DNA of 64,000 nt, from the sequence record OL451225.1, one strand, 5' to 3'. The translations under genes were made by a program, and so were the position numbers. Below the pieces are notes generated by a model. The model did no database searches. It was not told the DNA's origin and saw only the letters and a program-made list of their open reading frames with translations. Below are positions 1-64,000 of this stretch, piece by piece. Each line of letters begins with the position of its first letter. Position 1 is the first letter of the stretch. The DNA is from Escherichia phage P896.

Positions 1-513
1 CCCAGGGAATTTATGCAACTGGGTAAAGTCGCCATCTGAAGAAACAACCATAATCGGATGGCCGAGACCAGTGAGCAATTTTGTTAATACTGCAATATGG
101 TCATCAGCCTCGACTTTATCTATATTCATCACGATGTAAGGCATATGTTTTTCCATTTCATCGATGATGATGTGCATAGCAGCATGTAGACCTTCCCAAT
201 CAAATTGAGACTCTTCACGAGCTTTCGCACGGTTTTTCTTATAATAATAAGATTTTGTGCGGCGCCAATAGCCATTCTTCGAGTTATCAACACAAATAAT
301 TGGAATTGTATAACCAAGCTTCTTGAACTGCACAATATTTTTTCGGATAGAGTTCAGAACCAGATGTCTAGTCATTGCAGTTGTTACCTTCGGAAAGCCT
401 GCGTCTTTGCCGAATTCCTGGAAGGCGGCTGCCATAATAAGCTGGCTAAAATCGAGTAACAGAAAACCATCTTTTTGACGGTCTTCTTCGGGGAGTAAAA
501 AATCTAAATTCAT
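1..513 (-). CDS. rnh: RNase H (5'-3' exonuclease / flap endonuclease), N-terminal part; gene continues beyond window start
   Basis: Reverse-strand translation from ATG at 513 reads MNLDFLLPEEDRQKDGFLLLDFSQ...GYWRRTKSYYYKKNRAKAREESQFDWEG...EADDHIAVL...SSDGDFTQLHKFPG with no stop to the window edge; matches T4 RNase H as I recall it; lies directly upstream of gene 34 as in T4. Not in the ORF track because it is truncated. Confidence 0.8.
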   Translation of the reverse strand, partial: MNLDFLLPEEDRQKDGFLLLDFSQLIMAAAFQEFGKDAGFPKVTTAMTRHLVLNSIRKNIVQFKKLGYTIPIICVDNSKNGYWRRTKSYYYKKNRAKAREESQFDWEGLHAAMHIIIDEMEKHMPYIVMNIDKVEADDHIAVLTKLLTGLGHPIMVVSSDGDFTQLHKFPG

Positions 514-542
514 ATGAACCTCTGTTCAATTAGTTGACTCGA

Positions 543-571
543 TTATATTAGCATAAAATTTTTAAAGCAAT
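543..571 (-). promoter_or_regulatory. Putative MotA-box middle promoter for rnh (TGCTTTA box plus TATAAT)
   Basis: Minus strand reads tatTGCTTTAaaaattttatgctaaTATAATcgag about 30 nt upstream of the rnh ATG; the box-to-minus-10 spacing is slightly longer than the recalled consensus. Confidence 0.3.
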
Positions 572-578
572 ATAAATA
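571..578 (+). promoter_or_regulatory. T4-type late promoter (TATAAATA) for gene 34
   Basis: Exact TATAAATA 30 nt upstream of the gene 34 ATG; SD AGGA at 597-600. Confidence 0.7.
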
Positions 579-608
579 CACGTATACCAATCAATAAGGA
601 TAAAGCAC

Positions 609-3600
609 ATGGCCGATATTTTAAAACCAGCATTCAGAGCAACATCCGGTCTCGATGCTGCTGGTGAGAAAGTCATTAATGTCGCGAAAGCTGATTACTC
701 AGTTTTATCAGACGGCGTTAACGTAGATTTCTTTATAGAAGAAAACACAGTTCAACAATATGATGCGACACGAGGATACAAAAAGAACTTTGCAGTTATT
801 AACGATAACCGTATTTGGGTTGCTCAACGTGATATCGCGGCTCCGGCAGGGACATTTACCCCTCAGTATTGGTTAGCAACCCGTACTGACCCGAAATGGG
901 AAACTGTTGCATCTCCAACTCGTCAGCTTAGCTCGGGTGAATTTATCGCGGTCGACTCAGCTGCAAGCTTTACCACATTTACATTGCCTCCGAACCCGAC
1001 TGATGGTGATACCATCGTTATTAAAGATATCGGTGGCAATACCGGTTATAATGAAATCAAAGTTCAATCGAGCAATGTACCTGGTCAAGGTAACCAAAAG
1101 ATTGTTCGTTTCGGTAACCAATTTACTGAAATATTAATCAGTAAGCCGTTCTCTTACAACATGCTTATTTTCTCCAACCGCTTATGGCAGTTCTGGGAAG
1201 CAGGTAACGAAGAACGCGGAATAAGAATTGAACCAAGCTCTGGCAAATATCGAACTCAAGCATCAGATTTTATTATGCGTCATTATACGACTGCAGAAAA
1301 AATTACATTTATTCTTCCTAAGTATGCTAACCAAGGTGATATTATTAAATCTGTTGATATAGATGGATTAGGCCCATTATATCACCTGGATGTTGAAACG
1401 TTTGACGAGTCAAGTTCTCTGGGTAAACAAGGCCAACACAGTATGGAATTCCGTACTACTGGTGATGGTTTCTTCGTTTATAATGCCACCGAAAAATTGT
1501 GGGTGACCTGGGACGGTGATAATAAAACTCGTTTGCGTGTAATTCGTGACAATGTGAAATTGTTACCAAACGAAAGTATCATCGTGTTCGGTAATGATAA
1601 CAACACTGCGCAGACAATTAACATCGACCTTCCGACGGGTGTTCGTCCAGGTGATGTTGTTAAGATTGCTCTGAACTATCTCCGTAAGGCACAGACTGTT
1701 AATATTAAAGCTTCGGGTACTGATAAAATTGCATCTTCTGTTCAGTTGCTTCAGTTCCCGAAACGTTCGGAATATCCGCCGGATACTGAATGGGTACTGG
1801 TTGACTCTTTGACTTTCAATGGTAACATAAGTTATACTCCGGTTATTGAATTAAGTTACATGGAAGATACAGATAAAGGAATTAACTATTGGGTTGTTGC
1901 TCAGAACGTTCCGACTGTTGAGCGTGTTGACTCGAAGGATGATTTGACCCGTGCTCGCCTGGGTGTTATTGCATTGGCTAACCAGGCTCAGGCTAACGTT
2001 GACCATGAAAATAACCCTGAAAAAGAATTAGCAATTACTCCGCAGACTTTAGCTAACCGTGTGGCTACTGAATCACGTCGTGGTATTGCACGAATTGCTA
2101 ACACTGCCCAGGTAAACCAGGATACGACTTTTGCTTTCCAGGATGATATTATTATCTCTCCGAAAAAGTTAAACGAACGTACAGCTACTGAAACAAGACG
2201 TGGGCTTGCAGAAATCGCCACACAGCAAGAAACTGATGCAGGCACAGATGATACTACCATCATCACTCCACGTAAGCTACAAGCTCGTCAGGGCTCAGAA
2301 AGCCTATCTGGTATCGTTAAGTATGTTCCTACTACCGGGACTACTCCAGCAGCAAGCCGTATAACTGTTGGGACCAACGTTTATAATAAAAATACAACTA
2401 CTCTGGTAATTTCTCCGAAAGCTTTGGACCAATATAAAGCTGACCAGAACAACCAAGGTGCTGTATATTTGGCCACACAGTCAGAAGTTAACGCGGGGGC
2501 AACAAATACAGGATTCAGTAACTCGGTCGTGACTCCGGAAACATTAGGTGCACGCAGAGCAACAGATTCAAACCATGGTTTAATCGAGATTGCAACTCAG
2601 GCTGAAACTAATGCCGGAACCGATTATACCAGAGCTGTGACTCCTAAAACGTTGAATGACCGTAAAGCATCAGAATCATTATCCGGCATAGCCGAGATTG
2701 CTACGCAATCAGAATTTGATACTGGCACGGATGATACTCGTATCGCAACGCCATTAAAAATTAAAACTAGACTTAATAATACTGCTCGTACTTCTGTTAT
2801 TGCAGCAAGTGGTTTAGTAGAAACAGGGACGCTCTGGGACCATTATACGCTGAATATTCTTGAAGCAAATGAGACTCAACGTGGCACTGCAAGACTGGCT
2901 ACTCAACTTGAAGTTAATACCGGTACTGACGATAAAACAATCGTTACTCCGCTTAAGTTGATGTCGAAAAAAGCCACAGAAAGTACAGAAGGTATTGTTC
3001 GCATCGCTACTCGTGCAGAAACTATCACAGGAACAAGTTCGATTCTTGCTGTTTCTCCGGTTAGTCTGAAATGGATTGCACAGTCCGAACCAACATGGGC
3101 AGCAACCACGACGACCCGCGGTTTTGCTAAGATGTCCGAAGGCGCAATTACTTTTGTCGGTAATGCAACTGCAGGTTCGACCCAGGCTCTTGACCTGTAC
3201 GAGAAAAATAGCTATGCTATCTCTCCGTACGAGTTAAACAAAACTCTTGGTAACTTCCTGCCGCGGCTGGCTAAAGCAGCAGACTCGGATAAACTGGATA
3301 ACCTGGATAGCACGCAGTTTATTCGTCGTGATGTAGCACAAGATATTAATGCTAATATGACATTCAAACAGCCTGTTAGAATTGAAAGTACTTTAACAGT
3401 TACCGGCGTAGTTAATTTGAGTGGTTCTGTTACTTCAAATAATACTACATTAACCGGTGCTACTGCAATCAATAGCAATTCTACTGTAGGTGCTTTGAAT
3501 TACATTGAGTTCACTTCAGAATCTCAAGGTGCGGGTACTTGGAACTCTCAACATGATAGTAATGTTAAAGCTCCTGTATTTTTAAATATAACTACTCCGT

Positions 3601-4484
3601 CTGGCTCATCTAAATACGTTCCTTTAATTAAGCAACGTTATAAAGATGGGACATTTACCTTTGGTACATTGATAAATGAACCTACCTCAAATGATGAAGG
3701 TGCTTTTGTTCTTCATTATATAGATGCAGTAAAAACCCAGCGTAAATGGACCTTTAGACGGAATGGTGATTTAGAAATAACTGCAGGTAATTTCGTTATT
3801 GGTAATGGGTCTGCTGTAATTAATGGTGGTCTTAATGTTACTAAAGCTTCTGGTATTACAACCACTGGGCTAGTTGCCAATAGTGAATCCAGATTCGAAG
3901 GTGCTGTTGCTATTAACAACTTCCTTACGGTAAGCAACAAAGCTACACTTAACAACGGCTTAGCTGTTCAGAAATATGCAAGGGTTACAGGCGATAAGAC
4001 TTCTGACATCTATAACAGAAAACCTACAATGGATACTGTCGGCTTCTGGTCCGTTGATATCGATGACCCTGCTACATATAATCAGTTCCCGGGCTATTTC
4101 AAAATGGTCGAAAAGACTAACGAAGTAACTGGTCTGCCTTATTTGGAGCGTGGTGAAGAAGTTAAATCACCTGGCACATTGACTCAGTTTGGCAACACGC
4201 TGAATTCACTCTATCAAGACTGGATTACTTATCCGAATACTGCTAATGCCAGCACCACTCGTTGGACTCGTACATGGCAGCAGAACAAAAACGCGTGGTC
4301 TGGTTTTGTTCAGGTCTTTGATGGAGGTAACCCACCTCAGCCGTCGGATATTGGTGCATTGCCTGCTGATAACGCTTCGATGAGTAACCTGACTATCAGG
4401 GATTGGTTAAGAATCGGTAACGTACGTATTGTTCCGGACCCAGTAACCAAATCCGTTAAATTCGAATGGATTGATACACCATAA
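609..4484 (+). CDS. 34: Long tail fiber proximal subunit gp34
   Basis: 1291 aa ORF (T4 gp34 about 1289 aa); first gene of a 34-35-36-37-38 block; repetitive fibrous sequence (RxxGIARIAxxAE-type repeats). Confidence 0.9.
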   Translation: MADILKPAFRATSGLDAAGEKVINVAKADYSVLSDGVNVDFFIEENTVQQYDATRGYKKNFAVINDNRIWVAQRDIAAPAGTFTPQYWLATRTDPKWETVASPTRQLSSGEFIAVDSAASFTTFTLPPNPTDGDTIVIKDIGGNTGYNEIKVQSSNVPGQGNQKIVRFGNQFTEILISKPFSYNMLIFSNRLWQFWEAGNEERGIRIEPSSGKYRTQASDFIMRHYTTAEKITFILPKYANQGDIIKSVDIDGLGPLYHLDVETFDESSSLGKQGQHSMEFRTTGDGFFVYNATEKLWVTWDGDNKTRLRVIRDNVKLLPNESIIVFGNDNNTAQTINIDLPTGVRPGDVVKIALNYLRKAQTVNIKASGTDKIASSVQLLQFPKRSEYPPDTEWVLVDSLTFNGNISYTPVIELSYMEDTDKGINYWVVAQNVPTVERVDSKDDLTRARLGVIALANQAQANVDHENNPEKELAITPQTLANRVATESRRGIARIANTAQVNQDTTFAFQDDIIISPKKLNERTATETRRGLAEIATQQETDAGTDDTTIITPRKLQARQGSESLSGIVKYVPTTGTTPAASRITVGTNVYNKNTTTLVISPKALDQYKADQNNQGAVYLATQSEVNAGATNTGFSNSVVTPETLGARRATDSNHGLIEIATQAETNAGTDYTRAVTPKTLNDRKASESLSGIAEIATQSEFDTGTDDTRIATPLKIKTRLNNTARTSVIAASGLVETGTLWDHYTLNILEANETQRGTARLATQLEVNTGTDDKTIVTPLKLMSKKATESTEGIVRIATRAETITGTSSILAVSPVSLKWIAQSEPTWAATTTTRGFAKMSEGAITFVGNATAGSTQALDLYEKNSYAISPYELNKTLGNFLPRLAKAADSDKLDNLDSTQFIRRDVAQDINANMTFKQPVRIESTLTVTGVVNLSGSVTSNNTTLTGATAINSNSTVGALNYIEFTSESQGAGTWNSQHDSNVKAPVFLNITTPSGSSKYVPLIKQRYKDGTFTFGTLINEPTSNDEGAFVLHYIDAVKTQRKWTFRRNGDLEITAGNFVIGNGSAVINGGLNVTKASGITTTGLVANSESRFEGAVAINNFLTVSNKATLNNGLAVQKYARVTGDKTSDIYNRKPTMDTVGFWSVDIDDPATYNQFPGYFKMVEKTNEVTGLPYLERGEEVKSPGTLTQFGNTLNSLYQDWITYPNTANASTTRWTRTWQQNKNAWSGFVQVFDGGNPPQPSDIGALPADNASMSNLTIRDWLRIGNVRIVPDPVTKSVKFEWIDTP

Positions 4485-4492
4485 GAGGTATT

Positions 4493-5629
4493 ATGGAAAG
4501 ATTTATGGCTGAATTTGGACAGGGATATGTCCAAGTTCCCGTGCTTTCTGAAAATAACGCAGTAAGATATAAATTGTCGATTGCTGGGACTTGTACCAAA
4601 TCGCCAAACTATCCCTACGTTAAGTTTCAAGATGAGGCCTTCGGGCCTCAGAACTTCCAGAATGGATTAAACCTTATTGAGATTGACCCTGTAACAAATA
4701 CAATCACTGCAACCAAAAGTTATGGCTTCACAAAAGACTACGATGTTATTTCGCAGGCTTTTGTGGCTTATATTAATTCCATCCCGGCGGGTAGGATTGT
4801 TTGTTTGATATCACAGGGGAAATTGAATGCTTCTCAAACTTTAATTGATTGGTTCAGAACACACGGCTCGACTGCATTCCCGGATAAGTGGCTGATTGAC
4901 CAAGTTGATACTTCATATTCGGCATTTTATATAACTGGTCGAAATGCAATCGTTAAAGAGCATGTGTTGTATAATGACGGGAAAACTGTTGAGGATGTAT
5001 TGACTCCATTGGAAATGGTGTATGACAACTTTGCTGATGTGGGCGGCACAGGGTTCCCTCTGCGCATCGTGGAAGACGAAAACACATATTACAGTAATAG
5101 TACACAAGAAATAAAACGTTTCCCCACAGACTCTCCTATCACTCCTGCGGCCGATTATAATATGGCCCCTGGTGATACTTTTTACCTGAAGTTTCAGCTG
5201 ACATATGACCAGGCACTTAAAGACCTTGGAACAACTCAGATGTCTGTTCGATTCTTTAATGGTCAGACGATGATTCAGTCAAACGATTATGATATCCCAT
5301 CTTCAGGACAAGCAAGCCCACCGGCTGGTGCATGGATGACGTTTGAACGTTATGTAGTTGTTCCACCGAATGCTGATGGATTTACACTGTACGCAAGGAA
5401 GACTGTTACTGCTGGACAAGGTGGAGTAAGGAATATTTTCTTTACAGAAATCGCGCGACAAGAAACACAAGCTAAATCCGCGGAAATCGGTGTCAACGGT
5501 ATAAGAATGGTTGTAGCTGGAGAACCAGGAAATCTTGGTAATGTCATTGCACAATTGAATGATAAAAATGCAACTAAAGCAAGTCAGTCTGGATTTGTAT
5601 TTGCCGCAGAATTCCGTGAAAAAGAATAA
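4493..5629 (+). CDS. 35: Long tail fiber hinge protein gp35
   Basis: 378 aa ORF immediately after 34 (T4 gp35 about 372 aa); SD aagagg upstream. Confidence 0.85.
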   Translation: MERFMAEFGQGYVQVPVLSENNAVRYKLSIAGTCTKSPNYPYVKFQDEAFGPQNFQNGLNLIEIDPVTNTITATKSYGFTKDYDVISQAFVAYINSIPAGRIVCLISQGKLNASQTLIDWFRTHGSTAFPDKWLIDQVDTSYSAFYITGRNAIVKEHVLYNDGKTVEDVLTPLEMVYDNFADVGGTGFPLRIVEDENTYYSNSTQEIKRFPTDSPITPAADYNMAPGDTFYLKFQLTYDQALKDLGTTQMSVRFFNGQTMIQSNDYDIPSSGQASPPAGAWMTFERYVVVPPNADGFTLYARKTVTAGQGGVRNIFFTEIARQETQAKSAEIGVNGIRMVVAGEPGNLGNVIAQLNDKNATKASQSGFVFAAEFREKE

Positions 5630-5650
5630 GGACCTTCGGGTCCTTTTTTC
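5629..5650 (+). terminator. Intrinsic terminator-like hairpin after gene 35
   Basis: aggaccttcgggtcct hairpin followed by a T-run, just after the gp35 stop. Confidence 0.6.
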
Positions 5651-5652
5651 AT

Positions 5653-5660
5653 TATAAATA
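5653..5660 (+). promoter_or_regulatory. T4-type late promoter (TATAAATA) for gene 36
   Basis: Exact TATAAATA 25 nt upstream of the gene 36 ATG. Confidence 0.65.
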
Positions 5661-5685
5661 CTCTTATCTAATAAAGGGGAATAAT

Positions 5686-6333
5686 ATGGCCGATTTAAGA
5701 GTAGGCTCAACGACTGGAGGCTCAGTTATCTGGCACCAGGGTAACTTTCCGTTGACGCCAGTAAGCAATGATTTATTTTACAAAACATATAAAGTATATA
5801 CAGAATTCAATAAACCACAGGCAGCAGATAACGACTTTGTTTCAAAGGCTCTTGGTGGTAATTATAAAGCAAACGTATATTTCGAGCAAGGTCTGACCTT
5901 TAACGATACAAATGGTTATGGCATTAAACTCGGAGCAAGAACTGGTGGTGCACCATTTACGGCTTCATTCCGTATAAAAGGTCCGTTTGGTTTCGAAACC
6001 GAAACAGGCACGCCATTTATTATTTTTGACCCTGATACTACAACCGGAGCCAAAAGATTCACGGTTATGGGTGATACGCTGGCTCGTCAAGTTTATGATG
6101 ATTCGGGTCGTGTATTTTCCCCAGGGAATACTCCGTCAAAAGCACAAGTTGGATTAAGTGATGTGGATAACGCAAAACAGGTCCAAATAAATAATAGTAA
6201 CATACAATCTATGGCTGGCGTTCTTTCAGCCCCCAATTTTATATCTAGGAGCCCAGGTACATTGAACGAACACGTTCCTCGTATTGACCAGGTTGTTCTT
6301 AGAGGTACATCTGAAGATTTTGGATATTATTAA
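5686..6333 (+). CDS. 36: Long tail fiber distal-half connector gp36
   Basis: 215 aa ORF (T4 gp36 about 221 aa) between 35 and 37. Confidence 0.85.
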
Positions 6334-6341
6334 GAGGCATT

Positions 6342-9300
6342 ATGGCTACTTTAAAATCGATACAATTTAAAAGAAGTAAAACACCAGGAGCCAAGCCTAC
6401 TGCAGCTCAGTTAGATGAAGGCGAACTGGCTATTAACTTGCGTGACCGTACTATTTTTACCAAGTCAGACCAGGGACAGATTATTGATTTAGGCTTTGCT
6501 AAAGGTGGTACTATTGATGGTGATGTGACTATTAATGGTAAATTTACTTTAAATGGTGCGCATGTTCAGACATTAGGTGGTATTAATACTACTGGCGGAA
6601 TTTATTCCGGCGCGGATGTGAGTGCATTGATTTATCGTGCTCGAAATGGTTCGTTTTATTCTAGAGCGTCGAATGATACTTCTAATGCTCATTTGTGGTT
6701 TGAAAATACCAACGGTTCTGAACGCGGTGTTTTATATGCCAAACCCCAGCTTGAAAATGAAGGCGTAATTACCATGCGCGTTCGCCAGGGTACTGCTGCC
6801 GGTGCGCAAAATTCAGAGTTCCATTTTATTTCTAATGATGGTGGTATTTTCCAGGCACGCAAATTAACTGCTTTAACTTCTATTAGTACACCAACTATTA
6901 GTGTTAATTTAATTAATCATGATTCAAAAACATTTGGACAATACGACAGTCAATCTTTAGTTAACTACGTATATCCAGGCACCGGCGAAACAAATGGTGT
7001 AAACTATCTTCGTAAAGTTCGAGCTAAATCAGGCGGAACCATTTATCATGAAATTTGTACGGCTCAAACAGATCAGGCAGATGAGGTTTCTTGGTGGTCC
7101 GGTAATACACCATCATTTAAATTATATGGTATTCGTAATGACGGCCGAATGATCGTCCGCAATAGCGTAGCCATCGGGACCGTGACTGCAGGATACCCGT
7201 CAAGCGACTATGGTAATGGTGCCGCTTTAGGATTCGGTGTTTATTTAGCTCTAGGCGATAACGGGACGGGGCTGTCATACAAAAAAACCGGTGTATTTGA
7301 TTTAGTTGGTTCAGGGAATTCTGTCGCATCTATTACTCCAGATAGTTTCCGTAGTACTCGTAAAGGTATATTTGGTTGTTCAGAAGACCAAGGCACCACA
7401 TGGATTATGCCTGGCACTAATGCCGCTTTCTTGTCTGTTCAAACACAAGCTGATAATAACAATGCTGGAGACGGACAAACTCATATTGGATACAATGCTG
7501 GCGGTAAAATGAGTCATTATTTCCGCGGTAAAGGCAAAACTAATATTAATACTCAGGAAGGTGTAGACGTTAACCCTGGTATATTGAAGTTAACCACCGG
7601 CAGTGAAAGTATTAGCTTTAATGCCGCAACTGGAAGTATTAATTCTACATTAGCTTTTCGTCTTAATAAAGGCATAATTATTGACGGACCTGATAATCAG
7701 GGATTCCAGTTTAACGCCCCGACGGCCGCAGATGGTACTAGAAGTATATACTGGAATAGTGGTACTCTCGCAGGTCAAAACAAAAACCCTGTTACAGTTA
7801 AAGTGTGGGGTAATTCATTTAACGCATCTGGTGATCGTAATCGTGAAACCGTTTTTGAAGTAGCTGATGGGCAAGGTTATTATTTTTACGCTCAACGTAC
7901 TAATCCTGCATCAGGTCAAACGGTAGGTCCGGTCAACTTTAAATTTAACGGAACTGTCGAAACAGGTCATATCATAGGCCTTGGAAATATAAGTGCCTCC
8001 GGTACAGGTTCTTTCGGTGGCAATGTTACCATGTCTAATGGTTTGTTTGTCCAAGGTGGTTCTTCTATTACTGGACAAGTTAAAATCGGCGGAACAGCAG
8101 ATGCATTAAGAATTTGGAATGCTGAATATGGCGCTATTTTCCGTCGTTCAGAAAGTAACTTTTATATTCTTCCAACCAATCAAAATGAAGGCGAAAGTGG
8201 AGACATTCACAGCTCTTTGAGACCTGTGAGAATAGGATTAAACGATGGCATGGTTGGGTTAGGAAGAGATTCTTTTATAGTAGATCAAAATAACGCTTTA
8301 ACTACAATAAACAGTAACTCTCGCATTAATGCCAACTTTAAAATGCAATTGGGACAGTCGACATACATTTATGCAGAATGTACTGATGCTGTTCGTCCAG
8401 CAGGGTGTGGTTCCTTTGCATCACAGAATAATGAAAACGTCCGTGCTCCGATTTATATGAATATAGAGCGTACTGCTACTTCTGAATATATTCCTATTGT
8501 TAAACAGCGGTATGTTAAGGGTAACGGTTGCTATTCATTAGGGACTTTAATTAATAATGGTAACTTTAGAGTTCATTATCATGGTGGCGGAGATAATGGT
8601 TCAACAGGACCACAGACAGCTGATTTTGGATGGGAATTTATTAAAAACGGTGATTTTATTTCTCCTGGTAGAATTATTGCCGGTGCTGCTATTCTTGGCA
8701 CTGATGGTAATATCACCGGTGGCTCTGGTAACTTTGCTAACTTAAACAGTACAATTGAATCACTTAAAACTGATATTGTTTCAAGTTATCCTATTGGAGC
8801 CCCAATTCCATGGCCAACGGATACTCCTCCTAATGGTTATGCTTTGATGGAAGGTCAGACCTTTGATACTGCAGCTTATCCTAAGCTCGCTATCGCATAT
8901 CCTACAGGTACTATTCCGGATATGCGTGGACAAACTATCAAGGGTAAGCCAAGTGGGCGTGCTGTGTTGAGTGCAGAAGCTGATGGTATTAAGTCCCATA
9001 CCCATGGTGCATCTGCTTCGAGTACTGACTTGGGCACTAAAACCACATCAAGCTTTGATTATGGCACTAAAACATCTTCAAGCTTTGATTATGGTACTAA
9101 AACTACCAACACCACAGGTAACCATAACCATAGTGTTAGTGGTAATACCAACACCACAGGTAACCATAGCCATAGAGATGGACGTCGATTTAACCCCAGT
9201 ATTTTTAAAGATACTTATCAATATGGTTATACAAGCTCAGGTCAAAATAACTGGGGTGTACAAGGCTCAGTAGGTATGTCTATGGGGTGGTTAGCGAATA

Positions 9301-9530
9301 CCAGTACAGATGGTAATCATAGCCACTCGTTCTCGGCTACTACTAACACAACAGGTAACCACGCTCATACTGTTGGTATCGGTGCCCATACTCACACTGT
9401 AGGTATCGGCGCTCACACTCACACGGTAGCGATTGGTTCACATGGACACTCTGTTACCATTAACAGCACCGGTAATACAGAAAACACGGTTAAAAACATT
9501 GCTTTTAACTATATCGTTCGTTTAGCATAA
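6342..9530 (+). CDS. 37: Long tail fiber distal subunit gp37 (receptor-binding fiber, T4 type with His-box tip)
   Basis: 1062 aa ORF; C-terminal region has GNHSHS / [34 protein letters not shown] His-x-His repeats and ends [11 protein letters not shown], as I recall for T4 gp37; a phage tail collar-like motif ([23 protein letters not shown]) precedes it. Confidence 0.9.
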
Positions 9531-9557
9531 GGAGAGGGGCTTAGGCCCCTTCTGAAT
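9531..9557 (+). promoter_or_regulatory. Translation-initiation-region hairpin of gene 38 (split ribosome binding site)
   Basis: GGAG at 9531-9534, then a 6 bp stem/tetraloop hairpin (AGGGGC tta g GCCCCT, 9535-9550), then 7 nt to the ATG at 9558; linear SD-ATG spacing is 23 nt. Confidence 0.55.
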
Positions 9558-10103
9558 ATGAAAATTTATCATTTTTATTTTGACACAAAAGAATTTTACA
9601 AAGAAGAAAATTATAAACCAGTTAAAGGCCTTGGTCTCCCGGCCCATTCAACAGCTAAAAAGCCTTTAGAACCTAAAGAAGGATATGCAGTTGTATTTGA
9701 TGAACGCATTCAAGATTGGATTTATGAAGAAGACCATCGAGGCAAACGTGCATGGACTTTTAATAAAGAAGAAATCTTAATAAATGACATAGGAAGCCCA
9801 GTCGGTATAACTTTCGATAAACCTGGCGAGTTTGATATATGGACAGATGATGGCTGGAAAGAAGATGAAACATATAAACGAGTGATGATTCGCAATCGAA
9901 AAATTGACGATTTGTATAAAGAATTCCAGGTATTAAGTAATATGGTTGAAGCCTCAGTCGCCGATAAGAAAGAAAAATTCTATCACCAGAATCTTAAACG
10001 TTTCTTTGCTCTTTTAGAAAAACACGAACACCTCGGTGGTGAATTCCCGGCTTGGCCAGAAAAAGAGAAAAAATCATTCTTCAAAAGATGGTTTAAAAAA
10101 TAG
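9558..10103 (+). CDS. 38: gp38, T4-type tail fiber assembly chaperone (short form, not the T2-type adhesin)
   Basis: 181 aa ORF directly after 37 (T4 gp38 about 183 aa; the T2-type adhesin is about 260 aa). Confidence 0.85.
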   Translation: MKIYHFYFDTKEFYKEENYKPVKGLGLPAHSTAKKPLEPKEGYAVVFDERIQDWIYEEDHRGKRAWTFNKEEILINDIGSPVGITFDKPGEFDIWTDDGWKEDETYKRVMIRNRKIDDLYKEFQVLSNMVEASVADKKEKFYHQNLKRFFALLEKHEHLGGEFPAWPEKEKKSFFKRWFKK

Positions 10104-10117
10104 TAGCACAAAAGCAT

Positions 10118-10125
10118 TATAAATA
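10118..10125 (+). promoter_or_regulatory. T4-type late promoter (TATAAATA) for holin gene t
   Basis: Exact TATAAATA 18 nt upstream of the t ATG; SD aaggag. Confidence 0.65.
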
Positions 10126-10143
10126 TCTTTAAAGGAGAAAAGT

Positions 10144-10797
10144 ATGGAACCAAAAGTAGGATTTTCATTATCAGACCTACTTTTTGGACTTCTTGATAGA
10201 ATTTTTAAAGATAATGCGACCGGGAAAGTTGTTTTTTCCCGGGTACTAGTTATTGTTCTATTATTTTTAATGGCGGTAATCTGGTATAAAGGTGATGCAA
10301 TTTTAGATGCGTACAGGGATGCTTCATATGCCTCGTACACAGAAATGATAAGGCAAGACCAGGATAACAGATTTAAAATTGCAGCTATCGAGCAAATCCA
10401 GATAGTTCACTCATCAAGCGGGGCTGACTTCACGGCGATATATTCTTTTAGACCAACTAACCTTAACTACTTTGTGGATATGGTAGGGTACGAGGGGATA
10501 TTACCTGAATCAGTTGATGAAAAAAATTTGGGTGGGTTTCCAATAGATAAGACTTCAGCAGAATATTTGGCGGGGGTTAATGGTAATTATTTTGAATCCA
10601 GTACGGAATCTGTATTCTTACCAACAAAGAAAAAAAGCAGCTTCGCATATATGTTTAGCTGCCCATTCTTTAATTTGGAAAACGTTTATGCAGGTACAGT
10701 CTCGCTGTACTGGTATAAGCAAAAACCTATCCTTGGTTTTGATAGGCTTTCTGCTATGTGTGGACAAGCAGGTCGTACGCTTGGGCGTACACGTTAG
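10144..10797 (+). CDS. t: Holin T (lysis timing / lysis inhibition)
   Basis: 217 aa (T4 T about 218 aa); N-terminal TM segment (VLVIVLLFLMAVIWY) followed by a large periplasmic domain; position after 38. Confidence 0.9.
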   Translation: MEPKVGFSLSDLLFGLLDRIFKDNATGKVVFSRVLVIVLLFLMAVIWYKGDAILDAYRDASYASYTEMIRQDQDNRFKIAAIEQIQIVHSSSGADFTAIYSFRPTNLNYFVDMVGYEGILPESVDEKNLGGFPIDKTSAEYLAGVNGNYFESSTESVFLPTKKKSSFAYMFSCPFFNLENVYAGTVSLYWYKQKPILGFDRLSAMCGQAGRTLGRTR

Positions 10798-11069
10798 AAT
10801 CCGGAGGTATACATCATAAGATAACGGTGTATATCTTCGAATCCTTCGTTAAATTGTTCAATGATTTGTTCAATTTCATCTTCAGATAAACTTTTAAACA
10901 ACTTGTTAAACGATACATTGTTTAACTCATTACCATTCTCATTCCTCAATCCCAACTCATTCAAAAACGCGATAAACACATCACGCTTCATCGTAATATC
11001 TTCCCGGTCGGTTTTAATCAAAATTGAAGTTACAGTAACAATTTCAGAAACGATTTCAAATTTAGTCAT
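10794..11069 (-). CDS. asiA: Anti-sigma70 factor AsiA
   Basis: 91 aa; motifs ...VTSILIK..REDI...FIAFLNE...EQFNEGFE...RYLMMYT match my recollection of T4 AsiA (90 aa); convergent with t, overlapping by 4 nt. Confidence 0.85.
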   Translation of the reverse strand: MTKFEIVSEIVTVTSILIKTDREDITMKRDVFIAFLNELGLRNENGNELNNVSFNKLFKSLSEDEIEQIIEQFNEGFEDIHRYLMMYTSGF

Positions 11070-11127
11070 TTTAATTTACTCAAGTATTCAATAAGACATT
11101 CAATTATTCAGTAAGGATATTGTACTA

Positions 11128-11292
11128 TTATTCCTCTGGGTTGTACACATGATTTTCCATCTGTACAACATATTCCTGATACATCTGTTCAACTGGTTCC
11201 TGGAACTTAAAATCAGCTCCAAGGAATTCCTCAAAGCAAGACTGTTCGTGTGTACGTTGGCCAGTGATGGTGTTCTCTAAGTTATGACTCAT
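11128..11292 (-). CDS. Small hypothetical protein (asiA.1 position)
   Basis: 54 aa ORF (MSHNLENTITGQRTHEQSCFEEF...) read by hand, below the track length cut-off; fills the asiA-arn gap. Confidence 0.35.
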   Translation of the reverse strand: MSHNLENTITGQRTHEQSCFEEFLGADFKFQEPVEQMYQEYVVQMENHVYNPEE

Positions 11293-11301
11293 AACGATTC
11301 C

Positions 11302-11583
11302 TCAATCAATATAATATTCTAGACCAAAATCATCAATTTCTTCTTGAATTTCTCTTAATACTTGTTCTTCATCTAGACCAGACCCAAAAGTTACTTTAGC
11401 ATAACCTGGACGTTCACAAGAGAACCGAATTGTGTATTCCGGTTGGATATATCCAAAACTACTATCCAAATCACAAAGAATTTCTGCATAGATTTCGTCG
11501 CCGACAGCAGCATGAATTTTAAAAAGTTCATCAATGAGAATAACTAGTTCAGTTGCTTCGTACGTATGGAGTTTAGTAATCAT
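11302..11583 (-). CDS. arn: Acidic small protein, Arn-like (anti-restriction, DNA mimic) by size and position
   Basis: 93 aa, strongly acidic (many D/E), between asiA and motA; T4 Arn is about 92 aa. Assignment is by size, position and charge only. Confidence 0.45.
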   Translation of the reverse strand: MITKLHTYEATELVILIDELFKIHAAVGDEIYAEILCDLDSSFGYIQPEYTIRFSCERPGYAKVTFGSGLDEEQVLREIQEEIDDFGLEYYID

Positions 11584-11672
11584 AACCTTTACCCTTATGT
11601 TTCTGTTTACGATTAGATTCTTTAAAGTTTTTCTTCTTATCCTTATGGACAGACGCCTTATTGAAATCGTGT

Positions 11673-11951
11673 TTAGCTACCAGGTTGTTCATGTAATTTC
11701 CTTAATTGGTATTCAAGAGAGCTAATAATTTCTTTATTAGTCGCAATATACATATCACGCAGGAAGGGCTTCAGACCTTCTCTAACTCTATATGTGTTAT
11801 CACTAATATCCTTTATATATTCATGGTCTAGGGCATCCCAACCTGGCTGGTTAACATAAGTTCCCCAGTTGTCTTCCATCATGGTATTCAGATGTTTGAT
11901 ATGATTAATATGGTTTTCAATCGCATCAATTTGGAGTTGTTTAAGGTTCAT
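11673..11951 (-). CDS. Hypothetical protein
   Basis: 92 aa ORF in track; stop overlaps the next gene start. Confidence 0.5.
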   Translation of the reverse strand: MNLKQLQIDAIENHINHIKHLNTMMEDNWGTYVNQPGWDALDHEYIKDISDNTYRVREGLKPFLRDMYIATNKEIISSLEYQLRKLHEQPGS

Positions 11952-12412
11952 TAGTAAAGGTCCTCTGAATAAAGTTCTTTCTCACTGCCGCCACGTTCAA
12001 TGTGCACCTGATTTGCATAAGTCGCAATAATCATTGCTTCTTCGCGGGTCCAGTAATTGCTGTATTGGTCAATAAATCCTTGATTATCACCACAAACATG
12101 GTCTGACACAAGTTTATCACTTACCTGGTCAAGCACTTCTGCCATATCCTTGGAATAATGTCTGGCGCCGGGAATAACCAGAGTCCCGCCATCTTTCAAC
12201 TTAAAGCGGTTGGCTGCACACACAATCCTGCGCTGATATTTTTCATTGTTGTTCCAATGAGCAATCTGCCAACAGATTTCAGGAACTTCCTTTAGAATAT
12301 CTTCTTCTGTGCATTTATAACCATGTGCTTTAAATTTTTCAGCAAGACTTTCTGGAGTCTCACGAGATAAAGGAACATTCAGCATTTTTAAACGATTAAT
12401 AAATGGATTCAT
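11951..12412 (-). CDS. Hypothetical protein (153 aa from ATG overlapping the upstream stop)
   Basis: Track ORF 11951..12421; likely start is the ATG at 12412 in an ATGA overlap with the upstream gene stop. Contains IVCAANRF...DGG...PGARHYS...[10 protein letters not shown]; function unknown. Confidence 0.5.
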
Positions 12413-12741
12413 TTGAACCAACCTTTAACACGTTGCCACAGACTTTTCTGTTGAGCTTTATTAACACCAATTGAGCGAATAACTGGTTGTGATTCCTGGT
12501 ATTCTTTGTAGTCAGCTTTATATACTTCATATGCTGCTGGAACAAAGGCACCAATCGCTGCCATGAAGTTCTTGCGTGCACCAAACGGAGCTACTGCATC
12601 ATCCTGACGATGGATAAGATACTGGCCAGCTTTGACCTTGACAATAGTTCCAAGGTAAGCGCCATGATACCAAACATCCCAACCTTCTTGAGTAGGTTCC
12701 ACACAAGCGCGTAATTCATTAACAATATTCAGCTTATTCAT
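12409..12741 (-). CDS. Hypothetical protein
   Basis: 110 aa ORF in track. Confidence 0.5.
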
Positions 12742-12748
12742 AATTTCC

Positions 12749-13357
12749 TCACTTTAAGATGTTAATAACATGTTGAATGTTTTCAGTTGACATAACGTTG
12801 TCAATGTAGGTATTCAATCCACCTACTTTAACGCTAAATCCCACGTCTGTAAACTGTTTTACTATCTTTTGTTCAGTATTATACGCATGCACACGAATCT
12901 GACCATCACGACGTACATCAATCTGTTTTAATGTCTTGATACGTTTGAACTTCACAATCAGATTGCTGCGGTCTTCTGAAATGCTCTTAAAGTCAATACC
13001 AATAGACAACAATTGCTCTTTGATATATTCTGCAGTCGCTTCCATTTCATCAGTCACACCGCGTTTTGTTCTTGTCTTTTTCACTTCCAGAAGGTCAGGA
13101 TTATTTTCATTCGCCCAAAGTTCAGCTGCATCCAGAATAAGGTCAACGCCTTTTTCTGTAACCATCAAACCATCACCAGAAGCTTCAACATAGTTGTTAT
13201 TCAACAAGGTCTGTACGCTATCAATTGATGTGTTCTGCTGGTCTAAAACAACCTCTGGACTCACGAAGTTGTTTTTGTATACAAACACCAGAGCATTGAC
13301 ATCAGTCTCATGCAGCGCGTTCTGGGAGCATTTAACGATATAATTTAACTTGTTCAC
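12749..13357 (-). CDS. motA: Middle transcription activator MotA (candidate)
   Basis: 202 aa (T4 MotA 211 aa); between the asiA/arn block and gene 52 as in T4; divergent from the T4 sequence I recall, so partly positional. Confidence 0.6.
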   Translation of the reverse strand: MNKLNYIVKCSQNALHETDVNALVFVYKNNFVSPEVVLDQQNTSIDSVQTLLNNNYVEASGDGLMVTEKGVDLILDAAELWANENNPDLLEVKKTRTKRGVTDEMEATAEYIKEQLLSIGIDFKSISEDRSNLIVKFKRIKTLKQIDVRRDGQIRVHAYNTEQKIVKQFTDVGFSVKVGGLNTYIDNVMSTENIQHVINILK

Positions 13358-13359
13358 AA

Positions 13360-13587
13360 TTATCCCTTAATAGATTTCATGTAATTTGATGCATATGATT
13401 GTACCACAGTACGTTTCATATGGGAAGTAGAAACAATCACATCAATCGCTTGTTTACGTTCTTCTTTAGAATTCGCCAGTTTGAACATGTCAAAGTAATA
13501 ATAGCAAGCTTCTTTGTTAGATTTGAATTTAGCGTTGATGTATTCTTGACCTTCATTCTGTTGTGCAGTAAACATTTTATTCTCCAA
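13360..13587 (-). CDS. Hypothetical protein (motA.1 position)
   Basis: 75 aa ORF; preceded by an early promoter cassette. Confidence 0.5.
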   Translation of the reverse strand: MENKMFTAQQNEGQEYINAKFKSNKEACYYYFDMFKLANSKEERKQAIDVIVSTSHMKRTVVQSYASNYMKSIKG

Positions 13588-13624
13588 AGTTTTTGTGATT
13601 CAGTGTGTAACTCAGTATGGAATC

Positions 13625-13662
13625 ATTATGCCTCATGACCATCTGGTTGTACACTACTTTTT
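13625..13662 (-). promoter_or_regulatory. Early promoter cassette (A-rich / TGTACA / 17 bp / CATAAT), PeSL-like
   Basis: Minus strand: aaaaaagtagTGTACAaccagatggtcatgaggCATAATgattccatactgagttac; shares the aactcagtatggaatcattatg block with cassettes at 17721, 31066 and 39521. Confidence 0.6.
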
Positions 13663-13690
13663 TAAAATAAAAAAGGACCCCGAAGGGTCC
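13661..13690 (-). terminator. Intrinsic terminator-like hairpin downstream of gene 52
   Basis: ggaccccgaagggtcc hairpin (13675-13690) followed on the minus strand by a T-run. Confidence 0.55.
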
Positions 13691-13788
13691 TAGTCTTTAT
13701 CTATCTTATTACCAATAAACATACCAACAATCACACCTGCGATTGCCGCAAAAATACAAAGCAATGCAAACTCAACTCCAAAACTCAT
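13690..13788 (-). CDS. Small hydrophobic peptide (32 aa)
   Basis: MSFGVEFALLCIFAAIAGVIVGMFIGNKIDKD read by hand; ATG overlaps the gp52 stop (ATGA). Confidence 0.3.
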   Translation of the reverse strand: MSFGVEFALLCIFAAIAGVIVGMFIGNKIDKD

Positions 13789-15164
13789 AGAGCCTCCAAA
13801 TCATTAAGGTATTCAGTTTTAACATCAGTTGTCTTCCAGTACTCATGCTCAGCTTTCTTAGCCTTTGCTTCGTCTGCAAGCTTCTTGGCTTCATCAGAGG
13901 TCATATGGTAGATGTTCATCGCCACTAACTTCTCTGCATAATCGCCATATATTTCACTCGCCTGGAGTTCCTCAATCAACTTCTTACGAGGTTTCCCCTG
14001 GATAACAACCTTACCATCAATCACTTCTTTAATAAAGAAGACTTTCGCGCGGGCCAGTTTAAATGCCGCTTCAGTTTCTTTAATCTTACTGTCAATTCGC
14101 ACTTGAACATAAGTCTTACGGACATCAACGAAATCGCGAATCAGGTCAAGCGTGTTGGTGTATTCAGCCAGCTTGCCTTTGTGATTAAGCACCGTTAAGT
14201 TCTGGGAGAGCTTCTCAATCAGACCGAAGTCTTTCATGATTTTCTCATGATTCTCTTCTTCAGTACCATCCAGCTTGTATTCTTTGCGGAATTTAATCTT
14301 AAACCCGAAACCATGCTCGCCGCAGTTATCTTTCCAGGTGATAAAACCTTTCTCTTCCAGTGGGTCCAGAATTTTACTTATATACTTTTCCAGGTTCCAT
14401 TGGACCGGGATTTCAGTAATTTCCATTTGAGTCCTGGAGGTCATTTTGTATGTGCCATGAAGCTCATACTTGCCAGGCTCTTCCAATTCAACAACTTTGC
14501 CACGGAATTCTGGATATTTTACTTTCGGAGCAACCGGCTCACGACCTTCCACGATAGCTTTAACAGCTTCCTTGACGTCCTGGAACGAATGAGGAAGAAT
14601 ATCAGTAGCGAAGCCAACAGCAATCCCAGAAGTGGCGTTAAGTAATACAGTAGGAATAACAGGAAGATAAAAAGCAGGAGGCTTATGTTCTTCATCAGGA
14701 TGGACCGGAGCATATTCTGTATCCTTAAACAAGTTATAAAAGTTCTTTGAAACCCTTGCGAATACATAACGAGCTGATGATGCTTCTGGCACCATTCTGG
14801 AACCAAAGTTACCTTGCCCATCAAACATGGGGTATTCATTTTTATATGTTGCAACCAGACCAGAAGTTGCTTCTTCCGCTGATGCTTCGCCATGGTGATA
14901 ACCATAATCAGCTACGCCACCTGCAATGGATGCAACCTTATGGAATTTATTCTTATCACCGCGCGCCAGGTCTAATGCTCTCGCCATAACAAATCTGTGA
15001 ACTGGTTTAAAACCATCAATCATGTTTGGGATGGCACGACCTTCCACAGTGTATATAGCATATGACAATGCTTCCACATCAATAATGTCTTTTAGACTGC
15101 GTGGGTTAAGGGTCCCCATGGAATCACTGAACTGTTTGGACATCATACTTAAAACGTCAGACAT
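13785..15164 (-). CDS. 52: DNA topoisomerase II medium subunit gp52 (GyrA-like)
   Basis: 459 aa (T4 gp52 about 442 aa); GyrA/ParC-type N-terminal motifs (RAIPNMIDGFKPVHRFV...). Confidence 0.9.
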   Translation of the reverse strand: MSDVLSMMSKQFSDSMGTLNPRSLKDIIDVEALSYAIYTVEGRAIPNMIDGFKPVHRFVMARALDLARGDKNKFHKVASIAGGVADYGYHHGEASAEEATSGLVATYKNEYPMFDGQGNFGSRMVPEASSARYVFARVSKNFYNLFKDTEYAPVHPDEEHKPPAFYLPVIPTVLLNATSGIAVGFATDILPHSFQDVKEAVKAIVEGREPVAPKVKYPEFRGKVVELEEPGKYELHGTYKMTSRTQMEITEIPVQWNLEKYISKILDPLEEKGFITWKDNCGEHGFGFKIKFRKEYKLDGTEEENHEKIMKDFGLIEKLSQNLTVLNHKGKLAEYTNTLDLIRDFVDVRKTYVQVRIDSKIKETEAAFKLARAKVFFIKEVIDGKVVIQGKPRKKLIEELQASEIYGDYAEKLVAMNIYHMTSDEAKKLADEAKAKKAEHEYWKTTDVKTEYLNDLEAL

Positions 15165-15172
15165 ATATCACC

Positions 15173-15313
15173 TTACCAGATTAACGAATGTACTGCCATT
15201 ATAGCATCAGAAATAAAAAGCACAACCTGCACTAATGCAAATACAACTCCATAATACAGCGCTACCAATAATGCAGCAAGGGCTAACGAGTAGCCCAGGA
15301 TTTTCTTAATCAT
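15173..15313 (-). CDS. Small membrane peptide (46 aa; 52.1 position)
   Basis: MIKKILGYSLALAALLVALYYGVVFALVQVVLFISDAIMAVHSLIW read by hand; ATGA overlap with the upstream gene stop. Confidence 0.4.
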   Translation of the reverse strand: MIKKILGYSLALAALLVALYYGVVFALVQVVLFISDAIMAVHSLIW

Positions 15314-15474
15314 CTATTAACCACAGAAATCATAAATTTAACAAAAGCGTCAGTTACAAACCATCCACATAAGAAATAAACAAACCCCATAGGCGGAACA
15401 AAGACACCTGCAAGAAAAAGCGTTACCAAAACAACTACTGCTATCATATAAATGAACGAAAAGACCGTTGACAT
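15310..15474 (-). CDS. ac: Small membrane protein, Ac-like (acriflavine sensitivity) by size and position
   Basis: Track ORF 15310..15495 appears to use a non-ATG start; the first ATG gives a 54 aa protein MSTVFSFIYMIAVVVLVTLFLAGVFVPP... (T4 Ac is about 51 aa) between stp and 52. Confidence 0.45.
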   Translation of the reverse strand: MSTVFSFIYMIAVVVLVTLFLAGVFVPPMGFVYFLCGWFVTDAFVKFMISVVNR

Positions 15475-15481
15475 ATTTTCC

Positions 15482-15562
15482 TCAGGGGCGTCCAAAGACG
15501 CCAGTTAATTTCAGATTATGACGATGCCATTGCATCACATGTTCATTATGGAAATTACTCAT
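15482..15562 (-). CDS. stp: Stp peptide (26 aa; anti-restriction peptide that also triggers the PrrC anticodon nuclease)
   Basis: Hand translation [26 protein letters not shown] closely matches the T4 Stp peptide as I recall it ([26 protein letters not shown]); starts 1 nt after the ndd stop. Confidence 0.8.
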
Positions 15563-15563
15563 A

Positions 15564-16013
15564 TTAATAGCTCTGCAAAATGAATTTAAAGTTATCAGCA
15601 AGCATGCGATTCATTTCTGAAAGGGTCTGACAATCAGAACTATGTGAGCGAGTGAACGCCATCGCAATTTGACCTTTACCATAACCAGTTGTCAGAGATT
15701 TCATTTTAGAAACTGGGACAAACAGGACTTCATAGATAACACCATTGTTCGCCATTGTGCGAGACAGTTGAGAACGCTGTTTGCGGATGTGACTTAACAC
15801 AGTGTCAAACCCTTGTTGTGAACGTTGGTTACCAACATAAAAACGTGCCGCAACAATACGTGATTCACCTTCACCTTTAACCACGAAATAAAAACCTGGC
15901 TGGGCGATAGCTTCTTTAGTTGGACGCCCTGCAACATAATTACCATTATGGATGTAAGCAACAGTGGTAGCGCCGGCATTCAGTACGTCACGACGGGTCA
16001 TGTAAGTAGTCAT
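15564..16013 (-). CDS. ndd: Nucleoid disruption protein Ndd (candidate)
   Basis: 149 aa (T4 Ndd about 151 aa), immediately upstream of stp and ac as in T4. Confidence 0.6.
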
Positions 16014-16056
16014 ATTAATTTCCTCAGTAAGTTAAAGTTTTGTGCTCCAGTGGGGT

Positions 16057-16095
16057 CATTATACTCTGACCCCAAGAGTATGTACACTATTTTTG
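16057..16095 (-). promoter_or_regulatory. Early promoter cassette (TGTACA / 17 bp / TATAAT inside an inverted repeat), PeSL-like
   Basis: Minus strand: aaaaatagTGTACAtactcttGGGGTCAgagTATAATGACCCCactggag, 45 nt upstream of the ndd ATG; near-identical copy at 26650-26695. Confidence 0.6.
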
Positions 16096-16431
16096 AAGTT
16101 GTTCTAAAATAAATCCGCTGGTGTAAAGGCTTGCATTATACAGGCGGTCAAGAGACAACGAATCCAATCCATAAGCTTCGCGAATTGCATTGATAGCACT
16201 CTCATAACTTGTATAATAAACATCGCGATAATCGCGGTCCATAGTCATGCGGAACTTAATAAATTTGTAGAAACCAGTTTCAGGGTCCTGATAGAATGCA
16301 AATTCTGCAGACATCAAATTTTTAAGGTTAACAGCTTTTGTACCACCTGAATAACTTAAATCAAATGCTTCTGATATGCTAATCTGTTTAAAGAACATAA
16401 TGTTGCGATTACCAAAAAAGATTTTAGACAT
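16087..16431 (-). CDS. Hypothetical protein
   Basis: 114 aa ORF preceded by a promoter cassette. Confidence 0.5.
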   Translation of the reverse strand: MSKIFFGNRNIMFFKQISISEAFDLSYSGGTKAVNLKNLMSAEFAFYQDPETGFYKFIKFRMTMDRDYRDVYYTSYESAINAIREAYGLDSLSLDRLYNASLYTSGFILEQLQK

Positions 16432-16470
16432 AATGATTTCCTCAGTTAAATTTTATTATCCACTGGGAAC

Positions 16471-16510
16471 ATTATACTCTGCTCCCAAGAGTTTGTACAC
16501 TATTCTACAT
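16471..16510 (-). promoter_or_regulatory. Early promoter cassette (TGTACA / 17 bp / TATAAT), PeSL-like
   Basis: Minus strand: gaatagTGTACAaactcttgggagcagagTATAATgttcccagtgg. Confidence 0.6.
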
Positions 16511-16745
16511 CAACTGCGTCATCCCACAAGTCAACTTCTTCTGATGATTCCATCAGTTCATCAACTGTGAAGCACTCAGTATTATTTTCAATTGCAAAAC
16601 GCTTCTGATAAAAAGGATAATCCAAACAGTTTTCAGTGCGCACGGGGCGTTCACTGTTATCCATTAAAGGCGAAATGCGAATCAGTTGTTGACCATTACC
16701 CAGGACAAATTTTTCACCAACTGCAATGTCTTTAAAAAGTTTCAT
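16500..16745 (-). CDS. Hypothetical protein
   Basis: 81 aa ORF in track. Confidence 0.45.
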   Translation of the reverse strand: MKLFKDIAVGEKFVLGNGQQLIRISPLMDNSERPVRTENCLDYPFYQKRFAIENNTECFTVDELMESSEEVDLWDDAVDVE

Positions 16746-16948
16746 TGCTTAGCTCCATTCCAAATTACATCAACAACAGACTTCAAACCATTATCCTGGA
16801 TTTGTGTGAATACTTCAGCAGCAATCCAGACCTGGAAACCAATCATTGCAATGGCACCAATGAAAATCAGGATAATCATCGCCACAATAAACTTGAACAT
16901 AAAGTCAAAGCGACGATTGGATTTCTGAAAGTGTGAATTGTAATTCAT
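16742..16948 (-). CDS. Small membrane protein
   Basis: Track ORF 16742..16996; likely start is the internal ATG at 16948 (SD GAGGA upstream); hydrophobic core FIVAMIILIFIGAIAMIGF. Confidence 0.45.
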   Translation of the reverse strand: MNYNSHFQKSNRRFDFMFKFIVAMIILIFIGAIAMIGFQVWIAAEVFTQIQDNGLKSVVDVIWNGAKQ

Positions 16949-16958
16949 AATATTATCC

Positions 16959-17081
16959 TCAAAAGAAATAGTTAAAGTAAACACGCACATGGTCAATCAT
17001 AAAAACAATTGGGAAAATGCTCAGGACAACAAACAGTACAAACATGTTCCAAATGGCTTTAAGTAACTTTTTCATAATCAT
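16959..17081 (-). CDS. Small membrane peptide (40 aa)
   Basis: MIMKKLLKAIWNMFVLFVVLSIFPIVFMIDHVRVYFNYFF read by hand, directly downstream of a promoter cassette with the ATCAACTACTG leader. Confidence 0.35.
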   Translation of the reverse strand: MIMKKLLKAIWNMFVLFVVLSIFPIVFMIDHVRVYFNYFF

Positions 17082-17101
17082 CTCCAGTAGTTGATAGGTT
17101 C

Positions 17102-17140
17102 ATTATACTACAACCACCGGAGATGTACACTTTTTTATGC
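17102..17140 (-). promoter_or_regulatory. Early promoter cassette (TGTACA / 16 bp / TATAAT) with ATCAACTACTG leader
   Basis: Minus strand: aaaaaagTGTACAtctccggtggttgtagTATAATgaacctATCAACTACTGGAGATgattATG. Confidence 0.55.
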
Positions 17141-17220
17141 AAGTTTCATTAATAATAAACTAAAACAAACGCAAATTACTGGGATACACAACATCCAGAT
17201 AAGACACCAGGTTTTGCTGC

Positions 17221-17487
17221 TCAAAATATCACCTCTTTGATTTCAATCAGACCCCTGTGCAATGCGGTGCGAAGGTCATAAAGAATATCTATGCCATCAA
17301 CATTATCCAGTTTTCCATCAATAAGCTTTTTTAAATCATGCTTTGATGCAACTAGCGGGCGAAGAAATTTACATTCAGAAAGAGACAATTCTGTAGTAAT
17401 ATCATCACCATCACCTGACGCATCATACATGGCAGCAACAACCATACCTGTAACTTTGTGCTTGGCGTAATATAATTTGATATCCAT
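17221..17487 (-). CDS. Hypothetical protein
   Basis: Track ORF 17221..17583; likely start is the ATG at 17487 (MDIKLYYAKHK..., SD GAGGA), which avoids overlap with the upstream gene. Confidence 0.5.
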   Translation of the reverse strand: MDIKLYYAKHKVTGMVVAAMYDASGDGDDITTELSLSECKFLRPLVASKHDLKKLIDGKLDNVDGIDILYDLRTALHRGLIEIKEVIF

Positions 17488-17497
17488 TTTGTTTTCC

Positions 17498-17704
17498 TCA
17501 ATAATCAGCAAGCAAATCAACAATACAATCGCGAAGACATTTGTTTGCAATACGTTTAAGAGCAATTTCAGTTTCTGGAGCATTTTGAATAATCAAGGAA
17601 TTCAATTCAGCTTCAGCAAATTGCAATTCTTTAACCAGTTCAGCTTTATGCTTGCCTTCGCCTTGTTTTGCTTTAGCACGTTTTAATTCAGCAGTAGTCG
17701 ACAT
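17498..17704 (-). CDS. Hypothetical protein
   Basis: 68 aa ORF preceded by a promoter cassette. Confidence 0.5.
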   Translation of the reverse strand: MSTTAELKRAKAKQGEGKHKAELVKELQFAEAELNSLIIQNAPETEIALKRIANKCLRDCIVDLLADY

Positions 17705-17738
17705 TTTATTCTCCAGTTTGGTAACTCAGTATGGAATC

Positions 17739-17778
17739 ATTATGCACTGACTCCATACTGATGTACACTACTTTTTAA
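17739..17778 (-). promoter_or_regulatory. Early promoter cassette (TGTACA / 17 bp / CATAAT), PeSL-like
   Basis: Minus strand: aaaaagtagTGTACAtcagtatggagtcagtgCATAATgattccatactgagttacc. Confidence 0.6.
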
Positions 17779-18054
17779 TTAATTGTGCATTTGTTCTTTA
17801 ACTTCTTTATATGCGCCAACTGCATTCACGACCCCAGTAAAATCTGCAGTCCCACGATAGAGATAGAAAGCAATTTCAGTCAGGTGGTAGACTTCAAATT
17901 CTGAAAGATAAACGATAACGTCATAATATGCAACTTGGCCCTGGACTTCGTTGAATACCACATCAAAAATTTCATGGGTTGGAAAATTGATGTTGTTGTT
18001 TTTGAGTGCTTGAATAAGAATTTGTTTGATGTTGTGAGTAGTAACGTGTTCCAT
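17779..18054 (-). CDS. Hypothetical protein
   Basis: Track ORF 17779..18144; likely start is the ATG at 18054 (MEHVTTHNIKQ..., SD GAGGA). Confidence 0.45.
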   Translation of the reverse strand: MEHVTTHNIKQILIQALKNNNINFPTHEIFDVVFNEVQGQVAYYDVIVYLSEFEVYHLTEIAFYLYRGTADFTGVVNAVGAYKEVKEQMHN

Positions 18055-18101
18055 GATAATGTCCTCATTTGTTGGTGTGAGGACATTATTCCATAGTTGG
18101 T

Positions 18102-18695
18102 TCAGCTTGTAAACCGGTGATAGGGAAATTTTTCTTCTGAACAAGAACGGAGGTACCAGCCATCCCCTTGTGACTTCTGCACAAGACCAGACTCAGGAAC
18201 GAAAGCACCAGGTCCAGCAAGGAATTTTGGTTTAAATCTATAACCTTTGAGAGTCTCTTTTACATCGAGCATAATCATAAGGTCAGCAAGCTTGTGTTGC
18301 ATAAAAGGACCAAGATTGACCCCGTAACCATGCGGATAATCGCCCTGGTGACCAGTATGCACGGATATCCATTTGGAACCGGACTGATGAGTCTTGACTT
18401 CAATTCTTACGCCTTCTTTCGAAACTACATCAAATGCAAAGGAATAAGGATTATCGTAATCTTCATCACCGCCGCATAAAAAACCGGAGGTCCATTTGGC
18501 AATAGCTTGTTCAGCCATTGTGGCCACCATACATCTTTGCATGACTTGCTCACGGTCCTGACCTGGGTCTTTACGCAATGAATACCTGGCCGTGTCTACA
18601 ATCTTCTGCAGGGATTCAGGGGTTAAGTCTTCCTTCGTATAAAGAAAGGAGGGCATCTTTTTCAGATGCTCCCATGTTTTACTCTTCTGAATCAT
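18102..18695 (-). CDS. denB: Endonuclease IV DenB (candidate, by size and position)
   Basis: 197 aa ORF (T4 DenB about 185 aa) located before rIIB as in T4; no motif-level confirmation. Confidence 0.45.
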   Translation of the reverse strand: MIQKSKTWEHLKKMPSFLYTKEDLTPESLQKIVDTARYSLRKDPGQDREQVMQRCMVATMAEQAIAKWTSGFLCGGDEDYDNPYSFAFDVVSKEGVRIEVKTHQSGSKWISVHTGHQGDYPHGYGVNLGPFMQHKLADLMIMLDVKETLKGYRFKPKFLAGPGAFVPESGLVQKSQGDGWYLRSCSEEKFPYHRFTS

Positions 18696-18948
18696 TTACG
18701 ACCTCATCGATGCCGACGATTCCCCGGATATGAAGCTCGCCATAGTACAAACGGTCATTAGCATCAAATGTATCAGAATCCGGGTCAGGGAATTCCCCAA
18801 CAACTACTTCATCACATTCCAACCAGCCATAGTGAACATCACCTTCATGCTTGATGAGCTTACCGCAGTAAACTATTCCTGCGTAATGGTGACCCCGGAG
18901 ATTTGAAACTTTGATGTCACGGTCTGACACATTGAAATGCTTAATCAT
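18679..18948 (-). CDS. Hypothetical protein
   Basis: 89 aa ORF in track. Confidence 0.45.
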   Translation of the reverse strand: MIKHFNVSDRDIKVSNLRGHHYAGIVYCGKLIKHEGDVHYGWLECDEVVVGEFPDPDSDTFDANDRLYYGELHIRGIVGIDEVVNDSEE

Positions 18949-18951
18949 AAT

Positions 18952-19149
18952 TTATTCACCAAAATAAGAGATACGAGTTGCCAGTACATGAGCATATGCG
19001 CCCATCGCGTCAAGTTGTGAAATCAAAAAACCTTGTTGACGAGCATCGAGAGTTTCAAAAACACCGCCCTTAATAAATTCTTCAAGAGCATTAATTTTCA
19101 AAACCAGCTGGTCATGTTCTTCAACTACACGTGCTTGGAAACCTAACAT
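18952..19149 (-). CDS. Hypothetical protein
   Basis: 65 aa ORF in track. Confidence 0.4.
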   Translation of the reverse strand: MLGFQARVVEEHDQLVLKINALEEFIKGGVFETLDARQQGFLISQLDAMGAYAHVLATRISYFGE

Positions 19150-19182
19150 AAAGCCTCATTAGGGGCCGAAGCCCCGATTAAT

Positions 19183-20157
19183 TTAGAATTGTTCAGTTAC
19201 ATCATCAAGGACTAAGTAACCACACACCCTCATTTTTGCATTATTATAATCCACCGGGATACTTACAACATCACGCGGGTGAACTTTACAGGATACGATG
19301 CGTCCATCACCATGACCAAAACCACTTCCGATATAACCTTTAGAGCAAACATGCAACCCAGTCGAACAAGTCTGTTCGTCATTGTCATTCACACGAGAGC
19401 GCGGCATTTTAACATATTGACCAGGGCTGTTGTCAAATGTGTTTGAGTGGCAATCTTTGTAAGTTGCACGAACCATTTTCCATGCGATGAAATGACCGTC
19501 TTCGGTGATTTCGATATCGTTCGCAACCAGGAAGTCAAACAAACGCTGTACAGCTTTCTCACTCGGGTTCTCAAGGAGATTCTCGAGGAATGGCAGATAG
19601 AATTCAAAGTCTTCGCCATTTTGCATTGAATCAATGATACGAGTAACCAGGCCAGAGCGCAGTTCAATTCCCTGATAGAACAGGCTACCACCTTCAATAC
19701 GCACATCGCCTTTCACATATTTTTGTACTGCAGCTTTGATTGAGATAAACTCGATAGCATCATCAAAACGAGATTCAATCAATGCCTGAATAATATCATT
19801 AAAGTGTTTATGGTCTTTTGTTGCGTTCCAAACCGTACGACCTTCGGTGATGGAAACGAATTTGCTTGATGCATTCCATACGATTTCTGGGCGGCTACCG
19901 CCGATTGTATCTTCAACAACCGGAACTTCAACCGTTACTGCCACTGGAGCATTAATCGCCACCCCGACATCGGCTTTCAATGATGCAGAAATGGTTTTAG
20001 CTAATTTTGATTCTTTATCATTTTTCAAAACACGGCGAATGGTGTCAACCGATACACCGAAATTATCTGCTAGTTCCTGTTGGGTATAATTACCAGTTTT
20101 ATAAAGAGAAACTACCTGATTTTGGTCAAATTTGGATAAAGCTTTAATATTAAACAT
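19183..20157 (-). CDS. rIIB: rIIB (membrane-associated rapid-lysis / exclusion protein)
   Basis: 324 aa; MFNIKALSK..GNYTQQELAD.FGVSVDTIRRVLKN...GDVRIEGGSLFYQGIELRSGLV...FLENLLENPS.KAV.RLFDFLVANDIEITEDG...HPRDVVSIP.DYN.AKMR.C.Y matches T4 rIIB as I recall it. Confidence 0.92.
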   Translation of the reverse strand: MFNIKALSKFDQNQVVSLYKTGNYTQQELADNFGVSVDTIRRVLKNDKESKLAKTISASLKADVGVAINAPVAVTVEVPVVEDTIGGSRPEIVWNASSKFVSITEGRTVWNATKDHKHFNDIIQALIESRFDDAIEFISIKAAVQKYVKGDVRIEGGSLFYQGIELRSGLVTRIIDSMQNGEDFEFYLPFLENLLENPSEKAVQRLFDFLVANDIEITEDGHFIAWKMVRATYKDCHSNTFDNSPGQYVKMPRSRVNDNDEQTCSTGLHVCSKGYIGSGFGHGDGRIVSCKVHPRDVVSIPVDYNNAKMRVCGYLVLDDVTEQF

Positions 20158-20158
20158 A

Positions 20159-22393
20159 TTATTCCTTATTGGTCGCTTCCACGGCCTTCATGATTTGAGC
20201 AACGTTCTGCACTTGTTCAGTTGACATGGCGTTACGGTTATATAAAAAGTGTGAAACAATCGGGTGATTCTTTTCAAATTCAAAAACCATTTTATCGCTT
20301 GTTACCGAAGCGTTTTTGGTCAGGTCGTCATAAATCTTATTACAAAGGACCAGCGTTTCCTGCATGGTCTTATCAACCGTTCCACTGTTATATGCGTTAT
20401 AGGCAAAGAACTTATTGAACTGCATTAGTTCGGCATAGTCAGTATTCACATCTTTCTGAACATCTTTCGCATAAAAATACTTGAACATAAAATTCAGTTC
20501 TGCATATTCAGACAGGATAGGAATATAATAACGCGAACGGCTTGAAGCGGCAATGTACTGGTCCGCATCAACCGCATCAATCAATTCCACATAACGATTG
20601 ACTGCAGCTTCAATCAAACAATCACACTGTGCCAGCTTGGTAACCTTTTTCTGAAGCTGTGGACGAATAACACAGAATTCATTGATTTCCAACAGGTTTG
20701 CCAGTTTACACAATGTCTGGGTCCCGAAGGTCGTGGTGCCATATTCTTGATTCAACGGGGAAATGCTACTGCGGTTAATGAATACAGCATAACCATCGAT
20801 TTCCTCTGCATCAGCTGCACATGTAAATTCTTCAACAGACTGCCATTTGCCGTTGGTTTTAGTCCAACGAATCAATGATGGAGTCTTTGACTTAACGCGC
20901 GCTTTCGGGTCGGCAACCGGAATCCAGTCTTTTACAAGGGCAATCAGTTCAGACGTACGATAGATATTAACCGTATCGCCTTCAAATCGTTCCTGGAGTT
21001 GAACCATCAACCGTGTTTGAATTTCGCTGGTTGGGTCAACGAACAATAGACTACTACCTTGTACAGTCGGAACTTTACCAGATGCTTTGAGCTTTTTGGC
21101 TTTCGCGCTGGTGTCATACAGCATTGAACTGATACCACGAATCATCGCAATTCGCCCTTTAGCATCGTCAATAACAATATTCAAGGTATCATTATGAATA
21201 CCAAACATGCTTGTCAGGCTTGCAGTATTCGTGTTCGAGCTTGAGTTGCGCAGACGTTTCAGACGAGTAGTGCTATAGATATCATAGACAACCCCGGCAT
21301 TAACAAGGTCTTTGTCCAGCTCGAACATTTCGTACATCTGGTTAAAAGTCAATTGTGATTTTGTAAATTTCGTTTCAGCATTACGAGCTTTCAGAAAATT
21401 ACGAGCTTCATAATTCAAACTCTGCAATTCGCGATACGTATGGCGGATGCATTCTGATTCCTGCCATTTCTTACAATCATCTTCCATGACCTTCTTATCA
21501 AGGGATTCAATACGTTCAACGATATTTGCGACCGTACGTTTGTCCAGTGATAATGCTTCGCGAGAAGGTGCAATATCCAACGAACCCATCGGGAACTTAA
21601 TAAAGACAACATCATTTTTGGCAGTCATCCAGGTTTTCTTTGTATAACCGTCACCAATCGGATAAACAATACCACCGTAAATTGCATAAAGTCCATAACG
21701 TTCTGGACTGCTATAATTAATACGCGCTGGAGCATAATAATCATCAAATTCCGGGAAGTATTCAATTTCGCCAGCGCCTTGCACTTCAGCCAGCCCGGCA
21801 AATGGACGCATGATATATGCAATCTCGTGGCGGAACTTACCGAAATCATTACTATCAACCGGGACAACAACTTCAATCCCTGTGCGGTCACCAGGTTTCA
21901 TTGGTTCGCTAAAGGTTGGCTTAATCTGTGGACCATCGCCATCCATATAAGCGACATAACCATTAACTTGTCCATCATGATATGAAATCAGGCTAAACGT
22001 CTCTGTATAACTGAACGGAGATTTAGAACCCAGGCCAAAGCCACCAATAAAATCGTTGGATTCAGCCTTGGATGATGCAAAGAAACTGTTATACAGACCT
22101 GGAGTATTTTCATCACCACGAATCTGGAAATCACTCATACCCGGACCAAAGTCACGACATACAAAACGTGGGTCCAGTTCACCAGGAGCTTGCACAATGA
22201 ATTTATCCTGACAGCCATTGAGCATATGAGCATCAATCATATTGGTAATCAGCTCACGAACAACTGCGCGCACCTTATTTGTGTAAAGGTCGCTGGTCAG
22301 AATCTTAAACACCTTTGGAGATGCCTGGATTGTGAATGCTGACGCCTTGGCACCATTACCAAGGATTGTTTCCTTTTCAGTTTCTAAAATCAT
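20159..22393 (-). CDS. rIIA: rIIA
   Basis: 744 aa (T4 rIIA 725 aa), directly upstream of rIIB; N-terminal GHKL-type ATPase-like region. Confidence 0.9.
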   Translation of the reverse strand: MILETEKETILGNGAKASAFTIQASPKVFKILTSDLYTNKVRAVVRELITNMIDAHMLNGCQDKFIVQAPGELDPRFVCRDFGPGMSDFQIRGDENTPGLYNSFFASSKAESNDFIGGFGLGSKSPFSYTETFSLISYHDGQVNGYVAYMDGDGPQIKPTFSEPMKPGDRTGIEVVVPVDSNDFGKFRHEIAYIMRPFAGLAEVQGAGEIEYFPEFDDYYAPARINYSSPERYGLYAIYGGIVYPIGDGYTKKTWMTAKNDVVFIKFPMGSLDIAPSREALSLDKRTVANIVERIESLDKKVMEDDCKKWQESECIRHTYRELQSLNYEARNFLKARNAETKFTKSQLTFNQMYEMFELDKDLVNAGVVYDIYSTTRLKRLRNSSSNTNTASLTSMFGIHNDTLNIVIDDAKGRIAMIRGISSMLYDTSAKAKKLKASGKVPTVQGSSLLFVDPTSEIQTRLMVQLQERFEGDTVNIYRTSELIALVKDWIPVADPKARVKSKTPSLIRWTKTNGKWQSVEEFTCAADAEEIDGYAVFINRSSISPLNQEYGTTTFGTQTLCKLANLLEINEFCVIRPQLQKKVTKLAQCDCLIEAAVNRYVELIDAVDADQYIAASSRSRYYIPILSEYAELNFMFKYFYAKDVQKDVNTDYAELMQFNKFFAYNAYNSGTVDKTMQETLVLCNKIYDDLTKNASVTSDKMVFEFEKNHPIVSHFLYNRNAMSTEQVQNVAQIMKAVEATNKE

Positions 22394-22400
22394 GTTTTTC

Positions 22401-22610
22401 TCACTTTATGTTACGTTTGATTAATTCTGCAACTTCAAGAAGTTCATCCTTTGTTGCGGTGTCTGAAGCTATTTTATTACGGATTTCTTTGAAGCGTTCT
22501 TTAAACTCTTCGGCTTCTCTTATATCAAAAAATCGTTGGATAACGCGGTATTCTTTATGAACAGCTTTATCAAACAGCTCCATATTAACTTTGAAGTTCG
22601 TCATTTCCAA
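22401..22610 (-). CDS. Hypothetical protein (rIIA.1 position)
   Basis: 69 aa ORF in track. Confidence 0.45.
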   Translation of the reverse strand: MEMTNFKVNMELFDKAVHKEYRVIQRFFDIREAEEFKERFKEIRNKIASDTATKDELLEVAELIKRNIK

Positions 22611-22869
22611 TCTCCTGTAATATTTTTCTCATACTACGCATGGTAGCTTTATGTTCTTGGTCATGGTATATCAATGCAAGGAGTGCTTCAATTCGCTCCT
22701 CAGGGACCTTCTGGCCAGCCTTAATACTCATGGCTGTTGTTCTTACAGCTAATAAGTAACTTCGCTTCCTGTCGCTGTCTGGGAGCTCCTGCACCTTCCT
22801 CAGACCAGCTTCCATAATACAACGAGCAACATTTTGCAGATTAACTAAACTTCCGTCAGACATAATCAT
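22585..22869 (-). CDS. Hypothetical protein
   Basis: 94 aa ORF in track. Confidence 0.45.
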   Translation of the reverse strand: MIMSDGSLVNLQNVARCIMEAGLRKVQELPDSDRKRSYLLAVRTTAMSIKAGQKVPEERIEALLALIYHDQEHKATMRSMRKILQEIGNDELQS

Positions 22870-22917
22870 ATTTTCACCTCAAAGACATCTTAACACACTT
22901 TTTGTGGCTTGTACATA

Positions 22918-22942
22918 ATAAAAAGGTCTCCCGAAGGAGACC
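22918..22942 (-). terminator. Intrinsic terminator-like hairpin
   Basis: ggtctcccgaaggagacc hairpin followed on the minus strand by a T-run. Confidence 0.5.
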
Positions 22943-22947
22943 AAATT

Positions 22948-23136
22948 TTATTCTACTTTATAGACCTGACCATACGCCATGAAAGTTTCACCTTCCCAGG
23001 TTTCGCACGTGATTGTCACAAATTCTGCAAACAAAGGTTTTTTCTCTGCCCAGAGAAAACCATATTCACCGGTAGCGAGTGTAATCCAGTATTTAGTCAT
23101 ATTGTCTCCTAGTAGCGGGAGAATATTCTCCCACAT
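22948..23136 (-). CDS. Hypothetical protein
   Basis: 62 aa ORF in track, just downstream of gene 39. Confidence 0.4.
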   Translation of the reverse strand: MWENILPLLGDNMTKYWITLATGEYGFLWAEKKPLFAEFVTITCETWEGETFMAYGQVYKVE

Positions 23137-23140
23137 CTAT

Positions 23141-24973
23141 TTATAGCGTCGCATTCATCCAATCTTTACGCTGTTGGGAATCTTTACCGAATAGCATTTC
23201 GAACAGTTCTTTCCAGTTATCAGGCAATTGAACAACTTCGAATACCGGCTCGAGCAATACGCGTTTGTACTCAGAATCTTCCAAAGAACCAAGCCCCTTG
23301 ATATATCGGATGGTGTGCTTCGGAAGTTTATCCTTAGCTTCTTCATAGTCAGGAAGAGAATAGAACCATTCTTGTTTGTCTTTGAGCTGCGCAATAATAA
23401 CAGGAGTTTTCACAAAGCGAATTCGTCCTTCATGGAACAGCTCTGGCCAGTTACTGAAAAACGCCAATAACGATGGATAGATACTACCGACACCATCCAC
23501 ATCCGCATCTGTCATGATAGCAATGTTTCGGTAATTCATATTCTTGGCCGGTTGTCCAATCGTTAACCCAGTAATTGCACACACATCAAAGGCTTCAGCG
23601 TTCTTCATAACTTCAACAGCTTTCAGACCCCATGTGTTTTTAAACTTACCACGTAATGGATAAGCACCTTGCAATTCACGGTCGCGAACCTTAATAAATG
23701 GCCCTGTTGCAGAATCACCTTCGGTCAGGAACAGAGTCGTTTCCAACTTATCATTGCCCCATTCGTTGGCTTTGATATGCTTTTGTACCTTGGCCTTTGA
23801 AGCTTTCTTATTTGCTTTAGTCTCTGCTGCTTTCTCTGCAGCCAATTTACGGGCTAATGCAGCTTCAACAATCGGCATAATCAGCGGTTCATTTTTCAGA
23901 ATAGCTTGTGCGATTTTCTTGGCATCAATCTTGATGTGATTTCGAATTTCACCGGCCGGAGAAGTCAATCGCTCCTTAGTCTGGGAATCAAATCGCATAT
24001 TGCTCATATCGCGGATGAACATAAGCATGGTGAGGCATTCTTTAACTCGTGCCTTGGTCACCTCAATGCCTTTATATTTGCGCTTAATCGCTGGTTGAAG
24101 ATGTTCGCAGATATCATCCATAACACATTCAACGTGGTGCCCGCCATTCTTTGTATGAATGTTGTTGACATAAGTCAACTGACGAAAACCATCCGGGCTA
24201 GTCGTAAAGGCCATCGATACCGTATCAGTTTCCTGGATAACAACTTCGGTTCCAAATTGCTTGGAGAACTTCTTGAAGTTGCCATCAACCTTTTTACCAT
24301 TAAAGGTAAACTGAATATCCGGATAAACAACTGCAAGAGTCTGTAGACGGTCCAATGTAATATCCAGATAAATCTGGGACAGACTATTTTCTTCAAAGTG
24401 ACTAAAGTCTGGAATAAATATAACAGTCGTACCTTTACCCTTTGATTTCTTAGTCGACCAACATTTGTTTTCCATACCGTTGGAGCAGTTAACAGTGATT
24501 TCATTTGCACCATCAGCGGTAATCCCGGTGAACAATACAGAGAAAATATTAGTCAGAGAAGACCCGACGCCATTCATCCCGCCAGTTTTACGTTCAGCAT
24601 CATCGCCAAAGTTGCCACCTGCTTTTGGAATAGTCCATGCTGCAACAGGGCCAGGGATTTGTTCACCGTTTTGGTCTGTAACCATTGCTTGTGGAATACC
24701 ACGGCCATTATCAGAAACCGAAATCTGATTATCTTTAATTTGGACATCAATTTTATTGGCAAATTTAAAACTGGTGCGAATTGCTTCATCAACAGAGTTA
24801 TCGATAATTTCATCAATCAGTTTTACAATACCAGGAACATAGCTTACGGACTTATATTCACCAAACAAGAATCGCTCATGCGCTTCATTTGAACTGGAAC
24901 CAATATACATCCCGGAACGTTTTTTGATATGCTCGACGTCCGAGAGTACTTTAATTTCATTATTAATCATCAT
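23141..24973 (-). CDS. 39: DNA topoisomerase II large subunit, unsplit (T4 gp39 + gp60 equivalent; GyrB-like ATPase plus Toprim)
   Basis: Single 610 aa ORF with GHKL ATPase motifs (IDNSVDEA, DNGRGIP, GGMNGVGSS) and a Toprim-type C-terminal half (LFLTEGDSA...); T4 splits this into 39 (about 516 aa) and 60 (160 aa). Confidence 0.9.
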   Translation of the reverse strand: MMINNEIKVLSDVEHIKKRSGMYIGSSSNEAHERFLFGEYKSVSYVPGIVKLIDEIIDNSVDEAIRTSFKFANKIDVQIKDNQISVSDNGRGIPQAMVTDQNGEQIPGPVAAWTIPKAGGNFGDDAERKTGGMNGVGSSLTNIFSVLFTGITADGANEITVNCSNGMENKCWSTKKSKGKGTTVIFIPDFSHFEENSLSQIYLDITLDRLQTLAVVYPDIQFTFNGKKVDGNFKKFSKQFGTEVVIQETDTVSMAFTTSPDGFRQLTYVNNIHTKNGGHHVECVMDDICEHLQPAIKRKYKGIEVTKARVKECLTMLMFIRDMSNMRFDSQTKERLTSPAGEIRNHIKIDAKKIAQAILKNEPLIMPIVEAALARKLAAEKAAETKANKKASKAKVQKHIKANEWGNDKLETTLFLTEGDSATGPFIKVRDRELQGAYPLRGKFKNTWGLKAVEVMKNAEAFDVCAITGLTIGQPAKNMNYRNIAIMTDADVDGVGSIYPSLLAFFSNWPELFHEGRIRFVKTPVIIAQLKDKQEWFYSLPDYEEAKDKLPKHTIRYIKGLGSLEDSEYKRVLLEPVFEVVQLPDNWKELFEMLFGKDSQQRKDWMNATL

Positions 24974-25014
24974 CTTTCCTCTTGTGTATGGAGGTATTAT
25001 AAGTCACATATTTT

Positions 25015-25038
25015 AAAGCAAAAAGGCCCGAAGGCCTT
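25015..25038 (-). terminator. Intrinsic terminator-like hairpin
   Basis: aggcccgaaggcct hairpin followed on the minus strand by a T-run, at the 3' end of the lipoprotein gene. Confidence 0.5.
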
Positions 25039-25297
25039 ATTCAAATCGGATGGTACTGTTCTTGAACAATAATCCAGAACAAACAGTTCCTTCAACTTTC
25101 TTACCAGTTGGCCCCACGGCTGTAAAACCTGTGTGTTGAAAATCATCTTTACCACAAGAGAACCAGTTATATCCGGTGATTTGGATTTGCTCATAGCCGT
25201 TTGCATCTAATACCCGAATGGCATTATCTGCATCAGTACAACCTGCCAATGAAACCGCCAGCACCAGCGCGGCAATAGAACGATTAATGTATTTCAT
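25037..25297 (-). CDS. Small lipoprotein (signal peptide with lipobox LAGC)
   Basis: 86 aa; N-terminus MKYINRSIAALVLAVSLAGCTD is a typical lipoprotein signal peptide. Confidence 0.6.
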   Translation of the reverse strand: MKYINRSIAALVLAVSLAGCTDADNAIRVLDANGYEQIQITGYNWFSCGKDDFQHTGFTAVGPTGKKVEGTVCSGLLFKNSTIRFE

Positions 25298-25303
25298 AAT
25301 TTC

Positions 25304-25480
25304 TCACTTAGTCAGCAGGTCATAGAACCCGCCGTTAACATGTTTAGGAGCTGAAACTAACCGAACAGCCAGCCGATGGCAATCAGGACAAACATCATTA
25401 TCTCTTTCAGAGATTTTCTTGATTTTTTCGTATTCTTTCGCGCAGTCTTCGGATTGGCATTTGTAGTCATAAAGTGGCAT
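25304..25480 (-). CDS. FmdB-family-like zinc-ribbon protein (58 aa)
   Basis: Hand translation MPLYDYKCQSEDCAKEYEKIKKISERDNDVCPDCHRLAVRLVSAPKH... shows the M-P-x-Y-x-Y-x-C...C / CPxC zinc-ribbon pattern; below the track length cut-off. Confidence 0.45.
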   Translation of the reverse strand: MPLYDYKCQSEDCAKEYEKIKKISERDNDVCPDCHRLAVRLVSAPKHVNGGFYDLLTK

Positions 25481-25481
25481 G

Positions 25482-25856
25482 TTATTCCTTAAAGTGTGCT
25501 TTCAACATCTGGTAAACGGTCCAGGCTTCAGAGTTATTAGAAATGGTGATTTTAGTCAAAGGGAATTCGCTTGGTTCAAATGCTTCATCAGCGTCTTCGC
25601 ATTCGTCTTCAGTATCGTCATCTTTTTCTTCTTCAAAGAAACGACGCTCATCTTCCTTTATGAATATTCTCTCCATTCCACCGGTCGAAAATTCTATCCG
25701 ATATACATCACCGCCTTCAATTCCGACTGGTCTAAATCCTTCACCATTGATTATAGCATCAGCTATATTATCATTATCAGAGCATAACAAACGAAATCTG
25801 CTTTCAGCAACATTATCTTTAAAATAATACCATTTATCAGTTTCAAATTTCAACAT
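25482..25856 (-). CDS. Hypothetical acidic protein
   Basis: Track ORF 25482..25979; likely start at the internal ATG (MLKFETDKWYYF...) to avoid a long overlap with the upstream gene; acidic C-terminal stretch. Confidence 0.45.
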   Translation of the reverse strand: MLKFETDKWYYFKDNVAESRFRLLCSDNDNIADAIINGEGFRPVGIEGGDVYRIEFSTGGMERIFIKEDERRFFEEEKDDDTEDECEDADEAFEPSEFPLTKITISNNSEAWTVYQMLKAHFKE

Positions 25857-26073
25857 GATAAGTCTCCTTCCAAAAATCTGTACCATCTTCTGATTCTTCG
25901 CGGAACAGTGCATAGCTAGGTAATTCCGCACCTTCATACGCATACACATAAATGATATCAGTGGTGCAAAGAAATTCATTGATGTTTTTCTTCACAATCA
26001 CTTTATCACTTTCAGCGGTTTCCCAGAACTCTTCAGCGGTCAGGGAAGTGGTCACACAATCTTCATTAAACAT
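25843..26073 (-). CDS. Hypothetical protein
   Basis: 76 aa ORF in track. Confidence 0.45.
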   Translation of the reverse strand: MFNEDCVTTSLTAEEFWETAESDKVIVKKNINEFLCTTDIIYVYAYEGAELPSYALFREESEDGTDFWKETYHVEI

Positions 26074-26120
26074 AATATTCTCCTCATTGATAGGGCAAAT
26101 TACCCTATCATTTTTATAAT

Positions 26121-26612
26121 TTAGGCAAAATGAATATCAGCATACTCAACGATAAAGCTTTCAGGAACAACCTTAAAGGTTCCAAGGAACACAATATTAT
26201 ACAATTTAACCCCTTCTTCAACCCACTGGTCGGTGATGTAACCGGACATACTAGTGGTTTCATAAGTCGGACCATACATGCAATTGTATTCAAACGGTTT
26301 AGGTGAAACAAAAAAGACACCTTTGCCCAATTTCCATTTAAAATCAACCCCAACATGAGACTGGTCAATGGTTTCAACGTCTTCGGCCACAGGAGCGATG
26401 TACCCAGTAAATTCGGTTGATTCCAGGAATTTAGGATGCACATAAGCCAATTGAGTTTCAGTCTGACCATGTTTAGGAATAATACGCACTTTAACTTCTT
26501 TAATTCCGCCTACTAAATTAGTGCGAAGACTCACAACCTCAACAAAACGACCAGCCGCTTTAGAACGAGATTCTTTAGAAACACGTACAATATCACCAGC
26601 TTCAACTTTCAT
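26121..26612 (-). CDS. Hypothetical protein (MotB-position; paralogous C-terminal domain with 26689..27444)
   Basis: 163 aa; C-terminus GYITDQWVEEGVKLYNIVFLGTFKVVPESFIVEY resembles the C-terminus of the adjacent 251 aa protein. Confidence 0.55.
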   Translation of the reverse strand: MKVEAGDIVRVSKESRSKAAGRFVEVVSLRTNLVGGIKEVKVRIIPKHGQTETQLAYVHPKFLESTEFTGYIAPVAEDVETIDQSHVGVDFKWKLGKGVFFVSPKPFEYNCMYGPTYETTSMSGYITDQWVEEGVKLYNIVFLGTFKVVPESFIVEYADIHFA

Positions 26613-26654
26613 AATTTTCTCTCTTGGTTAATAAATTTATTCTCCAGTGGGGTC

Positions 26655-26695
26655 ATTATACTCTGACCCCAAGAGTTTGTACACAAATTTAATTA
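26655..26695 (-). promoter_or_regulatory. Early promoter cassette (TGTACA / 17 bp / TATAAT inside an inverted repeat), PeSL-like
   Basis: Minus strand: aatttgTGTACAaactcttGGGGTCAgagTATAATGACCCCactggagaa; near-identical to the cassette at 16051-16095. Confidence 0.6.
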
Positions 26696-27444
26696 AAAAT
26701 TTCAACAACCATGGAACGTGGTACAACAGTAAATTCACCAGCATGGACAACGTTCAGGAGTTCAACACCATCTTCAATCCACTGGTCTGTTACCCAACCA
26801 CAAATGGAACTATTAAATGGACGTTTGATTTGAACTGGTTTGCACAACAAGTCAATAGGGTCACCCAGTTCGCTAACTTCTTTCAGCAGTACAGATTCAC
26901 GCGGATAAAGGATAGCTTCAAGATTGTCACCTGATTCATTGACTGCAGTAAATTCAAAGATGCTTTGGTGATTGTGGTACTTAACTGTTTTAACGGTAAA
27001 TGGAGTAAATCCAAAAATACCTTTTAGTACACGCCAACCAGCATGCATTGCAACGGTCTTTCCAAACTGACTGGCATCTTCAATAAGCTGATAGGTTTTA
27101 CCAACTTTGATAGGAGTTTCTTCAACTTCTTTGAAGAGTTCAATCTCAGCTTCATAAACCATAATTTTTTCTACTTCATTTGTATCAAGGCGACGTGCAT
27201 GTAGAATATATGCTTTATCAAACCAGTTACTTTTTACAAAAGTTTCAACAATAAATTCACCTTCGCCTAAAGCATCAGTCAGAGTATTATACCCAGAAAC
27301 CATAGCTGCATTTTGAATAATAGGTTCAATCAGTTGATAAGTTTTGTTAATTTCAATAGTCATATTTTGTTTCTCAAGTTTTAATGGTTTAATTGGGCGA
27401 ACATACATACTTACAACATCAAAGTCAATAAATTCTGGTTTCAT
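26689..27444 (-). CDS. Hypothetical protein with internal duplication and a C-terminal domain paralogous to 26121..26612
   Basis: 251 aa; two KTYQLIE-containing segments; C-terminus GWVTDQWIEDGVELLNVVHAGEFTVVPRSMVVE. Confidence 0.55.
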   Translation of the reverse strand: MKPEFIDFDVVSMYVRPIKPLKLEKQNMTIEINKTYQLIEPIIQNAAMVSGYNTLTDALGEGEFIVETFVKSNWFDKAYILHARRLDTNEVEKIMVYEAEIELFKEVEETPIKVGKTYQLIEDASQFGKTVAMHAGWRVLKGIFGFTPFTVKTVKYHNHQSIFEFTAVNESGDNLEAILYPRESVLLKEVSELGDPIDLLCKPVQIKRPFNSSICGWVTDQWIEDGVELLNVVHAGEFTVVPRSMVVEIFN

Positions 27445-27701
27445 TATGCAACCTTATTGAACATCGCCAGTTGATTAGGTTGTACAACCATAATTTCACG
27501 ACGACCTTTTGTATTTGACACGTTCAGGTAGATGCCTTTGTTCATGTCTGTTTCTTTATCATATACCGCAATTTTATTGACAGTAAAGATTTTACCACGA
27601 ATATTTGCAAATGCACATTCAAACGCTTTAGTCAGACCTGCTTCAGCAGCTTGAAGAGCGGACATTTCATATTGTTGGCCAATTTCAAAAGAAGTAATCA
27701 T
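27444..27701 (-). CDS. Hypothetical protein (85 aa)
   Basis: Track ORF 27444..27749; likely start is the ATG at 27701 (MITSFEIG...), preceded by a promoter cassette and the ATCAACTACTGATGAGGA leader. Confidence 0.5.
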   Translation of the reverse strand: MITSFEIGQQYEMSALQAAEAGLTKAFECAFANIRGKIFTVNKIAVYDKETDMNKGIYLNVSNTKGRREIMVVQPNQLAMFNKVA

Positions 27702-27732
27702 TTTGTTGTCCTCATCAGTAGTTGATGAGATG

Positions 27733-27772
27733 ATTATGTCTCTTTCCATTGGCCTTGTACACTACTTTTTAT
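27733..27772 (-). promoter_or_regulatory. Early promoter cassette (TGTACA / 17 bp / CATAAT) with ATCAACTACTG leader
   Basis: Minus strand: aaaaagtagTGTACAaggccaatggaaagagaCATAATcatctcATCAACTACTGATGAGGAcaacaaaATG. Confidence 0.6.
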
Positions 27773-28452
27773 CGTTTTTTCGGCAAAGATAATGGGTCTG
27801 CATCTTCTTCGGAAGGAACTTCATCTAAACCAAGGGCATAGCGCTGGGCATACTTCAACATCAAAATATCTTTCGCGCAGTCATGTACCGAATCGTGCGC
27901 CACGAATCCATCTAAAGTCCCCTTTGGTAATGGAGTTTCACACATTTTACGGACGAGTGACAGGGCTTCGATTGCTGTTCTGATATCTCGCTGGTTCCAG
28001 AATACAACCGGCTCCAGGTTATAGGTATTCAATTCGCGCTCAGGAATCCCCTCATTGCGCTGTAGGTCACGGATAAGGTCAACAAACAACGGGAAGTCAA
28101 AAGACATTCCACGACACCACATAAGGCTTTCGTATTTGTTAATTCCATTACCATTCAGATAATCAATTGCCTGTTGGATACCAGTTAAAGTATCAACATC
28201 TTGCGCAGAAGGGACCAGGTTAACACGTGCTTCTGCTGATTGCTTTTTCCACCAATCCATGGTTGTTGTATCGAACAGACGCTTACCTTTTTGGTATTCA
28301 AGGCTGAACTTGATACGTTTGCCGCGATTAACTAGGGTTTCGAATGATTCCACAATAGCAGGGTCAGATTCGAATGTAATCAGAGCCAGGTCAATAACGG
28401 CTCCCTTCGAGCCGTTTCCCAGAGTTTCAAAGTCAATAATAGCATCAATCAT
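27769..28452 (-). CDS. dexA: Exonuclease A DexA (DnaQ-like 3'-5' exonuclease)
   Basis: 227 aa (T4 DexA 227 aa); N-terminal DxE exonuclease motif (MIDAIIDFETLGN) and C-terminal H...D motif (HDSVHDCAKD). Confidence 0.85.
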   Translation of the reverse strand: MIDAIIDFETLGNGSKGAVIDLALITFESDPAIVESFETLVNRGKRIKFSLEYQKGKRLFDTTTMDWWKKQSAEARVNLVPSAQDVDTLTGIQQAIDYLNGNGINKYESLMWCRGMSFDFPLFVDLIRDLQRNEGIPERELNTYNLEPVVFWNQRDIRTAIEALSLVRKMCETPLPKGTLDGFVAHDSVHDCAKDILMLKYAQRYALGLDEVPSEEDADPLSLPKKR

Positions 28453-28720
28453 CGCACATCTCTTTTAATTTCTGAATTTCACCAGCAACATAGTCGGAGA
28501 TAAAAATCCCTGGCTCTTCATTGTTAAAATATTCAATCGCGGCCATACGTTTCCGAATAAGATTCAGTTCCAGTAAAACGTAATTACCCTGCACGACGAT
28601 AGTCGGATTATCTTCGAAAAATTCAACCGCGTCCTGAATACCATAGATGAGATTATCTAAATCTTCTTTATGTACCTTATACATAATATGCGTCGTACCT
28701 CGCTCGTGTGATTCCAACAT
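28445..28720 (-). CDS. Hypothetical protein
   Basis: 91 aa ORF in track between dda and dexA. Confidence 0.45.
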   Translation of the reverse strand: MLESHERGTTHIMYKVHKEDLDNLIYGIQDAVEFFEDNPTIVVQGNYVLLELNLIRKRMAAIEYFNNEEPGIFISDYVAGEIQKLKEMCDD

Positions 28721-30005
28721 AAGCTAACTGGCTCGCTAATGAAGCTTCGGCCATATGGATGCATGGAGTATAGATGAATGCTTTGTCCACTGAAACACCC
28801 TGTGCCTTATGGATTGTACTGACCGGAAGAGCACGAACTTTCAAGAAGGTCCGGCGAGCTTTCCAGAAGTCTTTCCATTCTGGACGTTTACCAGCGGCTT
28901 TCATCTGTTTGTATGTGTCAGCAACTTTAGCCAGGTATGCCTGGAATTTTGGTTGCTGGTCTTCTGGTAAAACTTTGATGCGGTCAACCTGATATTCTTC
29001 ATCTTCATCAATTGACTCAACTTCCAGGTCCCAGTAATTAATCACCAACTGGTGCGATTCGCCTTTACAACGGAGAATTGTGGAAGTGTATTTGCAATCC
29101 TTGATGCGAACCAACTGACCATTATTAAAAATGGTTTCGCTGAATTTCTTGCCTTCAAATTCCAGCTCTTTCATGTGTGGCTCTTGCATAACCAGGACTT
29201 CATACGGTAAAAATGCTTTATCTGTTTCATAGAGCTTGCGACGAATAATATTGTTCAGTTTTTCAACTGATTTATTCGTGTACGCATACATCCTGTTTTC
29301 CATCAACATATCAGCATCTTTTACAATACCGAAATAGTTTATCATGAAATCCTTTAAAGCGGTTTGTGAGGTAAAACCCTGCACACCATGACCATCATAC
29401 ATACAGTCGCGGAACCAACCACCATTGCGAATTTCTGTCGCCACTTCAATGATAGGAGCATTGCTTCGCATGACTTCAGTCAGATGAATCTGTTTGAACT
29501 TAGGATGCGTAAAGAATGGGCTTATCTTTTGTTGTGTGCTTCCTGGGTCAACTGGCTGCAGCTGGTGCATATCACCAATCCCAAGAATAGTACACCATTC
29601 AGGAACAGAGTTAAGAATAATCTTAAACAGAGACCCGTCATACATACTCGCTTCATCACAAACCAGAACATTACATTTTGACATATCAGGCATTTCGCGC
29701 TGTTCAAAAACGTTTTGGTCTTCATATGTGGTCGGGTTAATCTTCAAGATACTATGGATTGTATTCGCTGTTTGACCAGACAATTTAGATAAAACTTTTT
29801 TCGCCTGGTGAGTTGGTGCAGCAAGCACAATTCCCATAACTCCATTACGCACTAAATGGTCAATGACAAATTTTGTCAGAGTAGTTTTACCTGTACCAGC
29901 TGGACCATTCAGAGTGATACATTCCCCTGAACGTCGCTGAATAGCTTCAGTGATATAATCAAAAGCTTCTTTTTGTCCTGTGTTCAAGTCTTCAAATTTA
30001 ATCAT
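28677..30005 (-). CDS. dda: Dda DNA helicase (SF1B)
   Basis: 442 aa (T4 Dda 439 aa); Walker A GPAGTGKTT and blocks LAAPTH.AKK.LSKLSG..A.TIHSILKINP and YVG.TR.RYD match T4 Dda as I recall it. Confidence 0.92.
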   Translation of the reverse strand: MIKFEDLNTGQKEAFDYITEAIQRRSGECITLNGPAGTGKTTLTKFVIDHLVRNGVMGIVLAAPTHQAKKVLSKLSGQTANTIHSILKINPTTYEDQNVFEQREMPDMSKCNVLVCDEASMYDGSLFKIILNSVPEWCTILGIGDMHQLQPVDPGSTQQKISPFFTHPKFKQIHLTEVMRSNAPIIEVATEIRNGGWFRDCMYDGHGVQGFTSQTALKDFMINYFGIVKDADMLMENRMYAYTNKSVEKLNNIIRRKLYETDKAFLPYEVLVMQEPHMKELEFEGKKFSETIFNNGQLVRIKDCKYTSTILRCKGESHQLVINYWDLEVESIDEDEEYQVDRIKVLPEDQQPKFQAYLAKVADTYKQMKAAGKRPEWKDFWKARRTFLKVRALPVSTIHKAQGVSVDKAFIYTPCIHMAEASLASQLAYVGITRARYDAYYV

Positions 30006-30301
30006 GCCAATTTTACTCGCTTAACATATAAAGTATCTAAAACTAATTTCAATTCTCGTGCGTGTTCTTCAGTAGGAAAAACAGTTTTTGTTTCCCGCTT
30101 ATCAAACCACCATTTTCTGGGAGTACACCGTGTTTCTATACGTCCCATACTTAAATATCTTTTTGTATTATATAAATAGCCAGCCATTTCATAATCTGCG
30201 ACAGCTTTTGTGGCGTATAAGGTCACCTTTCCATCATACTCCAATGGGCGTTCAAAACCATCTTTATCTTTGTGGACCAGCACATATGCGTAGTACATCA
30301 C
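30002..30301 (-). CDS. Hypothetical protein (dda.1 position)
   Basis: 99 aa ORF in track. Confidence 0.45.
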   Translation of the reverse strand: MMYYAYVLVHKDKDGFERPLEYDGKVTLYATKAVADYEMAGYLYNTKRYLSMGRIETRCTPRKWWFDKRETKTVFPTEEHARELKLVLDTLYVKRVKLA

Positions 30302-30302
30302 A

Positions 30303-31046
30303 TTAACCTCTAATCAGTTTAAAAATTGACGCGTTCAAAGGTAGACCTTTTTTCAGTTTAAGGCGGTCAATGAATGACAACTTATCTAAACGCTCCAGAC
30401 CTTGAATAATTTTATCATACATATCGTAACGCGTTTCAGCGTCAGATGATTTCATTTTCAGACGCCAGTCAGGACCGCCCATAACCATTTTCAGTCCACG
30501 TTGACTAGTTCCGATGGAAGCCATTTGTCCATGGATACGAGCCTTGACTGCAATCACAGAAGGGGTGGTATCTTTAGCGCCACTTTTATAAAGCTCTTTT
30601 AAATGTTTTTGACGCTTCTTGATTCCACGTTCGGTATCTTTAATATTTTTAACAATTTTGCGAATTTTATAATAGTCAGCAGGAGTTACTTTAAAACTAT
30701 TGGGCATCTTAGAACCACCATTAATACGCACCGCCAAACGAGTCTGTGCACGTTTAAGTTCATCAAGAGATAAATCAGCACGTAAACCGTTGTACTTAGT
30801 TTTGACAGGGATAACATTGCCTTCAATATAACCTATATCATTGTTAAAGCGTTCAAAGGAAACTTTATCTTGAGTTGAATTTTCATCAAAACGTTCACCA
30901 GAATACGCACAGAATTCTTGTTTCAAAAGATTGGCGATATACTTACTAGACAGATTGAAATCCTTGTTACGACGTTTTGCAGACGTTTTGGTATGCTCGC
31001 GACGTTTGTAAACTTTTAATTCAAACTCTTCTTTTGACATATTCAT
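30303..31046 (-). CDS. Srd-like protein (by size and position)
   Basis: 247 aa basic protein between dda.1 and the ART genes, where T4 carries srd (about 250 aa); no motif confirmation. Confidence 0.4.
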   Translation of the reverse strand: MNMSKEEFELKVYKRREHTKTSAKRRNKDFNLSSKYIANLLKQEFCAYSGERFDENSTQDKVSFERFNNDIGYIEGNVIPVKTKYNGLRADLSLDELKRAQTRLAVRINGGSKMPNSFKVTPADYYKIRKIVKNIKDTERGIKKRQKHLKELYKSGAKDTTPSVIAVKARIHGQMASIGTSQRGLKMVMGGPDWRLKMKSSDAETRYDMYDKIIQGLERLDKLSFIDRLKLKKGLPLNASIFKLIRG

Positions 31047-31082
31047 GATATTTTTCTCATCTTACGGACGATTGAAAACTCA

Positions 31083-31120
31083 GTATGGATTCATTATACA
31101 CTATTCATCTTTTATGTACA
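31083..31120 (-). promoter_or_regulatory. Early promoter cassette (TGTACA / 16 bp / TATAAT), PeSL-like
   Basis: Minus strand: aaaaagtagTGTACAtaaaagatgaatagtgTATAATgaatccatactgagtttt. Confidence 0.55.
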
Positions 31121-31202
31121 CTACTTTTTAGCCTTTAACGCTTTTATTTTTACTGTGTATAATGGTTCTAAGGTCTTTGGCCTTTTGTTAACCCAGAATA
31201 CT

Positions 31203-31817
31203 TCAGTAAGAAAGAACGGAAAGATTCCATAATTTATAGTCTTCCCATCTATAAATGCTCTCAATAGAGTCCACGCGTAGCGTAGTTCCCGCAGGGAACA
31301 TCATCTCATCTTCATCATTTACTAATTGTAAGTTTGAAGAACGAGTTATTTCAGGATATAGTCCGTTGAACTCTTCAGGAGGTGCCGCACAAATCATTTT
31401 AAAAATCGCTTCCTGATAATCAAATGCGAATGGTGCATCATTAATACAGAAAATATTTTTGGTTCCATAGAAGCTAAAGGAAGCAAAGTTACGCGCAACA
31501 CTGAAATCTTTGGAGAAACTCATTACACGGTCAAACTCAATCGTAGCACCAACACATCCTACGGTTTCAAGATATGCCAAAGTTTTCTTAGAAATCCCGC
31601 GATATAACTTACCAGGCACAACAGAAGTCAAATTCTTACGAATAATTTTGTTCAAAGTTTCCTGGATAGTGTCTGGCTTATTTTCCATGCACTGCCAGAG
31701 TGTACTCTGTTCCAACTCAGAGTAAATTTCATCAATTTCAATCTGGGTATTTTCGCGAAAATATTCACATTTAACTGCATTGATGTACTCTGCTAATTGG
31801 TGACTTGCGTACAGCAT
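31203..31817 (-). CDS. ModA/ModB-family mono-ADP-ribosyltransferase (R-S-ExE class)
   Basis: Track ORF 31203..31850; likely start at ATG 31817 (MLYASHQ...). Motifs in order: LYRG (Arg), SFSKD (S-x-S), DEDEMMF (ExE). Which of the pair is modA and which modB is not resolved. Confidence 0.7.
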   Translation of the reverse strand: MLYASHQLAEYINAVKCEYFRENTQIEIDEIYSELEQSTLWQCMENKPDTIQETLNKIIRKNLTSVVPGKLYRGISKKTLAYLETVGCVGATIEFDRVMSFSKDFSVARNFASFSFYGTKNIFCINDAPFAFDYQEAIFKMICAAPPEEFNGLYPEITRSSNLQLVNDEDEMMFPAGTTLRVDSIESIYRWEDYKLWNLSVLSY

Positions 31818-31848
31818 TTTATTATCCTCATCAGTAGTTGATAGGAAC

Positions 31849-31885
31849 ATCTTAACATGTCTTATTGTGCTTGTACACAGTCAAG
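31849..31885 (-). promoter_or_regulatory. Early promoter cassette (TGTACA / 17 bp / TAAGAT) with ATCAACTACTG leader
   Basis: Minus strand: TGTACAagcacaataagacatgtTAAGATgttcctATCAACTACTGATGAGgataataaaATG. Confidence 0.5.
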
Positions 31886-32422
31886 AACATAATAATCACC
31901 AACAAATCCAGCATCAACTATCACGAATTTCTGGTCAACTGGAACAAACCATTCAAGCTCAGAATCAATCATGTCCATGTATTCTTCACGTCTTAACGTT
32001 GCCGCCTGTTCGGAACCAGAAGCAGTATTGAAGAATTCCAGTGGGACGTCAAGCGCGATTTTGCGCATCGCATCATGGTAACAAAAAGCTTTGGTCTGAT
32101 TCAATCTGACGATAGTCCTAGTCACATATTCCATTGCAGCAAAATCTCTGGCAATACCATAGTCTTCTGTAAAGGAGGTTATCCTTCCAAATTCAAAAGG
32201 TTGCATTGATTCTTTTGCTTCATCTAACAAATCAATCTCTTGTTGGGTAACCCCGCGATACAAGACTGTATCGGGTATAGATAACCTTGACTTGATGATT
32301 GAGTTAACGTTTGAATGCAAGGTCTTATCAACCTTTGATGTGCGGCATTCAAATAATGAAGCTATCTCCATTTCATTAAATTTTAACTGGTTGGGTTCGG
32401 TATCAGATTTGATGATGTTCAT
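31862..32422 (-). CDS. ModA/ModB-family mono-ADP-ribosyltransferase (R-S-ExE class)
   Basis: 186 aa; motifs VLYRGV (Arg), ITSFTEDYG (S-x-S/T), SELEWFVP (ExE); adjacent to its paralogue as modA-modB are in T4. Confidence 0.7.
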   Translation of the reverse strand: MNIIKSDTEPNQLKFNEMEIASLFECRTSKVDKTLHSNVNSIIKSRLSIPDTVLYRGVTQQEIDLLDEAKESMQPFEFGRITSFTEDYGIARDFAAMEYVTRTIVRLNQTKAFCYHDAMRKIALDVPLEFFNTASGSEQAATLRREEYMDMIDSELEWFVPVDQKFVIVDAGFVGDYYVLDCVQAQ

Positions 32423-32478
32423 AATGGCCTCTCTGTTGTAAGAAAGACCATTATGTCATTAGGAGGGGAGTAAGTAAA

Positions 32479-32733
32479 CTACTTAAATACTCCAAGTGGG
32501 ACGCCAAAGACTGCAATGTCTACGGCCATGCCAATCGGAGATTGATATGATGAGTAAGAACTTTTCGATTCTGGCGGTCGTTCGGCTTTAATTGTCTTGG
32601 ATTCAGTCTTAATCCTTTGTAAGCGATTAATTTTTTGTTGCTCAATTTCCTTATGAGCATGTTTACGGTCGATATCCAGTGCCGATATGGGGATATTTGT
32701 TAACCAGTTCATCGTTTCACCCATGGTGCCCAT
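32479..32733 (-). CDS. Hypothetical protein
   Basis: 84 aa ORF; hydrophobic C-terminus and an SSYSSY low-complexity stretch. Confidence 0.4.
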   Translation of the reverse strand: MGTMGETMNWLTNIPISALDIDRKHAHKEIEQQKINRLQRIKTESKTIKAERPPESKSSYSSYQSPIGMAVDIAVFGVPLGVFK

Positions 32734-32887
32734 GGAGGTGGGTCGTCGTAATATGAGGCCAGGTCGCGCAGAACTTCCGTTGGGAGACTAAAACCATGCT
32801 TCTGTATAATCGCATCAAGTTCGTCAACTAGGTCCACACGGGCTTCCGTATGAGCTTTAGGCTCTTCAAAAAGTTCAAATAAATCCA

Positions 32888-33376
32888 TTAGTAACCACCA
32901 ATCGGACCGTAACCATACATACGAGCACGCATTTTAGTATCTTGAATAGCTTCTTCTGTTAAAGTAAAGCGTAAACCAATATCAAAGTGCTTCCAAATCT
33001 GACGTTCAACTTCAGCAAGGTCGTCGGTAGTGGAAATCAGATATGTGCGACCTTTAAGTCGTTCTTCCGAAATTCTATCGGTATCTTTATAGAAAATATC
33101 CGCAGTACCTTCTGCATACGGGTCCGGGTGGCGATAGCCTTTGATGTGTAGAGCTTCGGAAACAGTAAACGGACACCCTTCAGCCACATTAACGTTTTTG
33201 TTATGATATACCTTCAACATAATATTTTCTGGCATCGTCAGGTTCATTAATTTTGTTTCCAACTCAGTAACCGAATCCATGCCATTATATGCAAAGATAA
33301 GACAGGCTGTTGCATCGTAAGGCCGTGTTTGCCCAGCAGAATCACGGACATAGAATTCTAATTCATATACTTTCAT
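32888..33376 (-). CDS. Hypothetical protein (Mrh-position)
   Basis: 162 aa ORF between the ART genes and soc, where T4 has mrh (about 161 aa). Confidence 0.45.
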
Positions 33377-33522
33377 AATGTTTTCCTCTTACCAACTAAT
33401 GGACCATCAGGAACTTTATTTTCCTTGATGTACTTTTCATTTTCTTCCATCATTTTACTGCCAATTTTCAAAAGCAAATCCAGTGCTTCTTTTGCCTGAC
33501 GTTCAGCTTCTTCTTGTGTCAT
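33373..33522 (-). CDS. Small hypothetical protein (49 aa)
   Basis: [49 protein letters not shown] read by hand; ATGA/TGATG overlaps with both neighbours. Confidence 0.35.
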
Positions 33523-33713
33523 GATTTATCTCCGTAGATATCACGCATCAGTTTAAGCACAGCTCGTTCAGCCTTCTTTTCCTGCATGACTTTAAGCCCT
33601 GTAGCCGCCCATTCTTCCGCTTCGCGCTGCATTTCTTCCTCGGCTCTGGCCACCCAAGAATCATCAATCCCTGGAGTAACCAACCAATCTTTAAGCCAAC
33701 TTGTAATTCTCAT
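33519..33713 (-). CDS. Hypothetical protein
   Basis: 64 aa ORF in track. Confidence 0.4.
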
Positions 33714-34073
33714 TTAATCACACGAGCTGGAAGACGAATCGCAGCTTCCTGAATCATAGGAGGAATAAGACGAATCACCAGTCCACGAACTGACAGCGGC
33801 CGCAGTAACCACAATCGGAGTGGTATCTATAATCGGAGTAGTATCAACATGACTCGTAGAACGTCTTGAATCCAGATGCTCTTTTAACTTTTTCGAATTC
33901 AATGGCAATGCACCTGGTCCGACATTACCGGCTTTTTCTGGTCGGCGACGAACTTCTTCCATCATACCATCGCCCATGTAAACATATTCTCTTAGCTTGA
34001 CATCTGGTAGGCTAACAGGAACCACACCTTCATTCGGTTTAGTCTTGAATAAATTCTTGAGCCAACTAATCAT
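33714..34073 (-). CDS. Hypothetical protein with Ser-rich C-terminus
   Basis: 119 aa; C-terminal SSYSSYDSGSCDSSSSSCD low-complexity tail. Confidence 0.4.
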   Translation of the reverse strand: MISWLKNLFKTKPNEGVVPVSLPDVKLREYVYMGDGMMEEVRRRPEKAGNVGPGALPLNSKKLKEHLDSRRSTSHVDTTPIIDTTPIVVTAAAVSSWTGDSSYSSYDSGSCDSSSSSCD

Positions 34074-34267
34074 AGGAAACCTCGTTTAAATTCAACTTTA
34101 CCATCATCACAACGGATTTCAATATTGAATTCTAAAGAATCATCATCGTGCATCATGAACGAGTGTACGACAACCTCATCAAACACACCCAGACCATACT
34201 TAAAATGTACATCATGGGCAATAACTTCGTCTAAAGTTTTGTTCGGTTTAATCCAACGGTTTAACAT
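34070..34267 (-). CDS. Hypothetical protein
   Basis: 65 aa ORF in track. Confidence 0.4.
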   Translation of the reverse strand: MLNRWIKPNKTLDEVIAHDVHFKYGLGVFDEVVVHSFMMHDDDSLEFNIEIRCDDGKVEFKRGFL

Positions 34268-34312
34268 AGTATTCTCCTCTGTAGTTGAGATAATTATACC
34301 ATCTCTATTAAA

Positions 34313-34338
34313 AGCAAAAAGGGAACCCGAAGGTTCCC
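34313..34338 (-). terminator. Intrinsic terminator after soc
   Basis: gggaacccgaaggttccc hairpin followed on the minus strand by a T-run, immediately 3' of soc. Confidence 0.6.
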
Positions 34339-34343
34339 TATAA

Positions 34344-34577
34344 TTAAACTACTGGGGTAGGCGTAAACATTGCCGCGTTCTTAGTTCGCCAATCGGCTGC
34401 ATCAGTCACTACAGTAGTATATGCTGCAACGGCCGAAGGGAAAGTCTGATAGTGCGCATCAGCAATACGGTGCTCGTTCGAATAGATTTCAAACGGAACT
34501 GATACTTCAACGCCTTTAACTTCTTTACCTTCACCAGCTGGATGCGTGAAGGTTTTGATATTAACGAAACCACCCAT
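34344..34577 (-). CDS. soc: Small outer capsid protein Soc
   Basis: 77 aa; GFVNIKTF and ADAHYQTFPS motifs match T4 Soc (GYVNIKTF, GAHYQTFPS) as I recall it. Confidence 0.85.
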   Translation of the reverse strand: MGGFVNIKTFTHPAGEGKEVKGVEVSVPFEIYSNEHRIADAHYQTFPSAVAAYTTVVTDAADWRTKNAAMFTPTPVV

Positions 34578-34608
34578 AATAAACTCCTTTGTTGTTTAAT
34601 TACAGGTG

Positions 34609-34616
34609 TATTTATA
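34609..34616 (-). promoter_or_regulatory. T4-type late promoter (TATAAATA) for soc
   Basis: Minus strand reads TATAAATA 31 nt upstream of the soc ATG. Confidence 0.6.
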
Positions 34617-34618
34617 AC

Positions 34619-34900
34619 TTACAATTTGGCGGCTTGGACTGCTTTATTGGCTTCAGTCATTTTAGCTAGATTTTCAGCAGTAGGATTGGCAATGTATTCG
34701 GCTGTAGCTTGAGCAAAAACATTATGAGTTTCGATTACATTTTTAGCATTTTCAGTATTCATATCAATTTCTTGTTTAGATAAATTTTTTAGTTGATTGG
34801 CTAAGAGTTCTACAAAGATTTCAACATTAGCGTTTTCAATTATAGCATTAATATGCTTCTTACGAGCTTTCTTAAGTTGACGTTTATTTAAACGAGCCAT
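34619..34900 (-). CDS. Hypothetical protein (soc.1 position)
   Basis: 93 aa ORF in track. Confidence 0.45.
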   Translation of the reverse strand: MARLNKRQLKKARKKHINAIIENANVEIFVELLANQLKNLSKQEIDMNTENAKNVIETHNVFAQATAEYIANPTAENLAKMTEANKAVQAAKL

Positions 34901-35418
34901 TAATAACCTCGGTCTTGGCGAGCAAAGTTCTCGGCATTTTTCAGGTAATACAGTTTAAAGATTTCTTCTGCTGTCAGACCAAGACCATGGAACATATTCA
35001 GAACAAAGTGCAGGATATCAATCATTTCGAATTTAATTTCGAGCTGGTCTTCAGGAGACAATTCATCAATACGACGATTACGGAATTCAGCATGTTGCGC
35101 TTTCCACGGCTTCCAGCAACTGGATGCGGCTTTCTCACCATTAGACATGCCACCGAGCGAAGTCAGAAGTTCACGGAATTCGTCGTCGACATAATCTTTC
35201 TGGTTACGAAGCCATGCAACAACATCGCCTGCGGTTGCCAATTCATCTGGATGTGTGTTATATTCTGGTTTTTCTGTAGCCAGACGAACCTGCAAAGATT
35301 TCTGCATATCAAGCATAATCTGCAGAGGGTCATCATTGCCTTTTAGGACATCATTATACGCATCTTGCGCTTTATCAACACCAGCAATCAGTTGAGAACA
35401 CTCGTTAAAATGAGCCAT
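34900..35418 (-). CDS. 56: dCTP pyrophosphatase (dCTPase/dUTPase) gp56
   Basis: Track ORF 34900..35436; likely start at ATG 35418 (MAHFNECSQLIAGVDKAQ...); MAHFNEC, DPLQ.MLDMQ, ETAGDVV.W, IDDEFRELLTSLG, SPEDQLEIKFE..DI.HFVLNMF and EEIFKLYYLKN.ENFARQDRGY blocks match T4 gp56 as I recall it. Confidence 0.88.
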   Translation of the reverse strand: MAHFNECSQLIAGVDKAQDAYNDVLKGNDDPLQIMLDMQKSLQVRLATEKPEYNTHPDELATAGDVVAWLRNQKDYVDDEFRELLTSLGGMSNGEKAASSCWKPWKAQHAEFRNRRIDELSPEDQLEIKFEMIDILHFVLNMFHGLGLTAEEIFKLYYLKNAENFARQDRGY

Positions 35419-35502
35419 TATATTTTTCCTTATCAATTCATATTGTTTGTATGTTAATTATATCATATTGGTTTAAAGCATAAATACAAGAAAGGAGGAT
35501 GT

Positions 35503-35700
35503 ATGCTCAAACTATCTAGTCTAATTCAAGCCATCAAAGGCAGTCGTAAGCGAACGATTCTGGTCCTTTCGATACTCTGTTTTGTTCTACTCTGGAATTT
35601 CATTGTTGTCCCTATTGCATTGGCACATGGTGTTATATTGCCAGTCGTCGCGCTCGAATCAGTTGTAGATGTTTCACTGGCATTAATCGGCCTTATATAA
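35503..35700 (+). CDS. Small two-TM membrane protein on the opposite (+) strand
   Basis: 65 aa ORF with a strong SD (aaaggagg, 5 nt before the ATG); hydrophobic segments TILVLSILCFVLLWNFIVVPIALA and VVDVSLALIGLI; the only plausible + strand gene inside the minus-strand early block. Confidence 0.45.
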   Translation: MLKLSSLIQAIKGSRKRTILVLSILCFVLLWNFIVVPIALAHGVILPVVALESVVDVSLALIGLI

Positions 35701-35808
35701 ATGGAACTTACTGGTTGTGCCTATCGCTGCAACACAAGGGGTGCACTTACCCCAGGTCACAATAGAACATATTCATTCCATCATCGGTTACTTTACCGGA
35801 ATCCCTTC

Positions 35809-36837
35809 CTAAACTTTTGCGTACTTCGAAAGTCGCATTCTCGCCATCAATCCTTGAGCAACGTTATCGGCCATATATGATTCGATTTGTTCAGGGGTTG
35901 CCCCTTCTGATTTAACCATCTCATTTATGTCTTTCGTATGCCATGGTGCATTGTCCCAGAACATAACAGCTTCGCCAGCTTCAACGAGCTTCTTCATACG
36001 TTTAATCGTATCCGGATGTCTTGGCTCGTTGTCCATTACCCATACTCTTGTTTCAGCATAAGGAACAGCTTCCAATGCCAATGTGCCACCGGTTATCGCA
36101 ATGCTGTTAGGGATAAACAAACTATCAATTGGACCTTCCATTACCCATACGCGTTTACGCTCATCAATCTTGTCTACTCCATAGACTTTGGAAGCTTCTG
36201 GGTGAGCTTTGATTGTGATATATTTTTGTGGTGCATCTTTGCGAAGAGCTCGTCCTTGGAAAGATTCGATTTCTTTTTTGCCGTTGAAGATAGGAATAAC
36301 CAAGCGTGGTTCATTCGTTTCATTCTTATACGTCCCAGGATTGACGGAGTTAACTAATGCAGGCCATTTGTTTGTAAACCATAACCGGTTCCAAACATTG
36401 CTAGGAATACACCGACTTTTTACATACTTAATTATCGGATGTGCTTCTGGTAAAGTATCGAGTCTTTCACAAAAAGCAAGCTGCTCGATAACCGGAGTTT
36501 TTTCTGGTTCTTTCGGAGTTTCTGCAACTTCATTGCGCTGTCTGCCAAAGGCATTCTCCTTATACTTCTCAACCATATATTCCCGGTGTAAATCCGGCTC
36601 AAACTCTTTTATGTATTTGCTTATATGCGTGGAGTAGTCACAGTTAAAACATTTCACGTAAACCGCGCCATCAGACGGATTGGTATACGCCCAGAATCTG
36701 GCTTTATGTGAATCTTTCTGGGAGTCGCCACAAACTTTACATCTGCAGTTTGCCTTAAATGTGCTCCCGGTGACTTCTCTATAACGTGGTTGATACGATA
36801 AAGCTCTGATTGCAAATTCTCTATCAATATATGACAT
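35809..36837 (-). CDS. 61: DNA primase gp61
   Basis: 342 aa (T4 gp61 342 aa); zinc-binding CxxC...C.NC motif at the N-terminus and a Toprim region (SFQGRAL.KDAPQKYITI, EGPIDSLFI, RVWV.DNEPRHPDTIKRM) matching T4 gp61 as I recall it. Confidence 0.92.
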   Translation of the reverse strand: MSYIDREFAIRALSYQPRYREVTGSTFKANCRCKVCGDSQKDSHKARFWAYTNPSDGAVYVKCFNCDYSTHISKYIKEFEPDLHREYMVEKYKENAFGRQRNEVAETPKEPEKTPVIEQLAFCERLDTLPEAHPIIKYVKSRCIPSNVWNRLWFTNKWPALVNSVNPGTYKNETNEPRLVIPIFNGKKEIESFQGRALRKDAPQKYITIKAHPEASKVYGVDKIDERKRVWVMEGPIDSLFIPNSIAITGGTLALEAVPYAETRVWVMDNEPRHPDTIKRMKKLVEAGEAVMFWDNAPWHTKDINEMVKSEGATPEQIESYMADNVAQGLMARMRLSKYAKV

Positions 36838-37056
36838 AGTTTCCTCATTTCAATGGCCCCGAAGGACCATTATACTGTAGGTTTATCGTCTTTGTTCTTA
36901 CGCTTTTTTGATGGGATTTGTTCAGGGCCTTTATTGACAACTGCCCCGGAAGTGGTACCTGTTGTGATATTAGTTGGGTTTCCACCTGCATCACCTGCAA
37001 CCATATCTTCGTTGATAAAATCTTTGAATGTTTTCATAACACCCCCTTTCCGCTAT

Positions 37057-37248
37057 TTATACAACAAAGATAGCTTTATCACCATTTGCATCAGTCACTT
37101 CATAAGTGTCTTCATGATACAACGGAATAATCCAGGTAACACCATCATCAGCGATAACATGGATTGCTTCTTGGTCTTGCGACACGATTTCATATTCTTC
37201 AAAAAGCTGGAAGACCGAAATCTTAGAGCCCGTACACATTGCACTCAT
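37057..37248 (-). CDS. Hypothetical protein
   Basis: 63 aa ORF in track. Confidence 0.4.
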   Translation of the reverse strand: MSAMCTGSKISVFQLFEEYEIVSQDQEAIHVIADDGVTWIIPLYHEDTYEVTDANGDKAIFVV

Positions 37249-37444
37249 ATTGTTCCCTTCTTTTAATCAATTGACGATGTGCCTTTTTAAGTTTACGAAT
37301 CTGACGTTTAGTCGGTCGCGCAACGTAAGCTTGTGTAGTTACTCGTCCAAAAACACCATACTTAGGCGAAGGAGTATCAATAAAGACTTCCCACTGGCAA
37401 GAGTAACTATATATTGCTTTAGAGAATTGGGTCAAAACAAACAT
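37223..37444 (-). CDS. Hypothetical basic protein
   Basis: 73 aa ORF; start codon lies inside the 45 nt junction repeat. Confidence 0.45.
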   Translation of the reverse strand: MFVLTQFSKAIYSYSCQWEVFIDTPSPKYGVFGRVTTQAYVARPTKRQIRKLKKAHRQLIKRREQYECNVYGL

Positions 37445-37485
37445 ATTAACCTCGCTTCATGAAGGCATTAAAAATCTGGTCATCA
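37441..37485 (-). repeat. Direct repeat copy 1 (gene-junction cassette: last 12 codons + stop + 5 nt + ATG)
   Basis: catattaacctcgcttcatgaaggcattaaaaatctggtcatcaa matches 37801-37845 at 42 of 44 positions. Confidence 0.8.
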
Positions 37486-37805
37486 ATATCAGTAGGCGGT
37501 TCTTGAGCTTTGACCCAAGCCCCTTCCAGAATGTCATTTGCTTCAGTAGATATCATGACCCCAATTTCAGGGTTTCCGGTTATCCAGGCTGCACAATCGC
37601 GGACATTCTTTTTATCAAATGGATAACCACGATTATCTTCACAAGGCCCATTCATTGTCATAAATGAACGAGCCTTTATGATAACATCATCTTTAACGAT
37701 AATATAACCAATCGCCTGATTAAACCGTGGCTCACGAAATTCATAATGGGCATTACCATCATTATTGCTCGCCAGTTCAAAATTCAGAAAATTATAATAA
37801 CTCAT
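37446..37805 (-). CDS. Hypothetical protein ending in DDQIFNAFMKRG
   Basis: 119 aa ORF; C-terminal 12 residues and the downstream junction are shared with the next gene upstream. Confidence 0.5.
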   Translation of the reverse strand: MSYYNFLNFELASNNDGNAHYEFREPRFNQAIGYIIVKDDVIIKARSFMTMNGPCEDNRGYPFDKKNVRDCAAWITGNPEIGVMISTEANDILEGAWVKAQEPPTDIDDQIFNAFMKRG

Positions 37806-37845
37806 ATTAATCTCGCTTCATGAAAGCATTAAAAATCTGGTCATC
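37801..37845 (-). repeat. Direct repeat copy 2 (gene-junction cassette)
   Basis: catattaatctcgcttcatgaaagcattaaaaatctggtcatcaa; see copy 1. Confidence 0.8.
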
Positions 37846-38241
37846 AACTGAATATACAGGGGTTTCCAGAAGTTTCAAAAGACTGTTTTTGATGTACTTA
37901 CCCGGGATACCCTTAACAATACTGTCATTCAACTCATTATCAGGGTTGATGTCTTTAAATTCAAACCCGTCAAACTCAACCTTGTCAGGAATACCGTCAG
38001 CGAAAAAATAAACCAATTGGTGCATTGTATTGCGCGAAAATAATTTAGACTTGACCGCAATAAGTTCTTGCCAATGGTTTAATTCTTTGTTAAGAAGTTT
38101 ATGAGCAAACGTAATTCTATTATCACTATCAACAAGAAAATAACCCAGGTATTGAATCTCGTCGCTCCAAAACACCCTGTATGCCTGCGCATTTGGATTT
38201 TTACAACGAAGTTTTTTGATAACCAAATTTCTGTTAATCAT
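37807..38241 (-). CDS. Hypothetical protein ending in DDQIFNAFMKRD
   Basis: Track ORF 37807..38376; likely start at ATG 38241 (MINRNLVIKK...) in a TAAAATG overlap with the upstream lipoprotein gene stop. Confidence 0.5.
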   Translation of the reverse strand: MINRNLVIKKLRCKNPNAQAYRVFWSDEIQYLGYFLVDSDNRITFAHKLLNKELNHWQELIAVKSKLFSRNTMHQLVYFFADGIPDKVEFDGFEFKDINPDNELNDSIVKGIPGKYIKNSLLKLLETPVYSVDDQIFNAFMKRD

Positions 38242-38242
38242 T

Positions 38243-38536
38243 TTATTCACCTGTAACCCATTGAACAATTTTGCTATTGTCAAATGAAGCATCGCAATAC
38301 AGAATATAGTTATACTGCATAACGTCACCAGAAGACAATTGGTCAGATACTTCTTTAACCATATCAGGGCGGTCACGTTTGGTTATGTTCATGATATCAG
38401 CACGAATCTGGGTTTCAACTTCAGATTGCTCTGCTGTCATAGACCATTCACAAAGGTTTTTATCAAGCCCAGCAGTAACTGGAGCTGTACCACATGATGC
38501 TACGGTAAGAATTGCTGCAATAATTAACTTTTTCAT
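38243..38536 (-). CDS. sp: Periplasmic lipoprotein, Spackle (Sp)-like by size and position
   Basis: 97 aa with signal peptide/lipobox MKKLIIAAILTVASCG; T4 Sp (61.3) is a 97 aa secreted protein in the 61-41 interval. Assignment is by size and position only. Confidence 0.45.
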   Translation of the reverse strand: MKKLIIAAILTVASCGTAPVTAGLDKNLCEWSMTAEQSEVETQIRADIMNITKRDRPDMVKEVSDQLSSGDVMQYNYILYCDASFDNSKIVQWVTGE

Positions 38537-38564
38537 AATGTTCTCCTCAGTAGTTGATATGGAT

Positions 38565-38594
38565 AATATACTGCATTATCCCTTTGATGTAAAC
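38565..38594 (-). promoter_or_regulatory. Early promoter (GTTTACA minus-35 / 17 bp / TATATT) with ATCAACTACTG leader
   Basis: Minus strand: GTTTACAtcaaagggataatgcagTATATTatccatATCAACTACTGAGGAGaacattATG. Confidence 0.5.
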
Positions 38595-38596
38595 TG

Positions 38597-38800
38597 TTAT
38601 TTTTCGTTAGAACGATAATCACATTCAAAAACTTTATTGTCATTAACAAAGGCTTTAACCAGCGCATTATTCACTTCTGCATACTGCACTGTAACCCATT
38701 CAATCATATTTTTGTCACTGACATCCAGCGCGGTTTCTTTGGTAAACATATTACCATTTTCAAACCAACCAATAAACAATACGTTCTCTAATTTATACAT
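38597..38800 (-). CDS. Hypothetical protein
   Basis: 67 aa ORF in track. Confidence 0.45.
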   Translation of the reverse strand: MYKLENVLFIGWFENGNMFTKETALDVSDKNMIEWVTVQYAEVNNALVKAFVNDNKVFECDYRSNEK

Positions 38801-39118
38801 TTAGATTTCCTCACAAAACGCCCAGGCAGCGTGATAAACTGTTGCGCCTTTAGTATCATTTAAACAAACCACGTCAACAGGTGCAATCACACGATAAAGA
38901 CGGGGTTCTCCTCCATATGAGCGAGCTGCTCTTCCTGCATAGATACGCGCCAAACCAATATCTTCAGTAAAAAACACACGCCCTAAATTTTTCTTACGCC
39001 CAACTTCTGACAGAACACCAGTTGCATCAGGAGGACAAAGCATATTTTGGATTCCAGCATTAGAGCTTGACCCATGATAATAAACTTTGTATTCTGCCTT
39101 GCAATCAATGGTTTTCAT
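38801..39118 (-). CDS. Hypothetical protein with possible H-G-S (PARP/diphtheria-toxin-class) ADP-ribosyltransferase-like signature
   Basis: 105 aa; YHGSSSNAGIQNM..PP....G then GRVFFTEDIGLARIYAG resembles the PARP catalytic-core pattern HGS..NFAGIL......PP....G...GKGIYFA; too short for a canonical domain, so speculative. Confidence 0.5.
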   Translation of the reverse strand: MKTIDCKAEYKVYYHGSSSNAGIQNMLCPPDATGVLSEVGRKKNLGRVFFTEDIGLARIYAGRAARSYGGEPRLYRVIAPVDVVCLNDTKGATVYHAAWAFCEEI

Positions 39119-39154
39119 TTTATTCTCCAGTAGTTGATAGGGTCATTATAACAT

Positions 39155-39177
39155 AAGAAAAAGGGGCTGTAAGCCCC
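39155..39177 (-). terminator. Intrinsic terminator-like hairpin
   Basis: ggggctgtaagcccc hairpin followed on the minus strand by a T-run; next is a TATAAT plus ATCAACTACTGGAGA leader for the downstream gene. Confidence 0.5.
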
Positions 39178-39186
39178 TTTGTTCAC

Positions 39187-39489
39187 TTACGCCAACTCAT
39201 AGTTGTGCATAGTCAGACAACGAATTTTCCCAGTAGTTGGGTGCATAACAGTCACACTAATTGTGTAATCATCGCACACGTTAACAAAAGGTTCAGCGAT
39301 AACATATACTGCCCCGCCTGCAAGCAGATACTCACGAAGAGAGCTGCGAACAGATGAAGGTTGAACATCGCTTTTGAGCTTTATTAATTTACCAGTTTGA
39401 ATGCCTGATGCGATAAGAGCAGCACAGTTTTCATCACGGCGAGCGAATTGTCCAAAATAGTAACGATTCATATCGGTTTGATTAAACAT
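39187..39489 (-). CDS. Hypothetical protein
   Basis: 100 aa ORF in track, preceded by a promoter cassette. Confidence 0.45.
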   Translation of the reverse strand: MFNQTDMNRYYFGQFARRDENCAALIASGIQTGKLIKLKSDVQPSSVRSSLREYLLAGGAVYVIAEPFVNVCDDYTISVTVMHPTTGKIRCLTMHNYELA

Positions 39490-39538
39490 ATGGTTTTCCT
39501 TTTAACAGTTGGTTTATTGTGTAACTCAGTATGGAATC

Positions 39539-39578
39539 ATTATGTCCTAAGACAAGGGGCTTGTACACTATTTTAATT
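39539..39578 (-). promoter_or_regulatory. Early promoter cassette (TGTACA / 17 bp / CATAAT), PeSL-like
   Basis: Minus strand: aaaatagTGTACAagccccttgtcttaggaCATAATgattccatactgagttacac. Confidence 0.6.
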
Positions 39579-39816
39579 CATTAATTAAATGAAAATCTTG
39601 TGCATTGAAAGTAATGAAAAAATAATCATTCCCTTCAACTGAAGCATGACAGGCAACACTACACCAGCGCCTTGCTCTGTTCAAGGAGCAATCCAAAATT
39701 TTAAAAGGCTTCAGACCAACAATGGCAGCTGTTCTTTTATTATGCTCACAAATATCAGCATACTTTTGGAGAGCTTCTTCAGATTTGAACTGGTAATGCA
39801 CATTAACTAATAACAT
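39568..39816 (-). CDS. Hypothetical protein (adjacent to gene 41, where T4 carries dmd)
   Basis: 82 aa ORF with the ATCAACTACTGATGAGGA leader upstream; T4 Dmd is 60 aa, so equivalence is only positional. Confidence 0.4.
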   Translation of the reverse strand: MLLVNVHYQFKSEEALQKYADICEHNKRTAAIVGLKPFKILDCSLNRARRWCSVACHASVEGNDYFFITFNAQDFHLINELK

Positions 39817-39882
39817 TTTATTATCCTCATCAGTAGTTGATGGGATAATAGTACACCCTTTTTATGAGGATGTAAACCCCTA

Positions 39883-39905
39883 AATGAAAAAAGGTCCACC
39901 CGAAG
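39883..39905 (-). terminator. Weak terminator-like hairpin after gene 41
   Basis: Short GC stem (accc..gggt) followed on the minus strand by a T-run, just 3' of the gp41 stop. Confidence 0.3.
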
Positions 39906-39910
39906 GGTCT

Positions 39911-41350
39911 TTAGAATTTCATTTGAGCAGCAAGGTCGTCCAGGTCGCTCCTGTTGACCCTGGTTTGTCTATTCATTTCAGCCTGGCGATTCATCTCACC
40001 GGTGGCTTCTTTAACCGTAGGGCCTTGTTTAGGAGCTGAATCATCATCAACCTCGTACCAGCGCTGATTACCTTTCTTAACACCCATCTTGAATTTATTA
40101 TAGTAGTTCTTATCGCCATAACGAGACTTAAGCTGTTTGATTAACTGCAGACCCATTTGAGCGAATTCTTCAGTCTCAACAACACCCAACATAAAGTCGG
40201 CCGTGTGAGCAATACCAAAGGATTCTGCGATGTCAGCCATATCAATCTCAGCTGCAACGTTCGCGCCCCTGGTTGTCTGTGCTGCAGTCCACAGGACCAC
40301 ATTTTTCTCAACAGCCAGACCACGAAGTTCTTCTGCAACCATCTTAATCAGGCCGTAACTGTTTTCGGTAAACGTTTTCAGTCTTGAGCTTGCACAGATT
40401 GCCAGGTAGTCAACAATAATCACATCCGGCACAAACCCTTGCTTCAGTTTGTATTCATTCAATAATGCACGGAAGGTATCTGCATGAGCACCGCCAGTTG
40501 GATATTGTTTTATCTTCAGAGTCCCAAGAGTCCCTGATGCCCGCCATTTTTCCATCTTAGCTTTGTATTCTGCCCATGATATATGACCTTCATCAATATC
40601 ATCCAGAGACACATCCAGCAAGTTGGCATCAATACGTTTGGCACATACTTCTTCAGCCATTTCCATGCTTATATAAAGCACGTTATGACCAGTCTGAAGA
40701 TAGTCGGCCGCTAACGAACAAAGTCCCAGAGATTTCCCGACGTTGGTCCCGGCCAGTAAAACGTTCTCTGTGCCATACTCAACCCCACCCTTTGTGATTT
40801 TATTCAGGATGTTAATACGGAACGGAACCTTCTTCGATTTGTTCAGATAAGTCTGGAATCGAGCCTCGTAATCGTTTAACCAGTCATGGCCGAGGGCAGA
40901 ATCAAAACAGATGGACAATGCATCACGCATGATGTCAGGGATAGCACCGATATCCGGGATTCGTTTATCACGTTTATCTTTCGGAAGTTCGGCATTACTC
41001 TGGATTTCGATAATCCTGGATGTGGCATTGAACATCGCAGATTTCTGCACATACTTCTCGGTTTCTCTAACCAACCATTCTTGGTCTTCTGGAGTATCGG
41101 CCAGGACTCCTAAGAGTTTCTTTGTGCCTTCATATTCGACTTCAGAAAGGTCAGAACTGTCGAGCGCGATATCAAGTGCAGTCTTAGTTGGTACCGCTTG
41201 ATATTCTTTTACGTGTTCGTTAATCGTATTAAAAAGAGTCTTCGCGGGACCCTTTTCAAAATATGTGTTATTCAGATACGGCCAGACTTTAACAAAATAT
41301 TCCTTGTTAAAGAGTAGCTGGGATAAAATAGTTTCTACCACTTCCACCAC
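39911..41350 (-). CDS. 41: Replicative DNA helicase gp41 (DnaB-like)
   Basis: 479 aa (T4 gp41 475 aa); Walker A GTNVGKS and DnaB-family blocks. Confidence 0.92.
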   Translation of the reverse strand: MVEVVETILSQLLFNKEYFVKVWPYLNNTYFEKGPAKTLFNTINEHVKEYQAVPTKTALDIALDSSDLSEVEYEGTKKLLGVLADTPEDQEWLVRETEKYVQKSAMFNATSRIIEIQSNAELPKDKRDKRIPDIGAIPDIMRDALSICFDSALGHDWLNDYEARFQTYLNKSKKVPFRINILNKITKGGVEYGTENVLLAGTNVGKSLGLCSLAADYLQTGHNVLYISMEMAEEVCAKRIDANLLDVSLDDIDEGHISWAEYKAKMEKWRASGTLGTLKIKQYPTGGAHADTFRALLNEYKLKQGFVPDVIIVDYLAICASSRLKTFTENSYGLIKMVAEELRGLAVEKNVVLWTAAQTTRGANVAAEIDMADIAESFGIAHTADFMLGVVETEEFAQMGLQLIKQLKSRYGDKNYYNKFKMGVKKGNQRWYEVDDDSAPKQGPTVKEATGEMNRQAEMNRQTRVNRSDLDDLAAQMKF

Positions 41351-41679
41351 CTCTTTTTCATTTTAATTTTATCAATTTCATCTTGTATTTGCATTGTAAC
41401 ACACTTTTCTACATGCACAGCAAGCTCCGCTTTGCGGTCTTCAGAAGGGGTGCCGAAATCAACTGAAACTTTTCCAGATGGTTCAATTTTAATTCCGGTT
41501 ACGTACACAATGTGACTGGACCCATCAGGGAGTGATAACAGAATTTCCTGCCGTACAGTTCCCATGGATTGCCGGATAATCTCCAAACTTTTTTCGTAGT
41601 AAGGTACAGAAGGAGCCTTAGCTCCCTCCGCATCTTTCTCGAAATTATCTAAATCAGATAAATCGATATCATTCATCAA
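41335..41679 (-). CDS. 40: gp40 (head vertex assembly chaperone)
   Basis: 114 aa ORF between uvsX and 41 as in T4. Confidence 0.7.
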   Translation of the reverse strand: MMNDIDLSDLDNFEKDAEGAKAPSVPYYEKSLEIIRQSMGTVRQEILLSLPDGSSHIVYVTGIKIEPSGKVSVDFGTPSEDRKAELAVHVEKCVTMQIQDEIDKIKMKKRWWKW

Positions 41680-42847
41680 GGTCTTCCATCATATCTAAAT
41701 CGTTTTCGATATCTGCCGCAGACGGTTTTGTCTTACCTTCAGGAGCAGTGTATTTTTCAACCTTGGAGGCAATAAGCGCATCAACTTCGGCATCAACAAC
41801 AGCATTGCTATCGATTGCACCCAGTTGGTAATGGCGTTTGATTGCATCACGGAAAGGTTCGTGCTTGAACAGCGGGCCCCAGAATTCGGTGCAGTTAGTA
41901 TCTTTTGCGCGCCATGATTTTTCTTCGCGGACCATTTCACCGGTCTCAACATCAAGATATTCACGGTTATACCAACCAACTTTTGGTTTCACCACAAATC
42001 CGATTTCCATTGCCATATCAAGCAGGCCAGAATACGGGTCAATACCCCCATCGAATTTTACATCAATGAAGAATTTACTTTTCTCTTTGACCATACGAGA
42101 TTTTTCGGCGTTCAGAACAAATTGGAAGCCTTCAAGTTCTTTACCAGTTTCTTTAATCTGGCGTTTGCCGATAATGAATACGGTGTCCGCAGAATACATA
42201 ACACCTGTACCGCCGGTCATAACGGTTTTACTGTACATCTCAATCGTCTCGATTGTATGGTTAACCGCGACACAAGGAATATCCTTGATGCTAAAATACG
42301 GGGTAACAATACGGAACAGAGATTTCAGGGATTTGGCACGAGTCATATCACCAACGACTTTTTCGTTCATCGCATCTTCTGTTTCTTTTTTCGACGCCAT
42401 GTTACCGATTGAGTCAATAAAAATAATGACTTTTTCACCACGCTCAATTGCTTCAAGCTGGTTAACCATATCAACTTTCAATTGTTCAACCGACTGGATT
42501 GGTGTATGGATAACACGTTCCGGGTCAACTTTCATTGCACGAAGATATGCTTCTGTGATACCAAATTCTGAATCATAGAACAAACAGATTGCATCGGGGT
42601 ATTTGTTCATATATGCAGAGACCATCGTTAAACCCATATTGGATTTAAAGTGTTTTGACGGACCAGCAAAAATAGTCAAACCTGACTGCATACCACCATC
42701 TAGTGCACCGCTGATTGCAATGTTCAGCATCGGGATTTTTGTACGAACTACATCTTTACCATTAAAGAACTTGGACTTGGTAAGAGTCGCGGTCATTTTG
42801 GATGTAGAAGCTTTAATCAAACGGGATTTCAAATCTGCAATAGACAT
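41669..42847 (-). CDS. uvsX: Recombinase UvsX (RecA-like)
   Basis: 392 aa (T4 UvsX 391 aa); Walker A GPSKHFKS and RecA-fold blocks. Confidence 0.92.
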   Translation of the reverse strand: MSIADLKSRLIKASTSKMTATLTKSKFFNGKDVVRTKIPMLNIAISGALDGGMQSGLTIFAGPSKHFKSNMGLTMVSAYMNKYPDAICLFYDSEFGITEAYLRAMKVDPERVIHTPIQSVEQLKVDMVNQLEAIERGEKVIIFIDSIGNMASKKETEDAMNEKVVGDMTRAKSLKSLFRIVTPYFSIKDIPCVAVNHTIETIEMYSKTVMTGGTGVMYSADTVFIIGKRQIKETGKELEGFQFVLNAEKSRMVKEKSKFFIDVKFDGGIDPYSGLLDMAMEIGFVVKPKVGWYNREYLDVETGEMVREEKSWRAKDTNCTEFWGPLFKHEPFRDAIKRHYQLGAIDSNAVVDAEVDALIASKVEKYTAPEGKTKPSAADIENDLDMMEDLDE

Positions 42848-42932
42848 TCATTTTTTCCATAGGCACCATCATATTTTTCTCACAGGTTTAAGATATGATA
42901 ATTATATCACTGTATTTTTAGAGCAATTAATG

Positions 42933-43436
42933 TTAGTTAATACCTTGGCGTGCTTTCTCTTTAGCTACACATTTATTAATATAGCTCAGACGGTTTTGAG
43001 CAGAACGCTGATACATATCGCGGTACTCATTAGCTTTTGGAGAACCCGTCTCCGCTGCCTGATAAGCTTCTGCGCGCATGATGTTTATCTGCATATTGAT
43101 ATATGACATGCAGACCTGCGAAATCTGGTTAACAGTATCCAGGTCATTTTGTCGCTTGGTTTCTGCTTCCAGCTTGGCAATGATTTCGTCATGCTTCGCA
43201 GCTTGCTCGCGTTTGTACTCAATTTCTTGTTGAGCATATTTCGCGCAGTTGTTTCCACATTGATTGTTGTCGCGTTTGTAGATAAGTCCAGTACCACCTT
43301 TGAAATCAAAGGAACCATTATGCACCTGACGGTCTGCAGCAATTCGCGCTTTACCAATCTCGTTGGCATTAACAACATCACCCTGGTAAGCACAACCAGA
43401 TAGCAGCATAACAGCTGCGATAGCTAACTTTTTCAT
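42933..43436 (-). CDS. Lipoprotein with coiled-coil region
   Basis: Track ORF 42933..43463; likely start at ATG 43436 (MKKLAIAAVMLLSGC..., SD GAGGA); it occupies the interval where T4 carries beta-gt and gene 42. Confidence 0.55.
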   Translation of the reverse strand: MKKLAIAAVMLLSGCAYQGDVVNANEIGKARIAADRQVHNGSFDFKGGTGLIYKRDNNQCGNNCAKYAQQEIEYKREQAAKHDEIIAKLEAETKRQNDLDTVNQISQVCMSYINMQINIMRAEAYQAAETGSPKANEYRDMYQRSAQNRLSYINKCVAKEKARQGIN

Positions 43437-43446
43437 TGTATTTTCC

Positions 43447-43590
43447 TCAATTAAAACATTCATAGCGGGCTTGGAGCCCCAAAAATACCCAACCCAAAAT
43501 TAAAGTTGGAATCATATGTGGAGTCATTATTGCCCAGTAGATTGACATACTAAAAAATGCAATCAGTACAATAATTGTAATTATCTTCAT
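43447..43590 (-). CDS. Small membrane peptide (imm.1 position)
   Basis: 47 aa MKIITIIVLIAFFSMSIYWAIMTPHMIPTLILGWVFLGLQARYECFN read by hand; ATGA overlap with the imm stop. Confidence 0.4.
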   Translation of the reverse strand: MKIITIIVLIAFFSMSIYWAIMTPHMIPTLILGWVFLGLQARYECFN

Positions 43591-43829
43591 TTTGCTTCCT
43601 TGATGATAATTACTTGTGCATTTGATTTACGTTCAGCAACGAGTGCCCAGATAAATGCAATAAACCATCCGACCATTGTCCAACCTAACAGGAGGTTAAC
43701 AAAGAAGATTCCGCAATTACTTTTGGTTCCACGCAGTAGCGCGATAATCCACGGCAGAAAATATACCAGTGCAGCCAGGAAGAAAGAACCAGCCCCAAGA
43801 ACAACAGTACCCGCAATTAATGCTTCCAT
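43587..43829 (-). CDS. imm: Superinfection immunity protein Imm (membrane)
   Basis: Track ORF 43587..43901; likely start at ATG 43829, giving an 80 aa two-TM protein (T4 Imm 83 aa) directly downstream of gene 43. Confidence 0.7.
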   Translation of the reverse strand: MEALIAGTVVLGAGSFFLAALVYFLPWIIALLRGTKSNCGIFFVNLLLGWTMVGWFIAFIWALVAERKSNAQVIIIKEAK

Positions 43830-43901
43830 TTTAATATCCTCAAGTTTGTAATCAGTAGTTGATGGAACAATCATACGGCAATCCTTTGCCGTTGTAAACA
43901 C

Positions 43902-46616
43902 TTAAAAATCAAACATATCAAAAAGAGTTGCTTTCTTTTCGTAATCAACCTTTGCAGCTTCGGAGAAACCTGTTAATGGCTTAACAAAAGTCTTCTGGAA
44001 CAGTGTGTTGTAGTCCATCCACTGCAGAACCTGGTCACGGATTTCAATCGGGAGTTCAATCCCAGATGGCCATGCAATCACGGTTTCACCAAACGGGTTG
44101 CCGACTTTGAGCGGAAGTACATACACCTTTTCCCCTTCCATGATTTGCGGAACAGTCTTCAGACCTTTAGTTGCACGCATATATGCAAGCACACCTTTGA
44201 TATGAGCCGGACACTTAAATCCAGGGAAACCGCCTTCATTATATTTCTGGATGTTGTTAACCGATGATACACCTGCGATGGTCATGTAGTTAAGCTCATT
44301 AAATTCCTTATTGAATTCCTTGAAGTATGTCTGCAGAGATTCTTCACCTTCTTGCAGCATACGGCGGATACATTCTTTCAGAGCTTTCTGACATGCCTTT
44401 GGAGTACTCGACTTTTGAGTTTCCAGACCCATGATTTTCAGTTTCGGAACAGCATATCGTGTGCCTTCCATATCGTACACGTTCAACGCATAACGCTTCT
44501 TCGCTGTCCAGAATCCACCAACACCCTTCGAACCCAGTGGAGGACATGCAATCGCCTCACGGTCCATAAACATAAGGTGCTGTTTGTTGTTCATGTATTC
44601 AGCCAGCTCACGGAAAGCTTTATCGATTGCCGGTTCCAGACGGTCTTTCGCAAACTTGTCCATGAAGTCAACCAGGTGGTTTGTATCGCGGAATTTAGAT
44701 TCACCACCAACCTTTTTAATCAGGTTATCGCACTGGATATAAATGGAGTCAGTGTCACCATAGAATACGTAGGTTTCGCCGCTTGTCCCACAGACACTAT
44801 CGAAGTATTCGTTAACTTTACGCTCAATCCACTGCAATGCAAGTTGTCCGAAAGATGTAATCGCGGTTGCATTTCGCAGGTCAAAGTAACGGAACCATAT
44901 ATTGCCCAGAGCGCCATAACAACTGTTGATAAGCAGTTTACGGTTAATCTGTGCGGTCATGCCTGCAACTTCTTCCATCTGCGCTTTGTACAGCATACCA
45001 TTTAGGACTGTTTGATTCAGACCATGCAGGGCCGTTTTCATATTGTCATCAAAGTCATGACGATAATCAACTTCAGGCTCGGTTGTACCAGTTCCTGGAT
45101 TACGCAGAGCTTCCTTAATCAGTTCACCATTACGTTGAGCCGCAAGCATATAGCCTTTGTGTTCTTTACGCTGATTAAACACCTTGGTGACTTCTGTCGG
45201 AATAATACCCGCAACATCTTTAAAATACATCATACCATTTGGAGCACAACTAAATGTATCAGATGGACGGTCAGCAGTTCCTGCAATGTATTCGTACATC
45301 GGCGCTGGCGCAAATGACCCGGCAATCGTTTCTGGACTGATGTTAATCTGTCGGATAATGCTTGGATACAGAGATGTTAAGTCACAGCTCATTACATATT
45401 TGTATGCGTTCGGAATCGGTTCCTTAACAAATGCACCAGGGAACGATTGGCGAACATGTGATTTGGTTTCCGGAATGACTTTGTTTTGAGTCTTCAGGCT
45501 GTTAAAGATAATCGCATCCCAAGTTTTGATTGGGCTGAATACAGACTGAATCTGCATTTTTGCATAATAACCCATTGACTGGCTCAGGTTAATAAACTGC
45601 CGCTTACGGTCAATCTGCACAACACGATAAACGTCGATGATGTTATAAGAAATATACCGCTGGTGATTTGATTCACGCAGTTTAGAAATCGGGCCATCAT
45701 ACGGGAGTTTACCAACACCCAGTTCAGATTCCGCAACATAATCCAACGAATAAGACGGTTGGTTTGTGAAGCTGAACTTTTTATACAGGTCCAGATAATC
45801 CAGAACAGAGATACCCAGAATCTGAATGATTTCTTGTTCTTCACCAAAGCCGTTGTTAATGACTTTAACTTTTGTACGACGATGTGGGCTCAGACGTTTT
45901 GCCGTAGCTTCACCAAATACATTTTTAAGGCGGTTGTAGATATATGGAATATCAAACTTCTCGATGTTCCAACCAGTTAACATAACCGGAGTTTTCTCGT
46001 TCCAGAATACCAAATACTGCTGGAGCATTTCTTCTTCTGAATCGAAAGCCATATAAACAATTTTTTCCAGGATTTCTTCCGGGACTTCATCACCACCATC
46101 TTCCTGCAGCTTAGCAGCAATATCAATAGACCATTGCTCCACAGTGGCGTATGGTGAGCCCAAAAGGTCAAAGACATAGAATTTATCGTCTACCGAATCA
46201 TAGTGCGTCAGGGCGTCAATAGGGTGACGTGCTTCAGACGGCTCAGGGAACCCATCAGGAGATGTCACCTCGATATCGAAGTTAGCCACACGGATTTTAC
46301 TTGAATCGTATTTGATTTCGTGCGGGTAACGGTCGGACAAGTATGCGAGTTTAAAGTCGTCCATGCCCATGGCTTCGAGGCCCATGTCATTCATTCGCTT
46401 CATCCACTGGGATGCATCACGCATGGAATCGAATTCTTTTTTCACACAACCTTTATTATAGATGTCTGTATACTTTGCAGCTTGGTCTTCACGGGCGTGC
46501 ATAAACAAGCATGGAGCATAAGGGATTTCACGAACACGTTCATGACCATTCTTGTCAATATATCGTTCGTGTAGGTTGTCACCGATTTGTTCGATAGTTA
46601 AATAAAATTCTTGCAT
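43902..46616 (-). CDS. 43: DNA polymerase gp43 (family B, with 3'-5' exonuclease)
   Basis: 904 aa (T4 gp43 898 aa); exonuclease motifs (FDIEV, YNIIDV) and polymerase motifs (SCYGALG, YGDTDS). Confidence 0.95.
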   Translation of the reverse strand: MQEFYLTIEQIGDNLHERYIDKNGHERVREIPYAPCLFMHAREDQAAKYTDIYNKGCVKKEFDSMRDASQWMKRMNDMGLEAMGMDDFKLAYLSDRYPHEIKYDSSKIRVANFDIEVTSPDGFPEPSEARHPIDALTHYDSVDDKFYVFDLLGSPYATVEQWSIDIAAKLQEDGGDEVPEEILEKIVYMAFDSEEEMLQQYLVFWNEKTPVMLTGWNIEKFDIPYIYNRLKNVFGEATAKRLSPHRRTKVKVINNGFGEEQEIIQILGISVLDYLDLYKKFSFTNQPSYSLDYVAESELGVGKLPYDGPISKLRESNHQRYISYNIIDVYRVVQIDRKRQFINLSQSMGYYAKMQIQSVFSPIKTWDAIIFNSLKTQNKVIPETKSHVRQSFPGAFVKEPIPNAYKYVMSCDLTSLYPSIIRQINISPETIAGSFAPAPMYEYIAGTADRPSDTFSCAPNGMMYFKDVAGIIPTEVTKVFNQRKEHKGYMLAAQRNGELIKEALRNPGTGTTEPEVDYRHDFDDNMKTALHGLNQTVLNGMLYKAQMEEVAGMTAQINRKLLINSCYGALGNIWFRYFDLRNATAITSFGQLALQWIERKVNEYFDSVCGTSGETYVFYGDTDSIYIQCDNLIKKVGGESKFRDTNHLVDFMDKFAKDRLEPAIDKAFRELAEYMNNKQHLMFMDREAIACPPLGSKGVGGFWTAKKRYALNVYDMEGTRYAVPKLKIMGLETQKSSTPKACQKALKECIRRMLQEGEESLQTYFKEFNKEFNELNYMTIAGVSSVNNIQKYNEGGFPGFKCPAHIKGVLAYMRATKGLKTVPQIMEGEKVYVLPLKVGNPFGETVIAWPSGIELPIEIRDQVLQWMDYNTLFQKTFVKPLTGFSEAAKVDYEKKATLFDMFDF

Positions 46617-46660
46617 TTGGTTTCCTTTATAGTCGAGTGATTGACTTTTGTTTTATGACT
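46617..46660 (-). promoter_or_regulatory. Putative gp43 translational operator hairpin next to the SD
   Basis: mRNA leader agtcAATCACTCgactataaaggaaaccaaATG: 4 bp stem with 8 nt loop immediately 5' of the SD, resembling the T4 gene 43 autoregulatory operator. Confidence 0.4.
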
Positions 46661-46671
46661 TGACGCTATTA

Positions 46672-46686
46672 TACTACAAAAGGGAC
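46672..46686 (-). terminator. Terminator-like hairpin between regA and 43
   Basis: gggaccgaagtccc hairpin followed on the minus strand by a T-rich run. Confidence 0.45.
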
Positions 46687-46706
46687 CGAAGTCCCTTTGC
46701 TTTAAA

Positions 46707-47075
46707 TCAATTACCAATTGTATATTTGGCTACGAGCTTCCAGTCGTCTTTTTGTTTGAAGGAGATAACACGGAAGTTATTTGTTACTGCGAACAATTCA
46801 TTATGCTCTTCTTCTTTGATAGCGATTAAGCCCCAGTCTTCAAGCAGTTGAGCAATGGAATCACGGCGCTGATAGTCTTCGCCATCAATATCCACCTGAC
46901 GACCATCCATGCGCAGCATTTCTTTGAAGTGAACAATATAATAACGACCTTGCTTTTGGAGGATGTGGCAGCTCTGGTACAGCACACGGTCTTTATTATT
47001 TGCGATGCCCATACGGGTCAGAGTTTCTTTAACTTTCAGGAAGTCTTCAGGTTGCTTTAATGTAATTTCAATCAT
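46707..47075 (-). CDS. regA: Translational repressor RegA
   Basis: 122 aa; MIEITLK.PEDFLKVKETLTRMGIANNKD.VLYQSCHILQK.G.YYIVHFKEMLRMDGRQV...NNFRVISFKQK..WKLV.KYTIGN matches T4 RegA as I recall it. Confidence 0.92.
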   Translation of the reverse strand: MIEITLKQPEDFLKVKETLTRMGIANNKDRVLYQSCHILQKQGRYYIVHFKEMLRMDGRQVDIDGEDYQRRDSIAQLLEDWGLIAIKEEEHNELFAVTNNFRVISFKQKDDWKLVAKYTIGN

Positions 47076-47076
47076 T

Positions 47077-47655
47077 TTACCATTCCAATATTTGTTTTTT
47101 AATTTCTTTTTGTTCTTTCACATTACTGGTAACGGTCTTTAAGAATTCATCCGTTACCAGACCTTTTGTCTTTTTCAAAACATCTTTAAGACTACCTTTG
47201 ACTTTCAATGTTTCCATATACATCAAAGCATCATCTGCATTAATTGTATAATATTTCATTAAAAGCTTGAGCACAAGCTGAACGCTGACTACATCCGGTT
47301 CAGACTTGGCCCATTTGCCATAACGCTTGCCTTGCGGAACCGCATGCAGCAAATAATTATAATGCTGCTGGTCTGTTAACCCGGAACCGATTAAGTTCAT
47401 CACGTTCACCTGCATGATGCAATCAACATGTTGACTCAATGCGTTATCCAGCCAGAATTTATTGTAGTTTTCCGATTGAATCAGGTTCCGTGGTTTTTTG
47501 CTAACGGTTATGTCGTTAAGAATCGCGAACAATTCATTTTCTGCTTTCTCTTTGTATGAATCGGACAATTCCTGAATTTTGTTAAAGTCGCGTGATTTCC
47601 ACGCAACCTCATGTTCGTTTAATTGAACGTCATCATCAAAGAGACTTACAGCCAT
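47077..47655 (-). CDS. 62: Clamp loader small subunit gp62
   Basis: 192 aa (T4 gp62 187 aa), between regA and 44. Confidence 0.85.
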   Translation of the reverse strand: MAVSLFDDDVQLNEHEVAWKSRDFNKIQELSDSYKEKAENELFAILNDITVSKKPRNLIQSENYNKFWLDNALSQHVDCIMQVNVMNLIGSGLTDQQHYNYLLHAVPQGKRYGKWAKSEPDVVSVQLVLKLLMKYYTINADDALMYMETLKVKGSLKDVLKKTKGLVTDEFLKTVTSNVKEQKEIKKQILEW

Positions 47656-48605
47656 TTCATTTCCCCAGCCAGTTGAGCAAACAAATAAGTCAAGTGAACT
47701 TCGGTATTGGCCGCAATGCCATGGTACTGATTATTCTCACCTACAATCTCATACATGCGGATGATACTTGCACCAGTCAGTTTGCCATACATTTCATCAG
47801 CCAGCTTTGCGATGAAGCTTGAATAATCATTTGCATGCTTAGGAGCCAGGCCACGGAGAACTTTAAAGTTACGGTCCTTAAGGGCATCAATCACATCATC
47901 AATTGGTGTGCGATTGTTTGTCACGATACTCAGAATACCAGAATCGATAACACCCTTTGCCGAGTAACGGTCAAGCTCGTTAATTGTCTTACGCAGGTCC
48001 GGGAAGTTATGCTTAACCAGAGCAGCAACAACTTTCAGGTCTTCGATTTCAACGCCTTCATTTTTACATACCGCAACTGCACGATGAATCATCTCTTTCA
48101 TCATGGTAGTCTGGTCAGCCGGAGTTGCTTCACCGAACTTAATGACGCGACAACGAGACTGCAACGGAGTAATGATGCCATCAATATTGTTCGCGGTCAT
48201 AATGATTGAACAGTTGCTCGAATAAGCTTCCATAAAGCTACGGAGGTGCCGTTGTGATTCAGCCAGACCTGCACGGTCGAACTCATCGATAACGATTACC
48301 TTGCGGCGACCTTCGATTGATTTGGATGATGCAAAGCGAGTCAATTCATTACGCACAAAGTCAATTCGACAATCGGAGCCGTTAACAAACAGCATATCAG
48401 AATTCGTATCTGCGCACATAGCTTTTGCAACTGTTGTCTTACCAGTACCAGGGGAACTACTGACCAGAATCAAGTTAGGAATCAAACCTTTTTTAACAAT
48501 CGCCTCTAATGTTTCTTTATCATGAGCCGGGAGAATACACTCTGATAATGTACCTGGGCGGTATTTTTGTTCCCACATGAATTCTTTGTCATTAACCGTT
48601 AACAT
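47646..48605 (-). CDS. 44: Clamp loader ATPase gp44 (AAA+)
   Basis: 319 aa (T4 gp44 319 aa); Walker A SPGTGKTT, Walker B VIVIDEFD. Confidence 0.92.
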   Translation of the reverse strand: MLTVNDKEFMWEQKYRPGTLSECILPAHDKETLEAIVKKGLIPNLILVSSSPGTGKTTVAKAMCADTNSDMLFVNGSDCRIDFVRNELTRFASSKSIEGRRKVIVIDEFDRAGLAESQRHLRSFMEAYSSNCSIIMTANNIDGIITPLQSRCRVIKFGEATPADQTTMMKEMIHRAVAVCKNEGVEIEDLKVVAALVKHNFPDLRKTINELDRYSAKGVIDSGILSIVTNNRTPIDDVIDALKDRNFKVLRGLAPKHANDYSSFIAKLADEMYGKLTGASIIRMYEIVGENNQYHGIAANTEVHLTYLFAQLAGEMKWL

Positions 48606-48661
48606 ATATTTTCCTCATATTAGTTTCTACTTTGTACTCCATGGGGTCAAAGCCCCATTTA

Positions 48662-49357
48662 TTAATCTTGGAATTCGTGGCTAGAGCCTTGTTCCATTGC
48701 AATCACATAGCTTGCTTGTGTGCCTTCAAACTTCGTAGCAAATTTATCATCTTTCGCCCAAAGCATAACACGGTAATCAGCCGGAATCATTTTCATGTTC
48801 AGTTTGTTAATGATAAATTTGAACGCTGCATCGCCTTCATAATCACCACACACCAGGGAATACAATGGACGCGTTAATTCTTTATCTTCGAGCTGGTTAT
48901 AACCATGGATAACAATCTTACCGTCTTTGTTGGTGATTGCAAAAGTATCCAGAGACAAACCACCAGCCACACGCAGAAGCTGCTGCAGGTCACTACCTTT
49001 CAGGTCGAAGATAACCTTAGCTACCGGGAAAGGAATCTTCTTAGCAGGGAACACGATAGTGCTCGGGTCAGCTGCAGGCCAGTGAATCGTTGAACGTTGG
49101 TCTTTGATAATGATATTCGATGCATCTTCAGCCAGGGATACTTCAGCTTGGTCAGTTACCAGGCCCAGAATACTTAAGAAGCCGTTCAGGTCATAAATTG
49201 CAGCTTCAAAGTCAATTGTATCATTGATTTCAGATTCACCATATGACGCTCCAGTTACAGAACGAGTCAGGATGGTATTACCCGGCTTAAGCATAATGCC
49301 AGAGTAAATGGAAGTGAAGTTTTTCAGAACTGCGATAGTGTCTTTAGAGAATTTCAT
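48662..49357 (-). CDS. 45: Sliding clamp gp45
   Basis: 231 aa; MKFSKDT.A.LKNF..I.SGIMLK, FWPAADPST.V.P.K.IPFPVA and MKM.P..Y..LLWAKG blocks match T4 gp45 as I recall it. Confidence 0.92.
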   Translation of the reverse strand: MKFSKDTIAVLKNFTSIYSGIMLKPGNTILTRSVTGASYGESEINDTIDFEAAIYDLNGFLSILGLVTDQAEVSLAEDASNIIIKDQRSTIHWPAADPSTIVFPAKKIPFPVAKVIFDLKGSDLQQLLRVAGGLSLDTFAITNKDGKIVIHGYNQLEDKELTRPLYSLVCGDYEGDAAFKFIINKLNMKMIPADYRVMLWAKDDKFATKFEGTQASYVIAMEQGSSHEFQD

Positions 49358-49387
49358 TTAATTACCTTTTATTCAAATCAAAATTAA

Positions 49388-49819
49388 TTAAGCAACAACT
49401 GCCATTTGTTTGCGGATAGCTTCTGGAAGAGATTCAATATACTCTGGAAGTTGCGCAGCAATAATAGAACCAGCTTGCACCAGATGGTCGTCAGAGTTAA
49501 CACAATAATCATCTTCAAGACGTTCGGAACCGTCGCGGTCGATAACCAGTTTAGCACCAGCAGCCAGTGAATCGTTGTAGTGATTGCGCATCAGTTCAAT
49601 CCACTTATCAGATACATCAGTATCAATCACACCATACAACATGAATTTAACTTCTTGAGGAAGTGATTTCAAACGGGTGGCAGATGCTTCATCACATGCC
49701 AGGACCCAGGATTTGCGGACGCGGTTTTGGTTATGTGGGTTGGCGTCGGTGCGGATGGTTTTAACTTGGATATCTTTAGCAGTTACGTTGTTCATAATAT
49801 TCTCTCTATTCATTATCAA
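49388..49819 (-). CDS. rpbA: RNA polymerase-binding protein RpbA (candidate)
   Basis: 143 aa ORF between 45 and 46 (T4 RpbA about 129 aa); positional. Confidence 0.5.
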   Translation of the reverse strand: MIMNRENIMNNVTAKDIQVKTIRTDANPHNQNRVRKSWVLACDEASATRLKSLPQEVKFMLYGVIDTDVSDKWIELMRNHYNDSLAAGAKLVIDRDGSERLEDDYCVNSDDHLVQAGSIIAAQLPEYIESLPEAIRKQMAVVA

Positions 49820-50071
49820 TTAATCAAAGTATTCATATGCAAACCAGGCTTTGTGTCTGTTCGCGATTATTTTAACATATTCTTCACCGAAAGCGTTTTG
49901 TAAGTCACGTTCAGTAACAAGGTGTTCATCTTTCGAAAAGGTATTAACTAACACATACCGTTTAATTTCAGGGACAGCCAGTAAATGCTGCCCGGTTAAG
50001 AAGTCAGCCATAATAGCCTCTATTATAACATCCTTGTTTAAAGCATTATTCCATAACAGTGAATCGACCAA
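49820..50071 (-). CDS. Hypothetical protein (45.2 position)
   Basis: 83 aa ORF in track. Confidence 0.45.
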   Translation of the reverse strand: MVDSLLWNNALNKDVIIEAIMADFLTGQHLLAVPEIKRYVLVNTFSKDEHLVTERDLQNAFGEEYVKIIANRHKAWFAYEYFD

Positions 50072-51728
50072 CTTTTTTCATCTGGAGATGTTGCCCGTAT
50101 GCTTCCGGGTCATGGTCTCGGTGACTGATAATAAAGATGTTGGTGTCTTCCAATTTGTTCAGGATGGTAGCAATTGCTTTAACCCCCTCTACATCAGTAG
50201 CTGAATCGAAAACTTCGTCCAGAATCAAGGTGTTAATATTAACACCAGATACTTTCGCAGCAATATCACGCCATGTAAACAGCAATGCAATATCGATACG
50301 AGCTTTTTCACCTTGGCTAAATGATGCATAGCTGAAGTCTTCACGTCCACGAGATTTAATCGTTTCGTTGAACTCTTCATCTAACGTAAAACTATAATCA
50401 GCTTCCATAACTTTAAGGTAAGCGTTTATCTGCTTATTAAAGATAGGAATATATTTCTTAATAATAGCACCTTTGATACCGGAATCTTTCAACATATCCG
50501 TTAGGATACCACGTTGATATTTTTCCATCACAAGGTCGGATTTCTGTTTGACTATTTTATCAAGCTGGTCTTGAAGCATTTTAATGTCTGCCGCATGGTC
50601 AATGAATTCTGACTTAGCTTGCTCGATTAATGCTTTAACCTTTTTAGCTTTTTCGACAGTCTGGACTAAGGTTTGTTTCTTAGTTTGAATGTCTTGAGCT
50701 ATTGTACGTTGTTTTTGTCTTGCAGCAGAATACGCATCAAATTGCTCCTGAACAGCGTTCTGGCGAGCTTTATGGTTATCAGCTGATACATTACATTCTT
50801 CAATCTTTGACTCAATCCTGGCGACAATGGGGTCTCCTGGATGCAACTGACTGGCACAAGTCTGACAACAACCACCTTTCTCGTACAGACCAACAACCTT
50901 TCGGTAATCGTCTATCTTCGACTTAATCAGGAATGATTCCTGCTTTAACTTCGTGAGTTCATGCTCAGGGTCTTCTCCCAAGATTATCTCGGTCAGTCTT
51001 GTCGTTGCTTCTTCGATAGTCGTTTTGATTCCACGTGCTTCCGTAGCAAGTTCATCATACATCGTTTGTAGCCGCAACAGATTATCACCTGATAATTTTC
51101 TTTGACGGTCTTCGTTGTCCTGATAGATTTTAATCTGTTGAACAATACCATCATGCTGCACATCCATCACCTGGATTTGACTATTGACTTCGCGGATAAG
51201 AGATTTGTTCAGCTTATCCATATCGGCCAGTACAGAAACCTCTAAAAGGTCTTCGACAAGTTTTCTTCTTGCAGGAGTGGATAGGCCCATAAAAGGGGTA
51301 TATCCAGCTGTGCCGAGTACGACAATCTGTTTGAAGCTTGCATAGGACATTCCGATAAGCTGTTCAAATTCCGCTTGGAAGTCTTTACTGCTGGCAGATT
51401 CATCAAGACGTTTACCGCCACAAGAGATTTCAAAAACATTGGGTTTTTGCCCGCGTTTGATATAGTATTCTTTTCCATCATATTCCATCCACAATTCAAC
51501 GAGCATATCTTTTTTGTTGCTCGAGTTAATCAACTGGCCTTTCTTTACATCACGGAAAGGCTTACCGAACATAGCAAAGGTAACCGCTTCAAGGAACGTA
51601 GATTTACCCGCGCCATTCTTACCGGTGACCAGAGTTTTTTGGACTTTATCCAGTTCAACAGTAATCGGTTGAGCACCAACCGACATAATATTTTTATAGA
51701 TAACTTTCTTAAGCTTAAAAGTCTTCAT
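50046..51728 (-). CDS. 46: Recombination endonuclease subunit gp46 (Rad50/SbcC-like)
   Basis: Track ORF 50046..51740; likely start at ATG 51728 (MKTFKLKKVIYKNIMSVG...), giving 560 aa (T4 gp46 560 aa); Walker A GKNGAGKST, signature FSQGEKARIDIALL, Walker B LILDEVFD. Confidence 0.92.
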   Translation of the reverse strand: MKTFKLKKVIYKNIMSVGAQPITVELDKVQKTLVTGKNGAGKSTFLEAVTFAMFGKPFRDVKKGQLINSSNKKDMLVELWMEYDGKEYYIKRGQKPNVFEISCGGKRLDESASSKDFQAEFEQLIGMSYASFKQIVVLGTAGYTPFMGLSTPARRKLVEDLLEVSVLADMDKLNKSLIREVNSQIQVMDVQHDGIVQQIKIYQDNEDRQRKLSGDNLLRLQTMYDELATEARGIKTTIEEATTRLTEIILGEDPEHELTKLKQESFLIKSKIDDYRKVVGLYEKGGCCQTCASQLHPGDPIVARIESKIEECNVSADNHKARQNAVQEQFDAYSAARQKQRTIAQDIQTKKQTLVQTVEKAKKVKALIEQAKSEFIDHAADIKMLQDQLDKIVKQKSDLVMEKYQRGILTDMLKDSGIKGAIIKKYIPIFNKQINAYLKVMEADYSFTLDEEFNETIKSRGREDFSYASFSQGEKARIDIALLFTWRDIAAKVSGVNINTLILDEVFDSATDVEGVKAIATILNKLEDTNIFIISHRDHDPEAYGQHLQMKKVGRFTVME

Positions 51729-51978
51729 CGTAATAAGCATCCTTGATACATGATTCAGCCATATGGATTAATGCCTCTGGAGTATCATCTTCCATTACAT
51801 TAAAGCTAAATTCCACGGCCCAATCGGTGACTACATAGACTTTGATAAGTTGACCAGTTTCCCGGTCAGTGATAGCTTCAAACCAATACTTAATAGTATT
51901 CGGTTGATTATCGTCGTCAACCACATCACATTCGCGGATATGCTCAAGTCCCGCTTCATTAAAATCATAAAGTCTCAT
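51715..51978 (-). CDS. Hypothetical protein (46.1 position)
   Basis: 87 aa ORF in track. Confidence 0.45.
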   Translation of the reverse strand: MRLYDFNEAGLEHIRECDVVDDDNQPNTIKYWFEAITDRETGQLIKVYVVTDWAVEFSFNVMEDDTPEALIHMAESCIKDAYYDEDF

Positions 51979-52994
51979 TGTTGCACCTCAAGATATAATT
52001 TGTTGGCCAATGCTTTGAGAGCTTTTGATTCTTTCTCATTGGCGTCAGGTAATGCATCGATATATTCTGCCATCATATCTGTTAAGCGTTTTATGTCTAA
52101 CTCTTCATCAGAGTCTGACGTATCAACACTGTTATCAACCTTATTGACAACACGCAATTCATGCACACGCTTTTCTAATTCAGATTCGAACTTGGTCAGG
52201 TCTTTATCGACTTTTTCTACAATAACACGGACTGATAAGTCTTTGAAGTCGTCGTAGTTAATAGTTTCGTTTGGATAGAAAATCTTCCGATGCCAGGTGG
52301 TTTCATTCGGAATAAATTTCATCTCTTCGGTTTCGGTATCAAATTCCCAGAACCCGCGCGGGTCGTTCTCATCACCTGCTGTTAATGTCCATGGTGTCCC
52401 GATGTACTTAACGTTTGCGGCTTCTGAAATGGTATGAAAGTGACCAGACCAAACTTGCTTGTACTTCTTAAGGAAATCAGGCTCAAGTCCGTGGGATTTC
52501 AATCCTTTATAGAAATAAAACCCGGTTAATTCCCAGTGACCGATGCAATATTCAGCCCCAGAAGTTTTGATGTGTTGATGAATGTCAGTTGCGTTCTCGT
52601 CACACATCCATGGAATCATATCAATCTGATAACCGTCAAAATCAACAGTCGTTGGCTTATCGTAGATTTTAACATGGTCATACTTATTCAGGAGTTCAGT
52701 GATAGCATTGGGATGAATCTTATTCTTCAGATTCATGTCATGGTTCCCGACTATCGTGTGCATAGTAATTCCTGCTTCACGAAGGAGTTCCATAATCTCA
52801 CGGCTGAATTCCATCGTCTTATGCGTTACGGCCTTACGGACGTCAAAAATATCACCATATTGAATCCAGACTTTAATCCCATTCGCTTTGGAATATGCAA
52901 TCGCCTGTAAAATACCATCGCGTTGAATGTTTTGAGCCCATGGGTCGTCAGCTTTGACACCCAAGTGCCAATCACCTAAATTTAAAATTTTCAT
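51975..52994 (-). CDS. 47: Recombination endonuclease subunit gp47 (Mre11/SbcD-like)
   Basis: Track ORF 51975..53021; likely start at ATG 52994 (MKILNLGDWHLG...), giving 339 aa (T4 gp47 339 aa); calcineurin-like phosphoesterase motifs GDWH, GNHD, GHFH. Confidence 0.9.
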   Translation of the reverse strand: MKILNLGDWHLGVKADDPWAQNIQRDGILQAIAYSKANGIKVWIQYGDIFDVRKAVTHKTMEFSREIMELLREAGITMHTIVGNHDMNLKNKIHPNAITELLNKYDHVKIYDKPTTVDFDGYQIDMIPWMCDENATDIHQHIKTSGAEYCIGHWELTGFYFYKGLKSHGLEPDFLKKYKQVWSGHFHTISEAANVKYIGTPWTLTAGDENDPRGFWEFDTETEEMKFIPNETTWHRKIFYPNETINYDDFKDLSVRVIVEKVDKDLTKFESELEKRVHELRVVNKVDNSVDTSDSDEELDIKRLTDMMAEYIDALPDANEKESKALKALANKLYLEVQQ

Positions 52995-53181
52995 AAGCCA
53001 AGCACCGTTATCGCAATGCAAAATAAAATTATTGAAATGAACCCGTCAGGAGTGGAAAAGAATCCTATCCAACAAGCTCGTGTGAATGTATAGAATGCCA
53101 TGAATAGCACGACATATCCTAAAAATAATTCCATATGTTCTCCTCAGTTGGTTCATTTTATCATCCCGAATATAAAGCAAA

Positions 53182-53198
53182 AAGGAAGCACTAGGCTT
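53182..53198 (-). terminator. Terminator-like hairpin
   Basis: ggaagcactaggcttcc hairpin followed on the minus strand by a T-run. Confidence 0.4.
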
Positions 53199-53422
53199 CC
53201 TTTCCAATTAATACACCATACAGAGGTTCATGAGAAGACCTGAACTTGATAGGCTTATAGGTAATAGTACCTTCATTTTCTGCTTTAATACGAGCGGCTT
53301 CAAATTGAAGTATCATCTCATTTTTGTCAGATTTAATCTTATCAAAATCCGTCGAATTCGTCATTCATATGACCTCTTAAACTTTTTCGTATTCGTCGTT
53401 CATTAGCCTGCTGTCCATGTTA

Positions 53423-53629
53423 TCATCGTTGCCACCATTTCTTAAGTTGATGTGAGTCTACCCAAACTTTGGATGTCGGCTCAATTTTAACAATACCTTT
53501 TGGAACACCATAAGGGCCAAGGAGCTTACATTCGGTTTCGGACTGCTTGATACAGATATTACCGTATGAGCGAAGTCTGAAAGCGGCTCCAATAAGAAGC
53601 CGTTTAAAAGGTTTATTTACTAATGCCAT
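53423..53629 (-). CDS. Hypothetical protein
   Basis: 68 aa ORF in track. Confidence 0.4.
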   Translation of the reverse strand: MALVNKPFKRLLIGAAFRLRSYGNICIKQSETECKLLGPYGVPKGIVKIEPTSKVWVDSHQLKKWWQR

Positions 53630-53924
53630 TTACGATTTCCCAAATTTGTTTGCGAGTAGAATCCCACATCAACTTAATCAGGTCTTCCGTAACGGGTTGG
53701 CGGTAAATCCCACGCAGTTTAACTAAAGCGTATTTGTATGCTTCAAAATTGTTTTCCAGCACTGCGCCTTGAGCATGCTTATTCAGTCGTGCAATTTCAC
53801 GAGCATTCTTTTTCAGAATCTTCGCTGCTTGGCTGGTTGCTTCAAGTGCGTTCGCTTCTTCGAGACGTTCCTGTGCTTCTTCAATCTGCTTATCGGTCAG
53901 TTGAGAAATATCTGGAGCTTGCAT
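53613..53924 (-). CDS. Hypothetical protein
   Basis: 103 aa ORF in track. Confidence 0.45.
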   Translation of the reverse strand: MQAPDISQLTDKQIEEAQERLEEANALEATSQAAKILKKNAREIARLNKHAQGAVLENNFEAYKYALVKLRGIYRQPVTEDLIKLMWDSTRKQIWEIVNGISK

Positions 53925-53925
53925 A

Positions 53926-54177
53926 TTAATCCTTGGGAGTTAACTCAATTGTAAAATATAGATTAGCATTATCCACATGATAACGGTAATCAACGTTATT
54001 ATCCGGTGAAGTAAATTCCAGATTCCGGACGTTTAAAGGGTCGATATCAATTGGAAGACCTTTTATGTCTCGCAGATAAAGTTTAATGAAATATGGGAGC
54101 GCCGTAAAGTCTTCCTCGATTTTATCTAAAAAATCGGTAATATCAAATTGATGTTCCATATAAAAAATCCAAATCAC
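53926..54177 (-). CDS. Hypothetical protein
   Basis: 83 aa ORF in track. Confidence 0.45.
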
Positions 54178-54700
54178 CCTCTTTATCTTTGGCGCTCTTA
54201 TCAGACCCTGGCGCTTTAACTAAGGAGGATTCGTACTGTGTCATTTTGTCGTAGATGTCCTGGATAAATGTTTCATCAGCCAGAGCCACCATATCGTCAT
54301 CACGTGAATCGTATACGTTATGGACGAAGTAGCTATATTTCTTTGCCATTTCTTTACGTTCTTTTTTGATACGCTGAACGAAAGCATTGAAGCAAGCCAT
54401 TGTTATGTAAGCATGTGGATTATCGTATTTTGTTTCGTCGAAGTTGTGAAGACCTTTTATTGCGGCCTCAATTCCGTCCGCTATCATTTCTTGCTTCCAG
54501 GATTGGGTATATCCGGAGAAGTTGAAACGTTTGCTAAGACCTTCGGCTATAAGCATAATCGCCAGACCAATAACATCGTTCTGGCGAATAATTTTGTTCG
54601 GGTCAGTGTTCGCATTCAGCTTCTGTTTCCACTCCGAAATAGCTTTCAAAAGCTCTTTATTATTTACATAGTTATTCTTGGTTAATTTAATTTCGTTCAT
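54143..54700 (-). CDS. 55: Late-transcription sigma factor gp55
   Basis: 185 aa (T4 gp55 185 aa); [127 protein letters not shown] matches T4 gp55 as I recall it. Confidence 0.93.
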
Positions 54701-54748
54701 ATCGCCTCACTTAGTATATGAATATTATATCATCCTTTATACAAAGCA

Positions 54749-55015
54749 TTAGCGAAGTAAACAGTAAGCCTGGAAGACCTTCTCCATAATTGCCTTAAAT
54801 TCATGGATGTCAATATAAGGGATAACCTCGGCATCACTAATGAATTCCATCAGACGGTCATGCTCGTTGCGGTATTGTCCTTCATTCAACATGCCGATAT
54901 GGGACTCCCACGAGCCATACCCTTCTACGTGTGGGAAGAATGTTATTTTCATGAATTCATCCACCCAAAACGTTCCCAGGTCCTGGATGGATATCATTGT
55001 ATGATTGATGTGCAT
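54749..55015 (-). CDS. Hypothetical protein
   Basis: 88 aa ORF in track. Confidence 0.45.
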   Translation of the reverse strand: MHINHTMISIQDLGTFWVDEFMKITFFPHVEGYGSWESHIGMLNEGQYRNEHDRLMEFISDAEVIPYIDIHEFKAIMEKVFQAYCLLR

Positions 55016-55281
55016 CAGTACACCAATTGAGCAGCTTCTAAAACATCATCAAGCTTATCAAACTGGTCAATATAATCAATCCCACCAACTTCATCTTTAG
55101 CATACAACCAATATTGGTGGAATTCATATTCAATAATAAAGTGGTCACCTTCAATCTGGAGAACCCCATCACCATTAAATTGAACTGCATAACCCGTAAA
55201 GCGGACATCATTCAGGAGTTCTTCTTTCATAGTAATCATTTCCAAGTTTTTATCGTAATTAGAGAGTTTTATTTTAATCAT
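55015..55281 (-). CDS. Hypothetical protein
   Basis: 88 aa ORF in track. Confidence 0.45.
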   Translation of the reverse strand: MIKIKLSNYDKNLEMITMKEELLNDVRFTGYAVQFNGDGVLQIEGDHFIIEYEFHQYWLYAKDEVGGIDYIDQFDKLDDVLEAAQLVY

Positions 55282-55537
55282 TTAAGTAGTCCAGGAATTC
55301 GTCTAATGTCATGCCTTCCGCCCAAGCTTCCCAAGCATCGATTTTAGTGTACTTGGTTTTAGTACACATAGGATAGATTCTGAATTCATATCCCATTGCA
55401 ATGAAATAATTTAAAGTCCTTTGTAAATAGTATCCTTGGCTAATTTTATGAGCTCGGCGAATTCCATTAGCATACGTATGTTTGTAAGATACTATCACCG
55501 CAACACCTTCAGGTAATTCAATAGCAGGACACATCAT
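55274..55537 (-). CDS. Hypothetical protein
   Basis: 87 aa ORF in track. Confidence 0.45.
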   Translation of the reverse strand: MMCPAIELPEGVAVIVSYKHTYANGIRRAHKISQGYYLQRTLNYFIAMGYEFRIYPMCTKTKYTKIDAWEAWAEGMTLDEFLDYLND

Positions 55538-55860
55538 TTCGCACCCTTAATAATTTTCAGGTCAACAAAACCTTTCTTACGCTGGGAATTCATGCGCTTG
55601 ATGGCTTTGTCAGAAACTTCTTTGTTTTCACGTGGAAGCGGCAGACCAAACGCTACTACATCAAATTCATTCAGGATATACTGGACAAGGCTTTCACGAA
55701 TACGCGCTTTACCCATTGTCTGACCTTCTGCAATAATTAGCTTCTGTACATCGCCTTCCCACTGGTCCAGAATTTCAGGGGTAACGAAACCAGATTTCAT
55801 CAGAGTGTTGACTTTAGCAAACGCGAAATTAGCGATGGTGTTAGTGATAGATGCAGTCAT
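55534..55860 (-). CDS. Hypothetical protein
   Basis: 108 aa ORF in track; first gene of a four-gene overlapping operon. Confidence 0.5.
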   Translation of the reverse strand: MTASITNTIANFAFAKVNTLMKSGFVTPEILDQWEGDVQKLIIAEGQTMGKARIRESLVQYILNEFDVVAFGLPLPRENKEVSDKAIKRMNSQRKKGFVDLKIIKGAK

Positions 55861-55902
55861 GATATATTCCTCAGTCTCATTAAATTAAAATTTTATTATC
55901 CT

Positions 55903-55924
55903 GGGGTCATTATACCATGACCCC
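55903..55924 (-). promoter_or_regulatory. Extended minus-10 promoter (TGgTATAAT) embedded in an 8 bp stem hairpin
   Basis: Minus strand: GGGGTCATGgTATAATGACCCC, about 45 nt upstream of the ATG at 55860; same ggggtca..tgacccc arms as the cassettes at 16051 and 26650. Confidence 0.5.
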
Positions 55925-55932
55925 GTTGGTTT

Positions 55933-56130
55933 TTATTGCGCTTTAGCCGCTTTCCAGCCTTCATACATCATTGCGGCTGATATTAATATCGCTCCTGAAC
56001 AACTTGAATACTTGTGATTCCAAAACCAGTTTAGAAAAACTTCGTCATCGATACCTTGAGCTATCATATTTTCAAAGAACTGACGACGAGCTTCAGCAAT
56101 TCGCTGTGATAATTTAGATTCAGGGTTCAT
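55933..56130 (-). CDS. Hypothetical protein
   Basis: 65 aa ORF in track. Confidence 0.4.
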   Translation of the reverse strand: MNPESKLSQRIAEARRQFFENMIAQGIDDEVFLNWFWNHKYSSCSGAILISAAMMYEGWKAAKAQ

Positions 56131-56262
56131 TTAAATTTTCCAGTTACCGTTTTCATCAATAAATTCAATCCAGTCATTTACTGACCACTTGGTTGTATCG
56201 CCTTTTGGAGCAGAATTTAAAGCGTATAATCCTTGTTTAAAAAGCATTCGTTTGATATTCAT
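56131..56262 (-). CDS. Small hypothetical protein (43 aa)
   Basis: Track ORF 56131..56355; likely start at ATG 56262 (MNIKRMLF..., SD GAGGA), avoiding overlap with the upstream gene. Confidence 0.35.
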   Translation of the reverse strand: MNIKRMLFKQGLYALNSAPKGDTTKWSVNDWIEFIDENGNWKI

Positions 56263-56269
56263 GTTTTCC

Positions 56270-56563
56270 TCAGCTGTAACGATAGCACTCGTTTGATTTA
56301 CGTTTTGCAACACGGTGAGAAGTATTATAATCAAAATCATCCTCAACGTATACATCTTTTTTCAACTGACGAACTTCTTTACGCAGTTGACGATTCATCT
56401 CATTCTTGACTTCTGAATCAACGCCACGCATACGCTTCCATTTGTCTGAACGGAAGATATTTTCTTCAACTTGTTCCTGACTTACACCATCAGGCGCTCG
56501 GCGACGCCCTGAATAATAAAAATCTTTTACAGACAATTCTTTGCGACGAATAGTTTTACCCAT
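56270..56563 (-). CDS. Hypothetical basic (Arg/Lys-rich) protein
   Basis: 97 aa ORF in track. Confidence 0.45.
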   Translation of the reverse strand: MGKTIRRKELSVKDFYYSGRRRAPDGVSQEQVEENIFRSDKWKRMRGVDSEVKNEMNRQLRKEVRQLKKDVYVEDDFDYNTSHRVAKRKSNECYRYS

Positions 56564-56565
56564 AG

Positions 56566-56820
56566 TTACCTCAGCAGTTTGTATCCAATAAGCTTTTTAA
56601 TGTACTGGATATCTTTGACATCCAAATCCAACTTAAGGTCTTTCAGACGGTCGACCAGGGTCAAAAAGGTTACATGTTTCCAATTCTTCACTGGGCAACA
56701 ATAAGTCTTAGGACCATTTGCAATTTCAATATTTTTATCTGTGACGGTGATAAAAATCAAACGTTCATCATCAAGATTAAGGGTGGCGACATTTTTCATT
56801 GAATGTAATTTCAGGCTCAT
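56566..56820 (-). CDS. Hypothetical protein
   Basis: 84 aa ORF in track. Confidence 0.45.
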   Translation of the reverse strand: MSLKLHSMKNVATLNLDDERLIFITVTDKNIEIANGPKTYCCPVKNWKHVTFLTLVDRLKDLKLDLDVKDIQYIKKLIGYKLLR

Positions 56821-56999
56821 AATTTAGGTCCTTTTGCAACTGTATTGAACAAGCTACGGTCACACACCATCAACGGAGCATCAGGCCATTTCAAAGGACG
56901 ATACCATACATCTTGGTCCGTCACTTTGGTTACTTGCACAGGATAGCCATTTACTGAATAATACTGGTCGGCTTTAATTTCTTTATCTTCAATAACCAT
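56817..56999 (-). CDS. Hypothetical protein (60 aa)
   Basis: Track ORF 56817..57077; likely start at ATG 56999 (MVIEDKE...), preceded by a promoter cassette and the ATCAACTACTGATGAGGA leader. Confidence 0.45.
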   Translation of the reverse strand: MVIEDKEIKADQYYSVNGYPVQVTKVTDQDVWYRPLKWPDAPLMVCDRSLFNTVAKGPKL

Positions 57000-57030
57000 T
57001 TTGTTTTCCTCATCAGTAGTTGATGGGATA

Positions 57031-57065
57031 ATGATACACCGTTCAAAGGGGCTTGTACACCCCTT
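57031..57065 (-). promoter_or_regulatory. Early promoter cassette (TGTACA in a hairpin loop / 17 bp / TATCAT) with ATCAACTACTG leader
   Basis: Minus strand: aaaaaGGGGtGTACAagCCCCtttgaacggtgTATCATtatcccATCAACTACTGATGAGGAaaacaaaATG. Confidence 0.55.
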
Positions 57066-57066
57066 T

Positions 57067-57384
57067 TTAATCTTCAATTAAGTCCTGGTCATACCCCAGG
57101 GATATCAGTTTTGTTTTAAAGGCAGGAATATTTGTCATTTTTTCATCATTGACAAAAATCACTGGGTAACGAATGTTAAGGGTAGGATATCCAGCACGCT
57201 TAGCCAAAGACACGATTAATGGCCTGTCATAAGCGATTTCAGAGCCTTGTTTGTTAAGGACTGAATAGAATGTATAAGGAAGGTTTAAGGAGCCCAGAAG
57301 GCTCCTGACGTGCATACAACCTGGGCATCGACCGACTTCTTCGGGGATACCATAGATTTCAATCTTAGTCGAGTTTTGGTCCAC
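57067..57384 (-). CDS. nrdH: Glutaredoxin-like redoxin (NrdH-like)
   Basis: 105 aa with a CPGC redox motif near the N-terminus; between 55 and nrdG as T4 nrdH is. Confidence 0.6.
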   Translation of the reverse strand: MDQNSTKIEIYGIPEEVGRCPGCMHVRSLLGSLNLPYTFYSVLNKQGSEIAYDRPLIVSLAKRAGYPTLNIRYPVIFVNDEKMTNIPAFKTKLISLGYDQDLIED

Positions 57385-57664
57385 AGGAAATCACTCCTTG
57401 GTAGTTCCAGGTTTTAATAACTTCTTCATCGCTGGCAGTTGCGTACGGGACATAAACCTGAATAAGGAAACCCGTGTCATCGAAAGAGAAATAAACCGTC
57501 GGTTTGATTCCATGAATCTCAGACAATGCATAGATGTCTTTAAGGTCTTCTTCCTTACCGACAAAGAATTCCGGGTCCAGGTCACAGTCGTGGAAGTACC
57601 ATTCATCACCGAACTTGTCCCATGCGGTCCAATTAGTAGCTACATATTCTTCAAAACGTTTCAT
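57365..57664 (-). CDS. Hypothetical protein
   Basis: 99 aa ORF in track. Confidence 0.45.
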   Translation of the reverse strand: MKRFEEYVATNWTAWDKFGDEWYFHDCDLDPEFFVGKEEDLKDIYALSEIHGIKPTVYFSFDDTGFLIQVYVPYATASDEEVIKTWNYQGVISCGPKLD

Positions 57665-57900
57665 TCTTTCACCTTCAGCATTTTTGCAATGGTACTATGA
57701 ATAGTCTGGATTCTTTTGTTGAATTCAGAGCTTTCGAGGCCAGGATTGGTGCTTAACCAACCGATAATAACAAACAGCAAACCAAACGGGATAGCCAGAA
57801 TAAGCAGACAAACGATGAACAAAACAAGCGTTATGTTTGCCAGAATATCTGCTGTAGCATTACGAAATTTATTCATATTTACCCTTAATTGATTAACCAA
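57661..57900 (-). CDS. Small membrane protein
   Basis: 79 aa; two hydrophobic segments (ILANITLVLFIVCLLILAIPFGLLFVIIGWL). Confidence 0.45.
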   Translation of the reverse strand: MVNQLRVNMNKFRNATADILANITLVLFIVCLLILAIPFGLLFVIIGWLSTNPGLESSEFNKRIQTIHSTIAKMLKVKE

Positions 57901-57990
57901 GCATTGATAAACACTAAACTATACTGCGAATAAAATTCTGGACCAAAACGAAAAATCATATCATTTATAGTATCCATAATGTAATTCAAT

Positions 57991-58461
57991 TTAATCATGT
58001 TTCCACACCCCATCGGTATTTGACCAAAGTCGCTGATTATCCGACCCTCGCCACAGTTTTTTGGTCGGAAGATTTTTCTCATACTTCCCATCAATAATAA
58101 CATCAACATATTTAAGCATTTCTAGTTGTTTAATATCTTCAAACTTATATCCTGTCCACATCCAAATGCTTTTATTGGGATAAAGATTTTTAATAGTTTG
58201 AACCACAGAGTGAATAACATCTCGGTTATCAGGATAGAGAGGGTCTCCTCCGGTTATAGTTAATCCTTCTATATAATCATTATTCAAACATTCAATTAAT
58301 TGTTCTAGTGTTTTACCAGTAAATGGAACACCATTTCTAGCATTCCATGTTGATTTATTATAACACCCTTCGCATTTATGCAAACAACCTGTAACGAAAA
58401 GAACGACCCTGCATCCAGGGCCATTCACAAAATCGCAAGGATAAAATCTATCATAATTCAT
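57991..58461 (-). CDS. nrdG: Anaerobic ribonucleotide reductase activating protein NrdG (radical SAM)
   Basis: 156 aa (T4 NrdG 156 aa); Cys cluster GCLHKCEGC. Confidence 0.9.
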   Translation of the reverse strand: MNYDRFYPCDFVNGPGCRVVLFVTGCLHKCEGCYNKSTWNARNGVPFTGKTLEQLIECLNNDYIEGLTITGGDPLYPDNRDVIHSVVQTIKNLYPNKSIWMWTGYKFEDIKQLEMLKYVDVIIDGKYEKNLPTKKLWRGSDNQRLWSNTDGVWKHD

Positions 58462-60275
58462 TGGTGTTTAACCCTATGCATGATTTCTTTATTTTTGCCG
58501 AGATTAAATCCGCGTTCGTTCGGATTTCCCAAATAACCACAAGTTCTTCTTATTGTGTTCATCTTTTTAGGGTCAGTTTCTCCACAAATAGAACAAACAA
58601 ATCCGTTTTCAGTAGGAGTCATTTCATGGGTACTTCCACATGTAAAACATTTATCTACTGGCATATTAACACCAAAATAATCTAAATGTTGTGCAGCATA
58701 ATCCCACACAGCCTCAAGACCTTTTAGGTTATTTTTCATATCAGGAAGTTCAACATAAGAAATGTGACCGCCTGTCGCAATGAAATGATACGGTGCTTCG
58801 CGAGAAATCTTTTCAAACGGAGTAATATTTTCTTCTACTGAAACATGGAAACTATTAGTGTACCAGCCTTTATCAGTAACATCTTTTACACTTCCATATT
58901 TTTCAGTATCAAGTTTACAGAAGCGATAGCACAGGTTTTCAGCAGGAGTAGAATACAAGCTAAAAGCAAAACCGGTTCTTTCGGTCCACTGCTTAAGACG
59001 AGCATTCATTTTAGTTAAAATTTCTTGCCCAATATCACGACCGACAAGAATATTCAATTCGTGAATACCAATGTATCCCAAAGACACTGAACTTCTACCG
59101 TTTTTAAATAACTCAATTATATCATCATCGGGTTTAAGACGAACCCCGAATGCACCTTCTTGGTAAAGAATAGGAGCAACAGTCGCTTTAACTCCTTTTA
59201 AGGAATTAATTCTACACATCAAAGCTTCAAAACACAAATCCATTCGCTCATTGAACAATTCAGTAAATTTCTGTTCATTGAACTGTGTTCCAATATAAGA
59301 ATCTAACGCAATACGAGGAAGATTCAGTGTTACAACGCCAAGATTATTACGCCCATCAAGAATTTCATTACCAGCCGAATCTTTCCATACGCTCAAGAAA
59401 CTACGGCAACCCATCGGAGAAACAGGAACTGAAGAACCGGTAATAGCTTTATTATTCTTAACCGAAATAATGTCAGGATACATTCTTTTGCTTGCACACT
59501 CTAAAGCAAGCTGCTTAATATCATAGTTCGGGTCGTCTTTATAAAGATTAACACCTTCTTCAACGAACATAACAAGTTTAGGGAAAATAGGAGTTATCCC
59601 ATCACGACCAAGACCTTTAATACGATTTTTCAGAATTGCTTTCTGAATCATTCGTTCGGTCCAGTCAGTTCCGGTACCAAATGTAATTGTCACAAAAGGA
59701 GTCTGACCATTTGAGCTAAAGAGAGTATTTACTTCATATTCATAAGCTTGGAATGCGTCGTATACGTCTTTTTCTGTTTTAGATTGTGCATAATTCAACG
59801 CATCAGTGATTTGCCATTTTTCCGCGTCCTCAATATGTTTCGCATAGGTACGTTTAACATAAGGAGAAAGTACTTTATCTACATTCGCAAAAGTCGTTCC
59901 GCCATATTGATGGGAAGCAACCTGTGCAGTAATTTGTGCCATAATTGCAGTAGCAACACTGATTGATTTAGGAGTTTCAATCTGTGCATTACCGAGCTTA
60001 AACCCGTTCTCAAGCATTCCTTTTAAATCTACTAAACAGCAATTAGTAAATGGAAGAGCAGGGGAATAATCAATATCATGGAAATGAATAATTCCACTTT
60101 CATGTGCTTTCATAATAAAAGACGCGACCATATTTTTGGCAATGTGTTTAGATACAATACCAGCCATAAGGTCCCGTTGAGTTGGAAAAACACGAGAATC
60201 TTTATTAGCATTCTCGTTTAAAAGGTCTTTATTAGTTTTATGAATCAATCCTTCAATTTCGTTTTCAATTGTCAT
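58458..60275 (-). CDS. nrdD: Anaerobic ribonucleoside-triphosphate reductase NrdD (glycyl radical enzyme), uninterrupted
   Basis: 605 aa continuous ORF (T4 NrdD 605 aa after intron splicing); C-terminal glycyl-radical motif RRTCGYLG and Zn-ribbon cysteines. Confidence 0.93.
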   Translation of the reverse strand: MTIENEIEGLIHKTNKDLLNENANKDSRVFPTQRDLMAGIVSKHIAKNMVASFIMKAHESGIIHFHDIDYSPALPFTNCCLVDLKGMLENGFKLGNAQIETPKSISVATAIMAQITAQVASHQYGGTTFANVDKVLSPYVKRTYAKHIEDAEKWQITDALNYAQSKTEKDVYDAFQAYEYEVNTLFSSNGQTPFVTITFGTGTDWTERMIQKAILKNRIKGLGRDGITPIFPKLVMFVEEGVNLYKDDPNYDIKQLALECASKRMYPDIISVKNNKAITGSSVPVSPMGCRSFLSVWKDSAGNEILDGRNNLGVVTLNLPRIALDSYIGTQFNEQKFTELFNERMDLCFEALMCRINSLKGVKATVAPILYQEGAFGVRLKPDDDIIELFKNGRSSVSLGYIGIHELNILVGRDIGQEILTKMNARLKQWTERTGFAFSLYSTPAENLCYRFCKLDTEKYGSVKDVTDKGWYTNSFHVSVEENITPFEKISREAPYHFIATGGHISYVELPDMKNNLKGLEAVWDYAAQHLDYFGVNMPVDKCFTCGSTHEMTPTENGFVCSICGETDPKKMNTIRRTCGYLGNPNERGFNLGKNKEIMHRVKHQ

Positions 60276-60745
60276 TTTAAACTCTTTCTAAGCTGCTTCT
60301 TAAATGAAGCCATTAATTGTGTTTTTGTGTCAGATTCATTATAATTCATACCGTTCAAAAGCATTTCCCGAATCATTTCTTCTTTCCCCAGGCGACCGAA
60401 CTCTTTGGCTTTGTCTGCCACAAAATTAGGGTGAATATTGTTTTCGGTATAATCAGATTTCAGATAGACAAGCAAACTCTCTAACCATTCCAGGTAGTCA
60501 ACATCGCGACCTTTTAGACCCGAACGGCTGAACTTATGCTTCATTTGTCCTTCTGTTCCATTGCACAGATTGCATAGTAACCCGCGAACCTTACCGGCTT
60601 TTGGTCCGTTCAATTCGTGGTCATGGTCAAGATGGTTGGCCTGAACATCAGAGTCCAAATCACGGTGGCAAATTGGACACTTACCAGCTTGTGCATCATA
60701 AAGTTTTTGTTTTTCTTCTTTGTATAATTTGCCAGTCAACAACAT
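60272..60745 (-). CDS. 49: Endonuclease VII gp49 (Holliday junction resolvase)
   Basis: 157 aa; near-identical over its full length to T4 endonuclease VII as I recall it (MLLTGKLYKEEKQK.YDAQ.GKC.IC.R.L..DVQANHLDHDHELNGPKAGKVRGLLCNLCN..EGQMKHKF.RSGLKG...DYLEWLE.LL.YLKSDYT.NNIHPNFV.DK.KEF.RLGKEEM..EML..G..YNESDTKTQL.ASFKKQLRKSLK). Confidence 0.95.
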   Translation of the reverse strand: MLLTGKLYKEEKQKLYDAQAGKCPICHRDLDSDVQANHLDHDHELNGPKAGKVRGLLCNLCNGTEGQMKHKFSRSGLKGRDVDYLEWLESLLVYLKSDYTENNIHPNFVADKAKEFGRLGKEEMIREMLLNGMNYNESDTKTQLMASFKKQLRKSLK

Positions 60746-60780
60746 AATAAACCCTTACCATTATTAGATAAGGGTATTTA

Positions 60781-60966
60781 TTATTTTTCAAATGTGCTAT
60801 AGAACGAACGATGCAACCGTTTAAATTGACGAATCATCTTTTTGGTAGGACGAGTATACAATCCTACACAGGTGGCCATAAACTGGTCAGTAGGACTTCC
60901 TTTGATAAGAAGTTTCCAGACCTTGTCACCGTTTAACTTTTCGGTATAGACTAATTTAGTTTTCAT
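60781..60966 (-). CDS. Hypothetical protein
   Basis: 61 aa ORF in track. Confidence 0.4.
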   Translation of the reverse strand: MKTKLVYTEKLNGDKVWKLLIKGSPTDQFMATCVGLYTRPTKKMIRQFKRLHRSFYSTFEK

Positions 60967-61235
60967 TAAACAATCCTAAAACAAGGATAATGGCAGTCAA
61001 CGTTACCATTATCAATTATCATATACTCAGTGATACAGGTCCATGACCCTTCAATTTCTATGGTATCAAAAAGGTATTCATCTGTTTCAACAACGTCCCA
61101 AACATTACATTCAACGTCAGGGTCAAAACGTTGTCTTAACGCATGGATAACATCACCATTTTTAAATCCTGCGTCTTGAAGCTCTTTCATAAAACCTGAT
61201 TGAGCAGCATGAATATTAACAATTTCTAAAAACAT
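60966..61235 (-). CDS. Hypothetical protein
   Basis: 89 aa ORF in track. Confidence 0.45.
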   Translation of the reverse strand: MFLEIVNIHAAQSGFMKELQDAGFKNGDVIHALRQRFDPDVECNVWDVVETDEYLFDTIEIEGSWTCITEYMIIDNGNVDCHYPCFRIV

Positions 61236-61525
61236 TAAAAGACCTCATCAGAAAAGCGGAGTTGAGCTTCAAGCCAATGAATGTAGTCAGCTGCAGCAAA
61301 AATTAAAGCAGATTCTTCATCAGGTAACTTACGGGAATCCGACAATTCGTAAAGTGAATGTTCAATCAGACGGCCTTTATGACGGCCAACTTCAATTTTG
61401 GTACTCATATCCAAACTCCATATCGATTAAATCATTGTTTGAAGGTTCATTATAATCTATTTCGGAATCGTTGTAAACCGGTTCCTCTGGCTCGACGGTT
61501 TCCCATCGAGCGGTATACCATGGTT

Positions 61526-61846
61526 TTATAGCGTAATCCATTCTCGGATAGTTTGGGTTACGACACGTTCTTGGAGCTTAACCAGTTCAACAGTCGGGAC
61601 CATATGGTCCCAGTCGGTATGATAAGAGCCGGTACGAGTTTCGTTTACAGCCACATGCACATTATGTTTTTTGCTGAAATAAATTGCCTGGCGATATTGG
61701 TATTTGCCGGTTTGTGTCCATTCGCCTAATTCAACCGGAACCAGGTAGTCCGAAAATTCAAACTCGTATGATTCAGTAAACGCATCATGGTCTTCAATGA
61801 TTTCGCTTAAAACAGCATCAACATCTAATTCATTTTCAATAGTCAT
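61526..61846 (-). CDS. Hypothetical protein
   Basis: 106 aa ORF in track. Confidence 0.45.
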   Translation of the reverse strand: MTIENELDVDAVLSEIIEDHDAFTESYEFEFSDYLVPVELGEWTQTGKYQYRQAIYFSKKHNVHVAVNETRTGSYHTDWDHMVPTVELVKLQERVVTQTIREWITL

Positions 61847-62151
61847 TGGTCACTCCAATAGCTTGATACTTCAAAATCAGGCTCGCCGTTTTCCCAGTAC
61901 CAAGGACCAACCGGATGCCAATCGCCATGCTTATCTTCTTCATATTCTTCAGATTCAAGCCCAACGTATTGCCATTGGACTTCATAAGCAGTGCCGCCGA
62001 TTACAACAGTGTTCTCACCATACGGGTGAGCCACAGCAAAGTCAATACCTTCTGCTTTAGCCAACCAAACCATATATTCGTATAGTTTATATTCCAGGTC
62101 ATCTTCGGTACCATCACCTAGAAAAATGGTTTGTTCGTTTAATTCAATCAT
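61843..62151 (-). CDS. Hypothetical acidic protein
   Basis: 102 aa ORF in track. Confidence 0.45.
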   Translation of the reverse strand: MIELNEQTIFLGDGTEDDLEYKLYEYMVWLAKAEGIDFAVAHPYGENTVVIGGTAYEVQWQYVGLESEEYEEDKHGDWHPVGPWYWENGEPDFEVSSYWSDQ

Positions 62152-62336
62152 AATTCCACCATAAATTCAAATAGCTGGTCACGTACACAAGTATCAGTCC
62201 AACCCCATTCGTTGGCTTCTTCTTTTAACCAATCCGGGAGATTTGCCAATACGGTTTCTTTACTAGGCGCGGGAGTATCAAACTCTCTCGTCAACTCTCT
62301 TGCGCAGGTTTTATAGGCCATATCAAATTCAGTCAT
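62148..62336 (-). CDS. Hypothetical protein
   Basis: 62 aa ORF in track. Confidence 0.4.
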   Translation of the reverse strand: MTEFDMAYKTCARELTREFDTPAPSKETVLANLPDWLKEEANEWGWTDTCVRDQLFEFMVEL

Positions 62337-62490
62337 TTAAAGTTCCAGAATGAAGCACCAACCAGAAATAAAGGCCAACAAATCATAGACGTCAGCCACC
62401 AACAAAAGTCACCTGAATCATCTAATTTAGCTAGGGTCTTAGCATAACCAATACCGATGATAAGATACAAAACAACCAACATTAATTCAA

Positions 62491-62754
62491 TCATTTGAAA
62501 TACGCTCGCAGTTGGTCAAAGCCACCAATATGACTTCCATCAGGGGCAAATACCTGTGGCAAGGTCAAACCAATTTGAGATTCACGACCAAGTGCCGCCA
62601 GGAGTTGAGCAATCTTCTCATCATCAAACACACCTTTTTCTGGCATAACGTTGATGAACTCGTAAGGTTGTTTTTTAACATCCAAAAAACGTTTTGCATT
62701 ATCGCAGAATACACAGCGATGAATAGATGAATCATAACCATATACTTTAAACAT
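62491..62754 (-). CDS. nrdC: Thioredoxin/glutaredoxin NrdC
   Basis: 87 aa; MFKVYGYDS.IH.CV.CDNAKR.L.VKKQP.EFIN.MPEKGVFDDEKIA.LL..LGR..QIGLT.PQVFAPDGSHIGGFDQLR.YFK matches T4 NrdC (87 aa) as I recall it. Confidence 0.92.
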   Translation of the reverse strand: MFKVYGYDSSIHRCVFCDNAKRFLDVKKQPYEFINVMPEKGVFDDEKIAQLLAALGRESQIGLTLPQVFAPDGSHIGGFDQLRAYFK

Positions 62755-62755
62755 A

Positions 62756-63013
62756 TTATTCCTTAATTCCTAATACTTGTTTGAAGGTCTCAGTATAATC
62801 GGGGTATTGACCGGTTTGTTCTTTATGTTTGACCATAATACCATAAACTTCTGAACGCATATTATTATATGAACGAGTTAAAGCAGATTTCAATACTGAA
62901 TAACTATCCGGAAGTTTACCGTGTTCTTTATAATAGGCCAGAGTTAATTCACGGACCGCCTTATCAGCAGTCTCAAGATATTCTTTACGCTTTGCCATTT
63001 TCTTCTCGCTCAA
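62756..63013 (-). CDS. Hypothetical protein (nrdC.1 position)
   Basis: 85 aa ORF in track. Confidence 0.45.
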
Positions 63014-63278
63014 ATTTGTGTTTGCAATGTCTGCATTTATAACGAAGATTACTAGTCTGCCAATGGACTAACTGGACCTGTTCAGTTCCACATTCTGGAC
63101 AGTTTGGAACGCTCTTAGAAGCACGTTCCCGGCGGCGAACCATAGCCATTACCATATCCCAATCAGGAACCTGACTATAATCATCAGTCCAGTTTATAAG
63201 ACCTTTATTAACCCCCGCTGCGGGGGTCCATTCTGGAAATGCAGTTTCTGCAATATCTTCAGCTAAACGTTGTTTCAT
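62985..63278 (-). CDS. Zinc-ribbon protein
   Basis: 97 aa; C-terminal CPECG...CRHCKHKF zinc-ribbon pattern. Confidence 0.45.
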
Positions 63279-63868
63279 TTCAGCAGCTCCAGAGCTTGTT
63301 CCAGTTTATCCAGACGATTGGTTGATTCTTCCCAAAGTCGCTTGGCTTTAGTATAGTCTTCAGTTGCCTTTTTATTAACAGCAAGAGCTTTATTATACGC
63401 CATTTCCAGAGCAATAATTTCAGGCGCTTTTTGTTTCACTGGCTCATTGTTCAGATTATCAATCAGGTCTTCAAGGGTGGTTTCTTGTGGTGCATTCATA
63501 ATTTCCTCACTTTTCTTTTTATGGATTTCTGTAACAGTTGGTTGCTTTGCACATTTAACTTCGCGTAATGTCACCACAATTTTCCAACCTTTCCAACCAT
63601 GAGTACTGGTGATAGGGTCTACTTTAATTTTTTCAACAGTGCGCATATAGTTAAGGGCACACACCAGCTGATGAGTAAGCGTACAGGCAACATCAAGATA
63701 CTTTTTGACATTTTCTGGAGTAGCCACCGGCGTAAAGAACTCATGCTTAACTGTAATAATTACCTGGTTTTCACCAGACTCTTTAACCTTTATCATGTGC
63801 TCAGCCAAATGGGAGATAGTGCGAAAATCACCGCCCATCAATTTTGTCGCTGATTTTATGATAGACAT
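63275..63868 (-). CDS. Hypothetical protein; start uncertain
   Basis: 197 aa from the ATG at 63868 in the track; by my hand reading the same frame stays open upstream to the window edge, so the true start may lie beyond the window. Confidence 0.45.
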   Translation of the reverse strand: MSIIKSATKLMGGDFRTISHLAEHMIKVKESGENQVIITVKHEFFTPVATPENVKKYLDVACTLTHQLVCALNYMRTVEKIKVDPITSTHGWKGWKIVVTLREVKCAKQPTVTEIHKKKSEEIMNAPQETTLEDLIDNLNNEPVKQKAPEIIALEMAYNKALAVNKKATEDYTKAKRLWEESTNRLDKLEQALELLK

Positions 63869-64000
63869 TTTATTATCTCTGAATTCACGAGCCCAGCAAT
63901 GTGCGAATTCAGAAACAGTATAGCCTTGTTTATCAAGGTAGTATTTTTCAACATCGCCAAACCAATGATACCCAATTGTACCTTTACCGCGGTTGGATTC

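Follow-up and report, generated by a model that had tools for sequence, protein, structure and literature searches.

A variable block of ten small genes between genes 41 and 61 of Escherichia phage P896, with putative recombination at promoter/leader cassettes and a 45-nt repeat

Gene content of the 41-61 interval

We analysed a 64 kb stretch of the genome of Escherichia phage P896, an SP18-like T-even phage (record OL451225.1; hereafter the window), and describe here positions 36838-39910, where ten close-packed minus-strand genes lie between two flanking core genes, the helicase gene 41 (39911-41350) and the primase gene 61 (35809-36837). From the gene 41 side these are A (39568-39816, 82 aa), B (39187-39489, 100 aa), C (38801-39118, 105 aa), D or dmd (38597-38800, 67 aa), E or sp (38243-38536, 97 aa), F (37807-38241, 144 aa), G (37446-37805, 119 aa), H (37223-37444, 73 aa), I (37057-37248, 63 aa) and J or 61.1 (36870-37037, 55 aa), and by summed coordinates they fill about 88% of the 3073-base interval. 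The first-pass annotation had placed at least nine genes of 63-144 aa here; exactly nine of that size are found, with the 55-aa J as a tenth. Every one of the ten has a PHROG family match, and dN/dS (against VR7 or JS98) is 0.01-0.34 for B to J, which are thus under purifying selection; by these matches and low ratios the open reading frames are genes and not chance occurrences. Between J and gene 61 we read a UUCG-loop hairpin, ATGGTCCTTCGGGGCCAT (36853-36870, minus strand), which we do not call a terminator because no T-run follows it.

D is dmd (Pfam Dmd, E 3.9e-20; PHROG 2102, E 2e-33; 54% identity to T4 Dmd), a known family of antitoxins against the host RNases RnlA/LsoA. The product of E is Spackle, matching Pfam T4_Spackle over its full length (E 1.7e-42) with 65% identity to T4 Sp. 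Spackle acts in the periplasm, where it inhibits gp5, the tail lysozyme of a superinfecting phage; the T4 protein is soluble and periplasmic, and its mature form begins at Gly23 (PMC7677548). The Sp of the window retains the ...A|G cleavage context and both disulfide cysteines. An earlier description of this protein as an Sp-like 97-aa lipoprotein is right as to Spackle, but its lipoprotein part is not supported, given the soluble T4 protein and its Gly23 start. A lipobox-like ASC motif occurs in the window Sp and in T4 Sp.

A matches PHROG 2980 (labelled 'goF'; E 3.6e-20) and aligns with residues 7-69 of T4 GoF at 33% identity (pairwise E 1e-7). A full-length goF also lies in the window, outside the block, and A is a short, half-size paralogue of the GoF N-terminal half. 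Some 71 Tequatrovirus records contain homologues of about 57% identity, one of which, PP01_038, is in the same interval. B occurs in 21 phage records only, all of the SP18/VR7 (Gaprivervirus) kind and 94-100% identical; it forms a single 90% cluster among 5.8 billion proteins, has no Pfam or NCBIfam match, shows a dN/dS of 0.20 against VR7, and is a genus-restricted ORFan. H, which matches Pfam DUF7279 above the cut-off (E 3.3e-20; 39% identity to T4 61.4), is homologous to T4 61.4 but has moved downstream of sp. It overlaps by 26 nt with I, a member of the RB69 ORF033c family (66% identity; PHROG 3249, E 9e-34; 90% to JS98 gp028) with no match in the first 50 kb of T4. J is 75-86% identical to T4 61.1 (PHROG 1823, E 8e-32).

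Promoter/leader cassettes, a 45-nt repeat and breakpoints

Four early-promoter-like sites, called like the terminators by consensus match only, stand upstream of A, B, C and E. The first-pass annotation had listed four promoter/leader cassettes: the four promoter-like sites are present, but the leader ATCAACTACTG is common to cassettes P1, P3 and P4 and missing from P2. Across the window this leader has 8 exact copies, all on the minus strand, where about 1.1 would be expected by chance counting both strands and one mismatch, and every copy lies 6 nt past a TAnnAT -10 hexamer and immediately before a Shine-Dalgarno sequence and ATG.

P1 (39817..39910, minus strand), which precedes A, comprises a hairpin with a T-run 3' of gene 41 (39885-39910), the promoter-like site TTTACA-N17-TACTAT (39876-39848) and the leader (39831-39841), the last within a stem-loop that sequesters the Shine-Dalgarno of A and folds with -13.9 kcal/mol (z -4.0). 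P2 (39490..39567, minus strand) precedes B with the site TGTACA-N17-CATAAT (39567-39539) and a different leader. P3 (39119..39186, minus strand), before C, combines terminator and promoter in the manner of a PeSL: the -35 hexamer of its site, CTTACA-N17-TATAAT (39173-39145), sits in the loop of a G+C stem-loop with a T-run (39180-39160) that is kept in the centroid structure at -13.5 kcal/mol, and its leader is at 39128-39138. P4 (38537..38596, minus strand) precedes sp with the site TTTACA-N17-TATATT (38593-38565) and the leader at 38548-38558; orthologous cassettes lie upstream of sp in T4, JS98 and RB69. All four cassettes are predicted to be active as promoters.

The junction-repeat gene pair of the first reading is borne out as a 45-nt direct repeat at the ends of F and G. 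Copy 1 (37803-37847, minus strand) spans the 3' end of F (DDQIFNAFMKRD and the stop), the junction and the ATG of G; copy 2 (37442-37486, minus strand) likewise spans the 3' end of G (DDQIFNAFMKRG and the stop), the junction and the ATG of H. The copies are 96% identical, and the 64 kb window holds no others.

Comparison with JS98, VR7 and phage 212 places the breaks of all gene gains and losses at a cassette or at the 45-nt repeat. G is missing from JS98, with homology stopping at 37487 and restarting at 37803, that is, at the two repeats; A and B are also missing from JS98, the breaks being at 39141 (inside P3) and 39869 (inside P1), and VR7 lacks A, its homology being broken in P2 (39549) and in P1 (39871). 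Where JS98, VR7 and phage 212 carry insertions, these fall at 38603-38618, where the dmd stop borders on P4. Taken together, the breakpoints agree with modular shuffling as in the PeSL model (PMC2839356; PMC4122927). DNA identity to JS98 is 78-91% for the small genes and 67-75% for genes 61, 41 and 40, and dS against VR7 ranges from 0.12 to 1.24 among neighbouring genes; the ancestry of the block appears to be mosaic.

AdfA-like genes F and G and the ADP-ribosyltransferase fold of C

The 45-nt repeat encodes DDQIFNAFM(K/N)RG, the conserved C-terminal peptide of AdfA (T4 61.2), which is an anti-DarT factor (PMC11257639). Aligned to AdfA with hhalign, F reaches 97.7% probability with the tail included and G 97.5%; with the tail removed, P is about 0.002-0.003 (0.0017 for F) and the probability 9-16%, and E values of 4e-4 to 2e-3 are obtained for G and F with an HMM of the bodies alone. 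The Pfam AdfA scores of 13.1 bits (F) and 20.5 bits (G) are below the threshold of 27 and cover the last 14 residues only. AlphaFold2 predicts for F a confident alpha/beta body (pLDDT 80-92 at residues 1-95) followed by a flexible, conserved C-terminal helical tail (below 50 at residues 98-143), and Foldseek against BFVD matches F to a 118-aa protein (E 2.3e-5). F belongs to the JS98 gp030 type and occurs in 85 phage records. G is about 45% identical, over its full length, to proteins of about 300 Tequatrovirus records, including a PP01 copy annotated 61.2; these 118-aa relatives have precomputed Pfam AdfA matches, and a G-type gene occupies the 61.2 slot in T2, RB32, RB51 and PP01. We infer that F and G are short AdfA-related proteins. 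They would have the constrained C-terminal helix DDQIFNAFM(K/N)RG in common on differing bodies, and would most likely be alternative toxin-neutralising specificities. Even AdfA has a modest role: because T4 without adfA has no DarTG1 phenotype (PMC11257639), an anti-DarT role of F and G is far from assured.

The repeat could instead be primarily a DNA-level recombination element marking a cassette boundary and not a protein motif, in which case F and G would be unrelated genes that inherited a common 3' joint. It bounds the G indel relative to JS98 exactly, with both copies, and it continues past the stop to the ATG of the next gene, including the Shine-Dalgarno GAGG; F, G and AdfA are barely alignable once the tail is removed, and the tail shares 89% DNA identity with T4, against about 64-67% for the flanking core genes. 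However, synonymous sites in the tail vary among phages (GAT/GAC, CAA/CAG, ATT/ATA, GCT/GCC/GCA, TTT/TTC) while the peptide DDQIFNAFM is constant, so that selection acts on the protein. The conserved C-terminal stretch of the F family is moreover some 30 residues long, the weak body similarity keeps a consistent register (AdfA about 110-186 against about 20-100 of the short proteins), Pfam AdfA is matched by G's 118-aa relatives, and the Foldseek match of F is to a 118-aa protein. We therefore consider it doubtful that the joint is the repeat's main role and the genes unrelated, and the DNA-joint and protein-motif roles can coexist.

Gene C, the first-pass 'H-G-S' candidate, is present and folds as a minimal Arr/KptA-like ADP-ribosyltransferase. 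Its family, found in 609 phage genomes, is linked transitively to Pfam Arr-ms, and C has no direct sequence match in Pfam or PDB. Conservation of E103 is limited to the stand-alone phage proteins. The stop codon of C abuts the dmd start (TAAATG), and C is likely co-translated with Dmd; since in Matisse and Aeromonas 65 the gene has another genomic location, this link is lineage-specific. We propose that C may act as a stand-alone Arr/KptA-like ADP-ribosyltransferase, an NAD+-using modifier of a host or RNA target. With 105 aa compared to about 140 aa for Arr, lacking the KptA N-terminal lobe and a direct Pfam match, and with no conserved catalytic Glu or Asp placed with confidence, C might alternatively be a degenerate fold that binds NAD+/ADP-ribose or acts as a decoy, or else a simple NADase. 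We find this unlikely: the H-G-[ST] NAD+-binding signature, an aromatic-x-[ST] strand and a Tyr 11 residues on, as well as E38 and R41, are invariant in 99 divergent domains, the module also occurs as one part of multidomain phage proteins, next to domains of the NUDIX and 2H phosphoesterase kinds that process ADP-ribose products, and the 60-70% identity between Vibrio or Acinetobacter phages and coliphages implies strong constraint.

A hyperplastic region of T4-type genomes

Taking these data together, we judge it about 80% probable that the block is a hyperplastic region of four early units that recombine at cassettes and tail repeats and carry accessory cargo directed at host or competitors. 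The short early transcription units would be P1-A, P2-B, P3-C-dmd and P4-sp-F-G-H-I-J, each with a cassette at its head and flanked by the conserved core genes 41 and 61. Recombination would take place within near-identical promoter/leader cassettes and at the conserved 3' end common to AdfA-family genes, whereby units could be gained, lost or swapped as the core remains syntenic. The cargo would be accessory early proteins against the host or a competing phage, the known families being Dmd (RnlA/LsoA antitoxin) and Spackle (blocking the gp5 lysozyme of an incoming phage). The first-pass annotation proposed the extra genes as candidates for host takeover or anti-defence. This is a reasonable idea, and it gains strength for C, F and G, for which anti-defence roles are plausible.

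A, B, H, I and J, and perhaps F and G as well, might alternatively be dispensable filler, selfish or neutral passengers of recombination. Presence is patchy among close relatives, B is limited to one genus, and deletion of adfA in T4 has no phenotype (PMC11257639). Against this, B, G, H, I and J have dN/dS values of 0.01-0.28, each is either translationally coupled or preceded by a ribosome-binding site of its own, and H, I and J exceed the adjoining primase in conservation between genera, so that mere filler is rather improbable. Origin of F and G by in-place tandem duplication and divergence, and not by acquisition of a second 61.2 allele, is more improbable still: the genes are adjacent and co-oriented, have the tail and the TAATATG joint in common, and their families align by hhalign at 97.5% probability, but the G body has no BLAST match to the F body, G aligns from end to end with the slot gene of T2/RB32/PP01 at 45% identity, and JS98-type phages have F alone and T2-type phages the G-type gene alone, a distribution that fits two old alleles joined by unequal recombination at the shared tail.

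The hyperplastic reading can be set beside the same interval in other T4-type phages. In T4 it holds five genes (dmd, 61.4, sp, 61.2 and 61.1), so the statement that P896 has more small genes than T4 holds, ten against five. The block is thus expanded relative to T4 but not relative to RB69 (11 genes), VR7 (11) or Acinetobacter phage Konradin (17); PP01 has 7 and JS98 8, and the phages compared span 5 to 17 genes. Shigella phage SP18, at 96.8% identity, carries all ten genes one-to-one in unchanged order, and VR7 carries nine of the ten, all except A, its annotation already naming the G orthologue gp61.2 and the H orthologue 61.4. These co-linear homologues in sequenced and published relatives essentially go against the first-pass reading of an expanded block, and novelty of gene content fails. 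The block is a variable region of the ordinary sort, a known kind of hyperplastic region of the T4-type genome, and offers a few anti-defence leads that can be tested.

Gene content and range of the 41-61 interval

The genes of this region run uvsX, 40, 41, small-gene block, 61, all of them on the minus strand. The block itself (36838-39910) is tiled by ten ORFs that occupy about 88% of its bases, and we label them A to J in order of transcription: D is dmd, E is sp (encoding Spackle) and J is 61.1. Their products measure 82, 100, 105, 67 and 97 aa for A to E and 144, 119, 73, 63 and 55 aa for F to J, all encoded on the minus strand; since the ATG of F is read from the sequence at 38241-38239, the length of 144 aa that the first-pass annotation gave for this gene is right. 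That annotation had also counted at least nine genes of 63-144 aa against five in T4, and every part of this observation is confirmed, with ten small genes in the block and nine of them in that size range. Successive genes are joined by TAAATG (C/D), TAAAATG (E/F) or TAATATG (F/G and G/H), with an overlap of 26 nt between H and I. Each of the ten ORFs matches a PHROG family, and dN/dS for B to J is 0.01-0.34 (against the T4-type phages VR7 or JS98). Plus-strand ORFs in the interval, such as 36853-37266, are set aside as unsupported; the minus-strand genes that they overlap are under purifying selection.

The T4 interval comprises five genes: dmd, 61.4, sp, 61.2 and 61.1. Both phages have 41 and 61 as flanks, and the block has in common with T4 orthologues of dmd, sp and 61.1, a homologue of 61.4 (H), the tail of AdfA (the 61.2 product) in F and G, and an early promoter cassette ahead of sp. 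They differ in that T4 has five genes in 1.65 kb where the window has ten in 3.07 kb, in that T4 encodes one AdfA of 208 aa where the window has two candidate short relatives (144 and 119 aa), and in the position of the 61.4 homologue, which in the window lies downstream of sp. A scan of the first 50 kb of T4 yields no homologue of B, C or I.

By the terms of the first-pass annotation itself, one-to-one counterparts of these genes, in the same order, in characterised T-even phages would refute its reading, and SP18 supplies them. Shigella phage SP18 (Gaprivervirus, Tevenvirinae) has the same ten genes in the same order by annotation, with each confirmed by tblastn at 91-100% identity, and the 3073 bases of the block match SP18 at 96.8% DNA identity over 99% of their length. 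Altogether 116 phage records match the block, 16 of which cover at least 80% of it. VR7 keeps nine of the ten genes in order, without A and with two extra ORFs between dmd and sp (L016, 2963-3588), and phage 212 has one extra ORF at the same place (L002, 3258-3599). A segment of the phage 212 ORF is 42% identical to Dmd residues 33-63, and on this resemblance the ORF may be a second Dmd-like gene. The interval contains 11 genes in VR7, 11 in RB69, 8 in JS98, 7 in Tequatrovirus PP01 and 17 in Acinetobacter phage Konradin. T4, with its five, stands at the short end of a range of 5-17 genes; to call the block expanded is true only relative to T4, while the suggestion that it carries anti-defence cargo is plausible. 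Konradin is a distant T4-type phage, and its 17 small ORFs (L014, 223-5880), which include a C homologue and a nucleotidyltransferase, mark the interval as an accessory-gene hot spot across the whole family. A scan of viral contigs anchored on Sp returned just five near-identical loci and was useless for diversity.

Such stretches are known as hyperplastic regions, and their plasticity has been put down to recombination at composite promoter/stem-loop elements, or PeSLs (Arbiol et al. 2010, PMC2839356; Comeau et al. 2014, PMC4122927). The block is a hyperplastic early region made of promoter cassettes, and its exact content is already in GenBank. As a genome feature it is ordinary; its value lies in three concrete leads, namely gene C, the 61.2/adfA locus and the breakpoints. 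The leads most worth experiments are the predicted mini-ART beside dmd and the tandem, putative short AdfA relatives with their common terminal helix.

Several of the smaller genes can be assigned by similarity. D is Dmd, by family a predicted antitoxin to RnlA/LsoA (Pfam PF17587, E 3.9e-20, 72.4 bits where the cut-off is 27, with residues 4-63 aligned to positions 3-59 of the 60 in the profile), and E is Spackle (PF25676, E 1.7e-42, 144.3 bits at the same cut-off of 27, with residues 1-96 aligned to positions 1-96 of 96), with 65% identity to T4 Sp. Sp had been called a lipoprotein in the first-pass annotation, which is at odds with the literature: T4 Spackle is a soluble protein of the periplasm that inhibits the gp5 tail lysozyme, and its mature form spans Gly23-Glu97 and has a disulfide Cys29-Cys81 (PMC7677548). 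The window protein reads ...PVTA/GLDKNLCEW... and ...YILYCD..., so that the predicted N-terminal export signal with its A/G cleavage site (slash) and both cysteines are kept, and a lipoprotein is therefore not a supported reading. J is identified as 61.1 by sequence match, H matches the Pfam family DUF7279 (72.2 bits, cut-off 24.5) and shares 39% identity with T4 61.4, and I is a member of the RB69 ORF033c family. B is an ORFan, found in 21 phage records of one genus and as a single cluster in 5.8 billion proteins. Residues 4-64 of A align to residues 7-69 of the 141-aa T4 GoF (comC-alpha) at 33% identity, with no full-length similarity. The "goF" label that A carries in RefSeq and PHROG is thus overstated, as the similarity is confined to the N-terminal half and the true orthologue, a full-length goF, is found at 25485-25859 (minus strand), 31% identical to T4 GoF over 141 aa. 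With a full-length goF elsewhere in the window, A is an extra, half-size goF paralogue; its homologues occur at about 57% identity in about 71 Tequatrovirus genomes.

Some features at and around the block are recorded here as side observations. It is bracketed by two UUCG-tetraloop hairpins, GGTCC-TTCG-GGGCC after 61.1 (36853-36870, minus) and GACCC-TTCG-GGT after gene 41 (39895-39909, minus), and similar TTCG hairpins follow gene 41 in JS98, RB69 and VR7. An Rfam scan of 35500-41500 at E <=1 matched zero RNA families. Between genes 56 and 61, on the opposite strand, lies a hydrophobic ORF of 65 aa (35503-35700, plus); at this site RB69 has the annotated ORF029w and phage 212 a feature described as "similar to hypothetical protein". 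A homologue of the superinfection-immunity gene imm, 51% identical to RB69 Imm, lies outside the block at 43590-43829 (minus); RB69 has imm and imm.1 inside its own block.

Putative promoter cassettes and recombination joints

Four putative early-promoter-like sites lie in the block, all on the minus strand, one each before A, B, C and E: P1 (TTTACA-N17-TACTAT, 39876-39848), P2 (TGTACA-N17-CATAAT, 39567-39539), P3 (CTTACA-N17-TATAAT, 39173-39145) and P4 (TTTACA-N17-TATATT, 38593-38565). P1 consists of a hairpin and T-run after gene 41, then the promoter. P3 is a true composite, where the -35 hexamer sits in the loop of a 9-bp G+C stem followed by a T-run. The stems of P2 and P4 are weak, and a clear terminator-like stem-loop is found in P1 and P3 only. 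Orthologous cassettes stand ahead of sp and of C or dmd in T4, JS98 and RB69. From the placement of the four sites in the sequence, we infer that the transcription units would be P1-A, P2-B, P3-C-dmd and P4-sp-F-G-H-I-J.

Inspection of the transcribed part of these cassettes reveals a common leader. In P1, P3 and P4 the sequence ATCAACTACTG starts six bases past the -10 hexamer and is followed by a Shine-Dalgarno sequence and ATG. It occurs in eight exact copies in the 64 kb, where about 1.1 are expected by chance, all on the minus strand and each in the same promoter context, which makes it a genome-wide early leader rather than one peculiar to the block. Besides the three copies inside the block, the others lie at 17085-17095, 27716-27726, 31832-31842, 43853-43863 and 57014-57024 (minus), and the genome-wide form of the early cassette can be written G(T/G)TACA-N17-TAnnAT-N6-ATCAACTACTG-(AT)GAGGA...ATG. 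This common 5' leader implies that many early mRNAs begin with the same roughly 25 nt. Several also contain GGAG, in T4 the known cleavage motif of RegB. A leader hairpin that hides the Shine-Dalgarno sequence is rejected as a general feature; the P1 leader alone folds significantly (z -4.0), unlike those of P3 and P4.

BLASTN of the block against five relatives gives the breakpoints at base level. Relative to JS98, homology ends at 37487 and restarts at 37803; the gap takes in all of G and is bounded by the two copies of a 45-nt repeat (37803-37847 at the F/G joint and 37442-37486 at the G/H joint). Homology to JS98 also ends at 39141, inside P3, and restarts at 39869, at the -35 hexamer of P1, so that A and B are missing between two cassettes. 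In VR7 the breaks fall at 39549 (P2) and 39871 (P1), and A alone is removed. The extra-ORF insertions of JS98, VR7 and phage 212 are all at 38603-38618, the boundary between the dmd stop codon and P4. In the five relatives, the breaks at 39141, 39549, 39869/39871 and 38603-38618 thus all lie within or at the edge of cassettes. Divergence is uneven as well: DNA identity to JS98 is 78-91% for the small genes and 67-75% for 61, 41 and 40, and dS against VR7 ranges among neighbouring genes from 0.12 (J) up to 1.24 (dmd). Together, the sharp breakpoints and the uneven divergence are direct evidence of modular exchange.

This exchange fits the PeSL model plus one added type of joint, a conserved coding tail. 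As in the PeSL descriptions, a composite stem-loop and an early promoter of the form TTTACW-N17-TAYWAT lie between ORFs of a hyperplastic region, and indels between relatives break at such elements (PMC2839356; PMC4122927). Two things are unlike PeSLs: the most conserved part in the window is the transcribed leader ATCAACTACTG with its Shine-Dalgarno sequence, not the stem-loop, and the conserved coding tail serves as a second breakpoint type. The base-level map has promoter cassettes and a coding tail both acting as recombination joints.

The F/G pair and the 61.2/adfA locus

The 45-nt repeat consists of the tail of F or G, the stop codon and the ATG of the next gene. F ends in DDQIFNAFMKRD and G in DDQIFNAFMKRG; the same peptide terminates AdfA, with DDQIFNAFM unchanged across AdfA and the F-type and G-type proteins. 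Because synonymous sites vary across phages while the peptide stays constant, selection on the tail acts at the protein level, and identity of the tail DNA is a by-product that also provides a recombination joint. The adfA gene, which in T4 is 61.2, was first identified in RB69 as coding for an anti-DarT factor, and deletion of adfA from T4 gives no DarTG1 phenotype (PMC11257639). The slot just downstream of sp is common to the window, T4, RB69 and PP01, and its contents differ among phages: T4 and RB69 have AdfA (208-212 aa), T2, RB32, RB51 and PP01 have a 118-aa protein that is 45% identical to G (and named "61.2" in PP01), JS98 has an F-type protein, and in the P896 window the slot is taken by F and G as a tandem pair. 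Since G resembles the T2-type gene more closely than it does F, the pair looks like two alleles captured together rather than a local duplication.

How closely are F and G related to AdfA? Against the Pfam AdfA profile (PF23813, about 210 residues) G scores 20.5 bits and F 13.1 bits, with profile positions 198-211 alone matching; both are under the cut-off of 27, and neither is therefore a Pfam-level member. The 118-aa G-type relatives have precomputed Pfam AdfA hits. Profile comparison of the F, G and AdfA families by hhalign gives 97.5-97.7% probability over 90-100 columns, and P 0.0017-0.0031 with the tail removed. An HMM of the bodies without the tail gives E 4e-4 for G, 2e-3 for F and about 1e-5 for divergent relatives (1e-5 to 1e-2 overall), and the register is consistent, with AdfA 110-186 against positions 20-100 of the short proteins. 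In an approximate alignment, RB69 R164H, which sets DarT1 neutralisation, corresponds to H74/Q75 of F and R69/D70 of G.

The AlphaFold2 model of F has a confident alpha/beta body (residues 1-95, pLDDT 80-92) and a C-terminal part of low confidence with helices at 116-124 and 131-140. Foldseek with this model finds a 118-aa viral protein at E 2.3e-5. In a BFVD fold search, T4 gp61.2 is not among the top 50 matches, so the fold link between F and AdfA stays indirect. Our reading of these comparisons is that F and G are short proteins probably related to AdfA through its C-terminal half. All three have in common the slot downstream of sp, an identical C-terminal peptide and the same gene joint; the bodies of F and G are weakly similar to the C-terminal half of AdfA, and its N-terminal half of about 100 residues is absent from both. 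The terminal helix common to F and G is constrained and probably docks a partner.

The motif (I/V)FVK(D/N)N-I occurs in both halves of T4 AdfA (L003, 4133-4759; residues 38-53 against 131-146, hhalign P 0.002), and G-type bodies sometimes align better to its N-terminal copy. This repeat may be an old internal duplication, a case too weak to claim; the idea that AdfA is an internal duplication of the F/G module is dropped, as this 15-residue motif alone recurs.

The 61.2/adfA locus is thus polymorphic, with at least three body types and one constrained C-terminal helix. T2, which is described as without adfA, has one putative short relative, and P896 has two. This polymorphism suggests a modular design for toxin neutralisation, with a common handle and a variable body.

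Gene C and its predicted ART fold

Gene C (38801-39118, minus), which the first-pass annotation had marked for its H-G-S motif, has homologues in 609 phage records (from Escherichia, Klebsiella, Acinetobacter, Aeromonas, Enterobacter, Vibrio and others), most of them 60-90% identical; a few bear the label "putative ADP-ribosyl transferase" or "rifampin ADP-ribosyl transferase". Between phages of Escherichia, Klebsiella, Acinetobacter, Aeromonas and Vibrio, identity is 60-70%. In RB69, JS98, SP18 and P896 the gene abuts or overlaps dmd. The Konradin homologue is still within the 41-61 interval, that of Klebsiella phage Matisse lies five genes upstream of RNA ligase 2, and that of Aeromonas phage 65 is in the tk-pseT region. 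In T4, neither the interval nor the first 50 kb (the early region in which the interval lies) has C. In the literature searched we found no paper that characterises it, perhaps because the model phage T4 is without C in its early region.

Sequence searches with C of Pfam, NCBIfam and the PDB (as a single sequence and as a 36-sequence profile) found nothing, and C has no match to Arr-ms (PF12120), which 2 of the 36 aligned family members match (best E 0.084). The link to Arr comes from a predicted structure and from a profile search among 1.84 billion representative proteins. AlphaFold2 with the 36-sequence alignment gives a model of pLDDT 85.8 that has the split beta-sheet fold of ARTs, and the best Foldseek match in the PDB is Arr (2hw2, TM 0.61), followed by KptA, ParT, pertussis-like toxins and PARPs. 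The profile search of the representative proteins returns 244 relatives, many of which are modules in proteins of 250-3900 aa. Through these modules the connection to Arr-ms is transitive: the C-family profile reaches them at E 1e-22 to 1e-29, and they score 26.8-31.5 bits against Arr-ms, where the cut-off is 25.

Conservation among 99 full-length C-type domains is 100% for H15, G16, [TS]17, F/Y49, T/S51 and Y60 and nearly so for E38, R41, G69, G70 and G91. By analogy with PARP and Arr, we take H-G-[ST] (strand 1), the aromatic-x-[ST] (strand 2) and the helix Tyr to be NAD+-binding motifs; the H-G-[ST] and the 11-residue spacing from the aromatic to the Tyr mirror the NAD+ pocket of those enzymes. 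E103, a candidate for the catalytic acid, is at least 90% conserved in the stand-alone phage proteins and falls outside the aligned region in most multidomain relatives. C is a real and conserved protein with the predicted fold of a minimal ART, of the Arr/KptA lineage.

The company that C-type modules keep is informative about use. In large phage proteins they are found next to ART-PolyVal, NUDIX, 2H/Acb1-like, Toprim, GNAT, lambda-type portal and tape-measure domains, which suggests effector use early in infection, and the presence beside them of enzymes acting on ADP-ribose products gives a hint of the family's chemistry. Giant proteins with C-type modules (P0206, P0207, P0219, P0232 and P0248) include one of 3924 aa with a tape-measure domain; other contexts are a portal fusion with a 2H/Acb1-like phosphoesterase after it, and a protein that combines ART-PolyVal, a C-type module and NUDIX.

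From its neighbours and fold relatives, C would have an RNA-end or anti-defence function. In a bolder scheme, to which we give roughly one chance in five, C would belong to a widespread, unstudied family of minimal Arr/KptA-like ARTs. Straboviridae would deploy these as soon as infection begins, some as free-standing proteins and others as parts of injected polyvalent, portal or tape-measure proteins. The C gene of coliphages abuts that of the antitoxin Dmd and may be co-translated with it; on this scheme the two would form a two-part counter to RNA-targeting host defences, in which C would draw on NAD+ to ADP-ribosylate either a phosphorylated RNA end or a protein or signal of host defence. 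The chemistry of NAD+ and ADP-ribose is central to current phage-defence biology (DarTG, CmdTAC, AcrIF11).

Compared with Arr (rifampin ADP-ribosyltransferase), KptA and the phage anti-CRISPR ART AcrIF11, C is distinct in having 105 aa and no direct sequence match to solved structures, and its family has an invariant basic loop of its own, SE-GRKKNL, unlike Arr, the NAD+ lobe of KptA/Tpt1 or AcrIF11. KptA/Tpt1 enzymes are RNA 2'-phosphotransferases and have an N-terminal RNA-binding lobe with catalytic Arg-His-Arg residues; C is without this RNA-binding N-lobe, and it aligns to about 75 residues of the 179-residue KptA chain, so the two-lobed architecture of KptA/Tpt1 is not found in it. The ART modules of polyvalent proteins (surveyed in PMC9503650) occur in the same module context as C-type modules in large proteins, whereas C itself is a free-standing early gene and not part of a virion-delivered giant protein.

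What the first reader, a model, noticed from the sequence alone, without database searches (positions are those of the whole stretch)
37441..37845. Two unrelated adjacent small genes share an identical 45 nt junction cassette (C-terminal DDQIFNAFMKR + stop + start of next gene)
37441-37485 and 37801-37845 are 42/44 identical. Each covers the last 12 codons of a gene (119 aa and about 144 aa proteins that are otherwise dissimilar), its stop codon, a 5 nt spacer and the ATG of the next gene. Either a common C-terminal peptide is being appended to different proteins (a tag, degron or interaction motif), or this is a recombination junction left by modular gene shuffling in the 61-41 plastic region.
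Basis: seen in the sequence. Interest (0 to 1): 0.5.

Follow-up and report, generated by a model that had tools for sequence, protein, structure and literature searches.

The report
Shared tail of tandem AdfA-like genes
Two neighbouring small early genes of a T4-like phage end in the same 13-residue peptide and the same stop/start junction because they are probably very old, fast-diverging paralogues of the anti-defence protein AdfA (T4 gp61.2), whose C-terminal tail is kept almost invariant by selection and is homogenised between copies by recombination; this is an instructive but largely ordinary case.

Summary
The repeat is real: window 37442-37486 and 37803-37847 are 43/45 identical, 361 nt apart, on the minus strand.

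Each copy holds the last 13 codons ([I/V]DDQIFNAFMKR[G/D]), TAA, one T and the next gene's ATG. The Shine-Dalgarno of the next gene lies in the last codons.

The two genes are probably not unrelated. The same tail ends T4 gp61.2 (AdfA, anti-DarT factor A). In 1.84 billion representative proteins, the tail occurs only in AdfA, the 118/119-aa family and the 144-aa family. All three sit in the slot downstream of sp, ahead of gene 61.1.

With the tails removed, the families still match each other. Pfam AdfA covers a T4-type 118-aa member over its C-terminal half, above the curated threshold.

Selection acts on the peptide: tail pN 0.03 against 0.39 in the body, while synonymous sites diverge between genera. 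Within a lineage, tails of different families share codon choices and polymorphisms, which indicates gene conversion. This may also explain clean gain and loss of the 119-aa gene.

The tail's biochemical role is unknown. I infer a tethered interaction helix. It is not a PeSL, an RNA structure or a general tag.

The parts
37807..38241 (-). 144-aa gene (phrog_8539), the first AdfA-like paralogue. ATG at 38241-38239, one nt after the sp stop codon; stop TAA at 37809-37807.
   Evidence: ORF list. PHROG hit E 2.2e-90 over the full length. Junction bases checked. The family is found in 85 phage records.
37446..37805 (-). 119-aa gene (phrog_4122), the second AdfA-like paralogue. It corresponds to the C-terminal half of AdfA. 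Stop TAA at 37448-37446.
   Evidence: ORF list. PHROG hit E 8.8e-53. 100% identical to a protein of Escherichia phage P896. The family is found in 332 phage records. The T4-type member P0017 passes the Pfam AdfA threshold over residues 21-118.
37803..37847 (-). Repeat copy 2. It holds 12 2/3 of the last 13 codons of the 144-aa gene (VDDQIFNAFMKRD, 37810-37848), TAA (37807-37809), T (37806) and the ATG of the 119-aa gene (37803-37805).
37442..37486 (-). Repeat copy 1. It holds the last codons of the 119-aa gene (IDDQIFNAFMKRG, 37449-37487), TAA (37446-37448), T (37445) and the ATG of the DUF7279 gene (37442-37444). The Shine-Dalgarno GAGG at 37450-37453 lies inside the Arg-Gly codons.
37223..37444 (-). 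Downstream 73-aa gene (Pfam DUF7279), translationally coupled to the 119-aa gene through copy 1.
   Evidence: Pfam E 3.3e-20; ORF list.
38243..38536 (-). sp (spackle), the conserved upstream boundary of the slot.
   Evidence: Pfam T4_Spackle E 1.7e-42.
36870..37037 (-). Gene 61.1 homologue. In T4 this gene directly follows the tail of gp61.2. It sits just upstream of primase gene 61 (35809-36837).
   Evidence: PHROG 1823 E 8.2e-32. T4 and SP18 annotation.
38565..38593 (-). Early-promoter-like site (TTTACA-17-TATATT) upstream of sp. No terminator-like site was found on the minus strand across the scanned region (36800-38900), so sp and the genes downstream of it are probably co-transcribed.
   Evidence: It belongs to the promoter/leader repeat family.

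Best explanation
The two copies are the homologous 3' ends of two tandem, anciently diverged paralogues of the AdfA (T4 gp61.2, anti-DarT factor A) superfamily.

**The family.** It is built from one module of about 100 aa. The module is a beta-meander with the motif G-x-h-h-V-K-D-N-x-I, then a P/D-F-x-x-x-N-h-x-D-x-A helix, followed by a hydrophilic linker of variable length and an almost invariant C-terminal peptide, [S/D]-[I/V]-D-D-Q-I-F-N-A-F-M-[K/N]-[R/K]-[G/D]. AdfA carries two modules. The 119-aa and 144-aa proteins carry one each. All are encoded in the slot that begins directly after sp and lies ahead of gene 61.1, in an early operon with 1-nt gene spacers.

**Three overlapping constraints make the 45-mer look like a cassette.**
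1. Strong purifying selection on the peptide (shown).
2. The last two sense codons, the stop codon and the T before the ATG act as the ribosome-binding and re-initiation site of the next gene. They co-vary with that gene (shown as a correlation; the function is inferred).
3. Recurrent gene conversion or unequal crossing-over occurs between the roughly 33-nt identical cores of tails lying 361 nt apart. This keeps paralogous tails of one lineage alike at synonymous sites. It also lets the 119-aa gene be lost or gained in frame (inferred from mosaic polymorphism and from present/absent genomes).

**Function of the peptide (inferred, not shown).** I take it to be a short amphipathic helix, tethered by a flexible linker, that gives every paralogue one common interaction. 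That interaction could be with a shared partner or with each other. The fast-evolving bodies would carry target specificity, as known for AdfA and DarT1, where residue 164 of the second module decides binding.
For: **The tail also ends AdfA**
- Pfam PF23813 matches positions 198-211 of 211.
- The T4 61.2/61.1 junction reads ...SIDDQIFNAFMNRG-TAA-T-ATG.
- RB69 AdfA has the same tail.

**The tail is restricted to one superfamily**
- A tail profile searched against 1.84e9 representative proteins found only AdfA, the 144/146/143-aa proteins, the 119/118/125-aa proteins and fragments of these.
- tblastn found 845 places in 705 phage records. Every organism and host named in the output is an enterobacterial phage; every locus I inspected is Tevenvirinae.

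**Same genomic slot, different combinations**
- T4: sp-AdfA-61.1.
- RB33 and Shfl2: sp-AdfA-118-61.1.
- T2: sp-118-61.1.
- Mosigvirus: sp-AdfA, then a 63-65-aa gene.
- Five 144-then-DUF7279 contigs with NRG tails (L005, L006, L012, L014, L015; genus not read) and VR26: 144-DUF7279.
- Gaprivervirus and the window: sp-144-119-DUF7279.

**Homology outside the tail**
- Pfam AdfA covers P0017 residues 21-118 against profile positions 112-211, at 32.4 bits with a cut-off of 27.
- A tail-less 119 HMM ranks all three AdfA sequences above 348 decoy ORFs (E 1.7e-5 to 0.013). A tail-less AdfA HMM has seven family members (six 119-family sequences and P0018 of the 144 family) as its seven best hits, E 0.018-0.10, ahead of every decoy.
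- In tail-less hhalign comparisons, 5 of 6 family pairs beat all 100 column shuffles, by 3.7-6.9 sd; the sixth pair was 3.3 sd.
- The two independent AF2 models have the same order of secondary-structure elements.
- Foldseek with the 119 model finds the 144 family and an AdfA-sized protein as the best non-self viral hits.

**Selection acts on the peptide**
- Window against RB33 for the 119 family: body pN 0.39 and pS 0.72; paired 13-codon tails pN 0.03 and pS 0.60 (the 14-codon stretch cut from the gene alignment gives pN 0.12 and pS 0.68).
- Neighbouring genes have pS 0.69-0.85.
- Many synonymous variants all encode DDQIFNAFM.

**Concerted evolution of the tails**
- Tequatrovirus tails of both AdfA and the 118-aa gene use CAA/GCT/TTT/AAT/AGA. 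Gaprivervirus tails of both the 144 and 119 genes use CAG/GCC/TTC/AAG/CGA.
- Paralogous tails within one genome have pS 0-0.44, although the bodies are saturated.
- Among 14 Gapriverviruses, the GAT/GAC and GCT/GCC polymorphisms occur in both tails. A 144-type 'S-V-D' 5' edge appears in the 119 tail of VR20, RZ, 212, PSD2001 and TH40.

**The 3' end follows the downstream gene**
- AGA GGT before 61.1.
- CGA GGT before DUF7279.
- AAA GGT, AGA GAT or CGA GAT before the 118/119 gene.
- T4's AdfA tail carries the state that RB33's 118-aa tail has before 61.1. This is what a core crossover deleting the 118-aa gene would leave.

**Variable linker before the tail**
- EPPTD, EQS, ESSIA, PSEKQPKVNVS, PPEEKAEAIEVELEIS, TDFASRGQKVS.

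**The tail alone does not bind DarT1.** Wild-type RB69 AdfA carries the tail but does not bind DarT1 (PMC11825919, read).
Against: - Homology of the 144-aa family to the others rests on weak scores.
  - A tail-less 144 HMM hits a decoy, the NrdG-like ORF, better than it hits AdfA.
  - Foldseek with the 144 model finds only its own family.
- Both AF2 models are of low confidence (mean pLDDT 64 and 58). The tail itself is below 50 in both. Whether the tail is free or packed onto the domain is therefore not resolved.
- No partner for the tail is known, and none could be tested.
- The tail counts are small, about 7 synonymous sites. Each single pS value is noisy, and the argument rests on the consistent pattern.
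- Lineage-specific codon states could partly reflect selection for translational coupling rather than gene conversion.
- VR26's junction implies a crossover within the last 8 nt of the repeat, not in its core.
Confidence: 0.72

Rival explanations
1. The C-terminal helix is an integral part of the domain fold, a core-packing element. It is simply the slowest-evolving part of a fast-evolving family. It has no separate docking role, and the DNA identity is a by-product.
For: - The tail is predicted helical in the 119 model, H106-118.
- It is hydrophobic and aromatic (I, F, F, M), as a core element would be.
- The bodies are homologous, so a shared structural element is expected.
Against: - The tail is separated from the body by a linker that varies in length (3 to 16 or more residues) and in sequence, and that is rich in Pro, Glu and Lys.
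- The tail has the lowest pLDDT in both models.
- Core elements normally co-vary with the rest of the core. Here the bodies are under 20% identical while nine tail residues are invariant.
- The 144 model shows no helix at the tail.
Confidence: 0.25
2. The repeat is a DNA-level recombination linker. It would be a conserved boundary sequence, kept because it mediates modular exchange of unrelated gene cassettes in the 61-41 plastic region, as PeSLs or lambdoid linker sequences do. The encoded peptide would be incidental.
For: - The repeat flanks a gene that is present in some close relatives and absent in others: VR25 against VR26, RB33 against T4.
- Tails group by lineage.
- T4 recombination needs less than 50 bp of homology (PMC2839356).
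Against: - Synonymous positions differ freely between genera while the amino acids do not: pN/pS is about 0.05 in the tail, and 4 of about 7 synonymous sites differ between T4 and the window.
- There is no promoter or stem-loop in the cassette.
- The genes it joins are homologous to each other, not unrelated.
- The tail occurs at only one locus.
Confidence: 0.08
3. The peptide is a portable tag, such as a degron or a localisation or secretion signal. It would have been acquired independently by unrelated proteins.
For: BLASTP sees no similarity outside the tail. Three different PHROG families carry the tail.
Against: - Only one superfamily carries it, among 1.84e9 representative proteins.
- The bodies share motifs and profile similarity.
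- The extreme C-terminal residues vary (G, D, GE; K/N; R/K). The invariant part lies 3-4 residues inside, which is unlike C-terminal degrons read through the terminal residues.
Confidence: 0.07
4. The cassette is an RNA-level element. It would be a conserved mRNA structure or a binding site for a translational regulator, controlling the downstream gene.
For: - The Shine-Dalgarno (GAGG or AGAGG) lies in the last two codons. The stop and start codons are 1 nt apart.
- The last codons co-vary with the downstream gene.
- The rare Arg codons CGA and AGA are always used, never CGT.
Against: - Folding of four versions gives different, insignificant structures, with z from +1.1 to -1.6.
- The 10-14-nt palindrome around CATG in the window copies is absent from the T4 and Mosigvirus tails.
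- Synonymous sites in codons 2-9 vary.
- This reading explains only the last 8-10 nt.
Confidence: 0.05

Closest known systems
AdfA / T4 gp61.2 (anti-DarT factor A; Pfam PF23813; PMC11825919)
   Same: - The same C-terminal 14 residues and the same stop/RBS/ATG junction.
- The same genomic slot immediately downstream of sp, in an early operon.
- The 119-aa family aligns with the second half of AdfA. This includes the helix that carries the DarT1-specificity residue 164, which corresponds to D70 of the window protein.
- The N-terminal motif K-x-P-N-A-Q-x-Y...G-x-h-h-V-x-D of the 144-aa protein resembles the AdfA N-terminus.
   Different: - The window proteins have one module (119 and 144 aa) instead of two (206-216 aa).
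- They score below the Pfam cut-off (20.5 and 13.1 bits against 27).
- Their targets are unknown and no anti-DarT activity can be assumed.
- The window phage has no two-module AdfA in this slot.
PeSL cassettes of T4-type phages (promoter-early stem-loop; PMC2839356, PMC4122927)
   Same: - Short, conserved direct repeats flank small variable genes in a hyperplastic region.
- They can plausibly mediate excision or insertion by the phage's own homologous recombination.
- The gene is present or absent between close relatives.
   Different: - PeSLs are intergenic, about 100 bp long, and contain an early promoter and a stem-loop.
- This repeat is coding sequence plus a Shine-Dalgarno, with no promoter or hairpin.
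- It is conserved at the peptide level, not the DNA level.
- Genuine promoter/leader repeats occur elsewhere in the window.
Concerted evolution of tandem paralogues by gene conversion (general phenomenon; my own knowledge)
   Same: - Paralogous segments are more alike within a genome or lineage than orthologous segments are between lineages.
- Polymorphisms are shared between the copies, with mosaic tracts.
   Different: The converted tract is only about 40 nt. It coincides with the one segment under extreme purifying selection, while the rest of each gene has diverged beyond BLAST detection.
C-terminal sliding-clamp-binding tails of T4 gp43, gp55 and gp33 (my own knowledge; window examples)
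   Same: Both are short hydrophobic/aromatic peptides at the extreme C-terminus, after a flexible linker, and both are shared by otherwise different proteins. The best non-self match of the tail HMM in the window is the gp55 tail DLDFLYG.
   Different: That match is not significant (E 1.4). The spacing of the hydrophobic residues differs. No binding was tested. This is a lead only.

Membership tests
AdfA (Pfam PF23813) | Whole-protein score at or above the curated gathering cut-off (27 bits) | tested here: not met
   The window 119-aa protein scores 20.5 bits and the 144-aa protein 13.1 bits. Both matches rest essentially on the tail. The T4-type homologue of the 119-aa protein (P0017; the closely similar RB33 118-aa protein is 46% identical to the window protein) scores 32.4 bits over residues 21-118 against profile positions 112-211, so that subfamily passes.
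AdfA (Pfam PF23813) | Two-module architecture of about 206-216 aa | tested here: not met
   The window proteins are 119 and 144 aa, with one module each.
AdfA (Pfam PF23813) | C-terminal motif [I/V]DDQIFNAFM[N/K][R/K][G/D] | tested here: met
AdfA (Pfam PF23813) | Encoded directly downstream of sp, in the sp-to-gene-61 early operon | tested here: met
AdfA (Pfam PF23813) | Binds and neutralises DarT1 (His at position 164) | not testable with these tools
   The aligned position in the 119-aa protein is Asp70, by the HMM alignment. Activity needs an experiment. PMC11825919 shows that even AdfA alleles differ in DarT1 binding.
PHROG phrog_4122 / phrog_8539 | Full-length profile match | tested here: met
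   E 8.8e-53 for residues 1-119 and E 2.2e-90 for residues 1-144. Both families are annotated 'unknown function'.
PeSL regulatory cassette | Early promoter (-35/-10) inside the repeat | tested here: not met
   No promoter-like site lies within 37442-37486 or 37803-37847. The operon's best-placed promoter-like site lies upstream of sp, at 38565-38593.
PeSL regulatory cassette | Conserved stem-loop or terminator | tested here: not met
   Fold z-scores run from +1.1 to -1.6 and the structures are not shared. No minus-strand terminator-like site was found.
PeSL regulatory cassette | Intergenic position flanking genes that vary between close relatives | tested here: inconclusive
   The repeat flanks a variably present gene. 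However, it lies almost wholly in coding sequence.
Sliding-clamp-binding C-terminal motif | Match to the motif, and binding to gp45 | not tested
   The only evidence is an insignificant HMM match to the gp55 tail (E 1.4). No complex prediction was available.

The most novel reading that the evidence does not exclude
The slot downstream of sp may be a diversifying anti-defence locus. A single ~100-aa module would be repeatedly duplicated, fused, split and swapped. Its invariant tethered tail, DDQIFNAFM, would be a docking peptide that delivers every paralogue to one common partner. That partner could be a replisome component such as the sliding clamp or gp32, or a host factor. The variable bodies would each neutralise a different host defence effector, with DarT1 being only the first known. 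The conserved tail-plus-junction would also act as the in-frame homology patch through which new bodies are exchanged between co-infecting phages.
Probability: 0.2. Interest if true: 0.65.

Novelty: new member of a known kind. Interest (0 to 1): 0.35.

Why it matters
AdfA is one of the few characterised phage inhibitors of a toxin-antitoxin defence system. This analysis has four consequences.
- Two 'unknown function' PHROG families, found in 332 and 85 phage genomes, are probably single-module relatives of AdfA at the same locus. They become candidate anti-defence proteins with unknown targets.
- The best-conserved part of the whole superfamily is a 13-residue C-terminal peptide that the AdfA work read here does not discuss. 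It is an obvious target for mutagenesis and pull-downs.
- The locus is a compact natural example of a peptide under strong selection whose coding DNA also serves as a homology patch for gene conversion and for in-frame gene gain and loss.
- On the practical side, the repeat confuses assemblies and annotation. Several records have Ns or spurious duplications here, and T2's '61.2' is really the 118-aa gene.

Tried and rejected
- **Tail-only protein search.** A 48-position profile in the word-indexed database returned only fragments.
- **Word-indexed search with the 119-aa protein.** It found only 8 close relatives, so the AF2 alignments stayed shallow.
- **AF2 models.** Both are of low confidence, mean pLDDT 64 and 58.
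- **Other family libraries.** There is no solved structure for AdfA. PADLOC and NCBIfam gave no hits.
- **RNA structure** was rejected.
- **PeSL identity** was rejected.
- **Apparent tail arrays.** The arrays in phiD1, and a triple 144-aa fusion in phage 04086, contain Ns and were set aside as assembly problems. The 33-aa 'remnant' ORF of FL12 is a frameshifted full-length 118-aa gene, not a deletion product.
- **A decoy hit.** The 144 HMM hit an NrdG-like ORF at E 6.5e-5. I take this as chance, and it sets the noise level for that family.
- **Literature.** The LeRoux 2022 paper is not held. A search for 'gp61.2' found two papers, both apparently reviews, which I did not open.

Full report
**1. 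The observation**

The genes lie on the minus strand. The order, 5' to 3', is:
- dmd (38597-38800)
- sp (38243-38536)
- a 144-aa gene (37807-38241)
- a 119-aa gene (37446-37805)
- a 73-aa DUF7279 gene (37223-37444)
- a 63-aa gene
- 61.1 (36870-37037)
- primase gene 61 (35809-36837)

The repeat finder reports one direct repeat in the region. It lies at 37442-37486 and 37803-37847, is 43/45 identical, and its copies are 361 nt apart. A 34-nt core occurs twice in the window and never in 100 shuffles.

Each copy reads [I/V]DDQIFNAFMKR[G/D], then TAA, one T, and the ATG of the next gene. The spacer is 1 nt, not 5.

With the window's codon usage, two independent encodings of this peptide should differ at about 6.4 codons. 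The two copies differ synonymously at one codon. The probability of one or fewer differences is about 0.001.

**2. Where the window comes from, and what the tail is**

The region is 95-96% identical to Gapriverviruses such as Shigella phage SP18. The 119-aa protein is identical to one of Escherichia phage P896.

Pfam matches the last 14 residues of the 119-aa protein to the extreme C-terminus of AdfA, PF23813 positions 198-211 of 211. AdfA is T4 gp61.2, an inhibitor of the DarT1 toxin. Residue 164 decides whether it binds DarT1 (PMC11825919).

T4 itself has ...SIDDQIFNAFMNRG-TAA-T-ATG at the 61.2/61.1 junction. RB69 AdfA also carries the tail.

- blastn with the junction finds 753 places in 556 phage records.
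- tblastn with the tail finds 845 places in 705 records. Every organism and host named in the output is an enterobacterial phage; every locus I inspected is Tevenvirinae.
- A tail-centred profile searched against 1.84 billion representative proteins finds only AdfA, the 144-aa family (including a divergent 143-aa member, P0018), the 119/118-aa family (including a divergent 125-aa member, P0020) and fragments. The two remaining hits do not involve the tail.

The peptide is therefore not a general tag.

**3. The slot**

Downstream of sp, genomes carry one or two tail-bearing genes in various combinations:
- T4: AdfA.
- RB33 and Shfl2: AdfA plus the 118-aa gene.
- T2: the 118-aa gene only. It is mis-annotated as 61.2, and AdfA is lost.
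- Mosigviruses: AdfA, followed by a 63-65-aa gene.
- Five 144-then-DUF7279 contigs with NRG tails (L005, L006, L012, L014, L015; genus not read) and VR26: the 144-aa gene only.
- Gapriverviruses and the window: the 144-aa plus the 119-aa gene.

**4. Are the bodies unrelated?**

BLASTP sees only the tail. Several other lines point to homology.
- By eye, all families share G-x-h-h-V-K-D-N-x-I followed by [PD]-F-x-x-x-N-h-x-D-x-A. AdfA has this twice.
- Pfam AdfA covers residues 21-118 of the T4-type 118-aa protein against profile positions 112-211, at 32.4 bits, above the 27-bit cut-off. That family is therefore a single-module version of the second half of AdfA. The window protein is 46% identical to the RB33 118-aa protein, a member of that family.
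- With the tails removed, a 119-family HMM ranks the three AdfA sequences above 348 decoy ORFs from the window, and the AdfA HMM returns the favour.
- In tail-less hhalign comparisons, 5 of 6 pairs among 119, 144, AdfA-N and AdfA-C beat all 100 column-shuffled controls, by 3.7-6.9 sd; the sixth pair was 3.3 sd.
- The two AF2 models are of low confidence but show the same order of elements.
- Foldseek with the 119 model gives the 144 family and an AdfA-sized protein as the best non-self viral hits.

The link to the 144-aa family is the weakest. A decoy outscored AdfA, and the reciprocal Foldseek search found nothing. I conclude the two genes are probably remote paralogues.

**5. Peptide or DNA?**

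Between the window and RB33, the 119 family shows body pN 0.39 and pS 0.72. The paired 13-codon tails show pN 0.03 and pS 0.60; the 14-codon stretch cut from the gene alignment gives pN 0.12 and pS 0.68. Neighbouring genes have pS 0.69-0.85.

Tails in different genera use different synonymous codons (GAT/GAC, CAA/CAG, ATT/ATA, GCT/GCC/GCA, TTT/TTC, AGA/CGA), yet they encode the same nine invariant residues. Selection therefore acts on the peptide. The DNA is not conserved as such between lineages.

No shared RNA structure exists. There is no promoter or terminator in the cassette, so it is not a PeSL (PMC2839356).

**6. Concerted evolution**

Tails group by lineage, not by gene family.
- Tequatrovirus AdfA and 118-aa tails share CAA/GCT/TTT/AAT/AGA.
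- Gaprivervirus 144-aa and 119-aa tails share CAG/GCC/TTC/AAG/CGA.
- Paralogous tails within one genome have pS 0-0.44, although the bodies are saturated.
- Among 14 Gapriverviruses, the same polymorphisms occur in both tails.
- A 144-type S-V-D edge, with a linker two codons shorter, has spread into the 119 tail of five phages.

This is the signature of gene conversion between repeats 361 nt apart.

The last two codons and the stop codon follow the downstream gene. They read AGA GGT before 61.1, CGA GGT before DUF7279, and weakened forms before the 118/119 gene. This fits their role as its ribosome-binding site.

T4's AdfA tail carries the state that RB33's 118-aa tail has before 61.1. This is what a core crossover removing the 118-aa gene would leave. 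VR26 looks like a clean loss of the 119-aa gene.

**7. Mechanism**

Shown:
- the family relationship of the 119-aa gene to AdfA;
- restriction of the tail to one superfamily and one locus;
- peptide-level selection;
- lineage-wise homogenisation of the tails;
- correlation of the 3' end with the next gene.

Inferred:
- The tail is a short amphipathic helix on a flexible linker. The linkers vary from 3 to more than 16 residues, and the tail has the lowest pLDDT in both models.
- It gives all paralogues one common interaction, while the variable bodies confer target specificity.
- The tail alone does not bind DarT1. Wild-type RB69 AdfA has the tail but does not bind.

No partner could be tested. 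The tail HMM's best non-self match in the window is the clamp-binding tail of gp55, but that match is insignificant (E 1.4).

**8. Verdict**

The finding is real but mostly explained. It is the conserved end of tandem AdfA-like paralogues, together with a translational-coupling junction, kept alike by selection and gene conversion.

The genes are new, sub-threshold members of a known family. The tail's function is an open, testable question of moderate interest.

Noticed in passing
window 17069-17107, 26606-26644, 27700-27771, 31816-31887, 38548-38575, 39112-39150, 39815-39886, 43853-43906, 56998-57069: This is a family of 7-8 intergenic repeats. Read on the minus strand, each has GT(T/G)TACA, then a -10-like box, then CAACTACTGATGAGGA, then ATG. 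That is an early promoter plus leader and Shine-Dalgarno, the PeSL-like regulatory cassette of T4-type phages. One copy lies just upstream of sp.
   Followed up: partly
window 16039-16093, 16452-16506, 26636-26690, 55890-55944: A second intergenic repeat family with a GGGGTC...GACCCC stem next to a GTACAC box. It looks like a promoter plus stem-loop cassette (family D3).
   Followed up: no
window 9026-9370: Closely spaced 30-nt direct repeats, 30, 42 and 195 nt apart. They suggest a repetitive protein segment (D10 and D15).
   Followed up: no
window ORF ending 54146 (minus) and ORF ending 43905 (minus): The gp55-like ORF ends ...[11 protein letters not shown]. The 916-aa DNA polymerase ORF ends ...ATLFDMFDF. 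I recall these from the literature as the sliding-clamp-binding C-terminal tails. They are the nearest, though insignificant, resemblance to the AdfA tail in the window.
   Followed up: partly
L021 (Escherichia phage T2, NC_054931.1) 1882-2545: The gene annotated '61.2' in T2 is the 118-aa family, not AdfA. AdfA is deleted and the 3' end of sp is altered. This agrees with the statement in PMC11825919 that T2 lacks adfA.
   Followed up: yes
L026 (phage FL12) 1687-2043; L022 (phiD1) 2840-3045; L025 (phage 04086) 2314-3171; L003 (DCP80): The FL12 118-aa gene is a frameshifted pseudogene, annotated as a 33-aa ORF. The phiD1, 04086 and DCP80 records show Ns, duplicated tails or a foreign junction at this locus. 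These are most likely assembly errors caused by the repeat.
   Followed up: partly
window 37807-38376 (minus): The 144-aa gene's reading frame stays open upstream to a GTG (189 aa), overlapping sp. Some records annotate this longer, overlapping ORF (for example CJ20_016). The ATG one base after the sp stop codon is the likely start.
   Followed up: partly
window, NrdG-like ORF on the minus strand, near 58000-58470 (coordinates estimated from the ORF's frame offset, not checked): The tail-less 144-family HMM hits the radical-SAM NrdG-like ORF at E 6.5e-5 (GYKFEDI...IDGKYEKN against GFEFKDI...IDSKYIKNS). I take this as chance similarity.
   Followed up: partly
tails preceding the 118/119-aa gene in several loci (L001, L004, L020, L022, L024, L026, window 37810-37815): In every lineage, the Shine-Dalgarno in front of the 118/119-aa gene is weakened, and by different mutations: GGT to GAT or GAC, or AGA to AAA. 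This may be convergent tuning of its translation.
   Followed up: no

Follow-up and report, generated by a model that had tools for sequence, protein, structure and literature searches.

Escherichia phage P896 is T4-like and belongs to the genus Gaprivervirus (Straboviridae). It encodes a 105-residue protein, here called mini-ART, that is a minimal protein of the ADP-ribosyltransferase (ART) fold, in the branch with Arr and the NAD lobe of Tpt1/KptA. The predicted fold, the conserved strand-1 H-G-[ST] motif and an alignment of the wider family with Arr all place it there. An ART outside the R-S-E class with an H-G-S start had been proposed in a preliminary description of this DNA, which also set the protein apart in class from the R-S-E enzymes Alt, ModA and ModB; both proposals agree with the results presented here.

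The mini-ART gene and its expression signals

The window is the whole 64,000-nucleotide stretch that was analysed. Within it, the mini-ART ORF begins with ATG, ends with TAA, and coincides exactly with positions 38801..39118. The same 105-aa product had been given in the preliminary description without its strand, which is minus. Both strings quoted there, KVYYHGSSSNAGIQNMLCPPDATG and GRVFFTEDIGLARIYAG, are present in the translation. The gene and its putative signals are as follows.

38801..39118, minus strand: mini-ART coding sequence, 105 aa, orthologue of RB69ORF040c (ORF list, PHROG 2110, AF2 model, ART-fold matches)
39125..39128, minus strand: Shine-Dalgarno sequence GGAG, 6 nt 5' of the mini-ART ATG (read directly from the sequence)
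39145..39173, minus strand: sigma-70-like promoter match, CTTACA-17 nt-TATAAT with a TG extension (consensus scan, 10/12; a pattern match only)
39160..39180, minus strand: terminator-like hairpin AAAGGGGCTTACAGCCCCTTT with a T-rich tail, at the end of the upstream gene (terminator scan, 9 pairs)

The terminator-like hairpin overlaps the -35 element of the promoter-like site. The transcript of the upstream gene may thus terminate, and that of mini-ART begin, within a single short stretch (39145..39180).

Mini-ART shares 99-100% identity with proteins of phages vB_EcoM_RZ and DCP80, and 85% with its RB69 orthologue. It matches PHROG family 2110, annotated 'unknown function', over its full length (E 1e-58). 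Homologues were found by tblastn in 609 phage records, with identities of 35-100%; the hosts of these phages span more than 30 genera, including Escherichia, Klebsiella, Acinetobacter, Aeromonas and Vibrio. Pairwise comparisons of mini-ART with its orthologues gave dN/dS values of 0.09-0.17 at dS of 0.7-1.2, which indicates that the gene is under purifying selection. Judging from the sequence comparisons, mini-ART is a real gene and a chance ORF is ruled out, because 609 records carry homologues and dN/dS is about 0.1.

Predicted fold and conserved residues

The AF2 model of mini-ART (pLDDT 87.8, pTM 0.80) has the layout beta1-alpha-beta2-alpha-beta3-6 and contains the split beta-sheet NAD-binding core of the ART superfamily. 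The top Foldseek match in the PDB was Arr, with a probability of 1.00. Further ART-fold matches, lower in rank, were OspC3, PARPs, pertussis-like toxins, RES/ParT and DarT. In BFVD, the first match beyond the close T4-like homologues (E 5e-7) was a 94-aa protein that bears the name 'Ms Rifampin ADP-ribosyl transferase'. Structure prediction and fold comparison, proposed as a check in the preliminary description, thus predict an ART fold for mini-ART, with Arr as its best counterpart in the PDB.

Conservation was assessed in an alignment of the wider family (A2), which comprises 58 sequences down to 29% identity. H15, G16, A57 and Y60 are invariant in A2, and P29, P30, E38, R41, F49, T51, A61, G69, G70 and G91 are nearly so. 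Four motifs stand out.

39068..39076, minus strand: H15-G16-S17, putative strand-1 HG[ST] NAD-ribose-binding motif (H15 and G16 invariant in alignments A1 and A2)
38987..39007, minus strand: E38-V-G-R41-K-K-N44, acidic/basic loop before strand 2 (E38 and R41 at least 90% conserved in A2)
38960..38974, minus strand: F49-F-T51-E-D53, strand 2, at the position of Arr Y49/T51 (F49 and T51 at least 90% conserved, aligned with Arr-ms Y49 and T51)
38930..38941, minus strand: Y60-A-G-R63, helix after strand 2, second aromatic (Y60 invariant in A1, A2 and A4)

A strand-1 His (or Arg) followed by G-[ST] is a membership feature of the ART superfamily and is present in mini-ART, where Ser or Thr is conserved at position 17 beside the invariant H15-G16 in families down to 29% identity. 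H15-G16-S17 aligns with H19-G20-T21 of Arr-ms, and E38-x-G-R41 with Arr-ms E40-A-G-R43; the K-K-N extension of the latter loop is specific to the family. The two aromatics some 11 residues apart to which the preliminary description had pointed can be identified as F49, on strand 2 together with a Thr, and Y60. H-Y-E enzymes have a Tyr on strand 2 and a second aromatic about 10 residues further on; mini-ART retains the aromatic character, but the first position is Phe, with Tyr in only a few family members.

In the model, residues 94-97 (V94-Y95-H96-A97) form strand 5, and no conserved acidic residue was found on it among the 58 sequences of A2. With such a strand 5, and with Arr and Tpt1 as the nearest kin, the tentative placement in the PARP/diphtheria-toxin H-Y-E class made in the preliminary description is not supported. 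E103 is the sole acidic residue near the C-terminus, and both E103 and H96 are kept only inside the T4-like clade. Since its conservation stops at that clade, E103 was rejected as a candidate catalytic Glu.

Sequence relationship to Arr

Searches of Pfam, NCBIfam and the PDB sequences with mini-ART as a single sequence gave no match. A profile of the T4-like clade found no match in the PDB either, and the clade alone aligned weakly with Arr (hhalign, 7.7%). The A2 profile, run against 177,635 PDB sequences, matched only Arr-ms (E 4.3e-4) and Arr-2 (E 0.036). The hhalign comparison of A2 with Arr-ms reached a probability of 93.9% (E 1.6e-7) and paired H15 with H19, E38 with E40, R41 with R43, F49 with Y49 and T51 with T51. 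In addition, 1.84 billion representatives were searched exhaustively with a profile, which gave 252 relatives at E<=1e-3. Among 54 multidomain relatives, 28 were matched by the Pfam Arr-ms model exactly in the shared domain (best E 1.8e-9), several of them above its 25-bit gathering score.

Because mini-ART alone and the T4-like clade gave no firm match, the connection to Arr rests on these intermediates and on the fold. Taken at the level of sequence, the alignments indicate that mini-ART is homologous to Arr from strand 1 to strand 3. The profile search that the preliminary description had put forward therefore reached Arr through the wider family and came back empty for the protein by itself.

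Earlier records of the family

The family is already known from computational prediction and sporadic annotation, and the statement in the preliminary description that such an activity was unrecorded for this phage group was too strong. In GenBank, the homologue already goes by '(rifampin) ADP-ribosyl transferase' in several records from phages of Acinetobacter, Pantoea, Klebsiella and Vibrio. As reported by Iyer et al. 2022 (PMC9503650), a predicted ART adjoins dmd in Escherichia, Shigella and Salmonella phages, an arrangement listed as 'p0068-family ART + Dmd'. The p0068-family ART is probably the gene described here, because a site directly 5' of dmd in Escherichia phages fits that description. 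The authors assigned p0068 to the H-Y-[EDQ] clade (PMC9503650), whereas mini-ART has no conserved E, D or Q at the third position and has Arr and Tpt1 as its nearest kin. We found no experimental work on mini-ART in the literature.

The wider family and its domain architectures

Outside the T4-like phages, relatives occur as small stand-alone proteins or as domains of polyvalent proteins. Many are domains in proteins of 200-3900 aa, and matches at E<=1e-20 lie in proteins of up to 3924 aa. The domain is thus also built into large multidomain proteins that carry virion or LPD modules, a feature of the effector domains of polyvalent proteins from phages and conjugative elements. The fusion partners include ART-PolyVal (8), Nudix (3) and DUF7178 (3), as well as lambda-type portal, tape measure, LPD23, CHAP, 2H phosphoesterase, GNAT, ddrB-ParB and Toprim domains. 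The Pfam ART-PolyVal domain is separate from the mini-ART domain, and both occur in the same polypeptides. Three proteins (P0153, P0154 and P0131) combine the Arr-like domain with ART-PolyVal and a Nudix or 2H/Acb1-like phosphoesterase domain, and one of them is fused to a lambda-type portal. Iyer et al. 2017 described polyvalent proteins as effectors delivered with the DNA (PMC5512222); those with the mini-ART domain are virion-associated and presumably injected.

In cellular genomes, only three loci were found among 185,579 bacterial species. Two of them are in Patescibacteria, and their neighbours are uninformative. The third (L059) lies in an assembly of Flagellimonas marina (NZ_JBHSCL010000010.1, 178,077 bp), and its ART is a T4-like-clade copy, 70% identical. 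The size of the contig and its content, with a T4-type Rnl2 RNA ligase and further phage-like genes near the ART, suggest a complete T4-like genome of the Klebsiella/Enterobacter-phage type within the assembly of a marine flavobacterium (Flavobacteriia), either as contamination or as a real association. An RNA-repair context suggested by its Rnl2, HAD_SAK and Zeta-kinase neighbours was dropped, as the contig looks like a T4-like phage genome. No recurrent gene partner was found among 113 neighbouring ORFs at 15 loci that are not T4-like; NADAR, Nudix, Thg1 and a poly(A) polymerase-type nucleotidyltransferase each occurred once among these neighbours.

Gene neighbourhood and the relationship to dmd

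Read along the coding strand, the helicase gene 41 is followed by a goF-like ORF, a second ORF whose function is unknown, mini-ART, dmd, sp, several small ORFs and the primase gene 61. The gene next to mini-ART is located as follows.

38597..38800, minus strand: dmd (PHROG 2102 'Dmd', E 2e-33; RZ annotation)

The mini-ART stop codon abuts the dmd start codon (TAAATG), and in RB69 ORF040c and dmd overlap by 4 nt. In T4, dmd directly follows gene 41 with no ART in that interval, so the three genes between 41 and dmd are extra here. The goF-like ORF (39568..39816, minus strand, 82 aa), directly after gene 41, matches PHROG 2980 'goF mRNA metabolism modulator' (E 4e-20).

With an iterated Dmd profile, Dmd was found immediately downstream of the ART in 13 of 56 ART-carrying phage loci. 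At other loci the ART, 62-91% identical, precedes unrelated genes, often with equally tight coupling. Their products are a Cys-rich acidic protein of 41-46 aa, lipoproteins, small membrane proteins, proteins of 150 aa or a homing endonuclease. The ART lies within the 41-61 interval in about 24 of the 56 loci and outside it in about 30. As the pairing of ART with Dmd fails both across these loci and in T4, the two genes seem to be neighbours because both reside in a plastic region rich in anti-defence genes, and not because they form a dedicated toxin-antitoxin (TA) module. The anti-defence or exclusion genes beside mini-ART are dmd, sp and a pair of ORFs whose tail resembles AdfA.

We also observed several features of the surrounding genes. 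In some T4-like phages (L005, L015, L016 and L017), the dmd slot is taken by an acidic protein of 41-46 aa that contains two CxxC-like pairs (MEEVECVVCLC...CTDCD...). In other phages its occupant is a lipoprotein resembling spackle or a membrane protein of 55-60 aa, and all are tightly coupled to the ART stop codon. The sequence DDQIFNAFMKR[DG] closes both of the adjacent ORFs with the AdfA-like tail (37807..38241, 144 aa, PHROG 8539, and 37446..37805, 119 aa, PHROG 4122; both minus strand). This tail matches the last 14 positions of AdfA (anti-DarT factor gp61.2) in Pfam weakly and below the cut-off (E 3e-4). The ORFs occupy the T4 gene 61.2 site and may be diverged or split AdfA relatives.

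Proposed function and alternative explanations

We lean towards the view that mini-ART acts as a minimal ART of the Arr/Tpt1-NAD-lobe branch and ADP-ribosylates a host or defence-related acceptor. Its own promoter would drive early transcription of the gene, jointly with dmd and sp. The protein would bind NAD+, with H15 and S17 holding the ribose hydroxyls and F49 and Y60 sandwiching the nicotinamide, and would pass ADP-ribose to a host or defence-related acceptor, with takeover or counter-defence as the outcome. The nature of the acceptor is the weakest step of this scheme. By analogy, an O-nucleophile (a nucleic-acid end or a small molecule) might be preferred over an Arg or Asn side chain, because there is no catalytic Glu, the E-x-G-R-K-K-N loop is conserved, and the group modified by the nearest characterised kin is a hydroxyl in the case of Arr and a phosphate in that of Tpt1. 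AcrIF11, which is structurally close and modifies a protein Asn, speaks against a non-protein acceptor. The bolder proposal, that mini-ART is the founding member of a minimal-ART family carrying out NAD+-dependent ADP-ribosylation of a non-protein acceptor, is a tentative one to which we give a rather low probability. Candidate acceptors would be an RNA or DNA terminal phosphate or hydroxyl, or a nucleotide-derived immune signal. If this proposal is true, T4-like phages and polyvalent proteins would use a new chemistry to disable host defence or RNA processing.

That the resemblance to ARTs is accidental and the protein not ART-like is scarcely credible: the single-sequence searches of Pfam and the PDB were empty, but independent fold and profile evidence converges on the ARTs with the motif residues aligned. 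A pocket for NAD or ADP-ribose might have been kept without transfer, in which case mini-ART would be an NAD+ glycohydrolase, or a binder or sponge for immune signals or other NAD-derived molecules. Such an NADase, or a protein that binds without catalysis, is conceivable because no conserved acid corresponds to Arr D84 or to the strand-5 Glu. In addition, so small a protein leaves little room for an acceptor site, and the Nudix and 2H/Acb1-like fusion partners act on soluble nucleotide derivatives. However, Tpt1, with a hydrophobic residue at the third motif position on strand 5, and Arr, with D84 elsewhere, are both active transferases (PMC8120803), and the conserved E38, R41, D53 and R63, which lie away from the nicotinamide pocket, hint at a site for catalysis or for an acceptor. 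We regard loss of transfer as rather unlikely.

Iyer et al. 2022 proposed that the ART is the toxin of a type II TA pair with the downstream Dmd as antitoxin (PMC9503650). The abutting or overlapping reading frames in P896 and RB69 would suit such a pair, and toxicity is plausible because the domain serves as an effector in polyvalent proteins. Nevertheless, Dmd follows directly in just 13 of 56 loci, and elsewhere the conserved ART precedes unrelated genes; about 30 of the loci are outside the 41-61 region altogether, in T4 no ART separates dmd from gene 41, and counteracting host RnlA/LsoA is an established function of Dmd in its own right (PMC9503650). This makes the TA pair improbable. A genuine Arr, which would ADP-ribosylate rifamycin-type antibiotics and so shield the host RNA polymerase that the phage needs, is suggested by the name in some GenBank and UniProt records and by Arr being the only sequence-detectable relative of the family. 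Against the NCBIfam rifampin_ARR equivalog model (NF033144), however, relatives score about 25 bits, over only its first 70 positions, where the cut-off is 130, and mini-ART itself gives no score. The DPN[VL] motif with D84, the SN[YF] loop and the M[RK][DE]xL region (motifs per PMC6092378) are all missing as well, and we consider an antibiotic-modifying role very improbable.

The favoured reading, a minimal ART acting on a host or defence-related acceptor, concerns a widespread domain, found in 609 phage records and in large polyvalent proteins, whose gene sits amid anti-defence genes. It also corrects two database habits, namely the name 'rifampin ADP-ribosyl transferase' and the interpretation as a Dmd-controlled toxin. 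Few ART domains are as small as mini-ART, which also lacks the customary catalytic acid. Its chemistry and its acceptor could therefore help to define the minimal requirements of an ART. The question is directly testable, since the orthologue RB69ORF040c sits in a genetically tractable phage.

Comparison with known ADP-ribosyltransferases

The hallmarks of Arr are HGT, Y49, a 100%-conserved catalytic D84 in DPN[VL], the SN[YF] loop and a C-terminal M[RK][DE]xL that contacts rifampin (PMC6092378; PMC8120803). Arr enzymes (PF12120; PDB 2HW2, 9IAF and 9IBA) comprise 143-150 aa, compared with 105 aa in mini-ART, which has no counterpart of the N-terminal ~13 residues of Arr or of its C-terminal, rifampin-binding helix bearing M[RK][DE]xL. 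HG[ST] is kept, and Y49 is replaced by Phe. D84 and DPN are absent; in a by-eye comparison of the two sequences, the matching region reads L-N-D-T. The SN[YF] loop is also absent, with T-G-V aligned in its place, and mini-ART carries a basic R-K-K-N insertion. In the by-eye comparison mini-ART stops at Arr-ms residue ~112, so that Arr-ms residues 113-143 have no counterpart. By these sequence features, mini-ART is not a true Arr.

Tpt1/KptA (PDB 9LD3, 7KW9 and 6E3A) shares with mini-ART the strand-2 pattern [H/F]-x-[ST]-x-D in its NAD lobe. The profile-profile comparison of the family with that lobe was insignificant (8%). Mini-ART is a single domain that corresponds to the NAD lobe only. It lacks the N-terminal winged-helix RNA lobe of Tpt1/KptA, and with it residues one to three of the R-H-R-R catalytic tetrad; Phe stands in place of the second His. 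Without an RNA-binding lobe, mini-ART does not qualify as a Tpt1. The phage anti-CRISPR mono-ART AcrIF11 (PDB 6KYF) is a close structural match, nearly as close as Arr and Tpt1. It is an H-H-D enzyme with catalytic D115 and a protein Asn as target (PMC8120803), whereas in mini-ART we detected neither sequence similarity to AcrIF11 nor a conserved Asp equivalent to D115.

T4-group phages are the classic model of viral ADP-ribosylation, and the textbook list of their enzymes consists of Alt, ModA and ModB, all of the R-S-E class. This class assignment is documented for the three T4 enzymes (PMC5512222). The preliminary description had placed two R-S-E ARTs elsewhere in the window, in agreement with two adjacent 'ADP-ribosylase' genes of the 99%-identical phage vB_EcoM_RZ, from whose annotation the following positions were mapped.

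31203..31850, minus strand: ModA/ModB-like gene
31862..32422, minus strand: ModA/ModB-like gene

A Pfam search of these two genes gave no significant match, only DRAT at E 0.01, and for this reason Pfam appears to have no model that covers such R-S-E enzymes. Like Alt, ModA and ModB, mini-ART belongs to a T4-group phage and is predicted to use NAD. Unlike them, it has a strand-1 His and no ExE, and it is therefore placed on a different branch of the superfamily. Beside the ModA/ModB type, the T4 group thus gains a third, structurally different type of ART that is very small and resembles Arr and Tpt1.
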